From contig JAVJSW010000049.1 of assembly GCA_040219255.1 (NCBI GenBank), positions 58,067 to 122,066 on the forward strand: a stretch of DNA of 64,000 nucleotides, read 5' to 3'. Position 1 is the stretch's first letter. Each line of letters begins with the position of its first letter. Under the pieces are notes generated by a model. It did not search any database. It had not been told where the DNA came from and was given only the letters and a program-made list of their open reading frames with translations. This document shows, one piece after another, positions 1 through 64,000 of this stretch. The stretch comes from Sumerlaeia bacterium. Its GTDB lineage: Bacteria; Sumerlaeota; Sumerlaeia; SLMS01; JAHLLQ01. A program made the translations under genes and the position numbers.

Positions 1-682
1 GATTCGGAATCAGCACCCGCGGGTCGCGGCCTGTGCTCAGGTAATAGTCGATCAGGCGCTCGTAGCGGAAATTCGTCTGCTGATTCAGGAAATCGATTTC
101 CCGGCGCGTCGGCGTGCGTTCTCCCTGGGCGGCGCGCTCCGCTTCAGCCCGCGACCGGTAGGGCGAGATTTGCGCGGGGTCCCTGGCGGGTTCGGCTTCG
201 CGCTCCGCCGCCGCCTCGCGCTCGGCCCGCTCCCTCGCCGCCAGGAAGGCCTCCAGAAGGTCGCGGCTCGGCGGCGCCGGAGCCTTGCGCGGCGCGGCGT
301 TCCCGCCCGACTCAGCCGCCTCTTCCAGCGATGCCGCCTCGCGGAACGCGTCCTGCCAATCGAGCCATAACTCCACGTAGGCGAACGTCTCCGCCTGCTC
401 CTTCCCCGCCAACGCCTCCAGCCGAGCGGCCAGACGTTCCAGCTTTTCCGCCAGGACATCGCGCCGGGTAAGCGCCTCGCCGCCCTCGCCGGGCCCCTCC
501 GCCCGAATGACCACCGGCCCGTCGCCCTCGGGCACCACGGGCGCGGCCTCGCTCTCCGTGGCAAACCGGACGATGTAGGACTCGGGCGCCTGGTCCTCGG
601 CGGCGGGCGCGGCGCTCGAAGAAACGGCGGCGCAGAACAGACACAGTCCAAGCAGCGGGCGGATTTTCCATCGGTCGGTCAT
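1..682 (-). CDS. Hypothetical secreted protein, 3'-truncated at window edge. N-terminal signal peptide (MTDRWKIRPLLGLCLFCAAVSSSAAPA), Ala/Glu-rich helical region.
   Basis: ATG near 682 on the minus strand. The frame stays open to position 1 and is not in the ORF track because it runs off the window. Codon usage (gcc/gag/gcg) matches neighbouring genes. The h-region plus AxA-like site fits a Sec signal. Confidence 0.55.
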   Translation of the reverse strand, partial: MTDRWKIRPLLGLCLFCAAVSSSAAPAAEDQAPESYIVRFATESEAAPVVPEGDGPVVIRAEGPGEGGEALTRRDVLAEKLERLAARLEALAGKEQAETFAYVELWLDWQDAFREAASLEEAAESGGNAAPRKAPAPPSRDLLEAFLAARERAEREAAAEREAEPARDPAQISPYRSRAEAERAAQGERTPTRREIDFLNQQTNFRYERLIDYYLSTGRDPRVLIPN

Positions 683-896
683 TTTCGGCATCGTCTCCTT
701 GCCCCGGGAATCCATGCGTGGGAACGATACAACTTCCCCCGAACATTTGCCAAGCAAGGATTGGCCAACTTCTACACATCGCCTTCTCCTTTACTCGCAA
801 CGTCGATCTTTTTTTTTGCCCTGGATTTTCCTCTTGCGTCCCCTGATTGGAACACCGCAGCGTCGCCCCCGCATCAAACCTTTTGGAGTTCCACCC

Positions 897-2768
897 ATGG
901 GAAATCCCCATCTCCCGCTTGGCCGCCTCCCGCTTGGCCTCTGTCTGCTCGCCGGGCTGGCTCTCGCGCCCGGCCTGCGCGCAGCCGAGCCACCGGCCGA
1001 CTACAAAGCCGCGCTGACGCTGCATCAGCAAAAAGACTACGCCGCCGCCCACGACGCCTTCGCCGCCTGGGCCAAAGCCAACCCGGCGAACCCGTGGCGC
1101 CCCAATGCCGAATTCCTCTCCATCAAATCGCTCTATGAAGCCGGCGACTACGACGCCTTTCTGGCCGCTGTCGAAGCGCTGAAGGCGAAAGCCCCCACCC
1201 ACCCTTCGCTCGACGATCTGACCTACCTGTCGGGCCGGGCGCTGGAGGAGAGCGGCCGCTGGCGCGAGGCCAAGTTCCTCTACCGCGATTTCGCCAGGGC
1301 CTATCCCGAATCGCCCTACAACGCCGAAATCGCCAAGCGCGAACCCTACACGAAGTTCCATACCTTCCTTCGCGTTTATGAGATTGAGAAGGATTGGGAG
1401 CGAGCCCGGATCAATTTCCAGGTCTATGCCATCGACCGGTCGAACCCGCCCCACCTGCGCGAAGCGGCCCAGTTCTATGCCGTCAAAGCGCTGGAAAGCA
1501 TGAAGGACTACAAAGCCTTCGAGCGAGAAGCCAAGGCCCTCTGCGCGGAAAACCCCGCCCATCCGTCCTGCGACGACCTCGCGCTGATGCTGGCCTACAT
1601 CAAGACCAAGGACTTTGATTACGAGGGCGCGGTGCTGGCCTATCAGGACTTCCTGGCCCAGTACCCCGATTCGCCGCTCGCCGCCAAGGCCCGCGAGCAC
1701 ATCGCCGAATTCGGCATCCTCACCGGCCCCGGCCTGCCTCCAACGGACCTGACCGAAGCCGAGCGCCGCGAGCGGATTTCGCTCAACGTCTGGTGGCTCA
1801 ACGATCTACGGGCCCAGGGCAAGGACCTGCCCTTCGCCGCCACGGCCCGGTCCTTCGCCAAGAAGCAACCCGGCCACGCCGACGCGCCCGAGCTGGCGCT
1901 GAAGGCCCTGCGCCGCGCCAAGGTGAAGCATAAGGACGACTTCGCCGACACCTTCGCCCTGGAACTCGCCGAATCCCCCCTCGCCAGCCGCGTCACTTGG
2001 CTCGGCGGCCGCACCGGTCAGACCGAAGCCCAAGCCAAAGAGACCTTCAACGCCGTCCGCGACCGCATGAAACGCACCGGCAACGCCCAGGAAGCGATGC
2101 TCGAATACAGCGACTTCCTGACTGCATACGGCAACAACTGGCGCGCCCCCATGGCCAAACTCGAAATGGCCAGCCTCTGCGTCGGCATGGGCGACCGCCA
2201 CGGGTTCAACCTCCTCAAAGCCGAACTCGAAGGCCACCTCGAACCCGAGCAAGCGGACCGCCTGCGGGTTTATGAAAGCTGCTTCCTCTTGGAAAGCGGG
2301 CAGAAGGGCAAGGCGAAGCGGATTCTCGAGGAAGTTTCCGCGCGCAATCCTAGCACAGCAATTTACGAGCATTTTGTCAGAGAAGTGTTTGAGGATTGGG
2401 TTGCTACAAAGAATGTCGGCGCGATTCGCCGATTCGCGCCCCATATGGACAAACTCTACACATCTAGTGAACTCGAGTGGGGTTTCGCTTCTCGGTATCT
2501 CGGCGTCGCTGCATACCAGTCTGGTAAATACGCAGAGGCAGCCCGTCAGTTGCAGGTGGTTTGGAACGAGGCGACGCTGAAAGGTGAGGAGGCAGATCGT
2601 CAAAAACTCTTCACCGCGTGGTGGCTTGCTGGCGTTTACCGAATGATCGGCGACGACGAAATGGTGAATTATTGGGTACGAAGGGTCGAGCGCGAAGTGC
2701 CGCCTTCACGCGTTCGGACGGATATGTTCAAAATGTTTGCCTATGAGGTTTCGCTCGATGAAATTTAG
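897..2768 (+). CDS. TPR-repeat protein with N-terminal signal peptide (MGNPHLPLGRLPLGLCLLAGLALAPGLRAAEP).
   Basis: ORF 699..2768; internal Met at residue 67 precedes a clear signal peptide. Repeated ~34-aa helical units with the W/Y/A/F-x-x-A-x-x-Y pattern. The last ~450 nt have markedly lower GC than the rest of the gene. Confidence 0.7.
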   Translation: MGNPHLPLGRLPLGLCLLAGLALAPGLRAAEPPADYKAALTLHQQKDYAAAHDAFAAWAKANPANPWRPNAEFLSIKSLYEAGDYDAFLAAVEALKAKAPTHPSLDDLTYLSGRALEESGRWREAKFLYRDFARAYPESPYNAEIAKREPYTKFHTFLRVYEIEKDWERARINFQVYAIDRSNPPHLREAAQFYAVKALESMKDYKAFEREAKALCAENPAHPSCDDLALMLAYIKTKDFDYEGAVLAYQDFLAQYPDSPLAAKAREHIAEFGILTGPGLPPTDLTEAERRERISLNVWWLNDLRAQGKDLPFAATARSFAKKQPGHADAPELALKALRRAKVKHKDDFADTFALELAESPLASRVTWLGGRTGQTEAQAKETFNAVRDRMKRTGNAQEAMLEYSDFLTAYGNNWRAPMAKLEMASLCVGMGDRHGFNLLKAELEGHLEPEQADRLRVYESCFLLESGQKGKAKRILEEVSARNPSTAIYEHFVREVFEDWVATKNVGAIRRFAPHMDKLYTSSELEWGFASRYLGVAAYQSGKYAEAARQLQVVWNEATLKGEEADRQKLFTAWWLAGVYRMIGDDEMVNYWVRRVEREVPPSRVRTDMFKMFAYEVSLDEI

Positions 2769-3864
2769 TGTTGTATTTCGTTATCTTTGCTTGGGTGTTG
2801 CCATTGCTGGGGTGGCCTCAGTCTTCGCCGGAGAAGGTAATCCGAGTATTCCTACGAGTTGCTTGCCCCAGGAAAGCATTTGCTATGGGGATCCGAACGA
2901 CCCGCAACCATGTCCGGCTAACTCGGGAAACCCAAATCCAGACGTATGTACGGGAACGTCAAATGGACTGACCGTCGACTGGCATTGGTACCAAATCTGT
3001 GTTGAACGTGAACTCTGTGTAGGTGACAAGATTGATGAATCCGTCATCCGTATCAACGGGTTGCAGCATCCAACAGTACTCCCGGTTCAGTACAGCCCGT
3101 CAGTGGTTACCGAGGCAGGAGTTATTGCTGTGAATGTCAGCTTTGCCTACCCTTGCTGTAGAAACTACGACTTCGGGTGTTGGGGTGACCCGGTCGGAGT
3201 GACCCGGACGGTGTTTATCAAGGTTCATGAATACGTCAGGAATGGTGATGTGGTTCCGCGTGGAGGTATGCGACGAATTGCGGCCGTCATGGGCATAGAT
3301 TCGAGTAATAATTTGCATAATCACGACTATCGCCATGCGCCCGCACCAAGAAAAGATGTTACTGGCTTCGATTATGGTAAGACCGCATCTACTATTGCTA
3401 ACGACCTATGCTTTGTAGACGTTACCGCGAACTATTATACCAATGCTTTTTGTCAATACACATTGACGGTAAGTAAGGGTGCTGTTGCTGGGAGTTACGC
3501 GATCGCGAGCGTTGGGGCGGAGTTGTCCTCGCCAAATGGAAGTAAAAACAAGGGGTACGGAGTAACTACGGAAAACGAAGCACTAAGCGTAACTTTTATT
3601 TTTGGGACACTTTTGGAAGTGTCTTGTAGTCCCGTAGGGAATACTCACACCGCGGATGGAAACTTCACATTGGCTATATCGGACGAAGAGCAGAAAAACC
3701 CGCACGAACCCAAGAAGACCCACGATATCACAGACCCAACCGACTTGACGGTCGAAGCACAGGCTAGGATTAATCTTAGCTTTTCCATGGCAGACGCCTA
3801 TATATTGGGTTCAATTAGCGAGAGCGCACCAGACTCAGGCAAAGTTTTTGATTGGGGGAACTAA
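2758..3864 (+). CDS. Hypothetical secreted cysteine-rich protein (13 Cys, 368 aa); low-GC island gene A.
   Basis: ORF 2737..3864. Met at residue 8 begins MKFSVVFRYLCLGVAIAGVASVFA (signal peptide). AT-richer codon usage than the flanks. No motif I recognise. Confidence 0.6.
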   Translation: MKFSVVFRYLCLGVAIAGVASVFAGEGNPSIPTSCLPQESICYGDPNDPQPCPANSGNPNPDVCTGTSNGLTVDWHWYQICVERELCVGDKIDESVIRINGLQHPTVLPVQYSPSVVTEAGVIAVNVSFAYPCCRNYDFGCWGDPVGVTRTVFIKVHEYVRNGDVVPRGGMRRIAAVMGIDSSNNLHNHDYRHAPAPRKDVTGFDYGKTASTIANDLCFVDVTANYYTNAFCQYTLTVSKGAVAGSYAIASVGAELSSPNGSKNKGYGVTTENEALSVTFIFGTLLEVSCSPVGNTHTADGNFTLAISDEEQKNPHEPKKTHDITDPTDLTVEAQARINLSFSMADAYILGSISESAPDSGKVFDWGN

Positions 3865-3867
3865 GTG

Positions 3868-4842
3868 ATGGGGAGCCTGTCTAGAATAATTCCTAGTCCA
3901 TGGATGGCAGCATTTCTTGCATTGGGATTGGTTTTTTGCTACAATTCCGCGGCTATTGCGTCCGATTCAACGGTTGTAGATTGGAAAATGGATGCCGCAT
4001 GTGAGAACGACTTTTCTTCTTTCTTGGCAGATGAGGATGTTAGAAACGCCCTCAATGAACGGTATTCGCAAATAGAAGAATTACTTCTTGAGTTTGAAGG
4101 CGACAAATTGCCGATCAAGGTGTGGTTTCAGAAGTCGGTCTGTATGGATTTGGAAAAGCTCAACATCAACTTTTCAAGAGTTGATCGGGAACAATTTCCC
4201 AGTTTTTCGGCCTTCATTAGATGGAGCAATGATGCATTCGTCGGCGAAGCTACGGAGAGTATCAATACCGTCATGAGAGAAGGTATTACCCTGCAGAGCG
4301 CAGAAACTGACATCGAGGACTTCACGGTGTTTGCCGCAGCAGTCAGGGACTTGCTCCGTAACCATTGGTGCAAGGGTGAGAATTTGTACATTTGGAGAGA
4401 GAGGTTGTCTCCGCAAGTTTCAGCTGCTGCGGACGAATATGGGAATGTTGTGTCAGGCGGTTTGGCTCATGAAGAGTACGACGCACTTGTCGGCCAATTG
4501 GTAGAGTTTGACCTAGGGATTCAACTAAAGGCCCAGGTACAATCACTAGTGAAAGTATATTCTGATGATAGGCTAAATATATTTACAACGGGGCTGTACT
4601 ACCGCCGTTCCTATGACGAAGATCCACTAGAAGTCTATAATTCGTACGTGAAAGGCTGTTTGGACTGTCGCATTTTTCATGCGGAAATCTCGAAGCACCT
4701 GAATGGGTTTTATCTTTACCCGGTTTTCGATGCATTCACATTTGGAAAAACTCGGAAAGTTCACAGAGTTTCTTCGGCGTCGCTGAATGACCCTGCGTCT
4801 GATAGTCTCATCCCCTTTGATGTCGATGAGTACTGCGATTAA
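3868..4842 (+). CDS. Hypothetical secreted protein (325 aa); low-GC island gene B.
   Basis: ORF 3865..4842 (GTG then ATG). Signal-like N-terminus MMGSLSRIIPSPWMAAFLALGLVFCYNSAAIA. Begins 1-4 nt after the gene A stop (coupled). Low GC. Confidence 0.6.
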   Translation: MGSLSRIIPSPWMAAFLALGLVFCYNSAAIASDSTVVDWKMDAACENDFSSFLADEDVRNALNERYSQIEELLLEFEGDKLPIKVWFQKSVCMDLEKLNINFSRVDREQFPSFSAFIRWSNDAFVGEATESINTVMREGITLQSAETDIEDFTVFAAAVRDLLRNHWCKGENLYIWRERLSPQVSAAADEYGNVVSGGLAHEEYDALVGQLVEFDLGIQLKAQVQSLVKVYSDDRLNIFTTGLYYRRSYDEDPLEVYNSYVKGCLDCRIFHAEISKHLNGFYLYPVFDAFTFGKTRKVHRVSSASLNDPASDSLIPFDVDEYCD

Positions 4843-5016
4843 GCAATTCTACTCGGCTGGCTCTTATGGAGGACAAATTGAACTGCCGCGAGGCATAGGA
4901 TTTTCCCCATTGCCCCCGCCCGCCCCTTCCCCTTCCCTGTCAGGCGCAATCCCTGACGGAGCGTTTGCCTCGTGCGATTTCCCAGTGAGTTGTGGGCCTG
5001 CGGCGAGCAGGCTCGC

Positions 5017-5370
5017 ATGGCGTCCAGCCTGGCCGAGTTGATGGCCGCCGAGCCGTTGATCCTGACGGATCGGCTGACGAATTCGATCTATTTCAATCCC
5101 CCGGCGGAAGCCCTCTTCGGCGCCACCGGCGAGGAGTTGGTGAACCGCGTGACGTTCTCGCTGCTGGGGATGGACGGCGGCGCGCAGCCGCCCCCGCCCG
5201 CCATGGTGGCGGCGCTGCTGGGCGAGGCGGGGCCGTGGAAGGCGCTGCTGCACCTGCCCGCCGAGGGGGGGGCGCGCACCGTCATCTGCGAAGCGTCGGC
5301 GGTCAAGGACCGCACCGGCGAGCTGATTTGCGGCGTGATCCGTCTGAGCCCAAAGGAGGTCGCGCGATGA
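5017..5370 (+). CDS. Stand-alone PAS (sensory box) domain protein, ~117 aa.
   Basis: ORF 4972..5370; Met at residue 16. The stretch PLILTDRLTNSIYFNPPAEALFGATGEELVNR matches the PAS core consensus (I-x-D-x-x-G-x-I-x-x-N-x-A-x-x-x-x-G-Y). Its end overlaps the purN start by 4 nt. Confidence 0.5.
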   Translation: MASSLAELMAAEPLILTDRLTNSIYFNPPAEALFGATGEELVNRVTFSLLGMDGGAQPPPPAMVAALLGEAGPWKALLHLPAEGGARTVICEASAVKDRTGELICGVIRLSPKEVAR

Positions 5371-6002
5371 AAATCGGCGTTCTGATTTCCGGCCGCGGAT
5401 CGAACCTTGAGGCGCTCCTCAAGGCCAAAAAGCGCGGGCAGCTCGAGGCGGCGGAGTTCGTCCTGGTCGTCAGCAACAACCCGGACGCGCCGGGTCTGGA
5501 ACGCGCCCGCGAGCGCGGCATCCCAACGCTGGTGCTGGATCATCGCAGCCACCGCACGCCCGATGACCGCCTGGATCGCGCAGGCCATGAAGCCGCCGTG
5601 GTCGATGCGCTGCGCGAGGCGGGCGCCGACGCCGTCGTCCTGGCCGGCTGGATGCGCATCGTGGGCGAGCGCCTGCTTGCCGCCTTTCCCGGCGCCATCA
5701 TCAACATTCACCCCTCCCTTCTGCCCAGCTTCCCCGGCCTCCACGCCCAGCGCCAGGCCCTCGACCACGGCGTCAAGGTCACCGGCTGCACTGTGCATTT
5801 CGTGGACGACGGCATGGATACGGGCCCGATCATCGTGCAGCGCGCGGTGCCGATTCTGGAGACGGACGACGAGGCGAGCCTCTCGACCCGTCTCCTGCGC
5901 GAGGAGCACGGCGCCATCGTCGAGGCGGTGGACCTGTGGTCTCAGGGGCGGCTGGCCATCGAAGGCCGCCGCGTGCGCGTGCGATCATTAAGAACCGGCT
6001 GA
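5367..6002 (+). CDS. purN: Phosphoribosylglycinamide formyltransferase (PurN).
   Basis: MKIGVLISGRGSNLEALL..., the catalytic HPSLLPSFPG, and the DxG (MDTGPII) folate-binding motifs. AAGGAGG Shine-Dalgarno 7 nt upstream of the ATG. Confidence 0.9.
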   Translation: MKIGVLISGRGSNLEALLKAKKRGQLEAAEFVLVVSNNPDAPGLERARERGIPTLVLDHRSHRTPDDRLDRAGHEAAVVDALREAGADAVVLAGWMRIVGERLLAAFPGAIINIHPSLLPSFPGLHAQRQALDHGVKVTGCTVHFVDDGMDTGPIIVQRAVPILETDDEASLSTRLLREEHGAIVEAVDLWSQGRLAIEGRRVRVRSLRTG

Positions 6003-7136
6003 TTCGACGCGCCGGTACACGGCGAGGGTGCCCTCGACCATGCGGCCGGTGCTGAAGCGCTCGCGAACGGTCGCCGGTCCGGCTTGGGCAAAGGCTTCGC
6101 GGCGGGCGGGATCTTGCCAGAGAGCCGCCAACGCCTCGGCCAGCGGCCCCGGAGCCCGCGGCGGCACCAGGACGCCATTCTCCCCGTCGCGCACGATGTC
6201 TGGAATGCCGCCGGTGCGCGCCGCTACGCACGGCAGGCCCACCGCCATGGCGTCCAGCAGCGCCGTCCCTAGGCCTTCCAGCTTGCTCGGCAACACGAAC
6301 AGGTCGAAGGCCGCGAGGTGCTCGGCCACGTCCTCGCGCCACCCTGTCAGCCGCACCCGCTCGCCGAGACCGAGGGCCGCGATGCGCGTCTCCATGTCGG
6401 GGCGCAGCTCGCCCTCACCGACAAAGACGACGCGCGCCCCCGGCAGGCGTTCGATCAGCGCGGGCACGGCTTCGATCAGGTTCAGCGGGTCCTTGTGATC
6501 GACATAGGCGCCGACGGTTCCGATCACCGGACCCGGCTCCTCGACGCCCCACGCGGCGCGCAGGCGCTCGCGGACGGCGGCTCGGGCGTCGCCCGCGAGC
6601 ACAAAACGCCCGGGATCGACTCCGCTGGGCACGAGGGTGATGCGTTCTGGCGCGACGCCCCCGGCGCGCAGCTCGGCCGCGATGGCTTCGCTGATGGCGA
6701 TGTAGTGCAGGTTTCCCGCCCCATATTTTCGCCGCGACGCCCAGTTGGTCTTGATCGGAAAATCCACCCGCCGCGTCACCACGACGTCCGATCGGCCGCG
6801 GGAAGCCTTCAGCGCCAGCGCATGCCCCGCGCCCGTGTGGGCGTGCAGGATATAGCCCTCATAATGCGCCAGACGATGCACCGCCCACTCGGCTCGCGGG
6901 TCCCAAAGCCGCCACGGCGGCACCTCCAGCACGTCGAATCCCTCGGCGCCTGCGCGCCGTGCCAGTTCACCGCCCCGGCGCGCGGCCAACAACTGGCGGA
7001 TCGGTTCGCCAGTCTCGGCCCGCGCGCGCAAGCCCCGCATCAACGCCATGACCTGACCCTCGCCACCGCGAAAACCCTTCTCGGTGTCGATGTGCAGGAT
7101 GCGCAGTTCGGGGCGGTTCAAAGCGGGAGGGGGCAC
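5988..7136 (-). CDS. Glycosyltransferase family 4 (GT-B, RfaB/WcaL-like).
   Basis: N-terminal ILHIDTEKGFRGGEGQV. C-terminal GT4 signature FVLPSKLEGLGTALLDAMAVGLPCVAARTGGIPDIV (E-x7-E motif). Its 3' end overlaps purN convergently by 15 nt. Confidence 0.85.
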   Translation of the reverse strand: MPPPALNRPELRILHIDTEKGFRGGEGQVMALMRGLRARAETGEPIRQLLAARRGGELARRAGAEGFDVLEVPPWRLWDPRAEWAVHRLAHYEGYILHAHTGAGHALALKASRGRSDVVVTRRVDFPIKTNWASRRKYGAGNLHYIAISEAIAAELRAGGVAPERITLVPSGVDPGRFVLAGDARAAVRERLRAAWGVEEPGPVIGTVGAYVDHKDPLNLIEAVPALIERLPGARVVFVGEGELRPDMETRIAALGLGERVRLTGWREDVAEHLAAFDLFVLPSKLEGLGTALLDAMAVGLPCVAARTGGIPDIVRDGENGVLVPPRAPGPLAEALAALWQDPARREAFAQAGPATVRERFSTGRMVEGTLAVYRRVESAGS

Positions 7137-7220
7137 AAGCGGAGTACTTAAGAGCGATGGCGCGGACAGAACGCCCGCGCCATCGAAGAATAGCCTCAGG
7201 TGCTTTCCGGGGGGAAAGGT

Positions 7221-9470
7221 TTAGTAGCGGGTTTCCGACGGCGGGGGCAGGACCGGCTGCGAAGGACGGGCGCCACCGCCTCCATCGGTCGGCGAAGGCC
7301 GGCGGGTTTCTTCCTCGCGGTCCCTTTCCGAACCGGGTTCGGCGGGGCGGTCCTGACCGCCACGGGTGCGGACGGGAGCCTCGCCGCCGCCGCCGCGATT
7401 GCCACCGCCACCGCCAATGGAGGCGCTGCCGCCGGTCGCCTGCGGCCGGAAGTTCGAATCGCGGCCCGCGCCGGCGGCCGGCTGGCGCACTTCGCGGGTC
7501 ACGCCCAACTGCTCGAGTTCGCCCGCCACCCCGGCGCCTTCCGCGCCAGACATCAAGTCCGACGGATCGAAATCGAAGTCCCCAGCCTCGATGTCCTCCA
7601 GGCTGATGTCTTCATCCGCGGCGGGCGCATAGCTCTCCGTGTTCTCCGCATAGTTCGTCACCATGCGGCCCCGTCGGCCGTCTTCGTTGATCTGGCGGGG
7701 GATGGTGTCTTCCACGATGGTCGGGGTGATGAAGATTTGGAGTTGAGTTCTATTGGTCGTGGTGGAGCGCGAACCGAAAACCGGCCCCACAACGGGCAGG
7801 CTCGAAAGGAATGGCAAGCCGCCGTTTGTCTCCGCGTCCGAGTTCGTGATCAAACCACCGATCACGCGCGTCTGTCCCGAGGGAATCGTCAAGATCGTTT
7901 CCAGCGTTTGCGTATCGCTTCGGATCAGAGTGAATTCCTCGCCGTCAGCCAACCGAGTGACCGGCTGGGCATCGTCGTTGTCGATCTGCAAGTCCAGCTC
8001 GATCAGATAGCTGTTGGAAATCGAGGGGGTCACTTCGAAAGTCAAACCGTCGCGCACCGTCTGCTGGGTTTGTGTGCGGAAATTGTTCACGTTGTTTGTA
8101 TCGGTGATCGTCGAAAGGAACGGTTCCTCCGAACCGACGCGAATTCGCGAGGCTTCCTGATTCTTCACCAGCAGGCGCGGCTGGAGAAGAGTCTTCGTGT
8201 TGGTGTCTTCAAAGGAGGCTTGATACTCGATGAAAGCTTCGTCGCCCAAGTAAGCGCCAGCAAGCTGGTTGCCGCTCAGCGCCAGGTAAGGAAAGGTCGA
8301 CGCCAATTCCCGGAATCCCATGCCGTCATCGTCATCATCGATGGTTCCGACGGGATTTCGGGGACCAACCCGCGTGCCAGCCGCGTCCGGTGGATTGATA
8401 AACGGATCGCCCGAGATCGCAGCCTGCTGAAGCCCGATGTTGAAGCCACGATTGAACGTCGTCTGCAAGATCTCGGCTTGGATCAGCACCTGCTTCACCG
8501 GACGGTCGAAACCAGCCAGGATCTGCTCCACGCGCTCGTGGACCTCGGGCACGTCTTCCAGGATGAAGACACCCTGCTTGTCATTGATTTCAAACAGCAG
8601 GTCCGGCGTGCGGATGGTCTCGATGATCTCCTGCAACTGCTCCAGGTCCTCGCCGTCGATGCCGATGTTGTTCACATCGTAGATGACGATTTCCGGACCC
8701 ACGTCCAGGATGTCGATCAGCAGCTCCATCTTCTTGATGTTGCTCAGCAGGTCCGTCACAATGATCTGGTGGGTTTTCGGGTCCACCTCGATGGTACCCG
8801 GGTCGCTCTTGTAGGTTTCGATTTTCTGGGCGATGTCCTCCACGTCGGCGTAGCGCAGGTAGAAGACGCGGGTAAAGAGCTGGACGTCGATTTCACGGAT
8901 CAGGCGCTCGATGCGCTCGATCACGTCGGGCAGATCGCTGACGATGATTTTGTTCGTGCGGTTGTCGCTCGTGATGCTGCCGATGTCGCGGGTCAGGGCG
9001 GGTCGGATCGCCTGCTCCAACTCCGCCGCGTTCACATGATCGGGGCGGAAAATCTTCGTGATGACTTTGTTCGGCAGGATATTCTGGCGGTACCATTGCT
9101 CATCGGCGATGCCGAATGTGCCGTCGTCCTGCTTGAACCACACCAGATTGTTCGGCGTGGCAAGACTCGTCAGTGCTTCCTCCAGGGTGGCGTCCGGTTT
9201 GAAAATCGAGACCCGCTGGCCAACCGCGCGGCCAAAGGCCGAGATGCTGGTGTCGGCCTGATTCCCGAGGACCTGCAGCACGATTTCGATCTTGGCGTCG
9301 TTGAACACCGCCTTCACTTTGCGGTCGCCGGGGTTTTCGGCCATTTCCTGGGCCCGGGCGGTGCCCGGCAGGCCGAGGGCCGCCGCCACCAGCAACGCCC
9401 ACAGCACCGGCCACAGGGCCGCGGCGGGGCGGGAGAGGATTGAACGAAGGGGGGTGATCAACGTGGTCAT
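7221..9470 (-). CDS. Secretin (GspD/PilQ family outer-membrane channel) with multiple N-domains and a Gly/Arg-rich C-terminal tail.
   Basis: ORF 7221..9632; Met55 begins a signal peptide (MTTLITPLRSILSRPAAALWPVLWALLVAAALGLPGTARAQE). Several NolW-like N-domains (RVFYLRYADVEDIAQKI...IIVTD). Secretin C-domain signature GGLPFLSSLPVVGPVFGSRSTTTNRTQLQIFITPTIVED. The last ~70 aa are GGGGNRGGGG / RD-rich. Confidence 0.85.
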   Translation of the reverse strand: MTTLITPLRSILSRPAAALWPVLWALLVAAALGLPGTARAQEMAENPGDRKVKAVFNDAKIEIVLQVLGNQADTSISAFGRAVGQRVSIFKPDATLEEALTSLATPNNLVWFKQDDGTFGIADEQWYRQNILPNKVITKIFRPDHVNAAELEQAIRPALTRDIGSITSDNRTNKIIVSDLPDVIERIERLIREIDVQLFTRVFYLRYADVEDIAQKIETYKSDPGTIEVDPKTHQIIVTDLLSNIKKMELLIDILDVGPEIVIYDVNNIGIDGEDLEQLQEIIETIRTPDLLFEINDKQGVFILEDVPEVHERVEQILAGFDRPVKQVLIQAEILQTTFNRGFNIGLQQAAISGDPFINPPDAAGTRVGPRNPVGTIDDDDDGMGFRELASTFPYLALSGNQLAGAYLGDEAFIEYQASFEDTNTKTLLQPRLLVKNQEASRIRVGSEEPFLSTITDTNNVNNFRTQTQQTVRDGLTFEVTPSISNSYLIELDLQIDNDDAQPVTRLADGEEFTLIRSDTQTLETILTIPSGQTRVIGGLITNSDAETNGGLPFLSSLPVVGPVFGSRSTTTNRTQLQIFITPTIVEDTIPRQINEDGRRGRMVTNYAENTESYAPAADEDISLEDIEAGDFDFDPSDLMSGAEGAGVAGELEQLGVTREVRQPAAGAGRDSNFRPQATGGSASIGGGGGNRGGGGEAPVRTRGGQDRPAEPGSERDREEETRRPSPTDGGGGARPSQPVLPPPSETRY

Positions 9471-9641
9471 GAGTCTCGGGGGCTCCATGGCTCCGGGTTC
9501 GGGTCGCGTCGCGTGGTTGGTTTCAACCGGTTCGCACCTGAGGCAGGGTTTCAGGCTTTCGCCGATCATGAGGCGAGGTGTCACGCGGAAAGTTCCAGCG
9601 GCAAAGGGAGAGTGCTCAGGCGGGGTCTTCAAAACGGGGGC

Positions 9642-10574
9642 TCAATTCACGGGGAGGGGTTGGTCGAGGGTTTGGATGAGGGCGGTGATGTTTTCCAACT
9701 CTTCGATAGAATAGGCATGAACGATCAATTTTCGTTTTTCATCCAGCGCGGTGGCATCCACACTGTCGGGAGCCGAGATAGACAAAATGGCTCGAGCCAG
9801 GTCCGAAGGTTTCTCATGTTCAAGGCGGAAGACGCGGATCGGTCCTCCATGGACGCAGAATTGATGTCGTTGAAACCACATGTTCGTGGAAACATGATAT
9901 CCACGCTCCTCGCAACCTAACCACCTCCAATCATGTGGAGCGCACAAGGTGTCGAGGGCTCCTTGCAAGGTTTCCGTGGTCAGAACCAAATTCACATGGA
10001 CGTCGGCTTTTGCCAAGTGACCTATAGGACGAATGTCCGTTGCATAACGATTGGAAAGTATCTCGAGTACATCCCTCAACGGAACCTTTCGAAGGATCGT
10101 CAATTTCGATGCGATCTCCGGCGTCAACACACGTCCAGGGCCAGAACTCTCGTAGAGTGATTTCAATTCTTCCGGTGACGGTAGGTCGGCTGCCCCACTT
10201 CGCCGTCTGCTCTCAATCCACGTTCGATCGGAATAGAAGTATCCGCCATAGAAGTTCTTCTCCCAACTCCCATCGGTCTGGTCGGCGAGAAGAGACAGCA
10301 CGCTTTCGAGCGCGGGGGTCGTGAGCTGGTCCTCGGACTCGAGCGAGAAACTAACCGGCAGCGTCAACTCGACCAGTCCCGAAGGGCAGACGCTGATCCC
10401 AGATGCTTTCGATAGAATCGCCAAAGCCTCACGAACCGGCACATCACGATACACCGTCCGCGAAGTCACGGCTTCCTCTCTGATTGGCGAAGAGATCGCC
10501 CGACCCGCAGGCGCCCCGGCTAAAGCCAATGGCGCCAACGAAAGACAAAGGTAAAGTAGAGCTGGTCGGAACAT
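9642..10574 (-). CDS. Periplasmic protein built of secretin-N-terminal-like modules (STN-like + NolW-like), no secretin pore domain; putative secretin partner.
   Basis: Signal peptide MFRPALLYLCLSLAPLALAG. VPVREALAILSKASGISV (STN-like). IRVFRLEHEKPSDLARAILSI...LIVHAYSIEELENITALIQTLD (NolW-like alpha/beta module). The 3' two-thirds of the gene is noticeably lower in GC than the 5' third. Confidence 0.6.
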   Translation of the reverse strand: MFRPALLYLCLSLAPLALAGAPAGRAISSPIREEAVTSRTVYRDVPVREALAILSKASGISVCPSGLVELTLPVSFSLESEDQLTTPALESVLSLLADQTDGSWEKNFYGGYFYSDRTWIESRRRSGAADLPSPEELKSLYESSGPGRVLTPEIASKLTILRKVPLRDVLEILSNRYATDIRPIGHLAKADVHVNLVLTTETLQGALDTLCAPHDWRWLGCEERGYHVSTNMWFQRHQFCVHGGPIRVFRLEHEKPSDLARAILSISAPDSVDATALDEKRKLIVHAYSIEELENITALIQTLDQPLPVN

Positions 10575-10644
10575 CGGTCACGCTCGCGAAGAGGAGGTAT
10601 GCGGGAGTCCGGGAGGGCCAAACGCGGGCCAACTCCACCGCCCC

Positions 10645-11208
10645 CTACGACGGCGCCGCGGCCGCTTCCCCCACGTCCTCCTCCACCGCCAGATCCAACG
10701 CCTCCACCACCGGCTTCAGCCGCTGCAAAACCCGCCGCTCATCGTAGATCAGCAGGCGGTTGCCCTCCTCGTCCACGACGATGCGGCCGTGGGCGCGCGA
10801 GAGGTGCGGGGCGATGAGCGGAATCAGTTCGCTGGCGGGGCGGTGCTCGAGCTGGAGCACCATCGGCCGGGGGCGGTCGCCCAGCATTTCGCGGTCGTAA
10901 AACGCATGGTCGCAGAGGACGAAATCGCCTCCGTCCCGCCGGAACCACACCCATTCGTTTTTCGCCGCGATTTCCGAGAGGGCGTTCTCCAGCGTCGAAC
11001 TCGTCGCCCGCAGGCTCACCCGCGCCGCCGTCACTTCACCCTCCGCCACGATCCGTTCGCGAAAACCATAGCCCAACGCCGTCAGCACCACCGTGGCGGG
11101 CGCGTCATGGAACGCCAGCGTGATCGGCCGGCTCGTGGCGATGTCCGCCGAACCCGCGCACGCGGGCGACACAAGGAGGCTGAGAAGAGCAAGCACCACA
11201 TACCGCAT
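10645..11208 (-). CDS. Small periplasmic protein with secretin-N-domain-like fold (STN/NolW-like), first gene of the secretin operon.
   Basis: Signal peptide MRYVVLALLSLLVSPACAGSA. ITLAFHDAPATVVLTALG (STN-like). MVLQLEHRPASELIPLIAPHLS..GRIVVDEEGNRLLIYDERRVLQRLKPVVEALD (NolW-like). 70-nt gap to the next gene on the same strand. Confidence 0.55.
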   Translation of the reverse strand: MRYVVLALLSLLVSPACAGSADIATSRPITLAFHDAPATVVLTALGYGFRERIVAEGEVTAARVSLRATSSTLENALSEIAAKNEWVWFRRDGGDFVLCDHAFYDREMLGDRPRPMVLQLEHRPASELIPLIAPHLSRAHGRIVVDEEGNRLLIYDERRVLQRLKPVVEALDLAVEEDVGEAAAAPS

Positions 11209-11418
11209 GATTTCGAAAACCCCAGGTGGCCTGACTGCGGAGGGTGGCAGAAGTAGGCGTCGTCTTCAAGGGAAATGACTGACAAAACGCATTGGGAGTT
11301 ACAAACACGAGTTGCGAAATCATTGCTTTAGGATTTTTTTGACCATTCGATAAATGGCGAAAGGGATTGTGATACTCGTCCAAACCTGGAATCCTCCGCG
11401 TTTAAGACGACTCCCTGG

Positions 11419-13257
11419 GTGAAGGCCACGAGAATGAAGGGCGCCACGCTCTTACTTTCAACCCTATTTTTGATTGTGGGACGGATGAGCCTTTTCGCCG
11501 CCACCCCGCTCTTCCACGATGCCACCACCTCCCTCGGCATCACCCACAGCCACCAGTCCGAATCCATCCCCGGCGACCCCACCGCCAACGTCCAGTGGAT
11601 GACCGGCGGCGTCGCCGCCGAGGACTTCGACGGCGACGGCTGGATCGACCTGTACGTGCTCCAGGCGGCCGAGGCAGGCAAGAACCTCTACTATCGCAAC
11701 CGGGGCGATGGCGCCTTTGTCGAGGAAGGCCGCGCCCGGGGCGTGGATGTCGCTGGCCGCTCCTTTGGCGTGGTGGCCGGCGATTACGACAGCGACGGCG
11801 ACATCGACCTGTTCGTCAGTTTCTGGACCGCCCCCCACATGTTGCTCATCAACGATGGCCTCGGTCAGTTCCGGCGCCGCACCCTTTCCGGCCCGCAAGG
11901 CATCGAGCACTTCAACGTGATGAGCCCATCGTGGGGCGACATCGACAACGACGGCGACCTGGACCTGGCGCTGGGCCAATGGACCAGCCGCGAAACCGGC
12001 AACTTCTGGATCTACCGCAACCTTGGCGGGGGAGCCCTCGCCCCGCCCGCACCCCTGCGCGACTGGCAGACCACCCCCCAGTTCTACGTCTTCACCCCCC
12101 GCTTCGCCGACGTGAACAGCGATGGGTTCCAGGATCTCCTGCTGGCCTGCGATTTCGAAAACTCCCAGCTCTGGCTCAACGACGGCACTGGCGAGTTCAC
12201 CTACGCGGGCAAGGCCGCTGGCGTCGGCATTGACCAGAACGGCATGGGCGCCGACGTGGCCGACCACGACAACGATGGCGACCTGGATTGGTTCGTAACC
12301 AGCATTTTCGTCCAGAACAGCCGGTTCGGAAACCGCCTTTACCGCAACCGGGGCAATGGCACCTTCCTCGATGTCACCGAACCGGCTGGCGCGGCGGATG
12401 GGTCATGGGGCTGGGGGGCCAGTTTCGGCGACCTCGACCTCGACGGCGACCTCGACCTCTTCCACGTCAACGGCTGGTCCACCGAACGATTCCTCGGCGA
12501 CACCTGCCGCCTCTTCGTAAACCAGGGCAACGGGCGCTTCATCGAAGCCGCCGCCGCCGCCGGAGCCGCCGACCCGGGCCAGGGCCGGGGCATGGCCATG
12601 GCCGATTTCGACAACGATGGCGACCTGGATATCTATGTGGCGAACAGCTTCATCATGACGCGCGAGCGAGGCATTATGCATCCCGCCCCGCCCGCCCTGC
12701 TGCGCAACGACTCACTGACCAGCGGCACCTGGCTCAAGGTGCACCTCGAAGGCCGCGCCCCAGTCCATCGCCAGGGCGTCGGTTCGCGCGTGCGGGTTCG
12801 CACCGGGGCCAGGACTCAACTGCGGGAACTCCACGCCTCGTCGAACTTCCTGTCCTCCGGCCCGGGACGCATCGCCCACTTCGGGCTCAACGGCGAGATC
12901 GAAGCCGACGAGGTCCGCGCCGATTGGGTGGGCGGCGACACATCGATTTTCTACCGCGTGGCGGCCAATCAGGATCTTCTCATCGAGCAACCGGGCGCCG
13001 CACTTACCAGCCGCACCGTCCACGCTGGCACGCCCTTCGAAGCCACGTCCGGCAAGGCGGGCGATGGCCTCCTGCGAATGTGGACGGCGGCCGGCGAGAG
13101 CAAATCCGATCCCGCAACCTTCGTCTTTTCAGTCACCGGACCGGCCACCCTGACCCTCGAAACGCGCAGCCCCGACGGCGCCACGCTCCTGAGCCGCGAG
13201 ACCCTGCGGCTCACCGTCCTGCCGCCGGGCGACGGCGTGAAGTGGGTGGTGCGCTAA
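11419..13257 (+). CDS. FG-GAP repeat / ASPIC-UnbV (CRTAC1-family) secreted protein.
   Basis: Signal peptide. Repeated DxDGDGxxDLxV / DNDGDLD calcium-binding FG-GAP motifs at least 6 times. C-terminal UnbV_ASPIC signature RELHASSNFLSSGPGRIAHFGLNG. Confidence 0.85.
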   Translation: MKATRMKGATLLLSTLFLIVGRMSLFAATPLFHDATTSLGITHSHQSESIPGDPTANVQWMTGGVAAEDFDGDGWIDLYVLQAAEAGKNLYYRNRGDGAFVEEGRARGVDVAGRSFGVVAGDYDSDGDIDLFVSFWTAPHMLLINDGLGQFRRRTLSGPQGIEHFNVMSPSWGDIDNDGDLDLALGQWTSRETGNFWIYRNLGGGALAPPAPLRDWQTTPQFYVFTPRFADVNSDGFQDLLLACDFENSQLWLNDGTGEFTYAGKAAGVGIDQNGMGADVADHDNDGDLDWFVTSIFVQNSRFGNRLYRNRGNGTFLDVTEPAGAADGSWGWGASFGDLDLDGDLDLFHVNGWSTERFLGDTCRLFVNQGNGRFIEAAAAAGAADPGQGRGMAMADFDNDGDLDIYVANSFIMTRERGIMHPAPPALLRNDSLTSGTWLKVHLEGRAPVHRQGVGSRVRVRTGARTQLRELHASSNFLSSGPGRIAHFGLNGEIEADEVRADWVGGDTSIFYRVAANQDLLIEQPGAALTSRTVHAGTPFEATSGKAGDGLLRMWTAAGESKSDPATFVFSVTGPATLTLETRSPDGATLLSRETLRLTVLPPGDGVKWVVR

Positions 13258-13415
13258 GGCGAAAAGATATTGCTTGCGCTCGAAAGGGATCACGGGAATA
13301 GATTTTTCCTGATCAGCAAATTTACCAGATGAATTCATCAGGCCGCCTTTCTTCCAAGGGACGACCCTCATCCGAATTGCTCCCGGGGACATTGATTTCG
13401 CTCGAGAATGGCTCA

Positions 13416-14822
13416 ATGATGAAACTCTCGGTTTTTCTTTTCTCGCTCCTAATCTGTTCCGTCAGCACGAGTGGTCAGTCGCAACAGACTGCGGATTCAC
13501 AGGAATACGTTTTGTCTGTATTTGAAGCCCATTTGAGGGCGATGCTCGACTTGAGTTCTGTTCAGGGCTTCGGCACCTTTGAGACAATTCAGTATGGAAG
13601 GCCTACCGAGGTTGATCAAGGCGTTCTTGCCAGCCGGATGCGGGAGTACAAAGCGTCATTCTCTCAAGGCGTTCCTAGTTCGCAAGGCATGACGGATGAG
13701 CAGGCATACGCGCTGGCTCTTCATTCTTTTGAGAAACCGACAGAACGGATTCAAGCCCCCTTTACTTTAGCCAGGTATCACGATCAGTTCACAGTAACAT
13801 TTCGAAACTTGATCGTTCAGACTTCGAGTTACGGGGATAATGGCAATGTCACAACTCATGCTCAGCCAAAGCTCCAAGCCTTTTCGAGTCGAGGAGATTT
13901 GACTGTTCGATTTTCTGAAGGGTGGGAGGCCACGCGAGGGAAGAACACTGCGGAAATCGAAGAGACTGCCAATATCCCTTACGTCATGTTTTGGGGATTG
14001 GGCTCATTTCTCGATTCGCGTTTCCATGACATCAATACTACTGGCTTCCTGATTCATATGTCAAGACAGAATCCCTCCATCATTTCGGAAAGCCAACAAG
14101 CAATTGAAATCAGAATCGAGAATCCCGCAACTAAAGTCCCTGACATCTTTGTTTTTGATAAGAACAAGGACTTTGCTTTACTGGAGAGGCGGACATATCG
14201 AATGGGTTCGTCTGGCGAACCTTACTTGCATTCACATGATGTATACAGTGAGTATGTTTCATCGAATGGCCGATGGTGGCCCCGCTTGACCGAGCGAATT
14301 CGTTATCGCGACCCACAGCCAAATACCGACTCCGAAATTGACAGGAAAGAGCGGATCGCTTTCGACGAGATCGCCGTTGATGGTATCGTCGAGAAGGAGA
14401 AGTACGATTTCCTGATCCCTGCCAATACTCATTTTCAGGCTGGCTATGGTTTGAAAAACCAGGCCATCCTTGCGAAGTTGCCATACTTGCAGGAGTTTCC
14501 CGTTCATTTGTCAAGTATCGAAGAGAGCTTTCTTGACGCACCCGTTCCAGGTGTCAACGTCCACGACGATTTCAACTTGTCCGAGTCCGAAGCTCAGGAA
14601 GACATTCCAAGTCGTCAGCAAACAGCGATTTCGAAAAACCTGAGTCCCCCAGACGGTGAATCAAGCGATGTTCGAGAAGCTGAGCCGCGTGCAAACACAG
14701 CCACCGGGCGGACCTCTCAGTTTCCCAGGAATCTAATATATTTTAGCCTGGCCTTGACTGGTATCCTTGCGGCTGTCGCTGGGCTGGTAGCCCTGACCCG
14801 GCTAATCGCTACGAAACGGTAA
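13416..14822 (+). CDS. Hypothetical protein with N-terminal signal peptide and C-terminal transmembrane anchor (469 aa); low-GC island 2.
   Basis: ORF 13329..14822; Met30 begins MMKLSVFLFSLLICSVSTSG. C-terminus NLIYFSLALTGILAAVAGLVALTRLIATKR is a TM helix with a basic stop-transfer. GC is much lower than the flanks. No recognisable catalytic motif. Confidence 0.6.
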   Translation: MMKLSVFLFSLLICSVSTSGQSQQTADSQEYVLSVFEAHLRAMLDLSSVQGFGTFETIQYGRPTEVDQGVLASRMREYKASFSQGVPSSQGMTDEQAYALALHSFEKPTERIQAPFTLARYHDQFTVTFRNLIVQTSSYGDNGNVTTHAQPKLQAFSSRGDLTVRFSEGWEATRGKNTAEIEETANIPYVMFWGLGSFLDSRFHDINTTGFLIHMSRQNPSIISESQQAIEIRIENPATKVPDIFVFDKNKDFALLERRTYRMGSSGEPYLHSHDVYSEYVSSNGRWWPRLTERIRYRDPQPNTDSEIDRKERIAFDEIAVDGIVEKEKYDFLIPANTHFQAGYGLKNQAILAKLPYLQEFPVHLSSIEESFLDAPVPGVNVHDDFNLSESEAQEDIPSRQQTAISKNLSPPDGESSDVREAEPRANTATGRTSQFPRNLIYFSLALTGILAAVAGLVALTRLIATKR

Positions 14823-15102
14823 TCGGCAAGAGAAAGTCAATCTGACCGCTCTTGATCGATTGCTGTGAATTCATGTCTGTCGAGTGGGCCCTGGGCGTCA
14901 AAGATAGGAAGTGTTTCGAAAGGTCGGGAGGCAACGGCCATGCGGATCGTGGATGAAGCTCCTAACTCGATATTTCGCCTGAGAAGTTAGAATTAGGCCG
15001 GTTTTCCGAAACCGTCGACATCTTCAGATGAAGGTGTTAACTACCTCAAAGCTCGTCTGGGCAATCGGCTAGATCACAAGCTTTCTCGCGTATCTAGGCA
15101 GC

Positions 15103-17109
15103 CTACGCCAGCGACGCCACCGCGTCTTCCAACTCCTCCGCCTCCACCTGCGCCGTGACCCATCGCTCCTCGGTCTTTTCCAGGTCGCTGCGGATCTGCT
15201 CCAACTCGGCGGTCAGCCCGGCCAGCTTGGGCGCGTCCGTCGCCACCGCCGGATCCGCCATTTCGGTTTCCAGGTCGCGGCGCCGCTGCTCCAGGCGGGT
15301 CTGATTCTCTTCCAACTCCTGAAGCTCTTTCGAGATTTTCTTGAGCTGCTTTTGCAGGTCGTTGCGCTCGTTCCGGCGGAGCCGTTTCTCCTCGGCGGAC
15401 AGCTCCCGTTTGGGAGCTTCCATCTGCGCTGCGGAGCCGTTTGAGTTGGGTACGGAAAGCGCCGGTCCGGAGGAGACTTTCTGCGCTTTGCCTTCTTCCT
15501 GCAAAGCCTTCAGCGACAGGTACGTCTCGAAATCGCCGGGGTAATCGTGAAGCTGCCCGTCGCGCACCTCCACCACCCGCGTCGCCACGTTGTCCAGGAA
15601 GTACCGGTCGTGGCTCACGATGACTACCGCGCCGTCGTACTGGCGCAGCGCGTTCTCCAATGTCAGGCGGCTGCCGATGTCGAGGTGGTTGGTCGGTTCG
15701 TCGAGCAGCAGCAGGTTCGAAGACCCGCACAGCATCTTCGCCAGGCGCAGACGCGTTTTCTCGCCGCCGGAAAGCATCGCGATGGACTTCTGGACGTCGT
15801 CGCCGCGAAAGAGAAACGCGCCTAGAATGTCGCGCGACCGGTCGCTCACCGACAGGGGAGCGCTGCTCTGGAACTCGCCGAGTACCGTATTCGCCGGGTG
15901 CAGGTCCTCGTAGTCGTACTGGGCGAAGTATTCGAGCGAGACGTTGCTGCCGAGCGCCAACTTACCCGAATCGGGCTTCAGCTTGCCCGCCAGGAGCTTC
16001 ATGAACGTGGACTTGCCCGCGCCGTTCACGCCCACCAGGGCGACTTTCTCGCCGCGATAGAGGGTGAAGTCCACATGGTCGAGAACGTGGTTCCGGCCAA
16101 ACGCCTTGTCCACCTTCTCGACGGCCACCACTTCCTTGCCGCAGCGCGGGGCGCTCGGGAACTTGAACGCGATGGTGCCCTCCGCGTCCTCCGGCGGTTC
16201 GATCATCTCCAGCTTCTCGAGCTGCTTGACGCGGCTCTGCACCAGCGCCGCCTTGCTCGCCTGATAGCGGAAGCGGTCGATGAAGGCCTGCACGTGGGAA
16301 ATCGCCTGCTGCTGATTCTCGTAGGCGCGGCGCTGCATTTCCCGCATTTCGTCGCGCTTCGCCAGCGACTCGCTATAATTGCCGCGATAAATCACGGCGC
16401 GGCCACGCTCCAGCGCGATGGTCTTGTTCACCAGCTTGTCCATAAAGGCGCGCTCGTGGCTCACCATCAGGATCGAACCCTCGTGCTGCAGCAGCCAGTC
16501 GCCGAGCCACTCGATCGTTTCGATGTCCAGGTGGTTCGTCGGTTCGTCCAGCAGCAGGATGTCCGGGTTGCGCAGCAACAGCTTGCCCAGGGCGATGCGC
16601 ATCTGCCAGCCGCCGGAGAAATCCCGGCAGCGCTTCTGCAAATCCGCCGGTCCAAAGCCCAGCCCCGCGAGCACTTTGGCGATGTGCGAGTCCATACTGT
16701 GCACATCGCGGCGCATCGTTTCGTGCAGCAGATAATCGTAGCGCTCGGCGATCTTTTCGTATTCCGGACCGTGGTGATCGGTGATTTCCGTCATCCGATG
16801 TTCCAGCTCGCGCATCTCCGCCTCATAGGCCAGCGCTTCCTTGAACACCGTGCGGCACTCTTCTTCGACTGTGTTGGGCGTATCCAGGGTCAGTTCCTGG
16901 GGCAGGTAGCCGATTTCGTTGCCCTTGCCGGTGGAGACGTTGCCCGTCTCCGGCTTCAGGATCCCGGCGACGATTTTGATCAGGGTGGATTTCCCGGCCC
17001 CGTTGGGGCCGACGATGGCGCAGCGCTCGCCGTCCTCGACGCGAAAGCTGGCGTCTCGGAGGATGTGGCGGGCGGCAAAGTGGAGGTTGACGTTAATGAC
17101 TTCGAACAT
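15103..17109 (-). CDS. ABC-F family ATPase (Uup/YheS-like, two ABC cassettes plus C-terminal coiled coil).
   Basis: Two Walker A motifs (GPNGAGKST, GVNGAGKST). Two ABC signatures (FSGGWQMR, LSGGEKTR). Two Walker B motifs (LLLDEPTNHLD twice). No TM domain. K/E/R-rich coiled-coil tail. Confidence 0.9.
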   Translation of the reverse strand: MFEVINVNLHFAARHILRDASFRVEDGERCAIVGPNGAGKSTLIKIVAGILKPETGNVSTGKGNEIGYLPQELTLDTPNTVEEECRTVFKEALAYEAEMRELEHRMTEITDHHGPEYEKIAERYDYLLHETMRRDVHSMDSHIAKVLAGLGFGPADLQKRCRDFSGGWQMRIALGKLLLRNPDILLLDEPTNHLDIETIEWLGDWLLQHEGSILMVSHERAFMDKLVNKTIALERGRAVIYRGNYSESLAKRDEMREMQRRAYENQQQAISHVQAFIDRFRYQASKAALVQSRVKQLEKLEMIEPPEDAEGTIAFKFPSAPRCGKEVVAVEKVDKAFGRNHVLDHVDFTLYRGEKVALVGVNGAGKSTFMKLLAGKLKPDSGKLALGSNVSLEYFAQYDYEDLHPANTVLGEFQSSAPLSVSDRSRDILGAFLFRGDDVQKSIAMLSGGEKTRLRLAKMLCGSSNLLLLDEPTNHLDIGSRLTLENALRQYDGAVVIVSHDRYFLDNVATRVVEVRDGQLHDYPGDFETYLSLKALQEEGKAQKVSSGPALSVPNSNGSAAQMEAPKRELSAEEKRLRRNERNDLQKQLKKISKELQELEENQTRLEQRRRDLETEMADPAVATDAPKLAGLTAELEQIRSDLEKTEERWVTAQVEAEELEDAVASLA

Positions 17110-17335
17110 AGCGGCGGGACACTAGGCAGAGGGGGGCTGTCCAGGCAACGGGCAAAGTGGAGTCTTTCTGTGGTTTTTCTCGGTCGCCGCGAAAGCGTTC
17201 TCAGCGCCTTTGAATACCGCCCCCACCAGGGCGGTAGGGGCTGCGGCTTTGCCAAGCCCGACTGAAGGATTGCGCCCCGCTTCGCCGCGTGCCAATTCCT
17301 TGTCCCATCCCGCCGAGGAAGGAGCCCGCCGCGCC

Positions 17336-17902
17336 GTGGCTGATTCCGCTAAAGTCTTCGCGATCGAACGACCGCACGTGAACCTCATCAAGCTCTACAT
17401 TCTGCGGTCCTGCATCCTGCCGCCGTTGAGTTTCATCGGCTTGCCGCTGCTCTATTTCCGCTACCACACCATGCGCTATCGTTTCGACGACGAGGGCATC
17501 GGCATGAAGTGGGGCATCCTGTTCCGCCGCGAGGTCAACCTGACCTACGCCCGTATCCAGGACATCCACATCACCGCCGGGCCCGTGCAGCGCTGGCTCG
17601 GCCTCGCCGACATCCACATCCAGACCGCCTCCGGCAGCGCGGCGGCGGAAATGACCATCGAGGGCCTGCAGGAGTTCGAGGAAATCCGCGACTTCCTCTA
17701 TGAGAAAATGCGCGGCGTGAAGGACGAGAAGAAAGCCCGCGCCGCCGGGGAGCTGCCCGGGGCGGCGGCAGGAGCGGCCGCGGCGCCGGGGATGTCTCCG
17801 GCCGAGAGTACCCAGCTCGTCACGGCACTCGCTGAAGTCCGCGACGAACTGCGCGGAGCCCGCGCGGCGCTCGAGCGCCTCGCCCCTGGCGGGGAGGGAT
17901 AA
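17336..17902 (+). CDS. bPH_2 (YdbS/YdbT-like bacterial PH domain) membrane protein.
   Basis: ORF 17210..17902. The N-terminal 42 aa of the ATG-initiated frame are low-complexity, so a GTG start at 17336 (VADSAKVFAIERPHVNLIKLYILRS...) is more plausible; the true start is uncertain. TM hairpin then PH-like YFRYHTMRYRFDDEGIGMKWGILFRREVNLTYARIQDIHITAGPVQRWLGLADIHIQTAS. Confidence 0.6.
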   Translation: MADSAKVFAIERPHVNLIKLYILRSCILPPLSFIGLPLLYFRYHTMRYRFDDEGIGMKWGILFRREVNLTYARIQDIHITAGPVQRWLGLADIHIQTASGSAAAEMTIEGLQEFEEIRDFLYEKMRGVKDEKKARAAGELPGAAAGAAAAPGMSPAESTQLVTALAEVRDELRGARAALERLAPGGEG

Positions 17903-17905
17903 GCC

Positions 17906-18739
17906 ATGTACAGTCTCCTCAAAGCCCCCATCCTGAAAATCCTCAAGGTTCCGCCCGAGCCCGAGGACCCCTTTGGCAACAGCCGCAGCCTGAAAGTCTT
18001 TCGCGCCGCGGAAGGCTATTTCCACTACAAACTCATCACCTTCCTCATCGGACAGCTTTTCGCCTTCATCGGCCTCGTGGTCGGTGTCGTGATTTTCTTC
18101 ATCGCGGTGTCCTCGGAAATCCAGGACCCGACTCTGCGCACGATCGTTCTCGTGATCGAGGTCGGCGCCGTCCTGTTCTTTTTCCTCCAGTTGCTCTTGA
18201 ATCTGGCGTTGCTTCGGCTCGAATACGAACTGCGCTGGTATAAGATCACGGACCGCAGTTTGCGTATCCGCGAGGGCGTCTGGAGCGTGCGGGAAATGAC
18301 CATGTCCTTCGCCAACATCCAAAACATCTCGATCAGCCAGGGGCCGCTCCAGCGGCTCTTCAAGATCGCCGACCTCAAGGTCCAAAGCGCCGGCGGCGGC
18401 GGCGTGGTGGAAGCCCAGCAGGCCCAGCAGTCGGGCGCCGTGAACATGCACCTCGGCTATTTCCGCGGCGTGGACAACGCCGAGGAAATCCGCGACCTGA
18501 TGCGCGAGCGCCTGCGCCGCCTGCGCGACTCCGGCCTGGGCGATCATGACGAATCGGCCGACGAAGTCCCCGCGGATGTGACGCCCCCCACGCAGCCATC
18601 GCTCCAGATGCTCGACGGCACGGATTGGCAGGGACTCCTGGCGGACCTGCGCGGCGAGGCCAAAGCCTTCCGCGCCGCCGCCGAGCGCCTCTCCTCCGCA
18701 CCGCGACAATCCAACGGCGGGACAACCGAAACCTCTTGA
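17906..18739 (+). CDS. bPH_2 (YdbT-like) membrane protein, second of the pair.
   Basis: Starts 4 nt after the previous stop. TM segments (LITFLIGQLFAFIGLVVGVVIFFIAV), then YKITDRSLRIREGVWSVREMTMSFANIQNISISQGPLQRLFKIADLKVQSAGG (bPH_2 pattern). Confidence 0.7.
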   Translation: MYSLLKAPILKILKVPPEPEDPFGNSRSLKVFRAAEGYFHYKLITFLIGQLFAFIGLVVGVVIFFIAVSSEIQDPTLRTIVLVIEVGAVLFFFLQLLLNLALLRLEYELRWYKITDRSLRIREGVWSVREMTMSFANIQNISISQGPLQRLFKIADLKVQSAGGGGVVEAQQAQQSGAVNMHLGYFRGVDNAEEIRDLMRERLRRLRDSGLGDHDESADEVPADVTPPTQPSLQMLDGTDWQGLLADLRGEAKAFRAAAERLSSAPRQSNGGTTETS

Positions 18740-19473
18740 ACGAAACCGTCTCTCTCTACTCCCACATCGCCACCACCCACGGCCTCACCGGCCTCTTCGC
18801 CAAGGTCACGCTGCTGGCGGTTCTCGGCGCCGTCGCCGGAGGCAATAGAAAACCTGGCCAACAACTCCTGACGCTCACCTTCGCGGCGATGTTTTTCGTC
18901 AGCTTTTTCAGCCTCACCGCGTGGCTGCCTCCGGGGACGCAGACGCCTCTCATCCCGAGCGCGCTGATGCTGACGCTGGCGCTGACCTTTGGCATCGCGG
19001 CCTTCAAGCCCGAGGGCGAGTGGGCCGTCAAGTCGCCGGTGGGTTGGAAGAACGCGCTGGCCTACTTGGCGCTGGCGTTCGCATTCTACTACCCGGTCTT
19101 CCGGCCCGAACGATGGATCGCCAACTTGTTCCTCTCCCCCACCGGCGCCCTCCCCCAACCCGCGCTGCTGGTGGCGGCCGTGGTCACCTGGCAGAGCGCC
19201 CCCAACGCCCCCCGGCTGGCCGGCTGGGCGGCCAGCGTCGGCGCCCTGATCCTCGGCGCGGTCGACGTCTTTCTCTTTGGCCTCATGTCCTCCACGGTCC
19301 TGATCGCCGCGGGCGGGCTGGCGATTTTCAGCCTGATCCGCGGCACGGTGAAAGCCGGCGGCATCCTGGAAGACGACATCCCGCCAAAAGACATCGCCCG
19401 CGCCCAAACCCGCAAAGCGGTCGTGAAGAAAAAGTCCAAGGAACTCGAAGAGAGGCGCTGGAACCTGAAGTAG
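18736..19473 (+). CDS. Polytopic membrane protein, hypothetical (start uncertain: TTG overlapping the upstream stop, or ATG at ~18889).
   Basis: ORF 18625..19473. The hydrophobic helix LTGLFAKVTLLAVLGAVAGG lies upstream of the first ATG, implying a non-ATG start coupled to the preceding gene. At least 6 predicted TM helices. Confidence 0.5.
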   Translation: MNETVSLYSHIATTHGLTGLFAKVTLLAVLGAVAGGNRKPGQQLLTLTFAAMFFVSFFSLTAWLPPGTQTPLIPSALMLTLALTFGIAAFKPEGEWAVKSPVGWKNALAYLALAFAFYYPVFRPERWIANLFLSPTGALPQPALLVAAVVTWQSAPNAPRLAGWAASVGALILGAVDVFLFGLMSSTVLIAAGGLAIFSLIRGTVKAGGILEDDIPPKDIARAQTRKAVVKKKSKELEERRWNLK

Positions 19474-19608
19474 CGGTACCGCTCCAAGACGTGTCGTAGG
19501 CGTTTTCCATCGTTCGGACGTGCTTGACAAAGTCCAAACCTCAACGCAACTTTTTGGAGGTGCTAAAGGAGCACGACCGAGGAATAAGTCAGGAGGTTGC
19601 ATTCGGAA

Positions 19609-20001
19609 ATGGGTTTGCTGCCGAGTCAAGAAGCGGAACTGCACGCGTCGGCCGTCATCGGGGCCGCCAACGAAGTCCACAATGTCCTGGGTCCGGGCTA
19701 CAAGAAGCCGGTCTATCGGGAAGCCTTTCGCGATGAATTGGCGAGCCGGGGCGTCCCTTTTCTCCTCAATCCGGTTCTTTCCGTCTGCTACAAGGGGCGC
19801 GTCGTCGGCGAAGAAAAGCTCGATTTCCTCGTCGGCCACGACGTCCTGATCGACGTCTTCGACGACGAATACGAGCCGATGCAGGCCTTTAAGATGCGCT
19901 CGCGTCTGGTGGCGACCAAGATGTGCATGGGGATGCTGATCAACTTCAACGTGCCCGAGATGGTGTTCGGCATCCGCCGCATCTGGCCCAAGGCGGCTTG
20001 A
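19609..20001 (+). CDS. GxxExxY-family protein (PDDEXK-like, typically multi-copy in Verrucomicrobia/Planctomycetes).
   Basis: HASAVIGAANEVHNVLGPGYKKPVYREAFRDELASRGVPF matches the N-terminal GxxExxY-family block (here G-Y-K-K-P-V-Y). About 130 aa. Confidence 0.7.
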   Translation: MGLLPSQEAELHASAVIGAANEVHNVLGPGYKKPVYREAFRDELASRGVPFLLNPVLSVCYKGRVVGEEKLDFLVGHDVLIDVFDDEYEPMQAFKMRSRLVATKMCMGMLINFNVPEMVFGIRRIWPKAA

Positions 20002-20071
20002 CGCCGGCGCGGCCCCTTTCCATGGGTGGGGCAGCCCCTGTGGACGCACCCGCCCGCGCGAAAGCCCGCCG

Positions 20072-21283
20072 ATGACAACTTCTGAAAATTCAACGCCCCC
20101 CGCCTTCGATTGGCGGGGCCGCAATGTCGTCTGCTTTTCCACCGCCGACTGGGACACGCTCTTGCCCACGAACAAGCACCACCTGATGCGGCGGCTGGCG
20201 GCGCGCGGGGCGAGGGTGCTGTTCCTGGAAACGCTCGGGACCCGGGCGCCGAGACTTGCCTCCGGCGTGGATCTGGCCCGCATCGGCCGACGCCTGGGCC
20301 GCGCCGCCAAGGGCCCGCAGAAGCGCGAAAACCGCCTCTACAGCCTCTCGCCCCTCGTGCGGCCCCGCTGGGCCAATCCGGTGGACCGGGCGTTGAACCG
20401 CGCCGCCTTCCTGGCCCAGGCCGGGCCGTCGCTCCGCCGGATGCCCGATGCCATTGCCTGGATCTATTCGCCTTACGCGATCTATCTCCTGGACCAGGTC
20501 AAGCCCGCCAAGGTTGTCTATCACATGGTGGACGACTTGACGGCGGTGCCCGGCGCGGATCGCGACGCGATGGCCGAGGCCGAGCGGGCGCTGCTGCGAC
20601 GGGCGGATTGTGTGTTCTGTACCGAGCGCTCGCTCCACGCGCGGGCTCTGCGCGAAAACCCGCGGGCGCTCTATATGCCCAACGTCGCGGATTTTGCCCA
20701 TTTTTCCGAACCCCGCACCATGAGCCCGAACGATGAGCGCCTGCGCCGCCTCCGCGAGATGGACGGCCCAAAGCTCGTCTTCAGCGGCCACATCACGCCC
20801 CATAAGACCGACCTGGAGTTGTTGGAGGTTCTCGCCCGCGAGCGCCCCGCCTGGCACTTCGTCCTCATCGGCCCCGTCTGGGAAGGCGCCGAACGCCCCG
20901 CCGCGCTCCAGGCCCTGGAGGGCCTGCCCAACGTCCAGTTCTTCGGCCATGTGGACTACGCGGACCTGCCCGCCTACCTGCACGAGGCCGGCGTGCTGAT
21001 GATTCCCTACTCCGACACGCCCGCCACCCGCGCCGTTTTTCCGCTCAAGTTCTTCGAATACCTCGCCACGGGCCGACCGGTCGTCGTTTCGCCCCTGCCG
21101 TCGCTCAGCGAATACGCCGCCCTCGTCCCCATGGCGCACGCCCCGACGGCGTGGCTGGAGACACTGGAGCGGGTGCTCTCCGAGCCTGGCGAGGGCGCGC
21201 CGCAACGCATCGCCCTCGCGTGCGAGAACACCTGGGACACCCGTCTGCTCCAAATGGAGCGGGCGCTCACCCAGATTTCTTAG
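20072..21283 (+). CDS. Glycosyltransferase, GT-B fold (GT1/GT4-like).
   Basis: C-terminal nucleotide-sugar binding block LVFSGHITPHKTDLELL....VQFFGHVDYADLPAYLHEAGVLMIPYS....FPLKFFEYLATGRPVV (E-x7-E-like). Confidence 0.8.
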   Translation: MTTSENSTPPAFDWRGRNVVCFSTADWDTLLPTNKHHLMRRLAARGARVLFLETLGTRAPRLASGVDLARIGRRLGRAAKGPQKRENRLYSLSPLVRPRWANPVDRALNRAAFLAQAGPSLRRMPDAIAWIYSPYAIYLLDQVKPAKVVYHMVDDLTAVPGADRDAMAEAERALLRRADCVFCTERSLHARALRENPRALYMPNVADFAHFSEPRTMSPNDERLRRLREMDGPKLVFSGHITPHKTDLELLEVLARERPAWHFVLIGPVWEGAERPAALQALEGLPNVQFFGHVDYADLPAYLHEAGVLMIPYSDTPATRAVFPLKFFEYLATGRPVVVSPLPSLSEYAALVPMAHAPTAWLETLERVLSEPGEGAPQRIALACENTWDTRLLQMERALTQIS

Positions 21284-21293
21284 GCGGCTTCGC

Positions 21294-23099
21294 TCAGTCC
21301 AACTCGTCCAGATCCAAATCCTCCAGCGGCCGTTTCGGCGGCCTCGCTGGCGGAGGCGGCGGAGGCGGCGGCGGCTGAGCCGAAGGGTTCGTTTCGCCCT
21401 TCGTCGTCCCCGGAGGCGCGCCCCCCGGTGTGTCGAAGATGCGGTACTTGATTTCCGTGGAAGGCCGTTGCTGAGGCCCCTGCGGCGCGGCCGGCGGCGG
21501 CGCGGGACCCGACCCGCCGGTCGGTTTCGGCGGCATCGCGGGCCGGGGCTGAGCACCCGGATCGTTGCGGGGCGCCTGCGGACGCGGAGGCAGGGGCACG
21601 TTCTCAGCGCCATGGGGCGGCGGCGGCGCGCCCAGCGACACTGCGAATTGCTGCACCGGCGTGTTGACCGGTGCGCGCGGGGGCTGGGCGGGACGTCCAG
21701 AAACCGGCGGAGCCCCCTCTCCCGGCGAGGTGTCGCCCCCGCCGTGGGAGGCCGCGTCCATCATCGCCTGCAGATTGCGTTGCGAACGTTGCGCCGGCGG
21801 ACGCGGTGCCCGGTCCGTATCCCGCTCCTTGCGGCCCCGGGGGCGAGCCAGGGGAACCTTCAACCTCTCCGGATCGATGCTCAGCGGCGGCACGCCTTCG
21901 TTCGAATAGGTGATTTCCAGACCGCTCCCGAACTTGCTGGCGAGACTGATGCGTTGCGGAACCTCGAAATCGCCCTCGATCGTTTCCCACGGATCGTCCA
22001 GGTTGGTCCATTCCGACCCCGTGGTGACACCGATGCCGCGAAACTTCATCTGCAAATCGTCCGCGCTGTCCGCCGCGTTCAACGCGTCGTCGAGCGTGAT
22101 CTGGCCCTGCTTCACCAGGCGGTACAGCGCCAGGTCGAAGCTCTGGATTCCATAGCTGTTCTCCGCCTGAAGGGCTTCCTTGAGTTCCGACATGTCTCCC
22201 TTGCGGATCATCGCGGAGATGTGAGGCGCGTTCACCAGCACCTCGACCGCCGCCACACGGCCGCCGTTGGTGCGGGGCACCAGGCGCTGGCAAATGATCG
22301 CCCTCAGGTTCAGCGACATCTGAAGGTAAATCTGCTCCTTCGCGCTTCCCGGATAGAACCCCGGAATGCGCTCCACCGCCAACAGCGCGTTCGTCGAGTG
22401 CAGCGTCGCCATCACCAGGTGGCCCGTCTCCGCCGCGTGCATGGCGAAACGCACCGACTCCTCGTCGCGCATTTCACCGATACAGATGACCTCCGGCGCC
22501 TGACGCAGACTGCTCCGCATCGCCTGATGAAAGGAATCGGTGTCGATGCCCACCTCCCGCTGCGTGATGATGCAGCGCCGGTGCTGGAATACGTACTCGA
22601 CCGGATCCTCGATGGTGACGATGTGCCCGGGCAGGATGTGGTTGCGGTAGTCGATCAGCGACGCCATCGTCGTCGATTTGCCCGACCCCGTGGACCCAGT
22701 GACGATCACGATGCCCCGGTCGCCGAGGGAAATCTCGCGCAACACCGGCGGCAGCCCGAGCTGGCGCATCGTCGGCACGCTCATGGAAACCCGCCGCATC
22801 ACGATGCCGATCGAACCGCGCTGCCAGTAAACGCTCACCCGGAAGCGTCCGATCTTCGGGTCCATGTACGACAGGTTCGCTTCGCGCTCGCGCTCGAAAT
22901 CCTCCCATTGATCCACCGACATCAATTGCCGCGCGAAATCCTCCAGCGTGAACGGATCGATCCGCAGGCCCTTCGAGGTCTGCATCGGGTAGTAGCCGCC
23001 GTCGCAGGAAATGCAGGGAACCGCCCCAGCCACGAAGTAAATGTCGGACGCGCCCGCCTCGGTCGCTTCGCTCAGAAAGTCTTCCAGTTTTGCCGTCAC
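21294..23099 (-). CDS. pilT: Type IV pilus retraction ATPase PilT/PilU family, with ~230-aa proline-rich C-terminal extension.
   Basis: Walker A GSTGSGKST. Asp box and Walker B VICIGEMRDEESV. His box AAETGHLVMATLHSTNA. The N-terminal 370 aa are collinear with PilT. The remaining residues are Pro/Gly/Gln-rich low complexity ending PPPPPPPPPARPPKRPLEDLDLDELD. Confidence 0.9.
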   Translation of the reverse strand: MTAKLEDFLSEATEAGASDIYFVAGAVPCISCDGGYYPMQTSKGLRIDPFTLEDFARQLMSVDQWEDFEREREANLSYMDPKIGRFRVSVYWQRGSIGIVMRRVSMSVPTMRQLGLPPVLREISLGDRGIVIVTGSTGSGKSTTMASLIDYRNHILPGHIVTIEDPVEYVFQHRRCIITQREVGIDTDSFHQAMRSSLRQAPEVICIGEMRDEESVRFAMHAAETGHLVMATLHSTNALLAVERIPGFYPGSAKEQIYLQMSLNLRAIICQRLVPRTNGGRVAAVEVLVNAPHISAMIRKGDMSELKEALQAENSYGIQSFDLALYRLVKQGQITLDDALNAADSADDLQMKFRGIGVTTGSEWTNLDDPWETIEGDFEVPQRISLASKFGSGLEITYSNEGVPPLSIDPERLKVPLARPRGRKERDTDRAPRPPAQRSQRNLQAMMDAASHGGGDTSPGEGAPPVSGRPAQPPRAPVNTPVQQFAVSLGAPPPPHGAENVPLPPRPQAPRNDPGAQPRPAMPPKPTGGSGPAPPPAAPQGPQQRPSTEIKYRIFDTPGGAPPGTTKGETNPSAQPPPPPPPPPARPPKRPLEDLDLDELD

Positions 23100-23222
23100 A
23101 AATGCGATTTCCCAATGAGTCTTGGATTTCGATCACTACGGACTAATAGAAATAGGCACCCGAAGACCGCGTTGCAAGGACAGAAAGGGAGCCCATCCAT
23201 CCAAAATCTCCGGCCACCCGCC

Positions 23223-24374
23223 TCACAGCACCCGCAGCTCTTTCGGCGACTTCGAAAGCACCCGGCAGCCCCCCTCTTCCACCACCACCAGATCCTCGAT
23301 GCGCACGCCGCCGAATCCCGGGACGTAGATCCCCGGCTCGATCGTCATCACATTCCCCGGCACCAGCTTCACATCCTCATTCGTATCAGCGCTGAAGCGC
23401 GGAGACTCATGAATCTCCATCCCCACCGCATGGCCCAGCCCGTGGTTGAAATCCGGGAACCCGTGGCTCTTTACGATCTCGCGCGCCATGGCGTCCAATT
23501 CGCGGCAAATCGCCCCGGCGCGGCAGGCCTTGATCACGGCCTCGTTGGCGTCCAGACACGCCGCGTACATCTTCTCGTAGTCCCTGCTGGCCTTGCCGAT
23601 CACCGGGTTGCGCGTCAGATCCGAGCAATACCCATCCACCACCGCCCCCAAGTCCACCGTCACCATATCGCCCTTCTTCATCTTGCGCTTGCCCGGCGAG
23701 TGATGCGGCCGCGAGGCGTTCGGCCCGCTCGCCACGATGTTGGTAAAGGACTCGCCCCGCACGCCCAAATCCTCGGCGGCGCGCCGAATGGCCAGGCTGA
23801 CTTCCCACTCGCGCACGCCCGAGCGGATGTTTTGAAAAGCCACCTCCATCATCTGGTCCGCGACTTTGGCCGCTTTGCGGATGGCCTTGATTTCCCCCGC
23901 GTCCTTGACCTGGCGCAATTCCTCCACCTGCCCGCTGACCTTCGCCAGCTTCGTCTTGGCGCCGGTGGTGCGCTCCTTCAGCTTATCGAAAGCATCGACG
24001 GACAGCGAACCCTCAAAGCCCAACTTCCCGTATCCCAGGTCTTTGAACAGGTCCTTGAAGAATTCGTCCTTGCCGCCCTTCGGTTCGGCCACGATCCGGG
24101 CGCTCGAACCACTCTCGGCCAGCAAACCCTCCGCGATTTCCCAGTACCGCCCATCGGTCACCAGCCGCGCCGCCTCGCCATCCACGATCAGCAGGCCGTG
24201 GCTCCCCGCGAAGCCCGTCAGGTAATTGATATTGACGAGGTTCTGGATCAGCAGAGCGTCCACCTCGGCGGCGCGGATGCGCTCGCGCAGGCGCTCGAGC
24301 CGCTGCTCGACGACCGGCTTCCCGGCAGCGGTGGGGTCGGTCTTGGCGGTTTTCTTCGACGATTTCTTAGCCAT
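23223..24374 (-). CDS. Xaa-Pro aminopeptidase / M24B family metallopeptidase (creatinase N-domain + pita-bread fold).
   Basis: ORF 23223..25535. The true start MAKKSSKK at 24374 is frame-consistent; the upstream extension is Arg/Gly-rich junk. Metal ligands appear in context: DMVTVDLGAVVDGYCSDLTR, HGLGHAVGMEIHE, MTIEPGIY, GVRIEDLVVV. Confidence 0.85.
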   Translation of the reverse strand: MAKKSSKKTAKTDPTAAGKPVVEQRLERLRERIRAAEVDALLIQNLVNINYLTGFAGSHGLLIVDGEAARLVTDGRYWEIAEGLLAESGSSARIVAEPKGGKDEFFKDLFKDLGYGKLGFEGSLSVDAFDKLKERTTGAKTKLAKVSGQVEELRQVKDAGEIKAIRKAAKVADQMMEVAFQNIRSGVREWEVSLAIRRAAEDLGVRGESFTNIVASGPNASRPHHSPGKRKMKKGDMVTVDLGAVVDGYCSDLTRNPVIGKASRDYEKMYAACLDANEAVIKACRAGAICRELDAMAREIVKSHGFPDFNHGLGHAVGMEIHESPRFSADTNEDVKLVPGNVMTIEPGIYVPGFGGVRIEDLVVVEEGGCRVLSKSPKELRVL

Positions 24375-24536
24375 CGGTTCCTTGCTCCCGGAAAAAGCTG
24401 GGGCCGCATTGAACAGGATTTTCCGCCGCCCGGCACAAGTTGAATCGCGGCGCGCGATTGACCGCTTGCCATCGCTCCGGCAGCCCCCGCACTCTGCCCC
24501 GTCCCTTCGCGCCCTAGGAAAGGCCCCCCCACCGCC

Positions 24537-25868
24537 ATGACGAATCCCGCATCCGCCAGCGTGCCCCTCGACCGCCGCAAAGTCTGGTCCTGGGCCCTTT
24601 ACGATTGGGCCAACAGCGCCTTCGCCACGACGGTGATGGTCGCTTTCTTTCCCGTTTTCTATAAGAGCTATCTGCGCGGCGGGGTCGAGGACGCCGTGTC
24701 CTCCAAGGAACTGCTCATCGCCATCTCGATCTCCGGCATCCTCATCGCCCTCAGCGCCCCCTTCCTGGGCGCCATCGCGGACCGCGGCGGGGCCAAGAAG
24801 CGCCTCCTCGCCGTCTTCGCTTCCCTGGGCGTCCTGACCACGGCGCTGCTCGGCTTCTCCTCGCCGGCCTTCGGGCTGGTGGCATTGGTGGTCTTTGTGC
24901 TGGCCAACATCGGATTCAGCGGCGCCAACATTTTCTACGACTCCCTCCTGCCAGCCGTCGCCCCCGACGAAAAAAGCGACTCCGTCTCCGCCTTCGGTTT
25001 CGCCCTCGGCTACCTCGGCGGGGGCGTGCTCTTCGCCGTCAACGTCGTCATGCTGTCCATGCACGAGAAGCTCGGCATCGAACAAGAAACCGCGACAAAA
25101 CTCTCCTTCCTCAGCGTCGCCGCATGGTGGGCGTTGTTCTCGATTCCGCTCTTCAAGGGAGTTCCCGAGCCGGAAGTTTCCGGCGGGAAAGTGCCGATGC
25201 GCGACGCCGCGCGTGCGGGCTGGCTTCAGTTGAAGCAGACCCTCGCTCATATCATGCGGGTCAAGAACGTGTTCCTGTTCCTGATTGCTTATTTGCTTTA
25301 TATCGATGGCGTGAATACGGTCATGAAGACCGCCACGACCATCGGAACCTCCATCGGCATTGGGGCGCCGGATATGATGAAGGCGATCCTGATGATCCAG
25401 TTCATCGGCTTTCCTGCCGCCATCGCCTTTGGCTATCTCGGCGAGAAGATCGGCACCCGCAAAGGCATCCTGATCGCCATCGGAGTGTACGGCCTCATTG
25501 TGATCGGGGCGTCTCAACTGCGCGAGAACTGGCACTTCTACGCCCTCGCCGCGGGGGTTGGCCTCGTGCAGGGCGGCGTCCAGTCGCTCTCTCGGTCCTA
25601 CTTCTCGCGCATCATTCCGGCGGGCAAGGCGGGCGAGTTCTTCGGCTTCTACAATATGCTCGGCAAGTTCGCCACCGTCTTCGGCCCCATCCTGATCAGC
25701 CTCGGTCTGGTGATCGCGGGCAGAGCGGGGCTCGAAGGCCCCGACGCCACCCGCGCCGCTATGCCGTCACTGCTGATTCTGTTCGTGGCCGGCGGCGTCC
25801 TGCTGTGGAAAGTCCGCGATCCGGACGCCAAGCCCTCCCCCGCCGAGGACGGCGAGGCCGTTGCCTGA
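24537..25868 (+). CDS. MFS transporter, UMF1/Atg22-like family.
   Basis: Hallmark N-terminus WSWALYDWANSAFATTV. About 12 predicted TM helices. C-terminal hydrophilic tail. Confidence 0.8.
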   Translation: MTNPASASVPLDRRKVWSWALYDWANSAFATTVMVAFFPVFYKSYLRGGVEDAVSSKELLIAISISGILIALSAPFLGAIADRGGAKKRLLAVFASLGVLTTALLGFSSPAFGLVALVVFVLANIGFSGANIFYDSLLPAVAPDEKSDSVSAFGFALGYLGGGVLFAVNVVMLSMHEKLGIEQETATKLSFLSVAAWWALFSIPLFKGVPEPEVSGGKVPMRDAARAGWLQLKQTLAHIMRVKNVFLFLIAYLLYIDGVNTVMKTATTIGTSIGIGAPDMMKAILMIQFIGFPAAIAFGYLGEKIGTRKGILIAIGVYGLIVIGASQLRENWHFYALAAGVGLVQGGVQSLSRSYFSRIIPAGKAGEFFGFYNMLGKFATVFGPILISLGLVIAGRAGLEGPDATRAAMPSLLILFVAGGVLLWKVRDPDAKPSPAEDGEAVA

Positions 25869-27396
25869 GGCGCGGCGCAAGGCAACGCGGGCGCGGCGCC
25901 GCTGGCCGCCGCTGGGGCTGGCGGTGGCGGGCGCTCTCGTGCTGGCCTACGCCCTGTGGATCGCCGCGACGGTGCTGGAGTGCTGGCCCATCTGGCCCGC
26001 CGAGGCCTCGCCCTACGACTGGGGCACCATGTGGCCGCCGGACCCGTCGCAGCCTTACTATTTCGCCAAGAACCCGAACCTGAGCTGGGGCTGGGAGCAG
26101 TTCCTCATGTTCCCGGCGGGGGTTCGCTGGGCCTCGGTGGTGGCCTTGGCCCTCGCGGCCGGGGGCTTGCTGGCGGCGGGGCGCAGGCCGGTGGCGTGGC
26201 TGAGGAGGCTGGAGGGCGCCTCGCGAGAGATTGGCGCCCACCGCTTGGGCCCGGCTCTGATGGCGACGATTTTCGTGGCTGTGGCGGTGCTTTTTCGCCA
26301 GAGGCGATTCTGGGGAGACTGGGCGCTGTTTTCGTTGAAGCCGCTCGTGGACCCCTTCTGGACCATCGACACGCCGCTGCCCTTCTGGCGGTCGCCCATG
26401 GCTTATGGGACGCAAGAAGCGCTCATCGCCACGCTGCACGGCGCGCTCGGGCTCCCCGCGTCCATGGCGCTGCGCGTGGGGCCGCTGGCGGCGGGGCTGG
26501 TGTGGGTCTTCGGGTTGTGGGAGGCCGCGCGCCAACTCTTCCCCGGGGCCCGCTGGCGGGGACTGCTGTTCTTCGCGGTGGTGCTCAGCTACGGCCTCAC
26601 CGTGCTGGCGTTCGGCTACTTCGAGGCCTATCCCTTCTCGAACGCCATCCTGTTGTGGTATGTGGCGAGTTCGCTGCGGGCCCTGCGCGAGCGCCGCATG
26701 CCCTACGCCGCCGGGTTCTGGATGGGCGTGGCCTGTCTTTATCACCCTCAGAACCTGCTCTACGCACCGGGACTGGCGCTGCCGTGGGCGTTGGCGGCGG
26801 GCGGGGGCCTGGCATGGAACCGTGCCGCCGGCTGGCTGAGGCGCATCGCCGGGGGGCTGGGCGTTTGGGCGCTGATGCTGGTCCCGGTGGGACTGTTCCT
26901 GCTGGTGCAGGAAGCCCGCGGCATGGGGCTGGAGACCATCGCCATCGGCTTCGAAGGCACCGTCTTCGTGCCCGGCGAGGCAGCGGTCGCGGTGGAGCGT
27001 TGGCGGGCCCTGCTCCAGGTCTCGCTCCGGGTCCTGCCCCTCTTTCCGATCCTGGCGGTCTGCGCGGTTTTGCTCGCCGGGCGCTTGCCCTGGCGCAACG
27101 CGCGGTTCGTCTGGCTGGCCCTGCAGGTGCCCTTCGCCGCCTGGATTCTTCTGGTGATCGAAAACCGGCTGCCGCTCTGGTACGATTGGGACCTGATGTC
27201 TCCGCACTTGACGATGCTGGGGTTGTGGTGCGCGGCGGGGCTGGCGGGGTTGAGATACCGGGTGCGATGGGTGGTTTTGGCGGCTATCCTGGTGGTCGTT
27301 TTCCAGGTCTGGGTCCTAGGCTTCTGGCTGGGGCGAAACGCCGTCGCCGACCCGCAGCAGCGCGCCGCCATGGAATTTTATGGGCTTGCGTATTGA
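25861..27396 (+). CDS. Polytopic integral membrane protein, hypothetical (possibly glycosyltransferase-C-like).
   Basis: Trp/Leu-rich with at least 10 TM helices. Overlaps the MFS gene end by 8 nt. No catalytic motif recognised. Confidence 0.55.
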   Translation: MPEARRKATRARRRWPPLGLAVAGALVLAYALWIAATVLECWPIWPAEASPYDWGTMWPPDPSQPYYFAKNPNLSWGWEQFLMFPAGVRWASVVALALAAGGLLAAGRRPVAWLRRLEGASREIGAHRLGPALMATIFVAVAVLFRQRRFWGDWALFSLKPLVDPFWTIDTPLPFWRSPMAYGTQEALIATLHGALGLPASMALRVGPLAAGLVWVFGLWEAARQLFPGARWRGLLFFAVVLSYGLTVLAFGYFEAYPFSNAILLWYVASSLRALRERRMPYAAGFWMGVACLYHPQNLLYAPGLALPWALAAGGGLAWNRAAGWLRRIAGGLGVWALMLVPVGLFLLVQEARGMGLETIAIGFEGTVFVPGEAAVAVERWRALLQVSLRVLPLFPILAVCAVLLAGRLPWRNARFVWLALQVPFAAWILLVIENRLPLWYDWDLMSPHLTMLGLWCAAGLAGLRYRVRWVVLAAILVVVFQVWVLGFWLGRNAVADPQQRAAMEFYGLAY

Positions 27397-27491
27397 AAAG
27401 GGTCTGAATCATAGATGCGCCACAATTTTCCCTCGCTAAACTATTTTCCTTCCACTCATTGCTTGGATTTCGAACAGGACCGCTCAAAAGT

Positions 27492-29402
27492 ATGACCACT
27501 TCATTCACTCGACTTGTGGCGTGTTGCGCGGCGCTGGCGCTGGCGGGCACGGCACTGGCCCAAGTTCCCGCTTCCCCCCGGCGCCAGAAGCCCGATCCCG
27601 CAGCCAAGCGCGCGACCTCCATTCCCCTCTGCGGAATGCACTTGGTGAAGCCGAAAATGCGCCCGCTCTTCGCCGACACCACGGCTTTCAAGGGCACCCC
27701 CATCGCCGAGGCCGAACCCAACAATATCCCCGCCAACGCCACACCCACCCCCCTGGGCCGCGGCGTCAGTCAGACCCTTACCGTCAGCGTCTCCGGCGTC
27801 ATGACGGTGACTCCCAGTTCGAACACGCCGATCACCACCTCGGAAGAAAACGGCTCGATCCCGACCGCCACGAACACCGGGCTGTCCAGCAGCAACGAAG
27901 GCCAGGTGACCGTGACCTCCGACATCGGCGTGCTGCCCGCCACCGGCGATTTCGACCACTACCGGGTCAGCGCCGTCGCCGGCCAAACCATCACCGCGGA
28001 AACGACGACTCCGGCCTCGGGTCTCGATACCATCATCGACCTCTACGACAGTTCGGGCAACCTCCTGGCCTCGAACGACGACAGGGGGATCGGCGATACC
28101 GACTCGATCGTCACATGGCCGGTTACAGCCGACGGGGACTACTACATTTCCGTCACCGGCTATCCGACCCTTCAACTGGATCCATTCGATCCCAATTCCG
28201 GCGACGGCCCCCCGGATACCACCGGCACCTACAACCTCGTGATCGATCTGAGCACCTCCGATCTGGACCTGTTCGCCGTCGACGTCGCGGCCGGCGATTT
28301 GCTCAGCGTGCGCATCAACAATGGCTCGGCGGCCGGTCAGATTTCGGTCTTCGACTCCGCCGGCACACTGCGCGCCAGCACCACCGAGAACGTCGTCTCC
28401 TTCAGTCCCCCGCCGCTCACCGCCCCCGTGCTTCAGGGCGGCACCGTCACCTTCTCGCAGATCATCGAGACGGCGGGCACCTACTACGTCGGCTTCTCCG
28501 TCGGCGAAGGCGCCTACACCGCCGACATCCAGGTCGGCTATCCCGGCGCCATCGACGCCCCCCTCGGCACCGAGCAGATTCTCTTCCTCGACTTCGATGG
28601 CGCCACCATCAACGCCGCGGCGCTGTTTGGCTCCGGCAGTTCCAACGCGGTCATGTCGCCCCTCTCGTCCTTCCTCACCGGCTGGGGCCTCGCTCCCTCC
28701 GAGGAGAGCGACCTGATCGACGCCATCATCGCCGTGGTGGAAGAAAACCTCATCGACGACCTGCGCGACAGCGGACTCAATGGCGATTACGCCACCACTG
28801 GCATCCCCGGCGAATTCGCCCTCACTATCCTCAACAGCCGGGATGACCCGGACCCCTTCGGCCAGCCCAACGTCAGCCGCGTGATCGTCGGCGGCACCAT
28901 CGCCGAAACCGGCGTCCCCACCGTCGGCATCGCCGAGTCCATCGACGTCGGCAACTTCTATCGCGCCGAAACCGCCATCGTCCTCCTGGACAACCTCTCG
29001 GATCCGGACACCGACAACCCCAACAGCGCCAACGCCTACGGCGTGCAAGCCCCCTACACCAAAATCCAAGCGGTGGCCCAGGTCGTCGGCAACATCGTCG
29101 CCCACGAAGCCGGCCACTACTTCGGCTGCTGGCACACCGATCAGTTCAACGTCCAGCCTGAACTCATGGACCAGGGCGGCAATCCGGTGAATACCTTCGG
29201 CCCCGGACCCGACCAGACCTTCGGCACCCCCGACGATGTGGACGTCGATTTCGGCATCGACGTCTTCAATGGGGATGAGGGCGTTTACTTCGGGAACGAA
29301 AATAACCTCAGCGCCATCATCTTCGGCCTCTCCACTGGTGCCGACGGCAACCCCGGTGTCATTCCCAGCACGGCCGACAGCTCCTTCTGGCAGCTTTACT
29401 AA
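27492..29402 (+). CDS. Secreted metzincin-type zinc metalloprotease with PPC (pre-peptidase C-terminal-like) domains.
   Basis: ORF 27459..29402; Met12 begins signal peptide MTTSFTRLVACCAALALAGTALAQ. AEPNN..AT..G plus DxDyY (PPC pattern) twice. HEAGHYFGCWH equals the HExxHxxGxxH metzincin zinc site. Confidence 0.75.
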   Translation: MTTSFTRLVACCAALALAGTALAQVPASPRRQKPDPAAKRATSIPLCGMHLVKPKMRPLFADTTAFKGTPIAEAEPNNIPANATPTPLGRGVSQTLTVSVSGVMTVTPSSNTPITTSEENGSIPTATNTGLSSSNEGQVTVTSDIGVLPATGDFDHYRVSAVAGQTITAETTTPASGLDTIIDLYDSSGNLLASNDDRGIGDTDSIVTWPVTADGDYYISVTGYPTLQLDPFDPNSGDGPPDTTGTYNLVIDLSTSDLDLFAVDVAAGDLLSVRINNGSAAGQISVFDSAGTLRASTTENVVSFSPPPLTAPVLQGGTVTFSQIIETAGTYYVGFSVGEGAYTADIQVGYPGAIDAPLGTEQILFLDFDGATINAAALFGSGSSNAVMSPLSSFLTGWGLAPSEESDLIDAIIAVVEENLIDDLRDSGLNGDYATTGIPGEFALTILNSRDDPDPFGQPNVSRVIVGGTIAETGVPTVGIAESIDVGNFYRAETAIVLLDNLSDPDTDNPNSANAYGVQAPYTKIQAVAQVVGNIVAHEAGHYFGCWHTDQFNVQPELMDQGGNPVNTFGPGPDQTFGTPDDVDVDFGIDVFNGDEGVYFGNENNLSAIIFGLSTGADGNPGVIPSTADSSFWQLY

Positions 29403-29442
29403 GACCCGGCCGCTCCCCTTTGGGCGGCGTCCAGGCCACACC

Positions 29443-29979
29443 TCAGGGCTGACTTCTCGAAGGCTCCTCCTCGCGGGGAGCCTTTGTTTTGTCATCGCTT
29501 TCGTTCTTGAACGCCTTCCTCTCGAACACGTTCACCCCCCAGTTGATCAGGACGCCGAGAAACGCGAGCCCCACCGCGGTGATGTATTGTTCGAGCGCCG
29601 TGACCACGCCCACGCCGGTGACGAAGAAAATCGACGCGGCGGTCGTCAGGTTCTGGACCTTGCCCTCGTCGTGGAGTTGAATGATCGTTCCCGCCCCGAT
29701 AAAGCTGACGCCGATGATGATGGCCTGCAGCACGCGAATCGGATCCACTTCGATCTTGTCGCCGAGGCTTTCCATGAACTTGAGCGATGCGATGCGGGCG
29801 GCGTACACGAACAGCGCCGCCCCCGCGGACACGAACATGTGCGTGCGCAGCCCCGCAGCCTTGTGGTGCCATTCGCGCTCCATGCCGACGATCCCGCCCA
29901 GAAGCGCCGCCAGGCCGATGTGAAGTAACGTGCCGAGTTCCGAATTCCAGTCCATCGTGCCGCCTGCTCCGTTCTCCAA
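29443..29979 (-). CDS. mgtC: MgtC/SapB family membrane protein.
   Basis: [32 protein letters not shown] is the MgtC N-terminal signature. The start is either 29979 or the Met at 29955. Confidence 0.8.
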
Positions 29980-30130
29980 ATCATGGTGGAATTCCGTTAG
30001 GATACGTTCAGCAAGTCCCTCGCCAACGGGGACTTATCGCTTGAAGGCCGGCGCCCCTTGGCGGAATGCTTCCTCGCGGCGCGCGACCCGCGCCCCATCT
30101 TTGGAAAGGGCCCTGCCCCCCCACCCGATC

Positions 30131-30547
30131 ATGTCTTCCTCCACCGCCGATTACACCGCTTTGCTCGAACGGGTCAAATTCGACGACAAGGGCCTGCTGT
30201 CCTGTATCTGCCAGGACGCCGCCACGGGCGAGGTGCTGATGTTCGCCTTCATGAACCGCGAATCCCTCGCCATCACGCTCGAGCGCGGGCAGGCCTGCTA
30301 CTGGAGCCGCTCGCGCCAGAAACTCTGGCTCAAGGGCGAATCGAGCGGCCACACGCAGAAAATCGTCGAAATGCGGCTCGATTGCGATGGCGACTGCTTG
30401 CTCATCAAGGTCGAGCAGCAGGGCGCCGCCTGCCACACCGGCTATCGTTCGTGCTTCTACCGCCGCGTGGACGGCGGCTCGTGGGTCGAGGACGGCGAAC
30501 GGGAACTCTCGCAGGACGAGATGGACAAGAAGTACGGGAAGAAATAG
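30131..30547 (+). CDS. hisI: Phosphoribosyl-AMP cyclohydrolase (HisI).
   Basis: ORF 29930..30547; Met68. [31 protein letters not shown]...[20 protein letters not shown]...[27 protein letters not shown], with conserved Cys/Asp metal ligands. Confidence 0.9.
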
Positions 30548-30623
30548 GGTAAGGGATCACCTGTTCGTCTTCGCGCCTCCAGGCGCGTGAGGCTCCGAAG
30601 ACCGAGCGGCACCCGGCCTGTCC

Positions 30624-31250
30624 TCACAGCCCCCGGTGCGGTTCCGGCAGGGGCCGTTGGGCCTCGTAGATGTCGGCCGGCGGGTACCAGCCTTCCTCGT
30701 CCTGGATGCGGGCGATTTCCGCCAAAGCGAGGCGGAGCCACTCAGGGGGGTTCGGGACGGTGCAGCCGCGATGGTGCTCGAAAACGATAATCCGGATCGG
30801 CCCGGCGCCCTCGAACCCGTCGGCGATCCAGGATTGGCCGTAGCGGTCGTAGCTCAGACAAAGCGGATCGCGCAGCGATTGCGTGATGTGAAGGCATTCG
30901 TGGGTGAGGCGAATGCGGCGGGCGAGGACGAAGTGGCTGATTGCCAGAATGGCAAGGGCCACGCAAGAAATCAGGATGAGCAGCAATCCCCCCACAACCC
31001 ATTCCAGCTCCGTTGAGGCGCTGCCCTCCCGAACGGCCTCGAAGCCAACGGCCAGGCCAAGGAGGGCCAGGGGCGGAACCACGCAGGTCCATCGATTGTA
31101 GTGCGCGGGCCAGTTCCAAATCTGAATGCGATTCGCCATCGCATCCGCCAGCCGGTCGGCGACAGGCGGTTGGACGAAGGGTTCGGTGCGGGTGGAGATT
31201 CCGATTTTCATGGGGTCGATCGAGAAGCCGCCGGACGCGGAGGCGGCCAT
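30624..31250 (-). CDS. Hypothetical membrane protein with HExxH motif (HECLH) directly after a TM helix; last gene of the terminase module. Start at 31250 or 31211.
   Basis: ORF 30624..32255. Only the C-terminal ~200 aa are non-degenerate; upstream is Arg/Pro junk antisense to the terminase. Two TM helices (VVPPLALLGLAVGF; WVVGGLLLILISCVALAILAISHFVLA), then RLTHECLHITQSL. Confidence 0.5.
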   Translation of the reverse strand: MAASASGGFSIDPMKIGISTRTEPFVQPPVADRLADAMANRIQIWNWPAHYNRWTCVVPPLALLGLAVGFEAVREGSASTELEWVVGGLLLILISCVALAILAISHFVLARRIRLTHECLHITQSLRDPLCLSYDRYGQSWIADGFEGAGPIRIIVFEHHRGCTVPNPPEWLRLALAEIARIQDEEGWYPPADIYEAQRPLPEPHRGL

Positions 31251-31315
31251 TCCATCCAGGGCGAGGTGTGGCCCCGTAGCTTTGCAAGAGTCGGGCTCGT
31301 TTTGACAAGGGCGAA

Positions 31316-33070
31316 TCAGCCATGGCACAAGTCTCTCCTTTTCAAAGGTTTTTGGCCGGGGCGAGGAGCGTGATGGAGGCTTTCGGCTTCGAAATCGGAC
31401 CCGCTCCCTCGGCGCTGTGCCGAACGTTGGGCGAGGGCGGCGGCCCCGGCGGCGGCGTCGAGCGCGTCGTCGTGGGCGGTGCGGGGAAAGCGCGCCAGTT
31501 CCTCCCAGAACTCTTCCGGCAGGGTCTCGCCCAGCACCAGGCGGCCATTCGCCAGCAGCGGCTCCAGGGCGGCGATGCGGGCTTCTTTGCGGCGCGTGGG
31601 TTTGACGACTTCGATGACGAGATCGGCTCCAGGAAGGCCCTCGGCGCCGCGGCGCCGGCGCTCCTCTTCGATGGGCAGGGTCAGCAGTTCCTGGAACCCG
31701 GTGCCTTCCACGGCGAGGCGCTCGAAGGGCAGCTCCTCGTGCATGGCGAAGAGGGCGGCGACCTGCTCGCTCGGTTTGGCGCGTTTGACCCAGAGGTCGA
31801 GGAGGATGAGGAGGCCGCCCTCGGCCACCGCGACGCGGGCGAGGGCGGCGAAGTCGCCTGTGCCTTGGGCGCGGCTCTTCCCAAGGGCCGAGTCGAGGAA
31901 GCCGAAGACGCGCAGGGGTCCCTCGACGCGGCGGGGAGGCTGGGCCGGGGCGCCGTGGCTGGCGGGCGGCAGGAGGTCGACGGCGCCGCCGGTGGCGGGG
32001 CGGGCGCGCCAGTAGCGCTCGGGTTCGAAGAGGGCGTCTTCGGGGCCGAGGGGCTGGTTCTGTTTCTCCTGATAGAAGGCGCGGCGGCCGTTGGCGATCA
32101 TCTGGGCCATGAGGTGCTCGATGTCTTCGTGCTCGGGCCAGAGGACGGCGGTTCCGGCCTCCATGGCGCGGCGGTGCTCGAGGAAGTATCCCCGGGCGGC
32201 GGCGCGGCGGCCGGGGGTGGCCGGGTCCGAGAGCAGGCGGCGCCATTCCTCCCACGCGGGCGAGGGCGGCGGGAAGGCCTGGACGGATGGCAGGACGAGG
32301 CCTTCGAAGTCCGGGCGCCCGATGAGCGCGGGCAGTAGTCCGGCGGGATGGAGGATCGTGCCGACGGCCAGCATATGGGTAGCTCCGTCGCCGAGGTGCT
32401 CGATGACCTCGGCGAACCAGTCGTGGGTCTTGGCGCGGCGCCGGGGCGAATCGGCGGCGGCGGTGGATTCGGCGTCGTCGAGGATGATTTTCGTGGGGCG
32501 CCAGCCGTCGTGGCTGATGCCGCGCATTTCGGCGCCACAGCCAAAGGCTTCGACGCGGACGCCGCCCACAACGAGGGCGCGTTCGGTGCTCTCGACGTTG
32601 GCACGGCCGCAGAGTTCGGGATAGAAGCGGGTGATGGCCCCCCGGCCCAGGAGTTCGGCGCGCAGGGCGGCGAGGCGCTGCTGGGCCTGGCGCTGGGTGG
32701 CGGAGACGAGGACGATGTAGCGCTCGCGGCGGTAGGCGAGGTCGTGGAGGACGAGGGCGAAGCTGGCGAGGGTGCTCTTGGCCGAACCGCGCGGAGCGGC
32801 CACGGCGAAGCGCAGCCCGGCGCGATCGGGAAAGGGGGGCTCGCCCATGCGCCGGTGCCAGGCGAAGAGCTGGCGGTGGAACGGCGCGAAGGGCAGGCGG
32901 GCGAAATCCGGCAGCGCCAGGCGGACGAAGAGCGGCAGGTCGGCGGCGGCGCGCTCGCGCAGGAGCGCCGGGTGCCGCCGCGGGTTAATCGTCTTCAGAA
33001 GCTGATGAAAGGTGGCCGGCGAGCAGGTCCGGACCCAGTTTTTCGAGGTGGGCGAGGAAGTCGTCATCAT
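31316..33070 (-). CDS. Phage terminase large subunit-like protein (ATPase + RNase-H-like nuclease).
   Basis: Walker A AAPRGSAKST. Walker B-like KIILDDAES. C-terminal nuclease-fold Asp residues in FGFLDSALGKS...GDFAALARV and ARFPRTAHDDALDAAAG, matching the TerL terminal-nuclease (terminase_6C / TIGR01630-like) pattern. Confidence 0.75.
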   Translation of the reverse strand: MMTTSSPTSKNWVRTCSPATFHQLLKTINPRRHPALLRERAAADLPLFVRLALPDFARLPFAPFHRQLFAWHRRMGEPPFPDRAGLRFAVAAPRGSAKSTLASFALVLHDLAYRRERYIVLVSATQRQAQQRLAALRAELLGRGAITRFYPELCGRANVESTERALVVGGVRVEAFGCGAEMRGISHDGWRPTKIILDDAESTAAADSPRRRAKTHDWFAEVIEHLGDGATHMLAVGTILHPAGLLPALIGRPDFEGLVLPSVQAFPPPSPAWEEWRRLLSDPATPGRRAAARGYFLEHRRAMEAGTAVLWPEHEDIEHLMAQMIANGRRAFYQEKQNQPLGPEDALFEPERYWRARPATGGAVDLLPPASHGAPAQPPRRVEGPLRVFGFLDSALGKSRAQGTGDFAALARVAVAEGGLLILLDLWVKRAKPSEQVAALFAMHEELPFERLAVEGTGFQELLTLPIEEERRRRGAEGLPGADLVIEVVKPTRRKEARIAALEPLLANGRLVLGETLPEEFWEELARFPRTAHDDALDAAAGAAALAQRSAQRRGSGSDFEAESLHHAPRPGQKPLKRRDLCHG

Positions 33071-33356
33071 CGGGGGTGGTCTCCGTGAGGGTGTTGAGGC
33101 GATGGGCGAGGAGTTCGATTTCGAGGAGGGTCTTGGTCATGGCGAAGGCATTCTTGAGTTCCGCCAGACGGTCCGGCGCCGGCAGGCGCGCGTGGGAGTT
33201 TTCGGCCTCGGAGAGGGAGGCGTCGAAGAGGGCGAGCCAGCGCTTGAGGAGCCCGTGGGCGAGATCGAGGGTGGGGCGCCATTGGGGCTCTTGGGGTGGA
33301 GGGGTTGGCTTGGACATGGGTGAGGGGGGCCTTTCGGTGGCGAGTTGGAAAGGCAT
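32985..33356 (-). CDS. Small acidic helical protein upstream of and overlapping the terminase gene (candidate small terminase/DNA-recognition subunit or regulator). Start uncertain (33356 or 33317).
   Basis: ORF 32985..33422. Overlaps the terminase start by ~85 nt, a common small/large terminase arrangement. No motif recognised. Confidence 0.4.
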   Translation of the reverse strand: MPFQLATERPPSPMSKPTPPPQEPQWRPTLDLAHGLLKRWLALFDASLSEAENSHARLPAPDRLAELKNAFAMTKTLLEIELLAHRLNTLTETTPDDDDFLAHLEKLGPDLLAGHLSSASEDD

Positions 33357-33416
33357 GGAAACACAGACGGTTTCGTTTGTCCCCTCATGTGGAGCTTCGG
33401 GAGAAAGAAAGACAAA

Positions 33417-33488
33417 ATACACTTATCAGACAAGATTCACCTGTCAGACAAAACGCACCTATCAGACAAGACAGACCTGTCAGACAAG
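33417..33488. repeat. Four tandem 18-bp direct repeats (iteron-like): ATACACTTATCAGACAAG / ATTCACCTGTCAGACAAA / ACGCACCTATCAGACAAG / ACAGACCTGTCAGACAAG. Consensus A-N-N-C/G-A-C-(C/T)-T-R-TCAGACAAR.
   Basis: Read directly from the sequence. Unit length is exactly 18 with no spacers. The array lies ~60-130 nt 5' of the small ORF/terminase operon on the minus strand and ~280 nt 5' of the Fe-S carrier gene on the plus strand. Confidence 0.8.
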
Positions 33489-33769
33489 TGGGCGAAAAGA
33501 TCCGGTGCGGAGGAAAGCCCCCACGGCTGGACGGGGAGGCGGGCGGTGAAGAGGCCCGATTGTCCAGGTTTCCGAAAAGAAGCCTGGACACTGGGAAAGA
33601 CGGCGCGGCGTTGGAAGGCAATAACTGGACACCATGCCGGGAATTGTGAGCGGGAGGGAGTTGGCAAGAAGTCTGCTACTCAGAGACGTGACGCGCCTTT
33701 TTGGCGCTTGGAATCACAGAACCCCCGAATTATCAACACTTTGCGAAGAGGCACAGGAGAGGTGGAGAG

Positions 33770-34093
33770 ATGATTGAGATCACTCCGAAAGCAGCGGATG
33801 AAGTGAAACGGCTTCTGAAGACGGAAGGCAAAGAGGACTGGGCGCTGCGGGTCGGCGTCGTGGGCGGTGGCTGTTCCGGGCTGAACTACACGCTGGCCTT
33901 CGACAAGGATCCGGGCAAGGCGGACACGGTTTTCGTGATCGATGGCATCCGGGTTCTGGTCGATCCAAAGGCCTACCTGTTTCTGAACGGCATGACCGTG
34001 GACTATTCCTCGGACCTTCTGAACGGCGGGTTCCGCTTCGTGAACCCGAACGCCAAGCGCACGTGCTCCTGCGGGACGTCGTTCGCGGTCTAA
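33770..34093 (+). CDS. Iron-sulfur cluster insertion/carrier protein, HesB/IscA/ErpA family.
   Basis: ORF 33701..34093; Met24 is preceded by AGGAGAGGTGGAGAG. MIEITPKAADEVKRLL...GGGCSGLNY...FVNPNAKRTCSCGTSF, with the three conserved Cys. Confidence 0.9.
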   Translation: MIEITPKAADEVKRLLKTEGKEDWALRVGVVGGGCSGLNYTLAFDKDPGKADTVFVIDGIRVLVDPKAYLFLNGMTVDYSSDLLNGGFRFVNPNAKRTCSCGTSFAV

Positions 34094-34121
34094 CGCACCG
34101 AAGCCAAACGAGAAGACCGGA

Positions 34122-34154
34122 AGCCGCTTGCTGAGAGCGGCTGTTTGGTTTTTA
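34122..34154 (+). terminator. Putative rho-independent terminator (stem AGCCGC/GCGGCT, loop TTGCTGAGA, followed by GTTTGGTTTTT) between convergent Fe-S carrier gene and proB.
   Basis: Inverted repeat plus T-rich tail seen in sequence. Modest stem. Confidence 0.35.
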
Positions 34155-34222
34155 AGCCGATGGGTGAAAGAGAGACAGGGGTGGAAGCCGAGGCGCGGGC
34201 CCTGGGATGAAGGCCCCGGCGC

Positions 34223-35464
34223 CTACACCGGCACGCCGTCGTCCGGGCCGGGCACACGGCCGCTGCGCTCCAGCGCCGTGACGTGCAGGTTGTTGCGGTG
34301 GATCGCTTCGTCGTACTCGGGGCGTTTGCCGAGCGCTTCGGGAAGATCGTGGACGCGGCAGCCCTTGATGCGGTCGAGGATTTCGCGCGAGTAATTGGTG
34401 ACGCCGCGGGCGATTTCTTCCCCGCCGGGGCCCAGGACGGTGACGACATCGCCGCGGGTGAAGCGGCCCTCGACGGCGGTGATGCCGACGGGCAGGAGGC
34501 TGCGGCCGCCTTCGACGAGGGCGGCGCGGGCGCCATCGTCCACGACGATGCGGCCTTTGGGGCGGCGCTGGGCAATCCAGTGGGTGCGGGCGCGGCCACG
34601 GGCGCGCAGGGCGCGGCTGCCACTGGGCAGGAAATGGGTGCCCCGGAACTCGCCAGCGAAGATATCCCCTAGAATCGTGTCGCAACGCCCATTGGCCACG
34701 ACAGCGTGCAGCCCAAAGCGGTTGGCGTGGCGGGCCGCTTCGACCTTGCTGGCCATGCCGCCGCGGCCGACACCGCTGATGGAGCCACCGGCGACGGCGA
34801 GCAATTCGGGCGTGATGCGGTCGACCTGCTCGATCAGTTGGGCCTGTGGGTCATTCTGCGGATTGGCGGTGTAGAGCCCGTCGAGGTCCGTCAGGATGAC
34901 CAGCATCTCAGCGTTGGTCTTCGCGGCAATGATGGCGGAGAGCATGTCGTTGTCGCCAAAGGTCAGTTCCTCGGTGGCGACCGTGTCGTTCTCGTTGATG
35001 ATGGGAACGACGCCCTGGGTGGCGAGGAGGGCTTCGAGGGTGTGGCCGGCGTTGAGGTAGCGACGGCGGTCTTCCAGGTCCTCGCGCGTGAGAAGGATTT
35101 GGGCGGTGGCGAGCCCGTGGGGGTGGAAAGCGGCTTCCCAGGTGGCCATGAGGCGGCTCTGGCCAACGGCGGCGAGGGCCTGGAGTTGGGGCAGATGGGT
35201 GGGCCGGGCGGCCATCCCCAGGGCCCCTAAACCGGCGGCGACGGCGCCCGAAGACACGAGCAGGACCTGGCTGCCTCGGGTGGTGACTTCGGCAATCTGC
35301 GCGGCGATGGACTGGAGCCGCGCGCGGTTGAGTCCGGGCCCGGGATGGCTCAGGACGTTGCTTCCGACCTTGACGACGACGCGCAGCGGAGGGCGGCCCT
35401 GATCGAAGGGGAAACGGGTGCGGACGGTGGTGGCAAAGGGGGGTGGGGACGCGCTCTCGGTCAT
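34223..35464 (-). CDS. proB: Glutamate 5-kinase (ProB) with C-terminal PUA domain.
   Basis: VVVKVGSNVL...IINENDTVATEELTFGDNDMLSAIIAAK...ILTDLDGLYT...GRGGMASKVEAA...PUA (GRIVVDDGARAALVEGGRSLLPVGI). Confidence 0.9.
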   Translation of the reverse strand: MTESASPPPFATTVRTRFPFDQGRPPLRVVVKVGSNVLSHPGPGLNRARLQSIAAQIAEVTTRGSQVLLVSSGAVAAGLGALGMAARPTHLPQLQALAAVGQSRLMATWEAAFHPHGLATAQILLTREDLEDRRRYLNAGHTLEALLATQGVVPIINENDTVATEELTFGDNDMLSAIIAAKTNAEMLVILTDLDGLYTANPQNDPQAQLIEQVDRITPELLAVAGGSISGVGRGGMASKVEAARHANRFGLHAVVANGRCDTILGDIFAGEFRGTHFLPSGSRALRARGRARTHWIAQRRPKGRIVVDDGARAALVEGGRSLLPVGITAVEGRFTRGDVVTVLGPGGEEIARGVTNYSREILDRIKGCRVHDLPEALGKRPEYDEAIHRNNLHVTALERSGRVPGPDDGVPV

Positions 35465-35760
35465 AGGTGCAAAAAGGGCCGAGACGGCCGGAAAGGCAAG
35501 GGAAACAGAGAGGACGAGCGCTTGGCGGTTTTTTTTCGCCTGGGGTCTGGAGTGGCCAAAAACGAGCGGTAAGCTCTTGAATGATTCCTTAAATTTCCAG
35601 GTGATCCCGCCGGGATCGGTGTAGATTGCGTTTTTTGTACCGCTGGACTTGGTGATGTGAGTCTTTTCGACTTGCCGGTTCGTCCGTGAGTCCCTACATT
35701 TTCCTGTTCATTTTGAGAGAGTCGCCTCTCCAGAAGACCTGCTGCCAGGAAGGTTCCGAT

Positions 35761-38700
35761 ATGACATTGGGCAAACATCGAAACTCGGATTCCCACGCGC
35801 CAGGCGGGCCCGCATGGGCTGGGCTCTTGTTGACAGGTGCGCTGTTGATGGCGGCGGGAAGCGCCTGGGCGGCTCCACCGGCGAATTACTACGACACCGC
35901 CGACACCACTAACGGCACAACGCTGCGGTCGTCCCTGCACAATATCATCGATGGGCACACCGTCTATAGCTACACGGCGGCCTACGATATTATCGCCGAC
36001 GCGAACGAAGATCCGAACAATTCGAACAACACCATTTTATTTTATACTGGCCGCTCGACACCGAAAACCAACCAGGGCGGCAACGACAGCGACCCAGCCA
36101 CCGGCGGCTACAACCGCGAGCACATCTGGCCCCAGAGCGCCTTCAACGAAAACAGCCCGATGAAGTCCGACATGCACGCGCTGTTGCCCGCCGACGCGGA
36201 CGCCAATGGCCGCCGCAGCAACTATCCCTTCCACACGGTGACGACCTCGACCTACGAGTTCTTCGGCAACAAGGTCGACACGGACAACTTCGCCGCGGGC
36301 AACATCTTCGAACCCCGCGACGCCGTGAAGGGCGATGTGGCCCGCGCGCTGTTCTACATGGACGTGCGGTACGAGGGCGACAGCGGCGAGCCGAACCTGG
36401 CGCTGAGCAGCAGCGGCTATCCCACCGGCACCGGCAGCGCCCTGATGGGGTACCTGGACGAACTGCTGGCCTGGCATGCGGCGGATCCCGTCGATCAGTT
36501 CGAAATCGACCGCCACGAGTACATCTACGGTTTCCAGAACAACCGCAACCCGTTCATCGATCATCCGGAATGGGTGGATTGCGTTTACAACAACAATTGC
36601 AGCAACGACACGACCCCGCCCGATCCGCCCATGGGGCTGGCGGCGAATGGGGGCGATGGGTCGGTGTCGCTGACGTGGAATGCCAACAGCGAGGGCGACC
36701 TCGACGGCTACAACGTCTATCGCTCGACGACGATGGGCGGGCCCTATTCGCAGATCAACGGCGCCTTGGTTCCAGCGCCTTCCTACGTGGACAACACGGT
36801 CACCAACGGCGTGACGTATTACTATGTGGTGACGGCGGTCGATACGGCGAACAACGAGTCGAACGACAGCACGCCCGCCTCGGCGACGCCGGAAACCGGG
36901 CCGGGCCTGATCGTGGCGGGGCCGATGGCGGAACCGGCGACGATTTCGTCGCTGCGGACGACGGCCTTCGACGCGCCCTGGAATTTCGATGTAACCATCA
37001 TCGACGATCAGGCCAACCCCGGCGCCGACAGCGATCCGACGCTGATTTCGCAGATTGTCTTCACCCCCGGCACGGGCAACGACTTCGCGAATTGGACGAG
37101 CGTTCTGGCGGGGGCGCGGCTGACCGATGGCACCCACTCGGTTAATGGCACGGTCGGCGCGGCGGGGCTCACCTTCGCGCTGACGAACGGGCTCAACGAA
37201 ATCGGCCACATCGCGGACAACGGTACGAAGACCTATCAGTTGAAGGTCTGGCTGAAGGAAAGCGCCACCGGCGTGGACAACGGCAACCTGGTGTTCGCCC
37301 TGGCGAGTTCGGGCATCGCGACGGAAGCGGCCGGTTCCTCGACCGTTGGCAGCAGCTCGGCGGACAGCGGCTCGACGAACAACGCGATCGAGGTGGTGGC
37401 GACGGAGCTGCGCTTCGCCAGTCAACCGCCGGACACGATCGTCGCCACGGATTTCGCCGCCTCGGTCCACGCCACCGACAAGTACGGTCGCCGCGATACG
37501 GACGCTTCGGGAAACGTAACGCTGTCGCTGGACACGGTGAACGCGGGGATTCTCTCGGCGGCAGGCGGTCTGACAAAGGCCCTCGCAGCGGGCCTGGCGA
37601 GCTGGAGCGACCTGGAAATCGACACCGGCGAAGCCGGCGTGGGACTGCTGGCGAACGCTACGGGCTTTGCGGAGAAGCGCAGCGAGAGCTTTGACGTGCT
37701 GCCCTCGGGCGGCGGCTCCGGCACCCCGGTTTTCGTGAACGAGATTCACTATGACAACGATGGCGGCGACACTGGCGAGTTCATCGAAGTCGCCGGCCCG
37801 GCGGGAACCGATCTGAGCGGCTGGACCATCGTGCTCTACAATGGCTCGAGCAGCCTGAGGAGCCCTTACTCGCCCACCATGAATCTGTCGGGTACGATCC
37901 CGGACTCGACCGGCAACGGTTTCGGCTTCCTGAGCTTCTTCCAGGCCGGCATCCAGAACGGCGACCCGGACGGGCTGGCGCTGGTGGACGACTCGAACAC
38001 CCTCATCCAGTTCCTCAGCTACGATGGGTCCTTCGTCGCCGCCAGCGGCATCGCGGCGGGCCTGACCTCGGAAAACATCGGCGGCGAGCCCACCACTACG
38101 CCCATCGGCGAGAGCCTGCAACTGACCGGCACGGGCTCGGTGTACGAGGACTTCACCTGGGCCGCAAGCACCGCCACGAACACGGCGGGCGCGCTCAACG
38201 GCAGCCAAACGTTCCAGCCCGCGGGCGGAACACTGAACGCCAACGGCGTGCTGGAATTCGCCTCGGCCAGCCGCGCCGGGTCCGAGGACGGCGGCGCCAT
38301 CGTGGTGTCGGTGCTGCGGCTGGCGGGCACGGCGGGGGCCATTGCGGTGCCGTTCTCGGTCGGCGGCGCCAGTACCGCCTCGGGCGCGGACTACACGATC
38401 GCCACGGCCAGCCCGCTCAACTTCGCCGACAGCGACGACGTCCAATCCATCACCATCAACCCGGTGGTCGATTCGGATCACCTGGAGGGGGACGAGACGA
38501 TTGTCCTTCAGTTGGGCGCGCCCACTGGCGGAGCGGCGCTGGGCGCTCAGAGCGAAGTCGTGGTGACGCTGCTGGCCAGCGACCGCACCCTGATCCCCAG
38601 CGGCACGAACCCGCCGCCGCTGGAATTCGCCGAGGGTGTGCGGGCGACGGTGGACTTCAACGACGTGTCGGCCGCGGGCGCTGGCTTCGCCGCCAATCTC

Positions 38701-39333
38701 GTCAAGGACAACGCGGCCATCGTGGGTCTGTCGTCGAGCCTCGGCGTGTACTGGGATTTCACCGTCGAAACCGGATTCGCCTTCGGTGGCGAGGTGCTGG
38801 TGACGCTCGAATACCGCGACGGCGAGCTGAACGGCGTGGATGAGAACACGATGACGCTGGTGAAGGCCAACTCGCCGGCCGGACCCTGGCAGCCCGTACA
38901 GATCGTCGAACGCGACACCGTCAACAACACTATCTCCGCCATCGTCACCGGGTTTTCGACCTTTACGGCGACCAACGATACGGTGCTGTGGGTGGACCTG
39001 GTGGCTTTCGAGGCGGAGGATCTGGGTTCGGGCGGCGTGCGTGTGACCTGGGAAACGGCGGCGGAGGTCGATTCCCTCGGCTTCCACATCCACCGCGTGG
39101 CCCCCGATGGCGGGCTGGGCGGGCAAGTCACCTCTGGCCTCGTGCCGGCCACGGGCAGCCCCCTCGGCGGTGCGTTCTACGAAGTCCTGGACAGCGAAGC
39201 GTTGGCCACCGGAGAGAGCCGCGGGTACTTCCTGGTGGAGACGGAGACCTCTGGAAAGACAACCACTTACGGACCCATCACGGTATCCGCCGAAGCGCGC
39301 GAGAGCGCCGTGGAGGATTGGACGATCTTCTGA
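35761..39333 (+). CDS. Secreted multidomain nuclease: Endonuclease I (EndA/Dns family) + fibronectin-III + lamin-tail domain (LTD), 1191 aa.
   Basis: ORF 35686..39333; Met26 begins signal peptide (GPAWAGLLLTGALLMAAGSAWAAP). Endonuclease_1 motifs REHIWPQS and NRNPFIDHPEW. FN3 (SVSLTWNANSEGDLDGYNVYRS...YYYVVTAVD). LTD (FVNEIHYDNDGGDTGEFIEVAGPAGTDLSGWTIVLYNGSS). Confidence 0.85.
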   Translation: MTLGKHRNSDSHAPGGPAWAGLLLTGALLMAAGSAWAAPPANYYDTADTTNGTTLRSSLHNIIDGHTVYSYTAAYDIIADANEDPNNSNNTILFYTGRSTPKTNQGGNDSDPATGGYNREHIWPQSAFNENSPMKSDMHALLPADADANGRRSNYPFHTVTTSTYEFFGNKVDTDNFAAGNIFEPRDAVKGDVARALFYMDVRYEGDSGEPNLALSSSGYPTGTGSALMGYLDELLAWHAADPVDQFEIDRHEYIYGFQNNRNPFIDHPEWVDCVYNNNCSNDTTPPDPPMGLAANGGDGSVSLTWNANSEGDLDGYNVYRSTTMGGPYSQINGALVPAPSYVDNTVTNGVTYYYVVTAVDTANNESNDSTPASATPETGPGLIVAGPMAEPATISSLRTTAFDAPWNFDVTIIDDQANPGADSDPTLISQIVFTPGTGNDFANWTSVLAGARLTDGTHSVNGTVGAAGLTFALTNGLNEIGHIADNGTKTYQLKVWLKESATGVDNGNLVFALASSGIATEAAGSSTVGSSSADSGSTNNAIEVVATELRFASQPPDTIVATDFAASVHATDKYGRRDTDASGNVTLSLDTVNAGILSAAGGLTKALAAGLASWSDLEIDTGEAGVGLLANATGFAEKRSESFDVLPSGGGSGTPVFVNEIHYDNDGGDTGEFIEVAGPAGTDLSGWTIVLYNGSSSLRSPYSPTMNLSGTIPDSTGNGFGFLSFFQAGIQNGDPDGLALVDDSNTLIQFLSYDGSFVAASGIAAGLTSENIGGEPTTTPIGESLQLTGTGSVYEDFTWAASTATNTAGALNGSQTFQPAGGTLNANGVLEFASASRAGSEDGGAIVVSVLRLAGTAGAIAVPFSVGGASTASGADYTIATASPLNFADSDDVQSITINPVVDSDHLEGDETIVLQLGAPTGGAALGAQSEVVVTLLASDRTLIPSGTNPPPLEFAEGVRATVDFNDVSAAGAGFAANLVKDNAAIVGLSSSLGVYWDFTVETGFAFGGEVLVTLEYRDGELNGVDENTMTLVKANSPAGPWQPVQIVERDTVNNTISAIVTGFSTFTATNDTVLWVDLVAFEAEDLGSGGVRVTWETAAEVDSLGFHIHRVAPDGGLGGQVTSGLVPATGSPLGGAFYEVLDSEALATGESRGYFLVETETSGKTTTYGPITVSAEARESAVEDWTIF

Positions 39334-39366
39334 TCGGAAGCCGGAGGCAACGGATTGACAGGAAAA

Positions 39367-39406
39367 CCTCCCCCGCGCTCGACCGAGACGGGGGAGGTTA
39401 TTTTTT
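39367..39406 (+). terminator. Rho-independent terminator: CCTCCCCCG-loop-CGGGGGAGG then TTATTTTTT.
   Basis: 9-bp GC-rich perfect stem, 13-nt loop, T-tract, ~35 nt after the nuclease stop. Followed by an AT-rich ~150-nt intergenic region. Confidence 0.7.
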
Positions 39407-39679
39407 GTCTGGGAACGAAGGGCATCAATAATTCCCCAACTTATGCGTTGTCAGAAAGCCGTTCCAAAGAAGGGAATTGCAACTCATTGCCTGCAAGATT
39501 AACCGGCACGGAACATGCCACTTTTCCTTCTTCTGTCATAAAATAAGAGGGAAAGTTCTCATAGGCACTTGACTTTGCCTCTTCCACATGATTTTCTAAC
39601 GTATCTTGTCATTCCCGGTTTTGCCTTGGCTCATCACGCTCGAGCCCGCTTCTCCGGCCTTATCCTGGAGGTTCCCACC

Positions 39680-40900
39680 ATGTCGCCGAAGCCCCTGTCG
39701 TTTGCCAGGAAGTTACTCCTCTGCGCTCTTCTCTGCGCCGCCGCCGTTCCCGCTTCGGCGGGTTACAACGTCTGGACGGACACGACGGTGGCGCCTGGGG
39801 TCGTCTGGAAGAACAAGGTTTACCCCAGCCTCTTTGGCGGCAAACAGACCGTCAACGTCCTGGAGGTGGACCTGACGCATCCGCAGGTGAAGGTCCAGCC
39901 GTTGAAGACCTCCTCGGGCTGCGCCACCACGTCGGCCATCAGCAATGGCTATGGGGCCATCGCGTCGGTGAACGGCGGGTTCTTCGGCGGCTGCTCGTCC
40001 GTTTCCATGATCAAGATCAACAACACGGTCCACGCGACGAATCCGGGCTACAAGCCGGCCCGCGCCACGGTGGGGATCAACCAGGGCGGCGACAGCGCTT
40101 CCATCGCCCGCATCTCGTCGACCGACTCCTGGTCGGCGGTGAACGACGCGCTGGGGGCGGGGCCGAATCTGGTGACGAACGGCAGCCTGGACGTGTCCTG
40201 GTCCGCGGAGGGGTTCGATGCCTCCTATACTTATCGCAACCCGCGCACCGCGGTAGGCCTGAAGAACAACGGCCAGACCATGGTCATGGTGACGGTCGAC
40301 GGCCGCACGTCGGCGGGCGTGGGCATGACGCTCGACGAGTTGGCGACGTACATGACGTGGCTCGGTTGCCAAAGCGCCATGAACCTGGACGGCGGCGGCT
40401 CGACCACCATGTGGGCCTCGGGCAGCGGCGTCGTGAACACGCCGAGCGACGGCTACGAGCGCAGCGTGGTCAGCATCCTGGCGGTCTTCAGCCTGCCCGC
40501 CCCGCTGATCGTGGACAATACCTCTTCGGATTTCACGGCGTCGGCCAATTGGTGGGCCTCGTCTTCGAGCCCAGGCTACTACGGCAGCAACTACCACGTG
40601 CGCGCGACGGCGTCTTCGGGCGACGCGGCGACCTGGAAGGCCAACTTCACCGGCGGCACCTATAAAGTGTATGCGCGCTGGGCGGCGGGGAGCAACCGGG
40701 CCTCGGCGGCTCCCTACGTGATTTACCACGCCAATGGGTCCTCGACCGTTTACAAGAACCAGCAGATCGACGGCGGCACGTGGCAGTTGCTCGGCACGTA
40801 CGATTTCAATGGCGGACTGGGGACTCGGGTGGCATTATCGTGCTGGACCTCCTCGGGTTCGTATGTGGTCGCGGACGCGATCATGTTCGAGAAGCAATAG
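39680..40900 (+). CDS. Secreted phosphodiester glycosidase family protein (NAGPA-like) with golvesin-like C-terminal domain.
   Basis: ORF 39569..40900; Met38 begins signal peptide MSPKPLSFARKLLLCALLCAAAVPASA. AINGGFF...GAGPNLV...MVMVTVDGR...AMNLDGGGSTTMW (phosphodiester-glycosidase pattern). C-terminal SSPGYYGSNY...TYKVYARWAAGSNRASAAPY.IYHANG...GTWQLLGTYDF (golvesin C-terminal-like). Confidence 0.7.
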   Translation: MSPKPLSFARKLLLCALLCAAAVPASAGYNVWTDTTVAPGVVWKNKVYPSLFGGKQTVNVLEVDLTHPQVKVQPLKTSSGCATTSAISNGYGAIASVNGGFFGGCSSVSMIKINNTVHATNPGYKPARATVGINQGGDSASIARISSTDSWSAVNDALGAGPNLVTNGSLDVSWSAEGFDASYTYRNPRTAVGLKNNGQTMVMVTVDGRTSAGVGMTLDELATYMTWLGCQSAMNLDGGGSTTMWASGSGVVNTPSDGYERSVVSILAVFSLPAPLIVDNTSSDFTASANWWASSSSPGYYGSNYHVRATASSGDAATWKANFTGGTYKVYARWAAGSNRASAAPYVIYHANGSSTVYKNQQIDGGTWQLLGTYDFNGGLGTRVALSCWTSSGSYVVADAIMFEKQ

Positions 40901-40956
40901 CCCACCGAGGCATTCCGCAAAGTTCGGTCATGGCGCCCGCCCCCACCGGCCCGCCA

Positions 40957-40995
40957 TCGCATCCATCCGGCCCGCGTTCTTGCCGCGCGGGCCGG
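40957..40995 (+). terminator. Putative rho-independent terminator: CCGGCCCGCG-loop-CGCGGGCCGG then ACGTTATTTTGG.
   Basis: 10-bp perfect GC stem followed by a T-rich run, ~55 nt after the preceding stop. Confidence 0.45.
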
Positions 40996-41246
40996 ACGTT
41001 ATTTTGGTCCGGGCCCCTCCGCCCGCTCTCCCGATGGATCCCCCAATTCAGTCAACGGCTTTACCCGCCAACTGGAAAGATTCGCCGCCTTTGGGCTGGA
41101 CACGGAGGGGGCGGGCGGCGCTTGTAAGCCACTAAACTCAGCCAGCTTGTGTTGGGTGCAACCGGTTGCGTGTCCTGTCAGCACCAGACCGGCCCCAACA
41201 CCACGACGAAACCGCTGGCGATTACTCCGAGGGAGACTCGACGACC

Positions 41247-42602
41247 ATGAATGTTTGCGTGATCGGAACGGGCTATGTGGGCCTGGTTACGGGGGCGGTA
41301 TTCGCCGATTTGGGCAATGATGTGATCTGTGTGGATATGGACGAGCGCAAGGTCGCCCTGCTCCAGAACAACGTGATGCCCATCTACGAGCCCGGCCTGG
41401 AAGAAATCGTTCGCAAGAGCCAGGAAGACGGCCGGATCAGCTTTACCACCAACACCGCGGAAGCCGTTCGCAAATCCAAGGTGGTCTTCATCGCCGTGGG
41501 TACGCCGCCGGCCGCCGACGGTTCGACGAACCTGTCCTTTGTGGAGGGCGCCGCCCGCGACATCGCCCGCGCCATGGTCGACTACACGATCGTGGTCAAC
41601 AAGTCCACGGTGCCCGTGGGCACCGGCGACTTTGTCCGCCGCACCATCTCCCAGGAACTCGAAAAGCAGGGCCGCAGCCTCGAGTTCGACGTCGTGTCGA
41701 ACCCCGAATTCCTCCGCGAAGGCTCCGCCATCAAGGACTCCCTCGAACCCGACCGCATCGTGATCGGCGCGCCGACGCAGAATGTGGCGATGGCGCTCCT
41801 CGAGCTTTACGCCCCCCTCGAACGCCCCATGCTGATCACCGACGTGTACAGCGCCGAACTGATCAAGTACGCTTCGAACGCTTTCCTGGCCACCAAGATC
41901 AGCTTCATCAACATGGTCGCCAACGTGTGCGAGCAGGTCGGCGCCGACGTGACCTTGGTTTCCAAGGGCATGGGCTTCGACAAGCGCATCGGCCGCGAGT
42001 TCCTCAACGCCGGCCTCGGCTACGGCGGCTCCTGCTTCCCCAAGGACGTGGACTCGCTGAACCACAAGATCAAGGATCTGAAGGAAGACTCGGGGATCCT
42101 GGACGCCGTGACGCGGATCAACGCCGACCGCACACCGCGCTTCATCCGCCGCATCAAGGAAATCGCCGGCGGCGTGTCCGGCAAGCGCATCGCCCTCTGG
42201 GGCCTGGCTTTCAAGCCTGACACCGACGACATGCGGGAAGCCAAGAGCGTGGAAGTGATCCGCGCGTTGGTGAACGACGGCGCGGAAATCGTGGCCTACG
42301 ATCCCATCGCCATCGAAAAGTCGAAGGAAGTGCAGCCCCCGCTGCCCAAGATCGAGTACGTGGACAATGCCTATGACGCCGCCAAGGGCGCCGACGCTCT
42401 GGTGATCATGACCGAGTGGAACGAATTCAAACTCGTCAACCTCGAGCGCCTGCACGACCTGATGAAGACGCCGTTGATTTTCGACGGCCGCAACATCTAC
42501 CCGGTCGAGCGCATGGCCCGCATGGGCTTCGACTACGTCAGCATCGGCCGCGCCGCGACGCTGGAAAACAGCGAAGCCGCCAAGCAGCCGGCGGCAGTCT
42601 AA
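41247..42602 (+). CDS. ugd: UDP-glucose 6-dehydrogenase.
   Basis: ORF 41166..42602; Met28. MNVCVIGTGYVGLVTG (Rossmann). Catalytic GYGGSCFPKD. C-terminal UDP-binding domain. Confidence 0.9.
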   Translation: MNVCVIGTGYVGLVTGAVFADLGNDVICVDMDERKVALLQNNVMPIYEPGLEEIVRKSQEDGRISFTTNTAEAVRKSKVVFIAVGTPPAADGSTNLSFVEGAARDIARAMVDYTIVVNKSTVPVGTGDFVRRTISQELEKQGRSLEFDVVSNPEFLREGSAIKDSLEPDRIVIGAPTQNVAMALLELYAPLERPMLITDVYSAELIKYASNAFLATKISFINMVANVCEQVGADVTLVSKGMGFDKRIGREFLNAGLGYGGSCFPKDVDSLNHKIKDLKEDSGILDAVTRINADRTPRFIRRIKEIAGGVSGKRIALWGLAFKPDTDDMREAKSVEVIRALVNDGAEIVAYDPIAIEKSKEVQPPLPKIEYVDNAYDAAKGADALVIMTEWNEFKLVNLERLHDLMKTPLIFDGRNIYPVERMARMGFDYVSIGRAATLENSEAAKQPAAV

Positions 42603-42637
42603 GAGGCGGTGGACAGCAAGTCATCCTGGATCGCAGA

Positions 42638-43432
42638 ATGCTGAGAACACTTGTCGAGCGAGCCACTCGCAGCAGCGTATTCCGCAGGCGATTGCCTTCG
42701 GCGCTCGGGGGGGCTCGCTTTTTCGTTTCCGCCTCCGCTGGCCTCGGCTACCTGTTCCGCCCCGTTGAAAGGATCGATCCCGCACTCTGTGCTCTGGCCA
42801 GGGAATTCGTCCACACCGATTACGTCGTTTGGGACGTCGGCGCCAACGTAGGGCTGTTCTCCTTCGCGGCGGCTCACCTTGCCGGACCCAATGGCCGTGT
42901 TTGCTCAATCGAACCCGACCTCTGGCTCGTGCAACTGCTCAGGCGTTCGGCGTCTCAACAGCCCTCCACGTCCGCACCGGTGCAGGTCGTTCCATCCGCT
43001 GTAGCGGGGGCCTGTACCCTGAGGACGCTCAACATAGCAACCCGTTCACGAGCCACAAACTGTCTCTCGGGATACGGTTCAACGCAGATGGGAGGGGTCG
43101 CTGAGCAGCAAACCGTGGTGACCGTAACTCTCGACTGGCTTGCGGAATTCCTGCCCCCGCCGGATCTGGTCAAGATCGATGTGGAAGGGGCTGAACTCGA
43201 AGTTCTCCGAGGCGCGGTCAATCTGCTCAGCAGCAATCGACCCATCTTCCTGTGCGAGGTCTGCTCAGAGAATTTTGTCCCTCTGACGTCGCTCTTCCGA
43301 GAATGCGGCTACCGAGTCTTTGATGGCGAAGAACCCGCTGAGCAACGGCAAGAGCTTGACGTGGCCCGCTGGAGTACCATCGCGATTCCCAACTCATCAA
43401 CGCCACCTGCGGACAGCGCCACCGAAGCGTAG
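42638..43432 (+). CDS. FkbM-family SAM-dependent methyltransferase.
   Basis: ORF 42416..43432; Met75. VWDVGANVGLFSF...KIDVEGAELEVLRG...IFLCEV (the FkbM pattern V-D-(I/V)-G-A-N-x-G plus KIDVEG-E-x-VL). Confidence 0.75.
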   Translation: MLRTLVERATRSSVFRRRLPSALGGARFFVSASAGLGYLFRPVERIDPALCALAREFVHTDYVVWDVGANVGLFSFAAAHLAGPNGRVCSIEPDLWLVQLLRRSASQQPSTSAPVQVVPSAVAGACTLRTLNIATRSRATNCLSGYGSTQMGGVAEQQTVVTVTLDWLAEFLPPPDLVKIDVEGAELEVLRGAVNLLSSNRPIFLCEVCSENFVPLTSLFRECGYRVFDGEEPAEQRQELDVARWSTIAIPNSSTPPADSATEA

Positions 43433-43482
43433 GCATCGGAGTCGCCAGCCCCACCGCACTTCTGTGTGGCAAGTGTTCGGAG

Positions 43483-44781
43483 CTACGCCGGCTTGGCCGC
43501 CTGCTCGTCCAAGCCCTCTTCCACTTCCTCCATCTTTTCCGCAGCCGCGCCCGGCGTGATGCTGAGCTTCGCCGCGTACCAGAGGCCGATCACCGTGACC
43601 AGAATCCATTGCAGGAAGTGGATCACGAGGGTGAAGCCGAGGCCGAGAGCCTGCTCTTCGGGGGAGTCGCCGATGGCACCGACCATGATGAGGGCCAGCA
43701 GGCCGCCGACCTCGTAGAGCCCCCAGTAGCCCGGCGCCGCCGGAATGGCGATGGCGATGCAGGTGATGATCAGGAACGCCATGGATTGAACGAAGGTCAG
43801 TTCCAGTTCGGGAAAACCGAAGGCCATGATCCAGATGGTCGCGCCGGTGGCGATCCACACGCCGACGCTGTGGAAGATGAGAATCGCCAGCATCCTGGGG
43901 CTCTTGAGGGCGTCGAAGCCTTCGGCGAAATGGCGGAAGAGTTCGCCGATCTTTTCTTTGAACTTGTGGGGCAGGAGCGGAATCGCCATCACAATCCGCA
44001 GCACCAGGTTGCGCACCGGGTCGAAGAGCATGGCGATGACGCCCACGATCAGGACGATGACGAAGGGCACGAGCTTCATCGCCCCGCTCTGGATACCGGC
44101 GGGGCTGATGGTGCCAGAGCTGCCGAGGGTGAAGTCGCGCCCGCCGGGGATGAAAAGGGCGGCGGCCACACCCGCCAGCGCCAGCGCCCCCGCGGCCACG
44201 TAGCAGGGCGCCGGGGCTTTGTCGTTGCCCTTCGCGCCGAGGGTGCGCCCCAGCAGGAAGAGCCCGCCGGCCGCCAGAACCCCCAGCCCCAGCAGCAACC
44301 ACCGCAGCGGCAGCGTCATGGTGGCGTCGTAGTCCTTGGAAAAGTCGGAGTCGAATTGCAGTAGCAAGGGTGCCAGCGCGAACAACCCGAGCAGCGTGAG
44401 CGAGTCGAGGACGCGTTCGACGAACACGGTGGACAATCCAGCGGGGAAGGGCACGCCGGCCGAGCGCCGCAGGGCCAGGGGGCGGGCGGCCTCGCCCGCG
44501 CGGCCGGGGACGACGCTGTTCAACCCAAAGCCGACCATCAAGGACTGATAGGCCGGGTAGAAGGGAACTTTTTGCTTGGGCGCGAGGAGCAATTGCCAAC
44601 GCCACACACGCCAGACAAAGGTCAACCAGGTGACCACCACGAACGGGATCGCCCACCACCAATTGGCTGTCTTGAGCGTGTCCCAGAGCATGGCGAATTC
44701 GATCTGGCGAAAGGCCAGCCAGAGGAAAAAGCCGCTGAGGAGCAGCGCGATCGCCAGAGAGATGATTTTCTTTGCAGGCAT
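43483..44781 (-). CDS. Flippase-like domain / lysylphosphatidylglycerol-synthase-TM-like (UPF0104) membrane protein.
   Basis: ORF 43483..44865; Met29 begins MPAKKIISLAIALLLSGFFLWLAF. About 8 TM helices. FVWRVWRWQLLLAPK...SLMVGFGLNSVVPGRAGE matches the UPF0104 N-terminal block. Confidence 0.7.
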   Translation of the reverse strand: MPAKKIISLAIALLLSGFFLWLAFRQIEFAMLWDTLKTANWWWAIPFVVVTWLTFVWRVWRWQLLLAPKQKVPFYPAYQSLMVGFGLNSVVPGRAGEAARPLALRRSAGVPFPAGLSTVFVERVLDSLTLLGLFALAPLLLQFDSDFSKDYDATMTLPLRWLLLGLGVLAAGGLFLLGRTLGAKGNDKAPAPCYVAAGALALAGVAAALFIPGGRDFTLGSSGTISPAGIQSGAMKLVPFVIVLIVGVIAMLFDPVRNLVLRIVMAIPLLPHKFKEKIGELFRHFAEGFDALKSPRMLAILIFHSVGVWIATGATIWIMAFGFPELELTFVQSMAFLIITCIAIAIPAAPGYWGLYEVGGLLALIMVGAIGDSPEEQALGLGFTLVIHFLQWILVTVIGLWYAAKLSITPGAAAEKMEEVEEGLDEQAAKPA

Positions 44782-44932
44782 GAGAAGGGCGTTTCGCTCC
44801 GAGCGAAGAGAATAATCCGCGGCTAATGGCGGGTTCCGTTCTGCTTGGCAATCTCCGCGCCGCAACGGGAATCCCGGCCGGGCCCGATGGGTTTACCCAA
44901 TTTTCACCACGGAGACTCGGAGGCACGGAGCA

Positions 44933-45574
44933 ATGAGAGAAAACCCCCAGATTGTTCTGACCGCCATGGGCGATGGCCTGGCGGGGGCGTGGAACCGATG
45001 GTGCGGGGATTTGCCCGGCGTCGAGGTTTGGCGCCGTTCGATCCTCGATTGCGCCTGCGACGCCGTCGTCAGCCCGGCGAACAGCTTTGGCTTTATGGAC
45101 GGCGGGATCGACGGGATTTACCTCGATCACTTTGGCCGGGGGGTGCAGGATCGCCTGAGGGCCGCCATCCTGACGCGGCACGACGGTGAGCTTCTCGTCG
45201 GTCAGGCGGAGATTGTCCCCAGCGGCGACGAGGCGATTCCCTGGCTGATCGCCGCGCCGACGATGCGCGTGCCGATGGCGCTGCGCGAGAGCGTCGCGCC
45301 CTACCTGGCGGCGCGGGCGGTACTGCTGCTTTGGAAGAATGGCACCAACCCCGCCACGGGCCGCCTCGTGCGCGAAGACATCCGCACCATCGCCTTCCCC
45401 GGCCTCGGCACCGGGGTCGGCCGCATCGGCCCCCAGACCTGCGCGCGCCAGGTCCGCCAAGCGATCGAGGACGTCCTCCACCGACCCGCCCAGCTCCCGC
45501 GTTCCTGGGCCGAAGCCAGCGAACGCCACCAACTCCTCTATACCGACCGCCCCCGGAACCTGCAGCGGGATTGA
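44933..45574 (+). CDS. Macro-domain protein (ADP-ribose binding / O-acetyl-ADP-ribose or mono-ADP-ribosyl hydrolase type).
   Basis: CDAVVSPANSFGFMDGGIDG...(I/V)AFPGLGTGVGRI. Gly-rich phosphate-binding loops characteristic of macro domains. Confidence 0.7.
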   Translation: MRENPQIVLTAMGDGLAGAWNRWCGDLPGVEVWRRSILDCACDAVVSPANSFGFMDGGIDGIYLDHFGRGVQDRLRAAILTRHDGELLVGQAEIVPSGDEAIPWLIAAPTMRVPMALRESVAPYLAARAVLLLWKNGTNPATGRLVREDIRTIAFPGLGTGVGRIGPQTCARQVRQAIEDVLHRPAQLPRSWAEASERHQLLYTDRPRNLQRD

Positions 45575-45698
45575 GCGCGCCCGGGCCGAGCGAAAAAGTG
45601 AAAACGAACACGCACCACCCGCCCCGCCCCGGCGTCCTTGGAGGGTGACGGGGGTCACATACGCCCCCGCAGCCGACATCCCACAGAAGGCAAAGACA

Positions 45699-47090
45699 AT
45701 GTCCGTTCTCGACGATGCCGAACTGGTCCAGCGCACCCGCCGGGGCGACCGCCGCGCGATGGAGAAGCTGATCGAGCTTCACTACGCGGGGGTTCTCGCC
45801 GAGGGGCGCAAGATCCTCAAGGACGAGGACGCGGCGGAAAACCTGGCACAGGAGGTTTTCCTCCGCGCCGCTCTGAATCTGGAGACCTTACGCGAGGACC
45901 AGAAATTCGGGGGCTGGGTGCGGACCATCGCCCGCAACCTGGCCCGCACCTGGAAACGCTCGGAAACCCGCACCTCGCGCCTCGCCCGCCAAATCTTGCT
46001 GGAGGACTCCGCCATGGAAAACATCGCCGACACCACCCCCTCGGCCCCGGAACGGCTGGAGGAAGTCGACCGGCTGAGTCAGCTTCGCCAAGCCCTCGAA
46101 GGCCTGGAGCCGGACGAACGCGACGTGATCCTGCGGCATTTCTTTCAGAACGAAAGCCAGCGCGACATCGGGCGCGAGCTGGGCGTCCACCACACCACGA
46201 TCTCGAGGCGGATTCAGGGGGCCCTCGGCAAACTGAAAACCTTCCTCACGCCCGGAGAGCCCGCGTTCTCCGGCCCCCAGAAGGCCAAGGTCCTCTGCGC
46301 CGCCGCGCTGGCGCTGCCCGCCGCGAAGAAAAGCGCCGTCGCCGGCGAGATCGCCCGGGAAACCGCCACCCTGTCCCTGCCCCCCTGGATGTCGGCCATC
46401 CACCCCCATTTCGCGGCCACCGCCGCCGGAGTTATCGCTATGAACACCACCCAGAAAATCGTCGTCGCAGCCATCGCCGCCGCCCTCCTCGTCGGAGGCA
46501 CCGTCGCCACAAAAGCCACCACCGGTTCCCCAGGCTCCGCCCTCTTCGCCTCCGCCGCCGCCCCGTCGGAAACCATAGACATCGCCATGGGCGGGGAAGT
46601 CACCGTGGACATCGCCTTTGGCGAGACCAAACGCCTCGCCCTCGATTCCATCGCCGGATTGCCGGCCTTCGCCCAGGAACACATCGCGGATTTCCAGACT
46701 ATCGACCTGACGGCCCGGGAGAACGGCACCATCGAAGCTCGCCTGGTCAAAGCCGATGGCAGCGTCCTGGAACAGACGCTGTACACGTCGGCGCGCGACA
46801 CCGCCCAGGCCACCAACGTCCACGTCTGGGAGGAAATGGGCCTGCTCCTGATCGTCAGCGCCGCCATCCGCCAAACGCCGACTGGTATGCAGGTGAATTA
46901 CTTCAAGGTCAACCGGCCGGACCTGTTGCCCGCGGTGAAGAACCTGGAGCGGCTGGCGGAGGAGGGCCGCCTGTCGCCCTACGAAGCCCGCATGCGCACC
47001 GAGAAGCTGATGGCGGACAACGGCCTTTTCCCGCAGGACGCGGAGAACCGCGAGTTGGTTCGGCGGCTGGTGAGCGGGTTCTTCGATTGA
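45699..47090 (+). CDS. ECF sigma-70 family factor (sigma2 + sigma4) fused to a single-pass TM segment and ~270-aa C-terminal extracytoplasmic domain.
   Basis: ORF 45339..47090; Met121 MSVLDDAELVQRTRRGDRRAMEKLIELHY (region 2.1/2.2), AQEVFLRA, ...DERDVILRHFFQNESQRDIGRELGVHHTTISRRIQ (region 4 HTH). Then KIVVAAIAAALLVGGTVA (TM) and a non-repetitive C-terminal domain with no stop in between. Confidence 0.75.
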   Translation: MSVLDDAELVQRTRRGDRRAMEKLIELHYAGVLAEGRKILKDEDAAENLAQEVFLRAALNLETLREDQKFGGWVRTIARNLARTWKRSETRTSRLARQILLEDSAMENIADTTPSAPERLEEVDRLSQLRQALEGLEPDERDVILRHFFQNESQRDIGRELGVHHTTISRRIQGALGKLKTFLTPGEPAFSGPQKAKVLCAAALALPAAKKSAVAGEIARETATLSLPPWMSAIHPHFAATAAGVIAMNTTQKIVVAAIAAALLVGGTVATKATTGSPGSALFASAAAPSETIDIAMGGEVTVDIAFGETKRLALDSIAGLPAFAQEHIADFQTIDLTARENGTIEARLVKADGSVLEQTLYTSARDTAQATNVHVWEEMGLLLIVSAAIRQTPTGMQVNYFKVNRPDLLPAVKNLERLAEEGRLSPYEARMRTEKLMADNGLFPQDAENRELVRRLVSGFFD

Positions 47091-47163
47091 GCCAATTGGG
47101 GTGAGAATCGGGAACGTCTCCCGGCAGCGATGCCGGGAGCGGGTCTTTGGAAAGGCGTGCGAA

Positions 47164-48375
47164 TTAGCGTTCGCCGAGGCCGACGAGGGCGTAGATGCTG
47201 GGCGCCAGGGCGAGTTGGACTTCCTGCTGAACGGACGGGAGTTGATTTTCCAGGGCGCGGGGGTCGTCGGTCACCATGGCGGCCTCCGGTTCGGCGAAGA
47301 CCATCCAGTCGCGCTCGACCTCGGTTCGCGGATCGCCCATGAAGAACTGGGTGAGGATGTTGCGCTCGGTCAGGTTCTGGGCCAGGTAGGGATCGCGCCG
47401 CATGCGGATGTAGACCTCGCGGGCGGCCTGCGTGTCGCCCGAGGAAACCAGGGCGTCGATCAGCTTGGAATAGGCGGTATAGGCCAGGGGGTGGCTGGGG
47501 TAATCGAAGGTGAACCGGCGAAGCTGCTCGACGGCGGAGGCGACGTAGCTCTTCACTTCTTCTTCACTGGCGCGGACGGCGGCGGCGAGATCGCCCATCG
47601 CGAGTGTGAGCAGGGCGTAGGGCCTGAGGGCGGCAGCGGGAGTTTCCTGGGCGATGCGCTCGAGCGGGCCCCGATGGCTGGGATCGAGGAGCGCGAGATT
47701 TTGAAGCGACAGAAAAACTTCCGGGTCCTCGATCCATTCGAGAGCTTTCTTGTCATCGCCGCTGGCGGGCGTCACGTCATACGAAAAGACACCGAGGTCC
47801 TGATAGGTGGCGGTGGCGCCATCGGCGTCTTCGAAGCAGTAGAGGGCGGTGGCCATGCGATAGGCGCCGGCGGTATCGGAGAGAGCGCCCGACAGGCTGT
47901 CGTGATCGTAGGCGAGGATCTGGACGCGGCTGACCCGCTGGTCGTACTCCAGGCTGGTGCCGACGCGTTGGTTGCGGCGGATCAGGGGGTCTTTCACTTC
48001 GAAGGGAGCGATGCCGAGGCTTTGGTCGGGAACGACGACGGCGCGAAAATCCGACCCCAAAGTCAAGGCGCCGGTGAACTCGGCGGGGCGGCCTTTCGCA
48101 TCGCCTTCGACTTGCAACTCGATGAGGAGCGGTTCGCCCTGGGACGCCGAGGGCGTCAAGAGGCGGGCGCGGCGCAGGACACCGTTGCACCGGACGGCGT
48201 CGAGGTATTGGGGCGCGGAGGCGGGGTTGGCGTAGGCGGGCGGAACGGCGGACTGTGCCTGGGCGAGTGCCGGAGCCGCGGAAAGAAGGCCCGCCAGCGC
48301 CAGACCACAAGCGGTCCAGCGGTTGCTAAAGGTGGGATTTGGGGAGATGAAAATCCGCGAAAGTCGCCGCATCAT
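47164..48375 (-). CDS. Hypothetical secreted protein (~400 aa).
   Basis: ORF 47164..48435; Met21 begins MMRRLSRIFISPNPTFSNRWTACGLALAGLLSAAPALAQAQ (signal). No motif recognised. Confidence 0.55.
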   Translation of the reverse strand: MMRRLSRIFISPNPTFSNRWTACGLALAGLLSAAPALAQAQSAVPPAYANPASAPQYLDAVRCNGVLRRARLLTPSASQGEPLLIELQVEGDAKGRPAEFTGALTLGSDFRAVVVPDQSLGIAPFEVKDPLIRRNQRVGTSLEYDQRVSRVQILAYDHDSLSGALSDTAGAYRMATALYCFEDADGATATYQDLGVFSYDVTPASGDDKKALEWIEDPEVFLSLQNLALLDPSHRGPLERIAQETPAAALRPYALLTLAMGDLAAAVRASEEEVKSYVASAVEQLRRFTFDYPSHPLAYTAYSKLIDALVSSGDTQAAREVYIRMRRDPYLAQNLTERNILTQFFMGDPRTEVERDWMVFAEPEAAMVTDDPRALENQLPSVQQEVQLALAPSIYALVGLGER

Positions 48376-48473
48376 AAGTTGGCCGTCAGTTTCCGTGAAA
48401 GAGTCGGGCGCGATGGCAAAAGGTTGCCGCGCCATGCACCCTCACCGGACTCGAATCGCCCCGGCGGGGTTTG

Positions 48474-49121
48474 CTAGGGGCGATTGGGCTCGAGGATCAA
48501 CTGCCCCGACAGATCCCGGCGCGCTTTGCGGGCCAGGTCCTCGAGCACTCCCAGTTGGGACGTGAACCAGTCCGTGTCCTGGCCGGACCAGCGCCACACT
48601 TCGTCGCCGCTTTGGACTTCGACGAGGGAGAGTTCCAGATCCGCTTCGCTCTTCCAGGTGTGGAGAGTTTTGTCATGGACCGTGCGCGATTCGCCGACTT
48701 GGCTGCTGAGGACGTAATCGACGTTGAGCGCGCGGCCGTAGTCGAGGGGGTCCTGCATTTGGAGGACGACGAGTCGTTCCTCCGGGGTCAGGCCCGGGTA
48801 GATTTGATTCAGGACGCGCTCCTTGGAAGCCATGAAGGCGGTCAGGTCGGTGCGGGAATAGACCTGGACGCCGGGGATGCGGCCGAATTCGCGGGCGAGG
48901 GCTTCGCCGGCCAGGACGCCGGCGTTGCCACTGTCGTAGCGGTCGCGGGCGGAAAGCCACCATCCGGCGGTGGACTTGCGGGTTTCGCCGTTTTCGACGC
49001 GGGCATCGAGCACCGCCATGGTAACCAGGCCATCGGTGGCTGGCATTTTGCGCGCGCAGCCGGACGTCAGGGCCACCGCCATCAGACAGAACGCGAGAAA
49101 AAGAAATCCACTGGGCCGCAT
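48474..49121 (-). CDS. Hypothetical lipoprotein (lipobox LTSGC).
   Basis: MRPSGFLFLAFCLMAVALTSGCARK: type II signal peptide with an invariant Cys. 215 aa. Confidence 0.6.
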   Translation of the reverse strand: MRPSGFLFLAFCLMAVALTSGCARKMPATDGLVTMAVLDARVENGETRKSTAGWWLSARDRYDSGNAGVLAGEALAREFGRIPGVQVYSRTDLTAFMASKERVLNQIYPGLTPEERLVVLQMQDPLDYGRALNVDYVLSSQVGESRTVHDKTLHTWKSEADLELSLVEVQSGDEVWRWSGQDTDWFTSQLGVLEDLARKARRDLSGQLILEPNRP

Positions 49122-49235
49122 CTCGGACGATATTCCTCATCGCTGGAAATGATGGGGCGGATCGGGTCCACCATCCGGGCCCATAGGGAACCAGGGGCCC
49201 CGCAAGCGTCAAGCGCGGTCGCGGCGCCAGGGGGA

Positions 49236-49268
49236 TACAGAAAACCGCCCCGGAGGATTCCGGGGCGG
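49236..49268 (-). terminator. Putative rho-independent terminator on minus strand (CCGCCCCGG-AATCCTC-CGGGGCGG then TTTTCTGTAT).
   Basis: GC-rich 8-9-bp stem plus T-tract, ~70 nt downstream of the 49334 gene stop on the minus strand. Confidence 0.5.
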
Positions 49269-49333
49269 GGGTCCATGCTCTCAAGCGGGCTCGCGCTGGG
49301 GAGGTGTGGTTCCCATCACCGTCTCACGACGGT

Positions 49334-51019
49334 TTACTGCATGACGACGGAGAAGGAGCTGTGTTGACCGTCTTCCGTGACAGTCTTGCTGGTCACGATG
49401 TTGCCCATGCCGCGGACAATATCGAGGCCCTTGAACATCGCTTCCATGTCGTCGGGCTGCATGCCGGCGCCCACGAACTGGGCAAGGAGGGGCGAGGCGA
49501 TGTCGACGATGCGCTTGAGGTTGACCTGGCTGTACTGGTGGGCTTCGCCAGGGATGTTGCCGCTGGCGGAGGACCAGGCGGCGCCTTCGAAGAGCCCGCC
49601 GTCACCGGCCTTGGCCGCCTTCAGCGCCCCGCGCAGGCTTTCAACGTTCGGCCCGATGACGACGGTGCCGTCTTCAGTCATGGCGTGGAAGAGGCCGAGC
49701 GGCATGCCCATGGCGCCGGGAGCGATAATCGAGCGCACTTCAACGCCCTCGATGGTCTGCACCTGCGGCGTGACGGCGACACCGCCGCCCTGCTGCGCGA
49801 AGACTTGAGCGACGTTGCTCTCCAGCTTCGACATGACGGCCTTGGCCTGGTCCTTGTTCTTGGATTGGGCGACGATGGTCAGGTCGATCTGGGGCATGAA
49901 GCCCATCAGGGCAAAGTCGTTGAAGAAAATGCCGGTGTCGGGGCCAAAGGCGGAGAGCACCTCGTCGGCCTTCATGCCGAGCATGGCTTCGATCTGCTGG
50001 ACGCCCTGCTTCACTTCCGGAGTGGTGGTGGGCGAATTGAGGGACTTTTTCACGGTTTCGCCGTCGAAGAGGTTCGTGACGGTGGCGAAGAGGGCGTCGT
50101 TGGCGGCGAACTCCGCCAGTTTGTCGAAGTTCGAGGTTTCCTGGGCGGCGTAGTTGTCGATGAGGGACTTCATCTGCGAGCCCTCCTCGACGCCGACGAA
50201 GGACTTGCCGTCGATGCGGGACTCGCCGAAGTTCATGACGGCGGCGATGTCGTCGGGGATCATGGACTTGGCTTCGGCCAGTTCGGGGCGCGCGGCCATG
50301 AGAGTTTCGATCAGCGCTTTGCTGGCGAACATGGAGAAATGACCATCCATGCCGACGTTTTCGAAGGCCTTTTTGATGCGTTCGTTTTCCGCCAGGGTGT
50401 TGCCGGTGGAGGTGATGGAGCTGGACAGGGCGCCCATGGAGGAGGAAGCGATGAGAATTTCGCCCATGCGGGTGGCGTGAACGCCGTCGCCGCTGAGGCT
50501 GTAGGTCTTGGTGCCGCTCACTTCGTTTTCGGCGACCATCTCCGCTTCGGCGACGCCTTGACCGGCCATGGCGGCTTTGGATTGCTTGAGGAGGTGCTGG
50601 AGCATCGCTTCAGCGTGCTCCTCGGAGTCGAAGTCGGCGACGATGACCATGGCTTGGTTGTCGGTCATGTAAAGGTCGACGCCCTGGAGGACTTCGCCGA
50701 GGAACTGATCGGGCTTGAGGCTGTACCCCAACTCGAGTTCGGCTTTGTCCATGTTGAGGAGGAAGTCCTGGAACTCGGGGGAATTCTTGACGGCGTTGAG
50801 GGCGAGGAGTTCGCCGAGGCGGGCGGCGACGGGGGACTTGCCGAAGCCTTGCCACATTTCGTTCGTGTCATTGATGCTGACGAAGGCCTCGACACCAGAG
50901 GGAACGCGGTCCGGAACGGCGACTTCCTGGGCCGCGGCGGTCAGGGGCAGAGTGAGAGCGAAAACCGTCGCGACGGCGAAACGCCGGGTGTGGCGCGAAA
51001 AGCGGGATCTGAGAGTCAT
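49334..51019 (-). CDS. Hypothetical secreted protein (~560 aa).
   Basis: ORF 49334..51103; Met29 begins MTLRSRFSRHTRRFAVATVFALTLPLTAAAQE (signal). Uniform codon usage. No catalytic motif recognised. Confidence 0.6.
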   Translation of the reverse strand: MTLRSRFSRHTRRFAVATVFALTLPLTAAAQEVAVPDRVPSGVEAFVSINDTNEMWQGFGKSPVAARLGELLALNAVKNSPEFQDFLLNMDKAELELGYSLKPDQFLGEVLQGVDLYMTDNQAMVIVADFDSEEHAEAMLQHLLKQSKAAMAGQGVAEAEMVAENEVSGTKTYSLSGDGVHATRMGEILIASSSMGALSSSITSTGNTLAENERIKKAFENVGMDGHFSMFASKALIETLMAARPELAEAKSMIPDDIAAVMNFGESRIDGKSFVGVEEGSQMKSLIDNYAAQETSNFDKLAEFAANDALFATVTNLFDGETVKKSLNSPTTTPEVKQGVQQIEAMLGMKADEVLSAFGPDTGIFFNDFALMGFMPQIDLTIVAQSKNKDQAKAVMSKLESNVAQVFAQQGGGVAVTPQVQTIEGVEVRSIIAPGAMGMPLGLFHAMTEDGTVVIGPNVESLRGALKAAKAGDGGLFEGAAWSSASGNIPGEAHQYSQVNLKRIVDIASPLLAQFVGAGMQPDDMEAMFKGLDIVRGMGNIVTSKTVTEDGQHSSFSVVMQ

Positions 51020-51148
51020 GAAGGGATCCTTTAGCGGAAAGTTTGGGGAATACGGGGCAAAAACTTCGGTGGACCTGCCGGTCCGGTCCTCGTTAGGGAA
51101 CACTACGCCCCGGGGAGGGACAATATTTATGAAAGAAGTGTTCCGAAC

Positions 51149-52327
51149 GTGCGCGCACTGACGATTCTAGGCTCAACAGGCAGCATCGGGACCCAGGCGC
51201 TCGATGTCGTTCGGGCGTTTCCTTCACAGTTTCAGGTTCTCGCGCTGGCGGCGGGGAGCAATCTGGAACTGTTCCGGCGGCAAATCGCCGAGTTCCAGCC
51301 GGCCTTCGTGACTCTGGCGAATCGCCAGGGGGCCGAAATTCTGGCATCGGAATTGGCGGGAACAGGGACGAAATTGCTCAGTGGCCCGGACGCTCTCACG
51401 CGGCTGGCGGCGGAGGTCCCGGCCACCATGGTGCTGGCCGCCACGGTGGGATGGACGGGGGTGGAGCCGGTTCTGGCGGCCATCGCCGCGGGGCGCGACA
51501 TCGCCCTGGCGAACAAGGAAGTGCTGGTGTGCGCGGGGGATCTGGTGATGGCCGCGGCAAAAGCCCACGGCGTGGCCATCTATCCGGTGGACAGCGAGCA
51601 CAACGCCATCATGCAGTGCCTGGCGGCGAGCGGCCCAGGGGCGGCGCCTCTGAGGCGCTTGATCCTGACGTGCAGCGGCGGAGCGTACCGCAACGCCTCG
51701 GCGGAGGAAATCGCCCTCGCCGGTTGGGAGCGCACACTGGACCACCCGACCTGGGACATGGGGCGCAAGATCACCGTGGACAGCGCGACGCTGATGAACA
51801 AGGGCTTCGAGGTGATCGAGGCGCACCATCTTTTTGGTGTGCCAATGGAAAAAATCCAGGTGGTCATCCACCCGCAAAGCATCGTCCACAGTCTGGTGGA
51901 ATTCGCCGACGGCAGCATGATGGCTCAGATGGGCCGCACGGACATGCGGCTGCCGATCCAGCACATTCTGACCTATCCGGACCGGCGGCCGACGACGCTT
52001 GAGCCGTTGGACTTGACGGAGGTGGGGTGCCTGGACTTCTTGAAACCCGACCTTGGGCGCTTTCCGTGCCTGGCCATGGCGTACGAAGCGGCTCAGCGGG
52101 GCGGGACTCTGCCCTGTGTCCTGAACGCCGCCAACGAGATCGCCGTTGCCGCGCACCTGGGCGGCCAGATTCCGTGCGGAGGGATTCCGGAGTTGATTCG
52201 CCAAGTCCTGGACGCCCACGAAATCCAGCCCGCCGCAAGCCTCGACACACTGCGGGAGGCCGACCGCTGGGGCCGCGAGGCAGCCCGGGCCGTTCTGGCC
52301 GGGATGAACGCGGCGCCTCGCGTCTGA
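51149..52327 (+). CDS. dxr: 1-deoxy-D-xylulose 5-phosphate reductoisomerase (Dxr/IspC).
   Basis: GTG start. LTILGSTGSIGTQALDV (NADPH Rossmann). LANKE. Metal and substrate residues HPQSIVHSLVEF.DGS..AQMG. Confidence 0.9.
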   Translation: MRALTILGSTGSIGTQALDVVRAFPSQFQVLALAAGSNLELFRRQIAEFQPAFVTLANRQGAEILASELAGTGTKLLSGPDALTRLAAEVPATMVLAATVGWTGVEPVLAAIAAGRDIALANKEVLVCAGDLVMAAAKAHGVAIYPVDSEHNAIMQCLAASGPGAAPLRRLILTCSGGAYRNASAEEIALAGWERTLDHPTWDMGRKITVDSATLMNKGFEVIEAHHLFGVPMEKIQVVIHPQSIVHSLVEFADGSMMAQMGRTDMRLPIQHILTYPDRRPTTLEPLDLTEVGCLDFLKPDLGRFPCLAMAYEAAQRGGTLPCVLNAANEIAVAAHLGGQIPCGGIPELIRQVLDAHEIQPAASLDTLREADRWGREAARAVLAGMNAAPRV

Positions 52328-52527
52328 AGGGCGGCTTTTCTTTTTGTGCGTGACGAATGGGATTTTCACTTTCTGCTTAGGTCGGGGGTCCCGCCCGGTC
52401 TACCATCTTTCGACCGCGCCCAACCGAACGCTTTTTTTTCCAGTCCACCTTATTCCACCCTCTCGCGTCCTGGTGCCCGAGCGCCGTTAGCGTTAGGAAA
52501 AAGCCCCCGAAAGGCCCCGACCACCTC

Positions 52528-54162
52528 GTGTTTCTCGACCTCTTAGCTCAGGCTGCCGCGGAAGCCCCCGCCGCCGAACCGTTTCTGTCCCGTGTGGGCA
52601 GCTTTCTTGTGGGACTGCTCGGCTTCGTGACAGCCTTTGGCCTTGCCGTTTTCATCCACGAACTGGGGCATTTCCTGGCCGCCAAGGCTTTCAAAGTCCC
52701 CGTCGAGCGCTTCGTCATCGGTTTCGACCGCGAGGCCATGCCGTTCATGCCCAAGTGCATTTGGGAACGGACTTATGGCGAGACGACCTATGGGCTGTCG
52801 CTGATGCCGCTGGGCGGGTACGTCAAGATGGCCGGCACGATCCACCCCGACATCGAACGCTATATCGACGGCGACGCCCCGAAAGAAGGCGAGCTGACGG
52901 AAACGGACGCGGCGGGTCTGGAAGTGCTGACCCACGCCACGCCCTCGAAGCAGCAGCCGGCCGAGGCGGACACCGATACGGACAAGCCGGCTTCGCTCTC
53001 AGAGCAGGCGCTCCAGGATCAGGCGGCGCTTTACAAGAAGCCGTTCTGGCAGAAAACGATCGTTTATGGCGCGGGCGTCACGATGAACATGCTCCTGGCT
53101 ATGGTCATCGTGACGATCATGCTGGTGAAGGGCGAAAAAATCGACAAGCCGCTGCCGGCCGTCGTGGCCTGGCAGAGTCCCAACAGCGCCTTGGTACAGC
53201 AGGGTCTCGAGCCCGGCGACCGCATCGTCTCGATTCACGGCACCCCGGTTTCGACGGACCGGGAGGTCTACGAAGTCTTGGGGAAACTGGCCAACCCGAC
53301 GGTGATCGAGGCCCCCGGGTCGGACGTCAACGAAGGGACCACGATCACGGTGACGATTGGCCTGGACCGCGGCGGCGAGCAGTTGACGAGAACGGTGGAC
53401 TATCACACGGCGGAATTCTTCGGTGAGGACGCGTTGATTTCCCGCCCCGCCAGCGTCGAATACGTGGTGCTCTACGAACCGGCGAGCAAGGGCGGCGTGA
53501 AGGAAGGGGACTTGATCCTGGAGGTGGAAGGAACGCCGGTCCAGGACTGGTTCCACCTGGTGCACCTGATCAGCCAGTCGGCGAACGAAGATATGTCGTG
53601 GATCGTGCGGCGCAAGGATCAGGACGCACCGATTCAACTGACGGTGACGCCTCGCGAGGAAGAGATCGAACGCCCCGGCCTGGACCCCGTCGTGGTGGGC
53701 CGCGTGGGGATTCAGTATGGCGCGCTGGAAAAGGAAGTGGCGAAAGTCGGTCTGGGCGAGGCGATCCTGATCGCGCCGGGCCAGATCGTCCGCATGACGA
53801 AGGGCTATTTGTCGAACCTGGGGCGGCTGGGCAAGAACCTGGCCCAGGGCGACGTGCAGACCGTGCGGCGCGAGTTGGGCGGCCCGGTGGCTATCGGCCA
53901 CATGGCGGGGCACCACGCCAACCTGGGGCTCGACCGTTTTCTGCAATTCATGGTGATGCTGAACATCGCGCTGGCGGTGATGAACCTGCTGCCGCTGCCG
54001 GTGCTCGATGGCGGGCACATTGTGCTGGCGGGCTACGAGGCAGTGGTGGGCAAGCCGGTGCCGCCGAAGATCCTGGTGCCGATTTTGAATGGGGCGGTGA
54101 TTTTCCTGCTGGGTTTCGTGCTGCTGGTTTCCTTCAGCGATTTGCTGAAGATTTTCAGTTAG
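52528..54162 (+). CDS. rseP: RseP-type site-2 protease (M50 zinc metalloprotease with PDZ domains).
   Basis: HELGHFLAAK (HExxH within TM1). Two PDZ-like segments. C-terminal LDGGH motif (NLLPLPVLDGGHIV). The start is GTG at 52528 or possibly ~52594. Confidence 0.85.
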   Translation: MFLDLLAQAAAEAPAAEPFLSRVGSFLVGLLGFVTAFGLAVFIHELGHFLAAKAFKVPVERFVIGFDREAMPFMPKCIWERTYGETTYGLSLMPLGGYVKMAGTIHPDIERYIDGDAPKEGELTETDAAGLEVLTHATPSKQQPAEADTDTDKPASLSEQALQDQAALYKKPFWQKTIVYGAGVTMNMLLAMVIVTIMLVKGEKIDKPLPAVVAWQSPNSALVQQGLEPGDRIVSIHGTPVSTDREVYEVLGKLANPTVIEAPGSDVNEGTTITVTIGLDRGGEQLTRTVDYHTAEFFGEDALISRPASVEYVVLYEPASKGGVKEGDLILEVEGTPVQDWFHLVHLISQSANEDMSWIVRRKDQDAPIQLTVTPREEEIERPGLDPVVVGRVGIQYGALEKEVAKVGLGEAILIAPGQIVRMTKGYLSNLGRLGKNLAQGDVQTVRRELGGPVAIGHMAGHHANLGLDRFLQFMVMLNIALAVMNLLPLPVLDGGHIVLAGYEAVVGKPVPPKILVPILNGAVIFLLGFVLLVSFSDLLKIFS

Positions 54163-54165
54163 GCC

Positions 54166-55158
54166 TCAGCGCCGCACCTTCAGGTATCGCCGGGCGGCGG
54201 CTTCGTAGGCCAGCGGGCTGAGCCAGCGAATCGGCGCGATGGTGGAGAGCACGCCGGCGGTGTTTGTGAGGGAGGGATTGACGGCCTGGGCCTTGCGGAA
54301 TTGCTCGCGGGCGAGGGACCAGTTGGACTCGAGCCCGGCGTAGAAGGCGGCCATCTGATGGCAGCGGGCATAGCGGGACTGGACGCGCCGTTCGCCAAGA
54401 CGCTCGGCCAGTACGGGATGGCGTTCGAGGAGTTGTTCGAGCCCGCGGCGGGTTTCCTCGTATTGCTCGGCCCGGCGCGGAGCGGCGGCCATGGAGGTGT
54501 TGTTGCCATGCCGGCGCCAGCGGCCCAGCTCGCGGTCGCGCAGGCAAATGGCCGGGCCGACAAGGCCCAGTTCGATCCACTTGAGATAGTCGGTGTTCGG
54601 CCCCGGCCCCCAGAACGGGCCGCTTCGCCGCCAGGCTTCCTTGCGGAACATGACCGAGATGGCGGGGACGAAGCAGTAGTTGGCGAAGAGTTCGGAGGCG
54701 AAATCGCCCTCGACCGGGGGGTAATTGTCGAAGTGGGTGCCGAGGCGCCGCTCATCGTCGTCGATGGCTTCGGCGTTTCCATAGACCATGCTGGCTTCTG
54801 GATTGGCGTCGAGGGCCTCGACTTGCCATTCGGTGCGTTGGCGCGGGAGGAGATCGTCGGAGTCGACGATGCTGACATAGGGGGCGCGGGTCATTTCCGT
54901 GCCGCGATTGCGGGCGGCGACGACGCCGCGGTTTTCTTGACCAAAGGCGCGAATGCGGGGGTCGCGGCGGGCGTAGTCTTCTGCCACCGAGAGGGTGCCA
55001 TCGCGCGATCCATCGTCGACGACGACGATCTCGAAGTCCTGGATCGTCTGATCGAGAATCGAGTCGAGCGTCGCGCCGATATAGCGCTCGTGATTGTAGG
55101 AGGCGATGACGAAGCTGACGCGGGGGACCGGGGGCAATTCATCGCTGGGGAGCGCCAT
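54166..55158 (-). CDS. Glycosyltransferase family 2.
   Basis: ORF 54166..55218; Met21. VSFVIASYNHERYIGATLDSILDQT...IVVVDDGSRDGT...VSIVDSDDLL (DxD). Confidence 0.8.
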   Translation of the reverse strand: MALPSDELPPVPRVSFVIASYNHERYIGATLDSILDQTIQDFEIVVVDDGSRDGTLSVAEDYARRDPRIRAFGQENRGVVAARNRGTEMTRAPYVSIVDSDDLLPRQRTEWQVEALDANPEASMVYGNAEAIDDDERRLGTHFDNYPPVEGDFASELFANYCFVPAISVMFRKEAWRRSGPFWGPGPNTDYLKWIELGLVGPAICLRDRELGRWRRHGNNTSMAAAPRRAEQYEETRRGLEQLLERHPVLAERLGERRVQSRYARCHQMAAFYAGLESNWSLAREQFRKAQAVNPSLTNTAGVLSTIAPIRWLSPLAYEAAARRYLKVRR

Positions 55159-55407
55159 GGTATAGAAGTCCGCGTGGGGGATGGCTTTCGTGAAGATCGG
55201 GCGCGAAAGCTGAGGCAACGAAAGGGAAGGGGGCGGGATGGCTCAACCGGAAAGCCGGGCTCCAGAGGCGGTCCTGTGGCCGAAGGCGCGCCAAATGGGG
55301 GCAGAGCGTCCGGCATTGGCGTTGACCTGAGGAGGCGCCCTAAGTACTCGTCACCATTCCGGGGAGGGCAAGGCGCCACTTACCCAACTTTCGCTAGATC
55401 GTCTCTT

Positions 55408-56286
55408 GTGTCCACTCAAGTTAGCCCCGGCCTGACCATAACTACCATCAGCTCTGACCCACGGGTGCGAGTGATTCAGGCGATTCGCGACCTGGTGGAG
55501 TACCGCGAGTTGTTCATGGCGTTCGTGATGCGCGATCTGCGGGTCCGCTATAAGCAGACGGCCCTGGGCGTGGTCTGGGTGGTGCTTCAGCCGCTGATTA
55601 CGGGTGTGGTCTTCGCAGCGATTTTCGGTCTGATCCGGGGACAGTTCTCCGGGGCCGACGCGCTGCTGTTCTTCATGGCGGGCCTGGTTCCCTGGACCAG
55701 TTTTCAGAAGGGCGTGCAGACGGCGGCGATGAGCCTGGAGCAGAACGCGAATCTGGTGGCGAAGGTGTACTTTCCCCGCATGACGGTGCCGTCGGCCTAT
55801 GTGATCGCGTCGATGGTGGATTTTCTGTTCGCGTTTATCACGCTGGTGGCGATCGCGGTGCTGGCGGGAGCCTTCGATTGGCGATTGGTGGCGCTGGCGC
55901 CGATGCTGATGCTGATTCAGATGGTGGCCGGTTTGGGGATGGGTCTGCTGACGGCGCCGCTCAACGCGCAATACCGGGACGTGAAGTACATCATCCCGTT
56001 CGTGTTGCAGTTGGGGATGTTCCTGACGGTTTGGATTCCGTTGGAGCAATGGCGGCAAGGTGAGGTGGGTTTCGGGGCCGAGATCGCTTGGATCGAGCCC
56101 TACATCTACCAGATTCTGTCCTTGAACCCGATGGCGGCGGTCGTCGAGACTTTCCGGGCTGTCCTGCAGGGGAGCGCTCTGAACTGGGTTCTGATCGGCA
56201 AGGGTGCCGGCGTCGCGGCCGTTCTCCTGATCGTGGGAGTTCGATTCTTCACCAGCCGCGAACGGCGGCTCGTCGATATTCTGTAG
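55408..56286 (+). CDS. wzm: ABC-2 type polysaccharide export permease (Wzm/KpsM/TagG-like). Start uncertain: GTG at 55408 or 55465, or ATG at 55516.
   Basis: IRDLVEYRELFMAFVMRDLRVRYKQTALGVVWVVLQP is the canonical Wzm N-terminus. 6 TM helices. Confidence 0.75.
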   Translation: MSTQVSPGLTITTISSDPRVRVIQAIRDLVEYRELFMAFVMRDLRVRYKQTALGVVWVVLQPLITGVVFAAIFGLIRGQFSGADALLFFMAGLVPWTSFQKGVQTAAMSLEQNANLVAKVYFPRMTVPSAYVIASMVDFLFAFITLVAIAVLAGAFDWRLVALAPMLMLIQMVAGLGMGLLTAPLNAQYRDVKYIIPFVLQLGMFLTVWIPLEQWRQGEVGFGAEIAWIEPYIYQILSLNPMAAVVETFRAVLQGSALNWVLIGKGAGVAAVLLIVGVRFFTSRERRLVDIL

Positions 56287-56288
56287 AG

Positions 56289-57620
56289 GTGTCTGTGTCC
56301 GGACCGGAGGTTCAAAGCCCCCCCGCCATCGTCAAGTCGGCGGATACAACGCCGGGCACGGCGGCGTCTTCTCGCTCGGCGATTCAGATGAATGGGATCG
56401 GCAAGCGTTATCGGCTGGGCGATTCGCGGCGGATGAACGACTCGCTGGGCGACGAAATGGCGGGCTGGTTCTCGCGCTGGCGCCGGCGGGGCCAAGACAA
56501 GGATGGCGACAGTCTGTTTTGGGCGCTGCGGGGCATCGATCTGGAAGTGATGCGCGGAGACACGGTGGGCATTATCGGGCGCAACGGCGCGGGAAAGTCC
56601 ACCCTGCTCAAGATCCTCAGCCGCATCACGACCCCCACGACGGGAACGATGCGATACATGGGGCGTCTGGCCAGTCTGCTGGAAGTGGGCACCGGTTTCC
56701 ACCGCGAACTGACGGGCCGAGAGAACATCTTCCTGAACGGTTCCATCCTGGGCATGCGCCGCCGTGAAATCGAACAACAGTTCGACGCCATCGTGGAATT
56801 CGCCGGTACGGAAAAGTTCCTCGACACCCCGGTCAAATTCTACTCCAGCGGCATGTACGTGCGCCTGGCCTTCGCCGTGGCGGCCCATCTGCGCACCGAC
56901 ATCCTGGTGGTGGACGAAGTGCTGGCTGTGGGGGACGCGCAGTTTCAGAAGAAATGCCTCGGCAAAATGCAGGACGTGGCGGGCGACGGGCGAACGGTGC
57001 TGTTTGTGAGCCACAACATGGCGACCGTTCAAAGGCTTTGCGCGTCGTGCATTTACCTGCGCGATGGTCAATTGGTCACATCCGGAGAGACGGTGCAGGT
57101 GATTCAGGAGTACCTGAAGAGCGGCATCAACCTGGGAGCGTGTGCGGATCGCGGTCCTGATCCTTCGTTCCCGATGCGGCTGCGGACGGCTGCGGTGGTG
57201 GACGAGGAGGGAGAGATTCTGCACCAGGTCGAGCGCTCGCAGAAGGCTTTCCTCTCCGTGCGTTACGACATCAACGAACCGGTGAAGGATGTCCACGTGG
57301 TCTGTCACATCACGGATATGCAAAACAACATTATCGTAAGCACGGGCGATTGCGACATGGGTCGGGACGTTTCCGCGGTCCGGTCTCCCGGAGCGTACGA
57401 AGGACGATTTCAAATTCCTTCCCACACGCTGAACGATGGGAGCTACTCTGTCACGGTTGCACTGGGGATCCCCTACCGGACGGTTTACGACCGGGAGGCC
57501 TCCTGCGCAGATTTTCAAGTCGTGGATTTGCGGCGCGAAGAAGGCCCGACGTACGCCCAGCGGCGTCCGGGCTTCTTGGCCATCGATATTCCGTGGGAAG
57601 TGGTAAGGGTCGAAGAATGA
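56289..57620 (+). CDS. wzt: ABC transporter ATP-binding protein Wzt/KpsT-like with C-terminal carbohydrate-binding-type extension.
   Basis: Walker A GRNGAGKST. LSGG-like YSSGMYVRLAFA. Walker B ILVVDEVLAVGD. ~170-aa beta-rich C-terminal domain beyond the NBD (Wzt_C-like). GTG start 3 nt after the wzm stop; alternative ATG at 56388. Confidence 0.8.
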   Translation: MSVSGPEVQSPPAIVKSADTTPGTAASSRSAIQMNGIGKRYRLGDSRRMNDSLGDEMAGWFSRWRRRGQDKDGDSLFWALRGIDLEVMRGDTVGIIGRNGAGKSTLLKILSRITTPTTGTMRYMGRLASLLEVGTGFHRELTGRENIFLNGSILGMRRREIEQQFDAIVEFAGTEKFLDTPVKFYSSGMYVRLAFAVAAHLRTDILVVDEVLAVGDAQFQKKCLGKMQDVAGDGRTVLFVSHNMATVQRLCASCIYLRDGQLVTSGETVQVIQEYLKSGINLGACADRGPDPSFPMRLRTAAVVDEEGEILHQVERSQKAFLSVRYDINEPVKDVHVVCHITDMQNNIIVSTGDCDMGRDVSAVRSPGAYEGRFQIPSHTLNDGSYSVTVALGIPYRTVYDREASCADFQVVDLRREEGPTYAQRRPGFLAIDIPWEVVRVEE

Positions 57621-58525
57621 GAGACGGCGAAATGAATCCCGCACCCAAAGCGGAGCCCCGGATCGATCAACTCCCGGTCATAGACGTGACCAGCGAGTTC
57701 CCCAAGCCCAAGAAGGAGAAGCCGAAGAGCTTCTGGGGCCGCGTTTCGAAGAGCGTGCGCTACCACCTGTTCGGCCCGGCGCCGGCGGATTCGAACCCCT
57801 TCACGCCCTACATGGCGCGGCTGAATCTGTTGGATCGGACGGCGGACTTTCCGGTGATTTTTCCGAAGCACCGTTGGTGCTTCGTGCGCTTCTCCGACGA
57901 AGGGGATTTCCTGACGGCGATGATGAAGGACATTCGTCCGGCGGACGTTGTCTGGGATGTCGGTTCTTTCCTCGGCATGGTGACGGTCTTCGCCGGAAAG
58001 TTCGCGAGCGAGGGCCGCGTTATCGCCATCGAACCGGACCCGGCACTGGCGGCGCGGACGCGCAAGAATCTGGTGCTCAACGGCGTGAAGAACGCTGAGG
58101 TGATCGAGGTGGGACTGGGCGAGGAGGAAGGCACGGTTCGGCTGAACACGAGCGGCGAGTCGGGCGCCGCGCCGGCGATCATGGACAAGGGCCTGGAGAC
58201 CTACATCGAAATCGCCATCAAGACCGTGGATCAATTGGTCGCCGAAGAGCCGGCCCGCTTCCCGAACATTCTGAAAATCGATGTCGAAGGGTTTGAAACG
58301 CATGTCCTGCGGGGAATGAAGGCGACGCTGGAGGACGAGCGTTTGCGGAGCATCTACCTGGAACTGCATCCCGTCTATCTGTTCAAGAAGGGGGAAGCGA
58401 TCGAGGAACCGCTGGTCTTGCTGCGCGAGGCGGGATTCGAGATGACGTATTGCCTGGTCAAGCGCCAGGAGATGGTCTTCGCGTTTCAGCGAAAGTCGAA
58501 GAAGGCGGCGGCGTCCGGTTCCTGA
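57617..58525 (+). CDS. FkbM-family methyltransferase (second copy).
   Basis: ORF 57350..58525; Met90. The ATG overlaps the wzt stop (ATGA). VWDVGSFLGMVTVFA...KIDVEGFETHVLRG. Confidence 0.75.
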   Translation: MRDGEMNPAPKAEPRIDQLPVIDVTSEFPKPKKEKPKSFWGRVSKSVRYHLFGPAPADSNPFTPYMARLNLLDRTADFPVIFPKHRWCFVRFSDEGDFLTAMMKDIRPADVVWDVGSFLGMVTVFAGKFASEGRVIAIEPDPALAARTRKNLVLNGVKNAEVIEVGLGEEEGTVRLNTSGESGAAPAIMDKGLETYIEIAIKTVDQLVAEEPARFPNILKIDVEGFETHVLRGMKATLEDERLRSIYLELHPVYLFKKGEAIEEPLVLLREAGFEMTYCLVKRQEMVFAFQRKSKKAAASGS

Positions 58526-58682
58526 CGGATCGGCACCGCGCTCCCACCGCCTCGCCAGGGGCCAAAACGTCTTGCATCCCGCGCGTCAATCGACGGTTTA
58601 TTCCCCCTCCCGCTCAAGAGGGCGGAAGAATCCTGGGAGCGAGCACGCCCTCCCAACCGTTTTGAAGAGGCCCATCGGACTC

Positions 58683-59681
58683 GTGAGCAAGAATGCAGTC
58701 ATATTGGGAGGCGGCGCCATCGCCATCAATTTCCATCTGCCGCGGGTGAAAACGATGCTCGGGGCGGAGAGGGTTGTCGTGGTGGAGGTGAGCGCTCCGC
58801 GGAGGGAAGAACTCGCCCGCGAGTTCGGAAGCGACCGGTCGGTGGAGATCGTGGAGTCGCTTCCGGCGACCGGCCAGTTCGATTTCGCCGTGATCGCCAC
58901 ACCACCCAAGTTCCACTTTGAATACTTCGAGCAACTCAAGGGCCGGGCGCGGGACATCCTGATCGAGAAACCCATGACGTTGAACGCGGAGGAAGCTCGC
59001 CGCGTGGCAGAGATCTGTGCCGGCGGTGGTCCCCGGGTTTACGTGGCGTTGATCCGGAGGACGCTGGGCGGGTTCGCCCTGATCCGGGAGATGATCCGGG
59101 CCAATCAGTTCGGCGCGCTGAAGAAGGTCACTCTGACGGAGGGTGGCATTTTCGGTTGGATGGCCGTTTCCATGGGGTCCTTTTCGCGGACCCTGAACGG
59201 CGGCGGCGTCCTGATGGACACGGGGCCCCATACCATCGACCTGCTGTTTCAGGTGTTCGACACCGTCGAATTCCAAGCCAGTTGGATGGATGCGGACCTG
59301 AGCGAAGGCGGCGAAACGATCGAGGCCAATTGCACGCTGGACCTCTTGGCGGACGGCGCGGTGCCGGTGCGCCTGAGCCTGAGCCGCAATCGCAACTTCT
59401 CAAACCTGGCGGTCTTCGAATTCGAAGCGGCGGTCTGCAAAGTCGGCGTCCGCGACGACGAGGTCACGGTGGACATGGCCTCGGGGGTGCCGCTGAAGGC
59501 GATGCCGACCGACGAATTCGCCGAGATGGGCAAAGACTTCAAAGCTCTCTTCGACAGGTATTACGCTCGGTTCTTGCTCCGCCAGGACAACACCGGCGTG
59601 GCTCCGGAAGACTCGGAGAAGATCGCTCGGATCATCGACGCCGCTTACCAGAACGCCCAACCGATCAAGGGAGGATTCTGA
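58683..59681 (+). CDS. Gfo/Idh/MocA-family NAD(P)-dependent oxidoreductase.
   Basis: GTG start (VSKNAVILGGGAIAINFHLP...). The rest follows the Gfo/Idh/MocA layout: FAVIATPPKFHFEYFE..L..G..ILIEKPMTLNAEEA. Confidence 0.75.
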   Translation: MSKNAVILGGGAIAINFHLPRVKTMLGAERVVVVEVSAPRREELAREFGSDRSVEIVESLPATGQFDFAVIATPPKFHFEYFEQLKGRARDILIEKPMTLNAEEARRVAEICAGGGPRVYVALIRRTLGGFALIREMIRANQFGALKKVTLTEGGIFGWMAVSMGSFSRTLNGGGVLMDTGPHTIDLLFQVFDTVEFQASWMDADLSEGGETIEANCTLDLLADGAVPVRLSLSRNRNFSNLAVFEFEAAVCKVGVRDDEVTVDMASGVPLKAMPTDEFAEMGKDFKALFDRYYARFLLRQDNTGVAPEDSEKIARIIDAAYQNAQPIKGGF

Positions 59682-60826
59682 TGCGCGTCGCGATCTTTGG
59701 CGGAACGGGGTTCATGGGTTACGATTTCGTGCGTCTGCTTCTTGACGAAGGGACCCACGAACCGGTGGTGTACTGCACGAGCCCAAAAAACCTGACGAAT
59801 TTGCGGCGCCATCCGGTCGCGGTCCGTTTCGTTCCTCCGCACCTGATGGCCAATGAAAACCTGGACGAAGACATCGACCTGATCGTCAACTTCGCCCATC
59901 CTTTCCAACAACGCGACCAGATGACGCCGAATCAGCAGACCGATCTGTTCGTCCGGTTCCTGGAAAAAGCGCGCGCCAGGAACCCGAAACTCCGGATGGT
60001 GCATATCAGCACCTTGTCGGTGTACGAGCCTTTCTCCGAGGACAAAGAATATGCCGAGACCGATCCGCTCGACCCTCCCGGATCGGATCTCTATGCGACG
60101 ACGAAACTTTACGCCGAGAAGGCGATCCGCGGAATCGCGGGTGCGGAGGAGTGGCAGGTGGTCTTGCGGCCGACGATCGTTTACGGGTCATTTTGCCGCC
60201 CGTGGACCGATGGGTTGCTGAAGGCTTTCGCCGAGGGCGACGTGGGCTATTGCGATCTGGGCGGCATGATTCAGCCGATCACGGGCCGCGACATCTCGCG
60301 CTTCATCCGTCGTGTGATGGACGATTTCAAGCCCGGCGTCTACAACATGGCGGGCCAGGAGAAGGTCTCCTGGAAGGAATTCTTCACGCTGTTCCAGGAA
60401 GTGGTCGGCGAGGGCCGGTTGGTGCAGGTCGAACCGCCTCCGCCGGGCGCGGTGCCGGTGCAGCTCGACGGGCTGGCGTTCTATCGCTTCCACGCCAAGG
60501 AATTGCAGAGAGTCATCGTGGCGAATCGGTCTTTTAACGCCATCGCGACGCGTATGGCGAAACCGGTGCCTCGGACGCTGGTGATGAAGGTGCGCCGTTC
60601 GCTGGGCCTGGACAAGCCTCCGGCTCCAAGACGCGCGGGCGCGGCGGCCGCCGGAACGGACGTGCAATTGCAGTTCACGAAGCCCTTCTTCGGGGAAGAC
60701 CGGCTGGTGTCGCGGGCGCATTTCGAGGATACCTTTCCCGATTTCGCGACCACGCCGCTCGGCCAAATGAAAGAGACTTTACGCGAGTATTACGAATATC
60801 GGTTCACCGATAAGATTTATACGTAA
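59681..60826 (+). CDS. NAD-dependent epimerase/dehydratase (extended SDR).
   Basis: The ATG shares 1 nt with the upstream TGA. MRVAIFGGTGFMGYDFVRLL (TGxxGxxG). YATTK (YxxxK catalytic pair). Confidence 0.75.
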   Translation: MRVAIFGGTGFMGYDFVRLLLDEGTHEPVVYCTSPKNLTNLRRHPVAVRFVPPHLMANENLDEDIDLIVNFAHPFQQRDQMTPNQQTDLFVRFLEKARARNPKLRMVHISTLSVYEPFSEDKEYAETDPLDPPGSDLYATTKLYAEKAIRGIAGAEEWQVVLRPTIVYGSFCRPWTDGLLKAFAEGDVGYCDLGGMIQPITGRDISRFIRRVMDDFKPGVYNMAGQEKVSWKEFFTLFQEVVGEGRLVQVEPPPPGAVPVQLDGLAFYRFHAKELQRVIVANRSFNAIATRMAKPVPRTLVMKVRRSLGLDKPPAPRRAGAAAAGTDVQLQFTKPFFGEDRLVSRAHFEDTFPDFATTPLGQMKETLREYYEYRFTDKIYT

Positions 60827-60847
60827 AGGCTCGAATGGAGATTCACG

Positions 60848-61585
60848 GTGGAAAAGACAGAAATCTACGACAGCCTGAACAAGACCTACTTCTCGGAGGA
60901 TTGCGACGAGCGCCGGACGCTGGACGCCCTGCCACCGCTGCTTCGCAACGCCAAGCGATTTGTGGACATCGGCGCGAGTCTTGGCCAATATACCCGGTAT
61001 TGCAACAAGCACTTGAATGGCGCGAAGATGTGGGCGATCGAAGCCGATCCGGTCCGCTATGAAGAATTGGCGCGCAATTGTGCACAATGGCAGGGCGAAA
61101 GCTCGAACACCATCGATGTCATTCATGGCGCGGTCTCGGATCAAGTCGGGGAGATCGTCTTCTATACGAGCAACAGCACCGTCAGCGGCGGTCTCTTTCA
61201 GCATGCAGTCAAGAGTGGGGATGTGGAATGGCAGGAGGTGCGAGTTCCTGCCTGCACGCTCGATTCCCTCTTTTCAAATGAGCCTCCGGATTTTATCAAG
61301 ATCGATGTCGAAGGCGTGGAACTGCGTGTCCTCAAAGGCAGCGTGGAAATTTTGAAGAAGAAGAAGACGTTTCTCCTGGTCGAGGTTCATAGTTGGGCCG
61401 ATCCCCAAGGACAAAAGAATCCCCGGGAAGTGTTGGACTTCATGAAGTCTCATGGTTACTATGCCCTGCCCTTCCACGGCAAGTACCTCTTTATGCCGAT
61501 GTCCGCGGAGTACCTGAGGCGGCGCTGGCGCTCGCTGTTCAACAAAGCCAAGCAGCGCCTCTTGCCCCGCCGGAAAGCCAGTTGA
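60848..61585 (+). CDS. FkbM-family methyltransferase (third copy), in lower-GC segment.
   Basis: FVDIGASLGQYT...FIKIDVEGVELRVLKG...FLLVEVH. Confidence 0.75.
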   Translation: MEKTEIYDSLNKTYFSEDCDERRTLDALPPLLRNAKRFVDIGASLGQYTRYCNKHLNGAKMWAIEADPVRYEELARNCAQWQGESSNTIDVIHGAVSDQVGEIVFYTSNSTVSGGLFQHAVKSGDVEWQEVRVPACTLDSLFSNEPPDFIKIDVEGVELRVLKGSVEILKKKKTFLLVEVHSWADPQGQKNPREVLDFMKSHGYYALPFHGKYLFMPMSAEYLRRRWRSLFNKAKQRLLPRRKAS

Positions 61586-61592
61586 GGACGGC

Positions 61593-62447
61593 ATGGTGAC
61601 CCCCGCGCAAGAAACCGTTCCAACCCCACGGTTCGACTCCGTCTACAACCCCTTGGAGCGGGGCATACTGCGACTGATGACGCGGAGAAAGCGAAAGCGG
61701 ACGTTTTTTGATCTCTATGAACGGCTGAAGTCGTCACGCGGTGATGTGACCCCTTTTCGTAACCGTCATGAAGGCGAGCGCTGCTTCATTATGGGCGGCG
61801 GGCCCTCGCTCAAGAAAATCGACCCCACGTTTCTCAAATCCGAGATAACGTTTGGGGTCAATGGCGTCTTCCTGATTTTCGATTGGCTCGGATTTCAACC
61901 GGATTATTATGCCGTGGAAGATCGATTGGTGTTCGAGGATCGATGGAATGACATTCGAAAATTCGTCACGAAGCCAGAGTGCTTCTTCTCCATTCAATTT
62001 GCGTGCCCCCAGTTCGACCGCCCCAATCACCACTATCTTCGGTCGATTTACGATTTTGACCCTGCCGCCGGTTTCCCGCGCTTTAGCGAAGACGTCAGCA
62101 AGGTTGTCTGGATCGGTGGCACAGTGACCTACGTCTGCATGCAGCTTGCCTTCTACATGGGATTCCAGGAAGTTTATCTGATTGGGATGGATCACAATTA
62201 TGCCAGGCCCGATCACGTTCAGGCGGAGGGCAATGTGTGGACGAGTCATGGCGAGGACCCAAACCATTTCCATCCGGATTATTTCGGCAAGGGATACCGG
62301 TGGCACGATCCCAAGGTGGACCGGATGGAGACGGCTTATCGCAAAGCGAAAGACGTTTTCGAAGCGCACGGCCGCAAGATCTACAACGCGACCGCCGGCG
62401 GTCAGCTCGAGGTTTTCGAGAGAGTGAACTACAATGACCTCTTCTGA
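61593..62447 (+). CDS. 6-hydroxymethylpterin diphosphokinase MptE-like / DUF115 (Maf-type) protein, commonly a glycan-modifying transferase.
   Basis: CFIMGGGPSL......ITFGVNG.........YYAVEDRLVFEDRW pattern (G-x-G-P-S...N) typical of the MptE-like / motility-accessory-factor family. Confidence 0.65.
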   Translation: MVTPAQETVPTPRFDSVYNPLERGILRLMTRRKRKRTFFDLYERLKSSRGDVTPFRNRHEGERCFIMGGGPSLKKIDPTFLKSEITFGVNGVFLIFDWLGFQPDYYAVEDRLVFEDRWNDIRKFVTKPECFFSIQFACPQFDRPNHHYLRSIYDFDPAAGFPRFSEDVSKVVWIGGTVTYVCMQLAFYMGFQEVYLIGMDHNYARPDHVQAEGNVWTSHGEDPNHFHPDYFGKGYRWHDPKVDRMETAYRKAKDVFEAHGRKIYNATAGGQLEVFERVNYNDLF

Positions 62448-63402
62448 GACAACGCCCTCGACTCCATCGGTGAGCGTCGTGGTCTGCACGCGCAACTCGA
62501 AGCATCGCGTGGAGGAAACGCTTCGAAGCTTACGGACTCAGTCCATGGCTCGCGAGCGGTACGAGGTTCTCGTCGTCGACAACGCCTCCGACGACGGCAC
62601 CGATGAGATTTTGCAGGCTTTGTGCGCCGAGCTTGAACTGACCTACATCGAAGAACCGGAGCTTGGACTCTCCGCCGCCCGCAACCGCGGGATTCTCGAT
62701 TCGGCCGGTGAACTGATTTACTTTATCGACGATGACGCCGTCGCGCCGCCGTTCTTGCTCGATGTGCTCTGGGCGGATTTCGTTCGCGAAAACGCCGACG
62801 CCGTTGGCGGGGCGGTGCATGGTCTGTGGGAAGAAACTCCGCCCGCCTGGTTGAACTCGAACCTGTGGCGCGGACTCAGCCTTTTGTCTTACGGGAACGA
62901 AGCCCGGCCGCTCGTCTATCCGGAGATTTTGATCGGAACCAACGTGGGTTTCCGGCGAAATGTGTTTGAGCGCTATGGCTACTTCGATCCCGATCTGGGC
63001 CGGAAAGGCGACAATTTGATGGGCAACGAGGAACGGGCGCTGGAAAAGCGTATTCTCGAAGACGGCGGGTTGGTTTTCTACAATCCTTCGGCTTTCGTGT
63101 TCCACAAGGTTCCCATCGCGCGCATGACGCATGGCTATATGTTCGAACGCATTCGCCAGGCGAGCCTGAGCGTTGGCCGGATGCGGGATTCGGACCTTAC
63201 CCGCCGGCGAATCGTCGAACCTCTCTGGAAGGCAAGCTTGCGTGTCGTCTACGATTCGGCCAACCGGCGTGTGGTCCCCATCTGCCGGGGTCTGTATCGC
63301 GCGTGGATCACCGGATTCGAAACCTTCCGGGTCGAAATGGTGATGCTCCAGGCGGCCCTCAGGGCGAGAAAGGAACTCCAAAAGGCGAACCATCATGACT
63401 GA
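62434..63402 (+). CDS. Glycosyltransferase family 2.
   Basis: VSVVVCTRNSKHRVEETLRSL.TQ...YEVLVVDNASDDGT....IYFIDDDAV (DxD). Confidence 0.8.
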   Translation: MTSSETTPSTPSVSVVVCTRNSKHRVEETLRSLRTQSMARERYEVLVVDNASDDGTDEILQALCAELELTYIEEPELGLSAARNRGILDSAGELIYFIDDDAVAPPFLLDVLWADFVRENADAVGGAVHGLWEETPPAWLNSNLWRGLSLLSYGNEARPLVYPEILIGTNVGFRRNVFERYGYFDPDLGRKGDNLMGNEERALEKRILEDGGLVFYNPSAFVFHKVPIARMTHGYMFERIRQASLSVGRMRDSDLTRRRIVEPLWKASLRVVYDSANRRVVPICRGLYRAWITGFETFRVEMVMLQAALRARKELQKANHHD

Positions 63403-64000
63403 CAAAGACGCTATCCACCTCCTGACCCCTGCGCTGGTCGAACAGAACCCATTCCTCGCCATTCGCGTACTGGGTCAAAGTTCCCGGCTGGCCAAGCCTC
63501 TTGGCTGGCACTATCTGTTCGATCTCGTGTGGATCCTGCGCGAACTCGAAAGCCTGAAGCCCGGTTCCACCGTCCTCGAAGTTGGCGCCGGAATGGGGCT
63601 ACTCCAGTTCCTGCTAGCCGACAGCGGCTACAAAGTCATTTCCGCCGACATGGGGCTCCGCCGCCCCTTCGCCGCCACAGAGCACCTTTACCGCTTTGGC
63701 GAGATGGGGACCTCGGGCGAAATCGATCACGATTATTTGAAGCACCACGAACGCGCGACAAAGCCCGGCGTGGGTCTGCCCACCCTCAATGGAATTCTCG
63801 ACGCATCGCCGCGCAAGGCCCTGCGCGCGGTTCGCAAGTTGCTCAAACAGGACCCGGTTCGAAAGCAAAAACCCGCCACCAAGGAAGACCGCCCCGAGAT
63901 CACGCTGTACCGATGCGACGCCAGCAACATGGCCGAACTCAAAGACAACTCCGTCGACGCGGCGGTCTCGGTCTCGGCCCTCGAGCACAATCCCGCGGAG
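63395..64000 (+). CDS. Class I SAM-dependent methyltransferase (Methyltransf_11-like), 3'-truncated at window end.
   Basis: The ATG overlaps the upstream stop (ATGACTGA). VLEVGAGMGLLQFLLADSGYKVISADM is SAM-binding motif I. Not in the ORF track because the frame runs off the window. Confidence 0.6.
   Translation, partial: MTDKDAIHLLTPALVEQNPFLAIRVLGQSSRLAKPLGWHYLFDLVWILRELESLKPGSTVLEVGAGMGLLQFLLADSGYKVISADMGLRRPFAATEHLYRFGEMGTSGEIDHDYLKHHERATKPGVGLPTLNGILDASPRKALRAVRKLLKQDPVRKQKPATKEDRPEITLYRCDASNMAELKDNSVDAAVSVSALEHNPAE

Follow-up and report, generated by a model that had tools for sequence, protein, structure and literature searches.

A stand-alone large terminase among housekeeping genes of Sumerlaeota, probably a domesticated phage packaging module

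Introduction

Large terminases are considered hallmark virus genes and are much used as markers for prophages and viral contigs. The known precedents for their use by cells, the GTAs, involve whole head-tail clusters. The locus described here, on a 240-kb contig of a Sumerlaeia (BRC1) MAG with locus tags RLY93_12645/12650, raises the question of what role a terminase could have without a linked capsid. A first-pass annotation of the 64-kb stretch of DNA analysed (hereafter, the window), made from the sequence alone, had recognized a terminase-like protein, a small upstream ORF and a downstream membrane protein embedded among housekeeping genes, and had proposed either a DNA-packaging ATPase co-opted into a cellular function or the packaging module of a satellite or GTA-like element. 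A phylum-wide, vertically inherited and catalytically intact lone large terminase, which is what the comparative sequence data suggest, would be a clean example of the packaging motor alone being exapted.

The locus encodes a full-length large terminase

All three ORFs are present on the minus strand (Table 1), and the central one is a full-length large terminase (TerL). The motifs from which a TerL-like protein had been proposed are all there (AAPRGSAKST, KIILDDAES, FLDSALGKS, GDFAALARV and RTAHDDALDA), and the identification is borne out by profile, fold and residue conservation alike. Among profile searches, the PHROG profile phrog_38, 'terminase large subunit', matched residues 31–557 with E=5.4e-76, whereas two of the models that had been named for checking, Terminase_6C from Pfam (20.1 bits, cut-off 22.6) and TIGR01630 from NCBIfam (32.6 bits, cut-off 41.65), matched only beneath their cut-offs. 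The NCBIfam model NF033889 likewise scored 49 bits, under its cut-off of 150, and a PF17289 match is precomputed for several TerL orthologues.

Table 1. Features of the terminase locus, in window coordinates
Feature	Coordinates	Strand	Remarks
Two-TM protein, 234 aa (possibly 208 aa from M27)	30624..31328	-	outside the conserved module
TerL, 584 aa	31316..33070	-	N-terminal ASCE ATPase and C-terminal RNase H-like nuclease domain
Nuclease acidic residues D393 (LDSALG), E455 (EGTGFQ), D534/D535/D538 (HDDALDA)	31457..31894	-	from alignment
Walker B and catalytic glutamate, IILDDAE	32468..32488	-	residues 195-201; D198, D199, E201 invariant
Walker A / P-loop, AAPRGSAKST	32771..32800	-	residues 91-100; K98 invariant; read from sequence
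Small partner gene, 123 aa (ATG 33356)	32985..33356	-	86-nt overlap with the TerL start
18-bp tandem array x4.4, core TTGTCTGAYAGGTG with TGTCnGACA	33410..33488	.	module membership uncertain

The structural comparison suggested at first pass matched solved TerLs across the full length of the protein. For the AF2 model (pLDDT 89.4, pTM 0.85), Foldseek retrieved the TerLs of PhiV-1, T4 (gp17), D6E and Sf6 (gp2) with E-values from 6e-19 to 1e-8; complete TerLs were matched at probability 1.0, and the best match, over the full length, was the PhiV-1 terminase (6e-19). The C-terminal domain of the model resembles the nuclease domains of T4 and RB49 gp17 and HCMV UL89, and also RuvC. A search of the PDB by TerL sequence alone gave no match.

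Across an alignment of 22 TerL sequences, 54 columns are invariant, among them P93, R94, G95, A97 and K98 of Walker A, D198, D199 and E201 of the Walker B region, and all the nuclease residues listed in Table 1. Judged by these residues, the ATPase and nuclease centres of TerL are intact. Also invariant is E181-x-R183-G184, which by analogy holds a putative arginine finger; in other TerLs the arginine of E-x-R-G works in trans within the ring. Retention of the ATPase motifs including this arginine lends weak support, by the same analogy, to a motor rather than a bare nuclease. The dN of TerL is 0.24, with dS saturated.

TerL stands alone at 19 Sumerlaeota loci

The genes flanking the module in the window are hisI (PRA-CH), a gene for an Fe-S_biosyn protein and proB (AA_kinase and PUA), their Pfam domains agreeing with the hisI, Fe-S carrier and proB of the first-pass annotation. 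Between ~21 and ~49 kb of the window, a span that reaches ~10 kb from TerL towards hisI and 16 kb towards proB, Pfam detected no phage genes, and PHROGs recovered none among 10 unannotated window ORFs. When the ORFs of 151 phage loci were compared with the window by BLAST, TerL was the only consistent match, three other window ORFs having one weak match each, from one phage locus. The 64-kb window also contains no tRNA genes. These searches concur with the earlier reading that no phage structural gene, integrase or tRNA surrounds TerL.

Orthologues of TerL occupy 19 chromosomal loci in Sumerlaeota (the window and 18 others), with one locus per genome sampled; a metagenome scan added five short contigs of the clade. 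Portal, capsid, tail and integrase genes are lacking within 10 kb of TerL in 19/19 loci, the inspected flanks being 10 kb per side at most loci and the 64-kb window here, and TerL was again the sole consistent match when ORFs of the 151 phage or prophage loci were compared with all 19. In the nine contexts annotated with Pfam, all genes out to 10 kb are cellular, including hisI, proB, the rpsB-tsf-pyrH-frr cluster, dnaG, dnaJ, hisS and glycine-cleavage genes, and there is no integrase or transposase; housekeeping genes adjoin the module on both sides. A larger enclosing prophage, looked for in the 10-kb flanks of the 19 loci and in the window, is thus represented by no phage gene, and the orphan terminase proposed for the window is equally an orphan at the 18 other loci.

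Two controls show what linked phage genes look like in these searches. In the phages that form the sister clade of the Sumerlaeota TerLs (see below), Terminase_2, TerL and SPP1 portal genes lie side by side, and in a Nitrospinales relative the same PHROG scan revealed a portal and a major head protein downstream of TerL. Nitrospinales loci had scored low in counts of BLAST hits to viral loci, yet carry these genes; such counts are unreliable outside Sumerlaeota, so we make no claim on orphan TerLs in other phyla.

What differs among genomes is the position. Conservation at the hisI-proB site, which the first-pass annotation had put forward for checking, did not hold: the Fe-S neighbour alone is common, and only to the window and its closest relative, and beyond TerL and the small gene themselves the loci have hardly any neighbour gene in common. 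One locus adjoins HicB and a BglII-type restriction-modification system. A tRNA gene lies near TerL in 2/14 other loci, one copy abutting a tRNA-Ser gene. Two TerL copies may be damaged, by a frameshift (locus L010) and an in-frame insertion (L027).

A single origin and long residence in the chromosome

In a neighbour-joining tree, the Sumerlaeota TerLs are monophyletic with 100/100 bootstraps, and their sister group consists of phages with the gene order TerS-TerL-portal. The best match in IMG/VR is 33% identical, compared with 35–62% within the Sumerlaeota clade, and no TerL of this clade was found on viral contigs. TerL GC follows that of its flanks from 41% to 72% (r=0.95). The host-like GC noted at first pass therefore stands in the sense that TerL tracks its flanks, but TerL in the window, at 0.72, is somewhat above the window mean of 0.63, and the orthologues likewise lie somewhat above. 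Vertical inheritance (100/100 bootstraps) and host-like composition (GC r=0.95), which together serve as a criterion for GTAs, are both found here.

The differing chromosomal positions, with few neighbours common among loci, would be explained if the two genes formed a small selfish mobile element in which the RNase H-fold nuclease of TerL acts like a transposase or homing enzyme; the copy abutting tRNA-Ser and the short repeat arrays that often flank TerL and the small gene fit this idea as well. We consider it very improbable, given that there is one locus per sampled genome, that near-identical copies of the module were not found in distant genomes, that GC is fully host-matched, that the left-hand neighbour is the same in the closest relative, and that the nine annotated contexts have neither integrase nor transposase. 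Transposon-like ends were rejected for the window, where inverted or direct repeats were not found at the ends of the module.

The comparative data instead favour the domesticated packaging ATPase of the first-pass annotation, the clade being monophyletic and confined to its hosts, its catalytic residues invariant and its GC matched to that of the host. Because the catalytic centres appear intact, selection is purifying and virion genes are lacking, we regard TerL as a domesticated terminase and not as part of a decaying prophage. On these comparisons, the module very probably is a functional terminase that has been domesticated and stands alone. Decaying prophages commonly leave isolated terminase fragments behind, and at most loci the inspected flanks end 10 kb to either side, where the genes of a larger prophage or satellite could begin; such a remnant or hidden element is nevertheless largely refuted, and in our judgement hardly credible, in view of a full-length TerL with catalytic residues intact in 22 diverse sequences, monophyly within one phylum, purifying selection on both genes, housekeeping genes adjoining the module on both sides in nine contexts, and a 64-kb window free of phage genes.

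TerL was captured once, near the base of Sumerlaeota, from a tailed phage related to the ~45-kb phages with the order TerS(Terminase_2)-TerL-SPP1-type portal. Since then, purifying selection has maintained it in the chromosome, separated from all the other virion genes.

The conserved unit comprises TerL and a small overlapping gene

The small ORF that overlaps the TerL start is real and conserved. Beyond the overlapping stretch, its GC3 of 0.82 is that of a coding sequence, and its family is found 5' of TerL, overlapping the TerL start, in 13/19 Sumerlaeota loci and in 0/151 phage loci. The overlap measures 17–86 nt in every locus where both were seen, among them the window, L002–L004, L168 and L170; NCBI annotation places the start of the window gene at an alternative ATG (33317, 110 aa). 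All the named ones among 24 homologues of the small protein are from Sumerlaeota. With dN/dS of 0.11–0.32, the small gene is under purifying selection. It was not detectable in L013, L027, L087 and L171, which belong to one deep sub-branch, and given this absence and its presence in 13/19 loci it may be younger than the capture of TerL.

The description of this gene as small-terminase-like is apt for its position, 5' of TerL and overlapping it, but not for its sequence, profile or fold. The small protein has no match in Pfam, PHROG or NCBIfam, aligns with the Terminase_2 TerS of sister phages at an hhalign probability of 0.1%, and has no obvious DNA-binding (HTH) domain. Its AF2 model, with helices at residues 14–40, 48–76 and 84–104 (pLDDT 63) and an acidic tail, is of low confidence; the best PDB match by Foldseek had E=0.38, and T4-type TerS cores were among the matches at a non-significant E of about 5. 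As all of these searches were negative, identification as a TerS by similarity was rejected. An apparent C-terminal motif common with phage TerS, RVLEA, was lost on profile comparison. Natural fusions of the small protein to TerL were considered in P0094 and P0100, whose N-terminal extensions have no match to the small-protein HMM, and in L234, a short contig in which frameshifts best account for the single long ORF.

The third ORF, 3' of TerL, was found as annotated, with its HECLH sequence, a GTG start, an AAGGAG ribosome-binding site, a 13-nt overlap with the TerL stop and a GC3 of 0.78 (coding). Conservation of HExxH was not: in a family of 19 members, from 1.84 billion representatives, RIQEEEGWY is conserved and HECLH is not, the equivalent positions reading TRDxL or similar in 16 homologues. 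The protein matches nothing in Pfam, PHROG, NCBIfam or PADLOC, and a HExxH zinc metalloprotease was discounted, there being no family match and no conservation of the motif. No homologue occurs at any other Sumerlaeota or phage locus, and by this comparison the membrane protein is a local neighbour only. The three-gene unit of the first-pass annotation accordingly gives way to a conserved unit of two genes, because the membrane protein is absent elsewhere and HExxH is unconserved in its own family.

Upstream of the small gene, at a distance of 54 nt, lies the 18-bp array, the top-scoring tandem repeat of the window, whose core has four copies here and one elsewhere at 2 mismatches, against 0.28 expected. 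Its end, at 33488, is also the upper boundary of the region delimited by the first-pass annotation, which did not mention the array. Similar short arrays are found 5' of TerL in 6/18 loci. A rough, post hoc estimate of enrichment, made before the last four loci joined the set, gave 5/14 observed against ~1 expected (binomial p ~0.004). Arrays of 7–12 bp are common in Sumerlaeota intergenic DNA, the same units recurring far from TerL. A pac site or operator was set aside as an interpretation, the arrays being widespread, the enrichment post hoc and the link unproven.

Possible functions of the module

Since TerL and its partner stand alone among housekeeping genes across the phylum, the cell seems to have co-opted a viral motor for a task of its own. 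The best explanation overall, which we hold with modest confidence, is a domesticated two-gene module in which the small protein serves as the small subunit and TerL fills capsids in trans. The small protein would take the small-subunit role and bind TerL, with its conserved C-terminal helix and acidic tail as the probable contacts, and would set the place and time of cutting. TerL would act as in phages, where oligomers docked on a portal use ATP to translocate DNA and also cut it, and the capsids might be made by GTA-like structural genes scattered elsewhere in the genome or by infecting sister-clade phages. To our knowledge, a dispersed GTA with its terminase outside the head-tail cluster is unprecedented, and that no capsid, portal or tail genes were seen in Sumerlaeota within the 10-kb flanks and the 64-kb window counts against packaging. 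The dissimilarity of the small protein to TerS, its apparent absence from one deep sub-branch and the two possibly damaged TerL copies also weigh against this explanation. When a profile of the sister-phage SPP1-type portal was run against a set of 5.8 billion proteins, the best 120 of 355 matches were all on phage-sized contigs of <=46 kb, a result that carries no weight for or against portals in Sumerlaeota. Taken by itself, the proposition that the module continues to package DNA, using capsids provided in trans, is plausible but somewhat doubtful.

It is also possible, if rather doubtful, that TerL forms part of a cellular machine without virion genes of its own, either a portal-independent translocase-nuclease or a 'capsid pirate'. 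The former would have a cellular or defensive role; the latter would package host DNA into procapsids of phages that infect the cell, thereby weakening the infection and making transducing particles. Under both readings the three-helix partner would represent a novel type of terminase regulator.

A use that dispenses with capsids altogether would make the module a regulated enzyme that both cuts and translocates DNA: an anti-phage or abortive-infection effector, a TA-like pair in which the small acidic protein could restrain the TerL nuclease, or a factor in DNA processing. Small subunits of studied phages do restrain the TerL nuclease, and a layout in which the gene for a small acidic protein precedes and overlaps that of a nuclease/ATPase is reminiscent of antitoxin-toxin pairs and of many two-gene defence systems. 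This reading also accords with the lack of structural genes near any of the 19 loci, the differing genomic positions and the locus beside HicB and the BglII-type restriction-modification system. We nonetheless judge it unlikely: the neighbours are generally housekeeping genes and not defence islands, monophyly within one phylum and full GC amelioration are unlike the patchy distribution of mobile defence and TA genes, and the whole motor apparatus is conserved, not the nuclease alone. A known defence system was rejected, as PADLOC models run against the three proteins gave only a meaningless match to JetB (15 bits, E=0.003, 36 residues).

Whatever its function, the module has a practical consequence for Sumerlaeota MAGs, in which these TerL genes will be miscalled as prophage signals.

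Comparison with known packaging systems

The phages nearest to the Sumerlaeota module are uncultured, ~45 kb in size, and encode a D5-type primase, a Terminase_2 TerS and an SPP1-type portal (L085, L086, L088–L090, L095, L110 and L014). TerLs of the sister clade are 31–40% identical to Sumerlaeota TerL, and the nearest named phages of PHROG 38 (Terminase_6-type), Faecalibacterium phage Mushu and Pseudomonas phages DMS3 and MP38, 28–31%. The TerLs of PHROG 38 phages and of Sumerlaeota have in common the two-domain fold, the catalytic motifs and an N-terminal helical region. In the sister phage L086, TerS overlaps the TerL start, as does the small gene of Sumerlaeota. However, a phage TerL has a portal gene directly 3' and an HTH-containing Terminase_2 TerS 5', both of which the Sumerlaeota TerL lacks, and unlike phage TerLs those of Sumerlaeota are chromosomal and form a clade of their own. 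The small protein resembles TerS proteins (Terminase_2, T4 gp16-type) in position, length (~90–120 aa), helical hairpin and acidic C-terminus, but differs from them in lacking sequence, profile or significant structural similarity and an HTH.

Phage satellites, such as PICIs with small terminases and capsid-forming PICIs with TerS/TerL, likewise carry chromosomal packaging genes and could redirect foreign capsids. They are, however, patchy and mobile, with an integrase, replication and regulatory genes and att sites, none of which was seen for the Sumerlaeota module.

For Sumerlaeota, we found no description of a GTA in the literature. In the GTAs characterised so far the terminase is, as far as is known, encoded within the head-tail cluster, whereas structural genes are linked to TerL at 0/19 Sumerlaeota loci. 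The terminases of GTAs (RcGTA g2, Caulobacter GTA) are otherwise a close parallel, being phage terminases retained by cells, vertically inherited and host-like in composition; they package DNA for the cell and not for a virus, and the same would apply here.

A large terminase gene among housekeeping genes

In the window, which comes from a MAG of the Sumerlaeia (candidate division BRC1), the minus-strand interval 30624-33488 contains three ORFs that run in the same direction and overlap, plus a tandem array (see table). The small ORF ends 86 nt inside the ORF of the large terminase (TerL), and the downstream ORF shares 13 nt with the end of the TerL ORF. Third-position GC (small ORF, 0.82; TerL, 0.86; downstream ORF, 0.78) is high, as is typical of the real genes of this genome.

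Coordinates of the terminase module, the adjoining ORF and intergenic tandem arrays at related loci
Locus	Feature	Position	Strand	Remarks
Window	TerL, 584 aa	31316..33070	-	motifs quoted in the first-pass annotation present
Window	Small ORF	end 32985; start ATG 33356 or 33317 (NCBI annotation, P0254)	-	
Window	Downstream two-TM ORF	30624..31328	-	GTG start 31328 behind AAGGAG ribosome-binding site
Window	Tandem array, 18 bp x4.4	33410..33488		54 nt upstream of small ORF
L007	Intergenic array	5550-5589		
L011	Intergenic array	124-200		
L027	Intergenic arrays	9832-9974, 11077-11279		
L087	Intergenic arrays	14292-14422, 10207-10335		
L171	Intergenic array	9597-9637		

The 584-aa ORF encodes a large terminase, as had been proposed from its motifs. 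The protein scores E=5.4e-76 against PHROG 38 'terminase large subunit'; Pfam Terminase_6C, TIGR01630 and the T7-type NCBIfam model recognise it too, each below its curated cut-off, and no PDB sequence was found by profile search. The confident AlphaFold model (pLDDT 89.4, pTM 0.85) matches complete large terminases, namely those of PhiV-1 (from the Avs3 complex, E=6e-19), T4 (gp17), D6E and Sf6 (gp2), and its C-terminal domain matches the nuclease domains of gp17 and UL89 as well as RuvC. Invariant in an alignment of 22 relatives are the P-loop lysine K98, the Walker B and catalytic glutamate residues (D198, D199, E201), E181-x-R183-G184, and the nuclease acidic residues D393, E455 and D534/D535/D538.

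TerL is flanked on one side by hisI, MgtC, a PPC-domain protein, an MFS transporter, peptidase M24 and a T2SSE ATPase, and on the other by an Fe-S_biosyn protein, proB, a secreted endonuclease I fusion, NAGPA, UDP-glucose dehydrogenase and an ECF sigma factor. No tRNA genes were found in the 64-kb window, and a PHROG scan of its 10 unannotated ORFs produced no match except one secretin-like. A large extracellular nuclease of 1,215 aa, the secreted endonuclease fusion (35686-39333) is encoded 2.6 kb away from the module and combines an N-terminal Endonuclease I domain (E=8e-50) with a Calx-beta domain. Two low-GC patches (3001-5000 and 13001-15000; 0.48-0.54 vs ~0.63) both encode secreted uncharacterised proteins, none with a PHROG match.

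We compared 18 further Sumerlaeota loci, each with 10-kb flanks. Housekeeping genes directly flank the module in nine Pfam-annotated gene maps, among them the rpsB-tsf-pyrH-frr-uppS-cdsA cluster, dnaG-pdxA, dnaJ, hisS, RNase Y and glycine-cleavage genes. When all ORFs of at least 80 aa from 151 phage or prophage loci with related TerL were searched by BLASTP against all Sumerlaeota loci, TerL was matched by 151/151, with no other consistent match except a restriction-system DNA methyltransferase at locus L003. As controls, the closest phage relatives encode Terminase_2, TerL and an SPP1 portal consecutively, and a similar PHROG scan of a Nitrospinales relative recovered a portal and a major head protein downstream. 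The description of TerL as an orphan among cellular genes thus holds in the window and extends to the 18 other loci. At L087, the sole Sumerlaeota locus with a tRNA directly adjoining the module, a tRNA-Ser(GCT) gene (9794-9886) precedes the called start of TerL by ~115 nt.

Evolution of the Sumerlaeota terminases

In a neighbour-joining tree (508 columns, Kimura distances, 100 bootstraps), all 20 Sumerlaeota TerLs form one clade with 100% bootstrap, whose sister is a group of eight phage sequences with a common SPP1-type portal on contigs of ~45 kb. Identity inside the clade is 35-62%, and the best of 276 IMG/VR relatives reaches 33% identity to the window TerL. TerL GC tracks that of the flanks from 41% to 72% (r=0.95), exceeding it by 0-9 points, and synonymous sites are saturated in TerL pairs with dN 0.24. 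The hisI-proB setting, whose conservation had been proposed as a check, is not shared: the closest relative (61% TerL identity) keeps only the upstream Fe-S gene, and neighbours otherwise vary from locus to locus.

Taken together, the tree, identities, GC, neighbours and substitution data indicate a probable single old capture followed by long residence under purifying selection. The same combination largely rules out both a decaying remnant and a larger prophage that would emerge on extending the window; an ordinary prophage remnant and a selfish mobile module are unlikely.

Two TerL copies may be damaged. At L010 a frameshift splits the gene (~10267-10318), possibly a pseudogene or an assembly error, and at L027 an in-frame insertion of ~270 nt in the ATPase-nuclease linker (~11024-11279) is made of the same 7-mer arrays as occur upstream of the gene. 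Separately, a related TerL of ~30% identity is found in many Planctomycetota genomes (L023, 7934-11599; L070, 7934-11524; similar layout at L030, L044, L051-L053, L058 and L063), with a ParB-DNA methyltransferase fusion (phrog_498, E=1e-121) encoded ahead of it. A PHROG scan of the ORFs downstream of these genes gave no convincing match and one weak one (L023, E=2e-7, uncharacterised family); these loci could be novel prophages or more unusual terminase loci.

A putative lineage-specific partner gene and a neighbour outside the module

An HMM built from ten ORFs upstream of TerL detected the small-gene family in 13/19 Sumerlaeota loci, always immediately upstream of TerL and overlapping its start by 17-86 nt, and gave 0 matches in the 151 phage loci. 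A large protein collection holds 24 members (108-200 aa), all named ones from Sumerlaeota, and the closest three pairs give dN/dS values of 0.11, 0.20 and 0.32. No copy was detectable in one deep sub-branch (L013, L027, L087, L171); at L087 and L171, the called TerL ORF has an N-terminal extension in its place.

The first-pass annotation had called this arrangement small-terminase-like, which stands for the position of the ORF, upstream of TerL and overlapping its start, and is not supported by its sequence or predicted fold. The protein resembles no known family, hhalign against the sister-phage small subunits (Terminase_2) gave a probability of 0.1%, and a fold search with its AlphaFold model, of modest confidence (pLDDT 63; three helices and a disordered acidic tail), returned no significant match. 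The protein therefore occupies the position of a small subunit and cannot be filed as one. On two short metagenome contigs (L175, L177), hexamer repeats at the small gene/TerL junction read as (GN)n in the small-protein tail and (TE/TA)n at the TerL N-terminus, showing that short repeats expand within the overlapping coding region.

The downstream two-TM ORF, which had been included as an HExxH protein in a three-gene unit, is a real gene; no homologue was found at other Sumerlaeota or phage loci. Its family, 19 members among 1.84 billion representatives, conserves two transmembrane helices and a C-terminal RIQEEEGWY(E/D)P motif, with TRDxL-like sequences replacing HECLH. Judged by these comparisons, the protein is a neighbour in this genome, outside the module, and not a metalloprotease.

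Tandem arrays upstream of TerL

No other tandem repeat in the 64 kb comes near the strength of the window array, which separates the divergently oriented Fe-S gene and small ORF; its unit core, TTGTCTGAYAGGTG, includes the palindrome TGTCnGACA. A Logan contig, assembled independently from this organism, ends at 33403, a few bases before the array. Short arrays within 500 bp upstream of TerL also occur at L007, L011, L027, L087 and L171. This association is suggestive at best, because the intergenic DNA of Sumerlaeota often contains arrays of 7-12-bp units, and the units ACGCAAAG and TCCCAT-type 9-mers also recur far from TerL; the window array is possibly an operator or a pac-like site. Units are common to distant genomes (ACGCAAAG/CTTTGCGT; TCCCAT-type 9-mers, sometimes in inverted arrays), and the Sumerlaeota arrays seem to form one repeat family across the phylum, recalling the STRR heptamers of cyanobacteria.

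Possible functions and relation to known systems

Sequence and predicted structure together show a two-gene terminase module, apparently fixed in the chromosome, whose predicted active site is intact. On the most economical reading, plausible though tentative, TerL would still work as an oligomeric DNA translocase seated on a portal, the small protein would be its regulatory partner, and capsids would be supplied in trans, either by infecting phages or by a dispersed GTA with its structural genes at other places in the genome; this reading is favoured because the entire ATPase motor is conserved, not the nuclease alone. The main rival, which we consider rather doubtful, is a capsid-independent nuclease-translocase, for example a defence or toxin-antitoxin-like pair. 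Such a use agrees with the gene layout and the lack of a linked structural gene, and less well with the housekeeping contexts, the vertical pattern and the absence of a PADLOC match.

Full-text literature searches returned no report of terminases in Sumerlaeota or of stand-alone domesticated terminases. The nearest concept is the GTA: the Sumerlaeota TerL has no linked structural gene at the inspected loci, whereas GTA terminases, to our knowledge, lie inside head-tail clusters.

Follow-up and report, generated by a model that had tools for sequence, protein, structure and literature searches.

Four copies of an 18-bp sequence stand in tandem on the chromosome of a Sumerlaeia bacterium, just upstream of a two-gene operon. 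The first gene of the operon encodes a small protein and the second a protein like the large terminase subunit (TerL) of phages, while on the other side of the array a divergent gene, erpA, encodes an Fe–S carrier. The question raised by this locus is what such an array does there, if it does anything. It could be an operator for a regulator, a site at which the terminase loads onto DNA, part of an mRNA leader, a set of iterons, a stretch of coding sequence or a neutral minisatellite. We tentatively favour the first of these: in our judgement there is somewhat less than an even chance that the array is a multi-site cis-regulatory operator, set in a divergent promoter region.

The array and its location

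The window (i.e., the whole stretch of DNA analysed here, 64 kb long) is part of a 240,892-bp contig from a Sumerlaeia MAG. At positions 33417–33488 it contains four 18-bp units, joined head to tail without gaps (ATACACTTATCAGACAAG, ATTCACCTGTCAGACAAA, ACGCACCTATCAGACAAG and ACAGACCTGTCAGACAAG), and their perfect register is exactly as the preliminary description reported. Tandem Repeats Finder (TRF) agrees, giving the array a period of 18, 4.4 copies, 80% matches, 0% indels and a score of 88. A period-36 description of the same array scores higher (114), and these are the two best TRF scores in the window, the next being 52. As a pattern for its copies, the array motif can be written YTRTCAGACAAR.

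The array is locus-specific. As regards further copies of the repeat core, a point raised in the preliminary description, CTRTCAGACAAR with at most one mismatch is restricted within the window to four places, all in the array (0.45 expected by chance; none of 100 shuffles reached four), and the array motif is absent from 118 kb of other Sumerlaeota DNA. An exact copy of a shorter part of the unit, TCAGACAA, occurs once in the window outside the array, at 30854. An independent Logan assembly contains the identical array (contig L133 of run SRR26147846, matched via the exact ErpA sequence), so the array is not an assembly artefact. L133, which carries erpA and proB, begins at the outer edge of the array, its positions 1–90 corresponding to 33405–33494 of the window; the assembly may have broken off at this point because of the repeat or of a change in coverage.

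The surroundings of the array are ordinary chromosome. It lies in the 452-bp intergenic region between erpA, which is adjoined by proB, and the small ORF (Table 1). The other scanned genes of the window are of hisI-type, MgtC, MFS, glycosyltransferase, secretin, dxr, rseP-like and ECF-type sigma factor kinds, and a Pfam scan of genes across the 64 kb found no Rep, Par, integrase, portal, capsid or tail gene. The preliminary description placed the array about 280 nt upstream of the Fe–S carrier gene, which is right (281 nt from the erpA ATG at 33770), and about 60–130 nt upstream of the small ORF, which should read 100–171 nt from the annotated ATG (33317, minus strand). With a GC content of about 0.43, the array is the lowest-GC stretch in the part of the window profiled (30–37 kb), where genes are at about 0.6–0.78. 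Two genes away, at 35686–39333 on the plus strand, is a gene whose 1215-aa product is secreted; it begins with an endonuclease I domain (E=8e-50) and also has a Calx-beta domain.

Table 1. Features of the array and its neighbourhood, in window coordinates.
Feature	Position	Strand	Remark
Stand-alone TerL-like gene, 584 aa, RLY93_12645	31316–33070	−	phrog_38 E=5e-76; weak Terminase_6C
Small ORF, 110 aa, RLY93_12650	32985–33317	−	First gene of the operon downstream of the array
Spurious (K/I)HLSDK ORF	33345–33773	+	Non-coding-like GC3
Partial fifth unit, AGACAAA	33410–33416		Right half-site in register, 18 bp ahead of the next; TRF array starts at 33410
Unit 1, ATACA + CTTATC-A-GACAAG	33417–33434		Dyad core 33422–33434
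Unit 2, ATTCA + CCTGTC-A-GACAAA	33435–33452		Dyad core 33440–33452
Unit 3, ACGCA + CCTATC-A-GACAAG	33453–33470		Dyad core 33458–33470
Unit 4, ACAGA + CCTGTC-A-GACAAG	33471–33488		Dyad core 33476–33488
Inverted repeat, CCGATTGTCCAGGTTTC / GAAGCCTGGACACTGGG	33556–33595		17-nt arms, 82% complementary
Sigma-54-type −24/−12 element, TTGGCAAGAAGTCTGCT	33661–33677	+	92 nt upstream of erpA
erpA/IscA-type Fe–S carrier gene	33770–34093	+	PF01521; divergent from the small ORF

An open frame runs through the array on the plus strand, and if it were used, the repeats would be translated as (K/I)HLSDK units of a repeat-containing protein. The preliminary description called this ORF spurious, and its composition bears that out: GC3 is 0.57 and GC1 is 0.52, compared with a GC3 of 0.72–0.88 in real genes of the window. 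The frame also has no Pfam match and overlaps both the sigma-54-type promoter and the start of erpA. We give translation of the repeats a negligible probability. The array is a real tandem element at the DNA level, and the preliminary description was right to call it non-coding and to place it between the divergent Fe–S carrier gene and the 5′ end of the small-ORF/TerL operon.

Symmetry of the units and a possible neutral origin

Each unit opens with a variable spacer of 5 bp, and its other 13 bp form an imperfect dyad, CYTRTC-A-GACAAR. All four units share TCAGACAA, which comprises the right arm, the centre base and the adjoining T. Of the six columns that vary, three belong to the spacer. 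Complementary bases occupy 18 of 24 arm positions, where the null mean is 13.4 (P=0.013). This null was made by permuting the 18 columns identically in all units, which keeps the tandem structure, so the symmetry exceeds that of comparable tandem arrays. By itself, the run of 8 bp shared by the four diverged copies does not reach significance (about P=0.12, by a combinatorial estimate).

The main rival to an operator is a neutral minisatellite. An 18-bp (or 36-bp) segment would have been duplicated by slippage or unequal recombination, and the copies would then have drifted to about 80% identity without having any sequence-specific function. Position 9 of the units alternates A, G, A, G, and this, along with the better score of period 36, fits a history in which 18 bp became 36 and then 72. 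The lack of significant clustering among the variable positions is also what drift would give. The excess of dyad symmetry over column-permuted arrays, however, speaks against neutrality, as does the retention of register and of the invariant 8-bp core in copies that have otherwise diverged. Taken with the comparison of relatives below, we consider a neutral origin rather unlikely, while regarding it as a serious competitor. If it is correct, the array is useful only as a strain marker.

Comparison with related genomes

The order of erpA and the small ORF–TerL pair is kept in seven other Sumerlaeia genomes, in which the outer neighbours differ. Their erpA-to-small-ORF intergenic regions are 230–379 bp long, i.e., about 70–220 bp shorter than that of the window. 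Apart from one shared block, the sigma-54-type element described below, these regions do not align, and the 18-bp array is in none of the seven. The preliminary description looked to conservation in related strains as a guide to function: the array is indeed missing from all relatives that retain the flanking genes, but this is not decisive, as those relatives are distant, with the TerL of the window lineage having 53–61% identity to those of all syntenic relatives and being an outgroup to the others. Since the motif is absent from these genomes and from the other Sumerlaeota DNA searched, no conservation supports a function for it. A CTTGTC motif common to the window and L127 was considered and set aside as coincidental, being one exact copy in a comparison where the window lineage is the outgroup.

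Several relatives have tandem repeats of a different kind at the equivalent place, 65–155 nt upstream of the small ORF. L003 and L129 have a 9-bp repeat in 2.6–3.3 copies (L003 4674–4704, L129 2465–2494), L130 has a 9-bp repeat in 4.2 copies (2689–2726) that is degenerate in L005, and L004 has a 7-bp repeat in 4.3 copies (1253–1282). No upstream repeat was found in L128, L001 or L131. The 7–9-bp repeats (CGTTCCATC, CGAACCG and CATTCTTCC) are unrelated in sequence to the window array and are not self-complementary.

How these repeats should be read depends on how common such arrays are elsewhere. Among other Sumerlaeota intergenic regions, 7 of 45 contain an array with a TRF score of at least 39, with L131 accounting for four of them, which gives a baseline of 16%. 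Compared with this baseline, a tandem array in the erpA/small-ORF region of four out of six independent lineages is an excess (binomial P about 0.008), and some property of the position seems to promote repeats, which is a further point against a purely neutral array. The baseline itself nevertheless indicates that the phylum makes arrays readily, so a neutral origin of the window array is credible. The absence of the array from every syntenic relative, the shorter intergenic regions there and the unrelated repeats that L003/L129, L004 and L130 have at the corresponding position all fit such an origin as well.

It may be that short tandem repeats between genes are characteristic of the phylum as a whole. 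In L131 (candidate division BRC1 bacterium HGW-BRC1-1), 4 of the 11 intergenic regions examined contain strong arrays with 8–11-bp units (13365–13422, 8316–8371, 1541–1580 and 18549–18584), e.g., CTTTGCGT in 7.2 copies and CACCGGTTGCA in 5.1 copies.

The array as a possible operator

In the operator reading that we favour, the putative regulator would be a sequence-specific and probably dimeric helix-turn-helix protein, for which the array would provide four adjacent sites and one half-site. Cooperative filling of these sites, which are 18 bp apart from centre to centre, would cover about 80 bp upstream of the small-ORF start. The occupied array would then repress the stand-alone terminase operon; activation is less likely. 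Operators typically lie where this array does, ahead of an operon and between divergent genes. The repeats, their non-coding nature, dyad symmetry and position, and their uniqueness within the window are direct observations; that a protein binds, which protein it is and which promoter responds are inferred. The unit does correspond to about 1.7 helical turns, as was first proposed, but the sites are not presented on strictly alternating faces, because neighbouring ones are about 100 degrees out of phase.

The units resemble the operators of GntR/FadR regulators, for which the consensus is TNGTNNNACNA, as quoted in PMC11472048. Each has the dyad core T-GT-CAG-AC-A and matches four to five of the six specified positions; the consensus has just these six, so the match is just a lead. 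A related arrangement was found in unrelated high-GC metagenome contigs, where two perfect palindromes, TTGTCAGACAAT, stand at exactly 18-bp spacing. In L042 (2572–2599) the pair abuts the start codon of a gene matching Pfam GntR and FCD and is presumably an autoregulatory double operator, found through motif similarity only; the pair is also present in L046, L049, L071 and L079. These cases show that the TTGTCAGACAAT sequence and the 18-bp geometry serve as an operator somewhere, which is not the same as homology with the window array. With the dyad symmetry of the units and this GntR/FCD-flanking palindrome at the same spacing, an operator array for a repressor-type protein, one of the options originally put forward, is still the best reading.

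The likeness to GntR/FadR operators is incomplete. The array has four and a half sites where those operators have one or two, its left arms are degenerate, and the target operon is a stand-alone terminase rather than a catabolic one. The cognate regulator of a GntR/FadR operator is usually encoded adjacent to it, whereas the Pfam-scanned genes of the 64-kb window include none for a GntR, RHH, Xre or enhancer-binding protein.

Wider pattern searches gave little further context. The exact two-unit pattern had no match in IMG/VR. A looser two-unit pattern had at least 120 matches in metagenome contigs; among the matches listed, most were coding repeats or unrelated operators, and none was in a Sumerlaeota, TerL or erpA context by tblastn. 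We also compared the array by eye with consensuses for Fur, IHF, LexA, PhoB, MetJ and Mu C-protein sites, none of which fitted.

The array is a new instance of an already known kind of element. If it is an operator, its value would lie in what it controls, as it would give a handle on how an uncultured phylum regulates a phage-derived terminase that has been kept for a long time and is apparently active. In that case, the array could also be used as bait for the regulator.

The stand-alone terminase and its partner

The TerL-like protein has more than 120 homologues at E<1e-75, and the named ones are from Sumerlaeota (BRC1), with 33–62% identity to the window protein. The closest TerLs of isolated phages are Mu-like (Mushu and D3112/DMS3-type) at 28–33% identity, and the closest in IMG/VR is at 34%. 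Across 15 Sumerlaeota homologues there is no variation in Walker A (AAPRGxAKS), Walker B (ILDDAE) or the nuclease aspartates. Because the ATPase and nuclease residues are conserved to this degree, the enzyme is probably active.

The gene and its small partner form a stand-alone pair, seen in the window (31316–33317, minus strand) and in L001–L006 and L127–L132. In two further, more distant genomes, the TerL gene sits amid housekeeping genes, without virion genes. A scan of genome contigs with TerL, in a collection that is without the window's own genome, returned two distant loci only. TerL and its partner look like an ancient domestication across the phylum Sumerlaeota; a literature search brought up no relevant work on terminases in Sumerlaeota or on domesticated terminases that stand alone. 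A stand-alone, phylum-wide terminase with a private partner is more intriguing than the array in front of it.

When read from its first ATG, the TerL ORF overlaps the small ORF by 86 nt (32985–33070), and in relatives there is an overlap of 8–83 nt or a small gap. The alignment of homologues starts at about residue 13–37, so the true TerL start may be further downstream than the first ATG.

The small partner (~100 aa) is Sumerlaeia-specific and, in homologous loci, always directly upstream of the TerL-like gene. Its family is tiny: there are 20 matches among 5.8 billion proteins, and when 1.8 billion representatives were searched with a profile, about 14 small homologues or clusters emerged and the rest was coiled-coil noise. 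An exact-sequence look-up of the small ORF returned nothing, and there was no match to Pfam, PHROGs, PADLOC, BFVD or PDB. The partner is absent beside the nearest viral TerLs, and the longer homologue P0100 is not a fusion of it with TerL. Its N-terminal region varies between relatives. AlphaFold models it as a two-helix hairpin with an acidic tail and no HTH (pLDDT 74), and a protein of this predicted shape is not a recognisable small terminase (TerS).

A recognition site for the terminase?

With a terminase gene so close, the array might be a pac-like site. The partner and/or the TerL-like enzyme would bind the repeats, and cleavage or translocation of DNA would begin at this site on the chromosome. 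In phage lambda, the R sites of cosB are direct repeats recognised by TerS, and they lie 5′ of a small gene that is followed by terL. The window array has the same layout, with direct repeats in the promoter region directly 5′ of a small gene and then terL. In SPP1 and SF6, the pac sites are likewise direct repeats, located around the terS promoter (PMC4737164). The invariant catalytic residues of the TerL-like enzyme also suit this reading, and the differing repeats of the relatives, together with the variable N-terminus of the partner, would fit a protein–site pair that co-evolves.

The same comparison reveals differences. The partner has no recognisable DNA-binding domain or fold and is not homologous to any TerS, which weakens the pac reading, and it is missing where the nearest viral TerLs are found. 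No virion genes were found near the array: the search for portal, capsid and tail genes was negative both in those parts of the window that were scanned and next to the homologues of two further Sumerlaeota contigs. L128, L001 and L131 do without any upstream repeat. The array is also strictly contiguous and in register, whereas sets of pac boxes are dispersed. The preliminary description suggested TerS/pac recognition as an option, and of this the TerL-like gene stands, while the partner and the missing head genes count against the rest. We regard a pac-like site as improbable, and retain it at that level because SPP1-type pac consists of direct repeats and because repeats recur in the relatives.

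A related proposal is that the array and the unrelated repeats of the relatives are fast-evolving recognition sites of a domesticated terminase, which is loaded there to cut or pump host DNA. Such a terminase could be part of a GTA-like or lateral-transduction-like system, or could serve non-viral DNA processing, its specificity co-evolving with the repeats. We consider this proposal decidedly improbable. Were the array a loading site, however, it would mark where a new form of DNA packaging or processing, under host control, begins.

An RNA element or a replication site?

The array could instead function as RNA. Transcribed from the minus strand, it would lie in the leader of the small-ORF/TerL mRNA as a long imperfect hairpin with a U-rich tail, acting as an attenuator or an RNase III-type site. 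The minus strand of 33405–33495 folds at −31 kcal/mol (z=−5.1, with 0 of 200 shuffles folding as well), whereas the plus strand reaches only −12.2 kcal/mol (z=−0.5). On the minus strand the departures from dyad symmetry are all G–U wobbles, and UAUUUUGUCUUUCUUUCU comes directly after the hairpin.

However, when the fold is compared with column-permuted tandem arrays of equal composition, which are the proper null, it is unexceptional (P=0.075). Most of the fold signal thus comes from the tandem repetition and from the richness of the strand in G and U. No minus-strand promoter was identified upstream of the array, and a sigma-70 promoter scan found none near it. An Rfam scan of 32800–34300 at E≤1 gave only a chance-level snoRNA match (E=0.38), and the sole terminator in a terminator scan was that of erpA, at 34122. 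The lack of self-complementarity in the relatives' repeats is a further point against an RNA element. We think a role as RNA highly improbable.

The preliminary description also suggested iterons bound by a Rep protein. In form alone the array suits a replication origin with Rep-bound iterons, or else a centromere-like partition site for ParB/ParR: it has four to five 18-bp direct repeats, it occupies the stretch of lowest GC among those profiled, and its units resemble plasmid and phage iterons in length (typically 17–22 bp), in number and in their direct orientation. Searches with Pfam, PHROG and PADLOC, which covered the neighbours and most genes of the window, found no Rep, and no par, integrase or other mobile-element gene turned up in the parts scanned. 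There is no cluster of DnaA boxes, the region having one box with one mismatch and the window count being below chance expectation, and cumulative GC skew runs straight through the site. The site is also chromosomal and syntenic, with erpA, proB and hisI-type genes flanking it in seven other genomes. We reject iterons on this context, which largely rules them out, and the chance that the array is a replication or partition site is minute.

The erpA promoter

The array may have a secondary role on its other side, as a distal enhancer for the sigma-54-type promoter of erpA, about 175–250 bp away. This promoter is better conserved than anything else between the two genes. Each of the eight Sumerlaeia intergenic regions compared has the sequence TTGGCA-N7-[T/C/G]GCT on the erpA strand, 58–107 nt ahead of the erpA start, and this −24/−12 element is the sole conserved block of the intergenic region across the eight genomes. 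In the window it reads TTGGCA-N7-TGCT, with equivalents in L003, L004, L005 and L127–L130. Control of an Fe–S carrier gene by sigma-54 would be unusual.

A sigma-54-type promoter needs an activator, and the enhancer-binding proteins that fill this role use rows of dyad sites. The array resembles their upstream activating sequences in being such a row, with the conserved −24/−12 element downstream of it on the erpA strand. It differs in being further off than is usual, and the window lacks an enhancer-binding protein gene among those scanned. In the seven relatives, no shared motif or inverted repeat was found upstream of the sigma-54 promoter. The window does have an inverted repeat between the array and the promoter (Table 1), about 70–105 bp upstream of the −24 element. 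This inverted repeat is a candidate enhancer site, and it is better placed than the array to serve as one.

Follow-up and report, generated by a model that had tools for sequence, protein, structure and literature searches.

The window, by which we mean the whole 64-kb stretch of DNA analysed, carries a gene encoding an ECF sigma factor that is fused in frame to a single transmembrane (TM) helix and an extracytoplasmic domain. A macro-domain gene lies upstream on the same strand, three convergent ORFs follow at 47164..51019, and further downstream dxr (51149..52327) stands just 5' of a gene for an RseP-type protease. The genes and the segments of the fused protein are as follows.

44933..45574, forward strand: macro-domain protein of 213 aa (PF01661 at residues 46-172, 37.4 bits; cutoff 22)
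45699..47090, forward strand: fused ECF sigma/TM/extracytoplasmic-domain gene, 463 aa, stop codon counted in
45768..45974, forward strand: Sigma-70 region 2, residues 24-92 (PF04542, Sigma70_r2, E 9.5e-12)
46080..46238, forward strand: Sigma-70 region 4, residues 128-180 (PF08281, Sigma70_r4_2, and PF04545, Sigma70_r4, E ~2e-9)
46248..46454, forward strand: Ala-rich cytoplasmic linker, residues 184-252, conserved across the family, a candidate built-in anti-sigma/pro-sigma segment
46455..46514, forward strand: single TM helix, residues 253-272 (Kyte-Doolittle 2.01; ranked first on the Hessa scale in each member)
46515..46568, forward strand: Ala/Ser/Pro/Gly low-complexity stalk, residues 273-290, recognised in the alignment (pLDDT <50; length varies across the family)
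46569..47087, forward strand: folded extracytoplasmic domain, residues 291-463, a predicted nine-stranded beta-sandwich followed by three helices
52528..54162, forward strand: RseP-type site-2 protease (Peptidase_M50, PF02163, E 1.6e-47, with PDZ matches), directly after dxr

The mechanical ORF runs from 45339 to 47090, and the ATG at 45699 is the real start of the sigma gene, since the orthologue N-termini coincide with it in the alignment and a conserved promoter-like motif falls inside the upstream extension of the ORF. An NCBI entry from a Sumerlaeia bacterium, annotated as RNA polymerase sigma factor, matches the 463-aa product at 100% identity. Its core scores 90.9 bits with the NCBIfam model TIGR02937 (sigma70-ECF; cutoff 42.9), and a sequence search of the PDB hits nothing but ECF sigmas (AlgU/SigH, SigW, SigE, SigL, RpoE and CnrH), with matches that stop near residue 184. 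Sigma2 and sigma4 are present without sigma1 or sigma3, the composition of ECF (group 4) sigma factors, and the Pfam/NCBIfam scan matched no sigma region beyond these two in the 463-aa protein. The best NCBIfam subfamily is TIGR02989 (the Rhodopirellula/Verrucomicrobium family) at 73.6 bits, under its cutoff of 124.55, and among the matches listed no subfamily or equivalog model attains its cutoff with the sigma protein.

Pfam/NCBIfam matches, hydropathy and the orthologues all bear out the claim of the initial annotation that a complete ECF sigma factor continues in frame into one TM helix and an extracytoplasmic domain. That annotation had described the remainder of the protein as a ~270-aa domain; the extension is there, but it actually consists of a ~65-aa linker, the TM helix, a ~20-aa stalk and a ~175-aa folded domain. 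In the alignment the linker varies from 60 to 100 aa within the family and carries a conserved helix, KxLxAAxxALPxAAR, and a juxtamembrane motif, G-x-x-A-M-T/S-x-x-Q-K. It lacks an HxxxCxxC (ZAS) motif, neither FecR nor RskA nor any other Pfam family matches it, and its helices are predicted by AF2 at low confidence (pLDDT 40-68).

The TM assignment is based on the Kyte-Doolittle and Hessa scales. The helix KIVVAAIAAALLVGGTVA (residues 253-270) gives the Kyte-Doolittle 19-mer maximum of 2.01, and residues 253-272 are the only TM-like segment of the protein on the Hessa scale. The helix is marginally hydrophobic, with a Hessa dG of +2.4 here and of -0.5 to +4.0 across the family; it has a conserved G-x-G together with an aromatic residue at the extracytoplasmic end, the Gly pair being kept in nearly all members. 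Kyte-Doolittle values of 1.3-1.8 within the Ala-rich linker of some members prompted us to consider a second TM helix there, which would make the ectodomain cytoplasmic. This was rejected, as the Hessa dG of that segment is 4.7-8.5 in every member versus -0.5 to +4.0 for the TM helix. We infer an N-in/C-out topology for the sigma protein.

The C-terminal domain is modelled confidently (pLDDT 92.8) and carries the conserved motifs QxWxExNL, NRPxLLP, GxIS and LPxDPxNR. The earlier remark that it has no recognisable relatives holds, as the Pfam and NCBIfam models gave no match and the PDB yielded no structure that convinces. Going by the model, the ectodomain is a putative sensor domain with a previously undescribed fold. 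Since sigma factor, TM helix and ectodomain form one chain and the ORF list and a Pfam scan of the neighbours show no separate anti-sigma gene adjoining the sigma gene, the proposal that the protein carries its own sensor/anti-sigma function is plausible.

About 25 relatives share the order sigma, linker, TM helix and C-terminal domain, and all named ones are Candidatus Sumerlaeia. Five of them (P0002-P0006) keep an identical domain order at 28-46% identity, and ~20 full-length relatives of the same architecture were found by phmmer with the C-terminal part alone. When 25 relatives were scanned, 20-21 showed sigma domains, the rest being short sequences of 195-352 aa. A word-index protein search with the C-terminal profile gave no match; because the exhaustive phmmer search found relatives, we take this null as a limit of the index and not as evidence. 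Metagenome contigs retrieved with sigma-core patterns yielded 80 loci of generic ECF sigmas that cover residues 1-190 only, and a six-frame HMM search of these loci with the C-terminal profile added no family member. The fusion is real, and, judged from its sequence, the protein is a variant, specific to Sumerlaeia, of a known signalling design that needs only one protein.

Four further features flank the coding sequence.

45591..45608, forward strand: A-rich tract, a possible UP-like element, just 5' of the -35-like element
45612..45636, forward strand: promoter-like motif GCACCAC-N12-GGCGTC (-35-like 45612-45618, -10-like 45631-45636), 62 nt before the ATG
45643..45674, forward strand: GC-rich stem-loop of the predicted 5' leader, its core stem formed by 45649-45655 and 45663-45669
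47118..47139, no strand assigned: hairpin CTCCCGGC-AGCGAT-GCCGGGAG, read from the sequence between the convergent stop codons

A promoter of the type GGAAC-N16-17-CGTT, which the initial annotation had suggested looking for, is absent upstream of the sigma gene and its neighbours; conserved instead is GCACCAC-N12-GGCGTC, whose arrangement GCAC-N17-CGTC resembles GAAC-N16/17-CGTC. The sole exact match within the window lies upstream of the sigma gene, and the motif precedes the sigma gene in all 12 family loci with identical spacing, 48-92 nt from the start codon, whereas the DNA flanking it shows no conservation across loci. It is exact in five loci and has one or two mismatches in the seven that served as later tests. 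With up to two mismatches and the same spacing the motif occurs ~12 times per 128,000 window positions, compared with 5.2 in shuffles, and the chance expectation was estimated at ~0.02-0.03 per 200-nt region, so that its presence in 7/7 independent test loci greatly exceeds what chance would give. Retention of the motif in 12/12 loci suggests positive autoregulation, the motif being the presumed autoregulatory promoter of the sigma gene.

Near-matches elsewhere in the window (e.g. 50996-50972, in the signal-peptide coding region of a 561-aa gene) are at roughly chance level, none of them stands at a promoter position, and the motif scan of the window found no regulon member besides the sigma gene itself. 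A contig scan with the 18-base pattern GCACCAC-N12-GGCGTCCTTGG returned at least 120 matches, apparently by chance, in unrelated high-GC genomes, and among the matches listed none encodes a member of the sigma family; the scan gave no lead to a regulon.

The upstream sequences, read directly, show an A- or T-rich run at the site equivalent to the A-rich tract in the majority of the 12 loci, and an UP-like function of this tract is possible. The leader stem-loop folds at -20 kcal/mol (z = -2.55). Among the eight loci folded, 7-8 have a stem-loop of differing sequence at an equal distance from the -10-like element (z from -0.6 to -4.75), and one is also visible by eye in L210-L213. The hairpin at 47118..47139 could be a bidirectional terminator; lacking a T-run, it was passed over by a consensus terminator scan.

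The neighbours scanned encode an LPG_synthase_TM protein, the macro protein, three proteins of unknown function, Dxr and RseP. An RseP gene after dxr is a common bacterial arrangement, and for this reason we do not tie the gene specifically to the sigma gene; in the other family loci an RseP-type gene next to the sigma gene is not conserved. Its product is nevertheless a candidate for the intramembrane protease of the release step considered below. All-against-all BLAST of six family loci returned a pilin-like gene as the only recurring neighbour. In several lineages a GspG-like pseudopilin gene directly adjoins the sigma gene.

By analogy with IutY of Pseudomonas putida we propose, with a probability of about 0.5, that the protein is a one-polypeptide transmembrane signal transducer, a sigma/anti-sigma hybrid that would be released by regulated intramembrane proteolysis. 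The order of domains and its conservation, the promoter-like motif kept across loci and the RseP gene in the window are established directly, and from them we infer proteolytic release, a role for the linker, a signal and a regulon beyond the sigma gene. At rest the sigma domain would be held inactive at the inner membrane, perhaps with the conserved linker helix masking it as well. Some cue in the periplasm, received by the C-terminal domain, would cause that domain to be trimmed, upon which an RseP-type site-2 protease would cut within the membrane. The freed sigma domain would then bind core RNA polymerase and direct it to GCACCAC-N12-GGCGTC promoters, its own gene among them, creating positive feedback.

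We favour this IutY-like model because sigma2 and sigma4 are complete, the fusion is conserved in ~25 proteins, the only TM-like segment bears a conserved Gly pair, the C-terminal domain is well folded, no anti-sigma gene adjoins, the motif is found at 12/12 loci and an RseP-type gene is present, and because IutY (PMC5411451) and ECF48/52/53 (PMC8999054) provide precedents. It is weakened by the lack of a recognisable anti-sigma domain in the linker, the low confidence of the AF2 placement and the marginal hydrophobicity of the TM helix. The usual location of the RseP gene behind dxr also speaks against it, as does the fact that neither a candidate for the site-1 protease nor a regulon member besides the sigma gene came to light.

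Some of the same observations would suit a sigma factor that acts while membrane-tethered, in the manner of ToxR or CadC and without cleavage, the periplasmic domain steering it through conformational change or oligomerisation and a flexible linker of 60-100 aa giving the membrane-bound sigma domain access to RNA polymerase and DNA. The linker is indeed long, Ala-rich and variable in length, the protein has no recognisable anti-sigma domain, and neither a site-1 protease candidate nor a cleavage motif was identified. Substrates of RseP (S2P) carry helix-destabilising TM features, and the Gly pair in the weakly hydrophobic TM helix would be a feature of this type, which argues against tethered action. 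Moreover, we found no precedent for such action in the literature consulted, and reviews assign the groups with TM extensions that they discuss, ECF48/52/53 and ECF243/IutY, to proteolytic activation (PMC8999054, PMC5411451). We therefore regard action at the membrane as possible but unlikely. Also unlikely is a Sumerlaeia-specific family with a truly new sensor fold and no anti-sigma domain at all, which would operate through tethered action or a new kind of linker switch and in several lineages would drive the adjacent GspG-like gene.

The initial annotation had further proposed that the macro protein and the sigma factor form a regulatory unit linked to ADP-ribosylation signalling, with the three convergent secreted proteins as its regulon. 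The genes themselves are as described: the upstream protein matches PF01661 above the gathering score, and the three convergent ORFs are present, with signal-peptide-like N-termini in their directly read translations. All NCBIfam equivalog models score far under cutoff with the macro protein. What speaks for a unit is proximity, the macro gene lying on the same strand with a gap of 124 nt to the sigma start. Against it, a macro gene is found within 6-8 kb at 0/7 other informative family loci (L001, L002, L003, L006, L127, L210 and L212), and tblastn against seven family loci (L001, L002, L003, L006 and L127-L129) matched neither the macro protein nor any of the three convergent proteins. Moreover, the 124 nt between the two genes contain a conserved promoter-like motif that belongs to the sigma gene itself, no ECF-type motif stands 5' of the macro gene, and the regions upstream of the three convergent genes contain neither a GGAAC-type nor the family motif, even with up to three mismatches. 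As neither the macro gene nor the convergent genes recur at the other loci examined and the convergent genes have no motif, both the ADP-ribosylation link and the regulon are unsupported, and we consider them very improbable.

It is hardly conceivable that a missed stop or frameshift, always a general possibility in metagenome-assembled genomes, produced the fusion from an ordinary ECF sigma gene and a separate gene for a membrane anti-sigma, as the architecture is uninterrupted in ~20 independent full-length sequences at 28-46% identity from varied samples and assemblers (NCBI, JGI, ENA, Logan) and the C-terminal module was found almost exclusively in proteins 445-533 aa long, where its relative position is constant.

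An ECF sigma factor with a built-in regulator is a signalling device made of one protein, useful for studies of how bacteria sense their envelope and attractive as a compact orthogonal switch. What is new here is a putative sensor domain without known relatives and a defined candidate promoter, GCACCAC-N12-GGCGTC, together with ~25 clean family sequences from Sumerlaeota, a candidate phylum that has hardly been studied. The pair of sigma factor and candidate promoter is directly testable in a heterologous host. The ADP-ribosylation link and the neighbouring regulon are not worth following on current evidence.

In RpoE/RseA and SigW/RsiW the sigma factor is controlled by a separate single-pass anti-sigma protein that is inactivated via regulated intramembrane proteolysis. 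The Sumerlaeia protein would share with these systems a membrane-spanning sensor that keeps the sigma factor inactive until site-1 and site-2 cleavage, as well as putative autoregulation through an ECF-type promoter whose -10 element resembles CGTC. It differs in that sigma factor and sensor are one chain, so that cleavage would leave the linker on the sigma factor instead of freeing it from a partner, and its candidate promoter differs from the canonical one in having GCACCAC as the -35-like element versus the common GGAAC.

Membrane-tethered ECF fusions were described in the initial annotation as known yet uncommon, and the literature agrees that fusions of ECF sigma and sensor are a minority design (PMC8999054, PMC7826278, PMC5411451). 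The closest parallel is IutY (ECF243), a hybrid of cell-surface signalling that is released by Prc and then RseP (PMC5411451). Its extension is a FecR-type anti-sigma factor that has a TonB-dependent receptor as partner and responds to aerobactin. In both proteins a single chain leads from a cytoplasmic ECF sigma at the N-terminus across one TM helix to a periplasmic domain at the C-terminus, a separate anti-sigma gene is absent, and the Prc trimming and RseP cleavage of IutY correspond to the mechanism we propose. They differ in that the periplasmic domain of the Sumerlaeia protein, from another phylum (Sumerlaeota), has an unrelated, unclassified fold; neither the sigma protein nor the 25 family members match FecR or DUF4880, and no TonB-dependent receptor gene is among the scanned neighbours.

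The groups ECF52, ECF53 and ECF48 (e.g. SCO4117 of Streptomyces coelicolor) have long C-terminal extensions with TM helices and an extracytoplasmic domain (PMC8999054, PMC5826349), and a proteolysis model has been proposed for these TM-containing extensions (PMC8999054). They resemble the Sumerlaeia protein in the TM-containing extension, the absence of a separate anti-sigma and the proposed proteolytic activation, but have a zinc finger (ZAS-like) before the TM helices that the Sumerlaeia protein lacks; it has a single Cys (C200), no HxxxCxxC in its sequence and no zf-HC2 match in Pfam, whereas two other proteins (P0012 and P0017) do carry HxxxCxxC. ECF52 differs also in its Pro-rich region and carbohydrate-binding domain, from which the Sumerlaeia ectodomain is distinct. 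An extension of the ECF41/42/56/294 type does not apply either, as the sigma protein has no SnoaL or TPR match and does have a TM helix.

Three other proteins (P0007, P0010 and P0016) have the ECF core, the Ala-rich linker, the A-M-T/S-x-x-Q/K-K-type motif and a Gly-containing TM helix in common with the family, but were not matched by the C-terminal domain search and end in unrelated domains, PF22599 in P0016 and other unknown domains in P0010 and P0007. A shared anchor with different ectodomains suggests a modular sigma-anchor chassis that accepts different sensor domains.

The long plus-strand ORF at 45339..47090 in the mechanical ORF list overstates the sigma gene, whose true start, judged from sequence comparison, is the ATG at 45699, since the N-termini of the orthologues all align from that Met and a conserved non-coding motif occupies the region upstream. 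The 463-aa product, which has an identical entry in NCBI annotated as a sigma factor from a Sumerlaeia MAG, scores 90.9 bits against TIGR02937, the NCBIfam ECF superfamily model (cutoff 42.9), and among the sequences of solved structures it matches ECF sigmas only (AlgU/SigH, SigW, SigE, SigL, RpoE, CnrH), the matches ending near residue 184. The protein is laid out as follows:

Residues 24-92, Sigma70_r2 (Pfam)
Residues 128-180, Sigma70_r4/r4_2 (Pfam)
Residues 184-252, Ala-rich linker
Residues 253-272, TM segment, the only stretch of clear hydrophobicity (Kyte-Doolittle 2.01)
Residues 273-290, low-complexity stalk
Residues 291-463, folded C-terminal domain of ~175 aa

The C-terminal extension proposed in the initial annotation is thus present, but what was taken for a ~270-aa domain is a linker, a TM helix, a stalk and a smaller folded domain. 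An exhaustive phmmer search of 1.84 billion representative proteins, using residues 186-463 alone as query, returned 22 relatives, nearly all of 445-533 aa and matching the query at the same relative position. Sigma70_r2 and r4 were found in 20-21 of the 25 family sequences, the rest being short (195-352 aa), and in five or six full-length relatives (28-46% identity) sigma, linker, TM helix and C-terminal domain lie in a single frame. As these sequences were drawn from independent NCBI, JGI, ENA and Logan assemblies and keep the fused architecture, a frameshift artefact is excluded and the in-frame fusion is real. The family members that bear an organism name are all Candidatus Sumerlaeia.

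The full-length protein was modelled by AlphaFold2 (6 sequences) with a pLDDT of 68.8, the C-terminal part reaching ~85 and residues 228-285 falling below 50, and a model of the C-terminal 181 residues built on a 24-sequence alignment reached a pLDDT of 92.8 and a pTM of 0.86. The C-terminal domain is predicted to fold as a beta-sandwich of nine strands with three helices after it. Its description as lacking recognisable similarity is borne out, as no Pfam or NCBIfam family matched any of 24 C-terminal domains, a profile search of PDB sequences gave only one marginal match, a designed Ig domain (E 5e-4), and Foldseek of the model against PDB found nothing at E <= 1e-3, with TM-scores <=0.25.

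Segment 253-272 is the best Hessa segment in every member (dG -0.5 to +4.0). The Ala-rich linker stretch 198-216 is hydrophobic in some members (Kyte-Doolittle 1.3-1.8); as a second TM helix it was rejected, because the Hessa biological scale makes it unfavourable throughout the members (dG 4.7-8.5). Given one TM helix and a cytoplasmic sigma, the C-terminal domain would lie outside the cytoplasm. A conserved G-x-x-A-M-T/S-x-x-Q-K motif stands just before the helix, and in almost all members the helix ends in G-x-G plus an aromatic residue.

The 300-nt regions preceding the sigma gene, compared between the window and four orthologous loci, have a single block in common, A[C/T]GCACCAC, 12 nt, GGCGTC(CTTGG), whose exact match occurs only once in the 64-kb window and once per discovery locus, invariably 5' of the sigma gene. 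In an independent set of seven further family loci the motif was found in 7/7, with 1-2 mismatches, 48-92 nt before the ATG and with a spacing of 12 (13 in L212). Matches of this quality number ~12 per 128,000 window positions, or ~0.02-0.03 per 200-nt region, and by this estimate of ours the recurrence is therefore far beyond chance. ECF promoters have a GAAC-N16/17-CGTC geometry, which the putative promoter resembles when read as GCAC-N17-CGTC; an A/T-rich tract lies 5' of it, and 3' at a fixed offset comes a GC-rich stem-loop whose sequence varies. The simplest reading is that the sigma gene is positively autoregulated via this promoter-like motif, which would imply that the sigma domain is functional.

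The stem-loop (window 45643-45674), in the predicted 5' leader, begins ~12-14 nt after the -10-like element and is found at the same offset in family loci L001, L002, L003, L006, L127, L129 and L210-L213. Pairing is kept despite sequence change (GGGGG/CCCCC, GGCGCC/GGCGCC, GCGGGC/GCCCGC), with individual fold z-scores of -0.6 to -4.75, and the structure could serve in mRNA stabilisation or regulation.

Directly upstream, as first noted, is a macro-domain gene:

44933..45574, macro-domain protein, 124 nt before the sigma start

A link of the sigma factor to ADP-ribosylation, and a regulon comprising the three convergent genes at 47164..51019, had also been suggested. Both are unsupported, as the macro-domain gene is present in 0/7 other loci with sufficient flank (L001, L002, L003, L006, L127, L210, L212), tblastn with the macro protein and the three convergent proteins gave no match in L001, L002, L003, L006 and L127-L129, and the macro gene and the convergent genes are preceded by no GGAAC-type motif and no match to the family motif (<=3 mismatches). 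The middle convergent gene (48474-49121, minus strand) encodes a 215-aa protein whose N-terminus looks like that of a lipoprotein (…VALTSGC…) and which weakly resembles, below threshold, the penicillin-binding-protein activator LpoB (TIGR02722, E 0.007). The sigma gene and a convergent 423-aa gene have a perfect 8-bp GC-rich hairpin (47118-47139) between their stop codons; having no T-run, it was not called in a consensus terminator scan.

Across loci the neighbourhoods of the sigma gene are otherwise unrelated, the sole exception being a GspG-like prepilin/pseudopilin gene (PF07963 N_methyl) that adjoins it in 3/8 informative loci:

L001 9472-10083, plus strand, co-directional with the sigma gene, 1-nt gap
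L212 7537-8121, plus strand, co-directional, 60 nt after the sigma gene
L003 9345-9965, minus strand, convergent with the sigma gene

The three prepilins are orthologous (42-59% identity), and in the two co-directional loci prepilin and sigma genes are probably co-transcribed. The 64-kb window contains no N_methyl motif or GspG-like gene. Both L003 (10182-11111) and L212 (10764-11747) have a gene for a MoxR-type AAA ATPase (AAA_3/AAA_5) within 1-3 kb of the sigma-pseudopilin pair, and in L212 a BlaR1/BlaI-like pair (Peptidase_M56, Penicillinase_R) stands between them.

By analogy with known systems, we propose that at rest the sigma factor would be tethered at the membrane, perhaps also masked by the conserved linker helix, and that a periplasmic signal would lead to trimming, followed by S2P cleavage and sigma release. 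The protease needed for such a mechanism exists in the organism:

51149-52327, dxr
52528..54162, RseP-type S2P (Peptidase_M50 and PDZ domains), directly after dxr

An RseP-type gene after dxr is a common bacterial arrangement, and its position is not specific to the sigma gene. The weakly hydrophobic, Gly-containing TM helix would suit an S2P substrate; the main rival, in which the sigma factor acts while still membrane-tethered, we regard as unlikely.

Envelope and polysaccharide genes abound in the surroundings, at 39569-44865 and 54301-57620, where they encode a NAGPA/Golvesin_C protein, UDP-glucose dehydrogenase, a methyltransferase of the FkbM type, a membrane protein of the LPG_synthase_TM family and an exporter pair of the ABC-2/Wzt type. 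The 1215-aa protein encoded at 35686-39333 (plus strand) has an Endonuclease_I and a Calx-beta domain and presumably acts as a secreted nuclease.

Fusions of a sigma factor to a membrane-spanning regulator are already known (PMC5411451, PMC8999054, PMC5826349). IutY is released by Prc and RseP (PMC5411451), and for actinobacterial ECF48/52/53, which carry zinc-finger and TM extensions, proteolytic activation was proposed (PMC8999054, PMC5826349). The Sumerlaeia protein would work like the IutY-type hybrids and yet stands outside that family, since neither a FecR domain nor a TonB-dependent receptor partner was found in the protein, its family or the scanned neighbours; unlike ECF52/53, it lacks a ZAS motif, and it contains only one Cys. 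Among the NCBIfam subfamily and equivalog models listed, none reaches its own cutoff. Three other long ECF sigmas (P0007, P0010 and P0016, the last with PF22599 in its C-terminal part) have the same Ala-rich linker and anchor style, with an A-M-T/S-x-x-(Q/R/K)-K motif ahead of a TM helix that contains Gly, yet their C-terminal domains are unrelated, whereas P0012 and P0017 carry an HxxxCxxC zinc-finger before the TM helix instead. The shared linker and anchor with differing ectodomains suggest that the sigma-anchor is a modular chassis and that sigma-to-membrane-sensor fusions are modular and varied. The family is small, undescribed and phylum-restricted; its design is a known one, to which it adds a putative sensor domain of apparently new fold and a candidate promoter of defined sequence.
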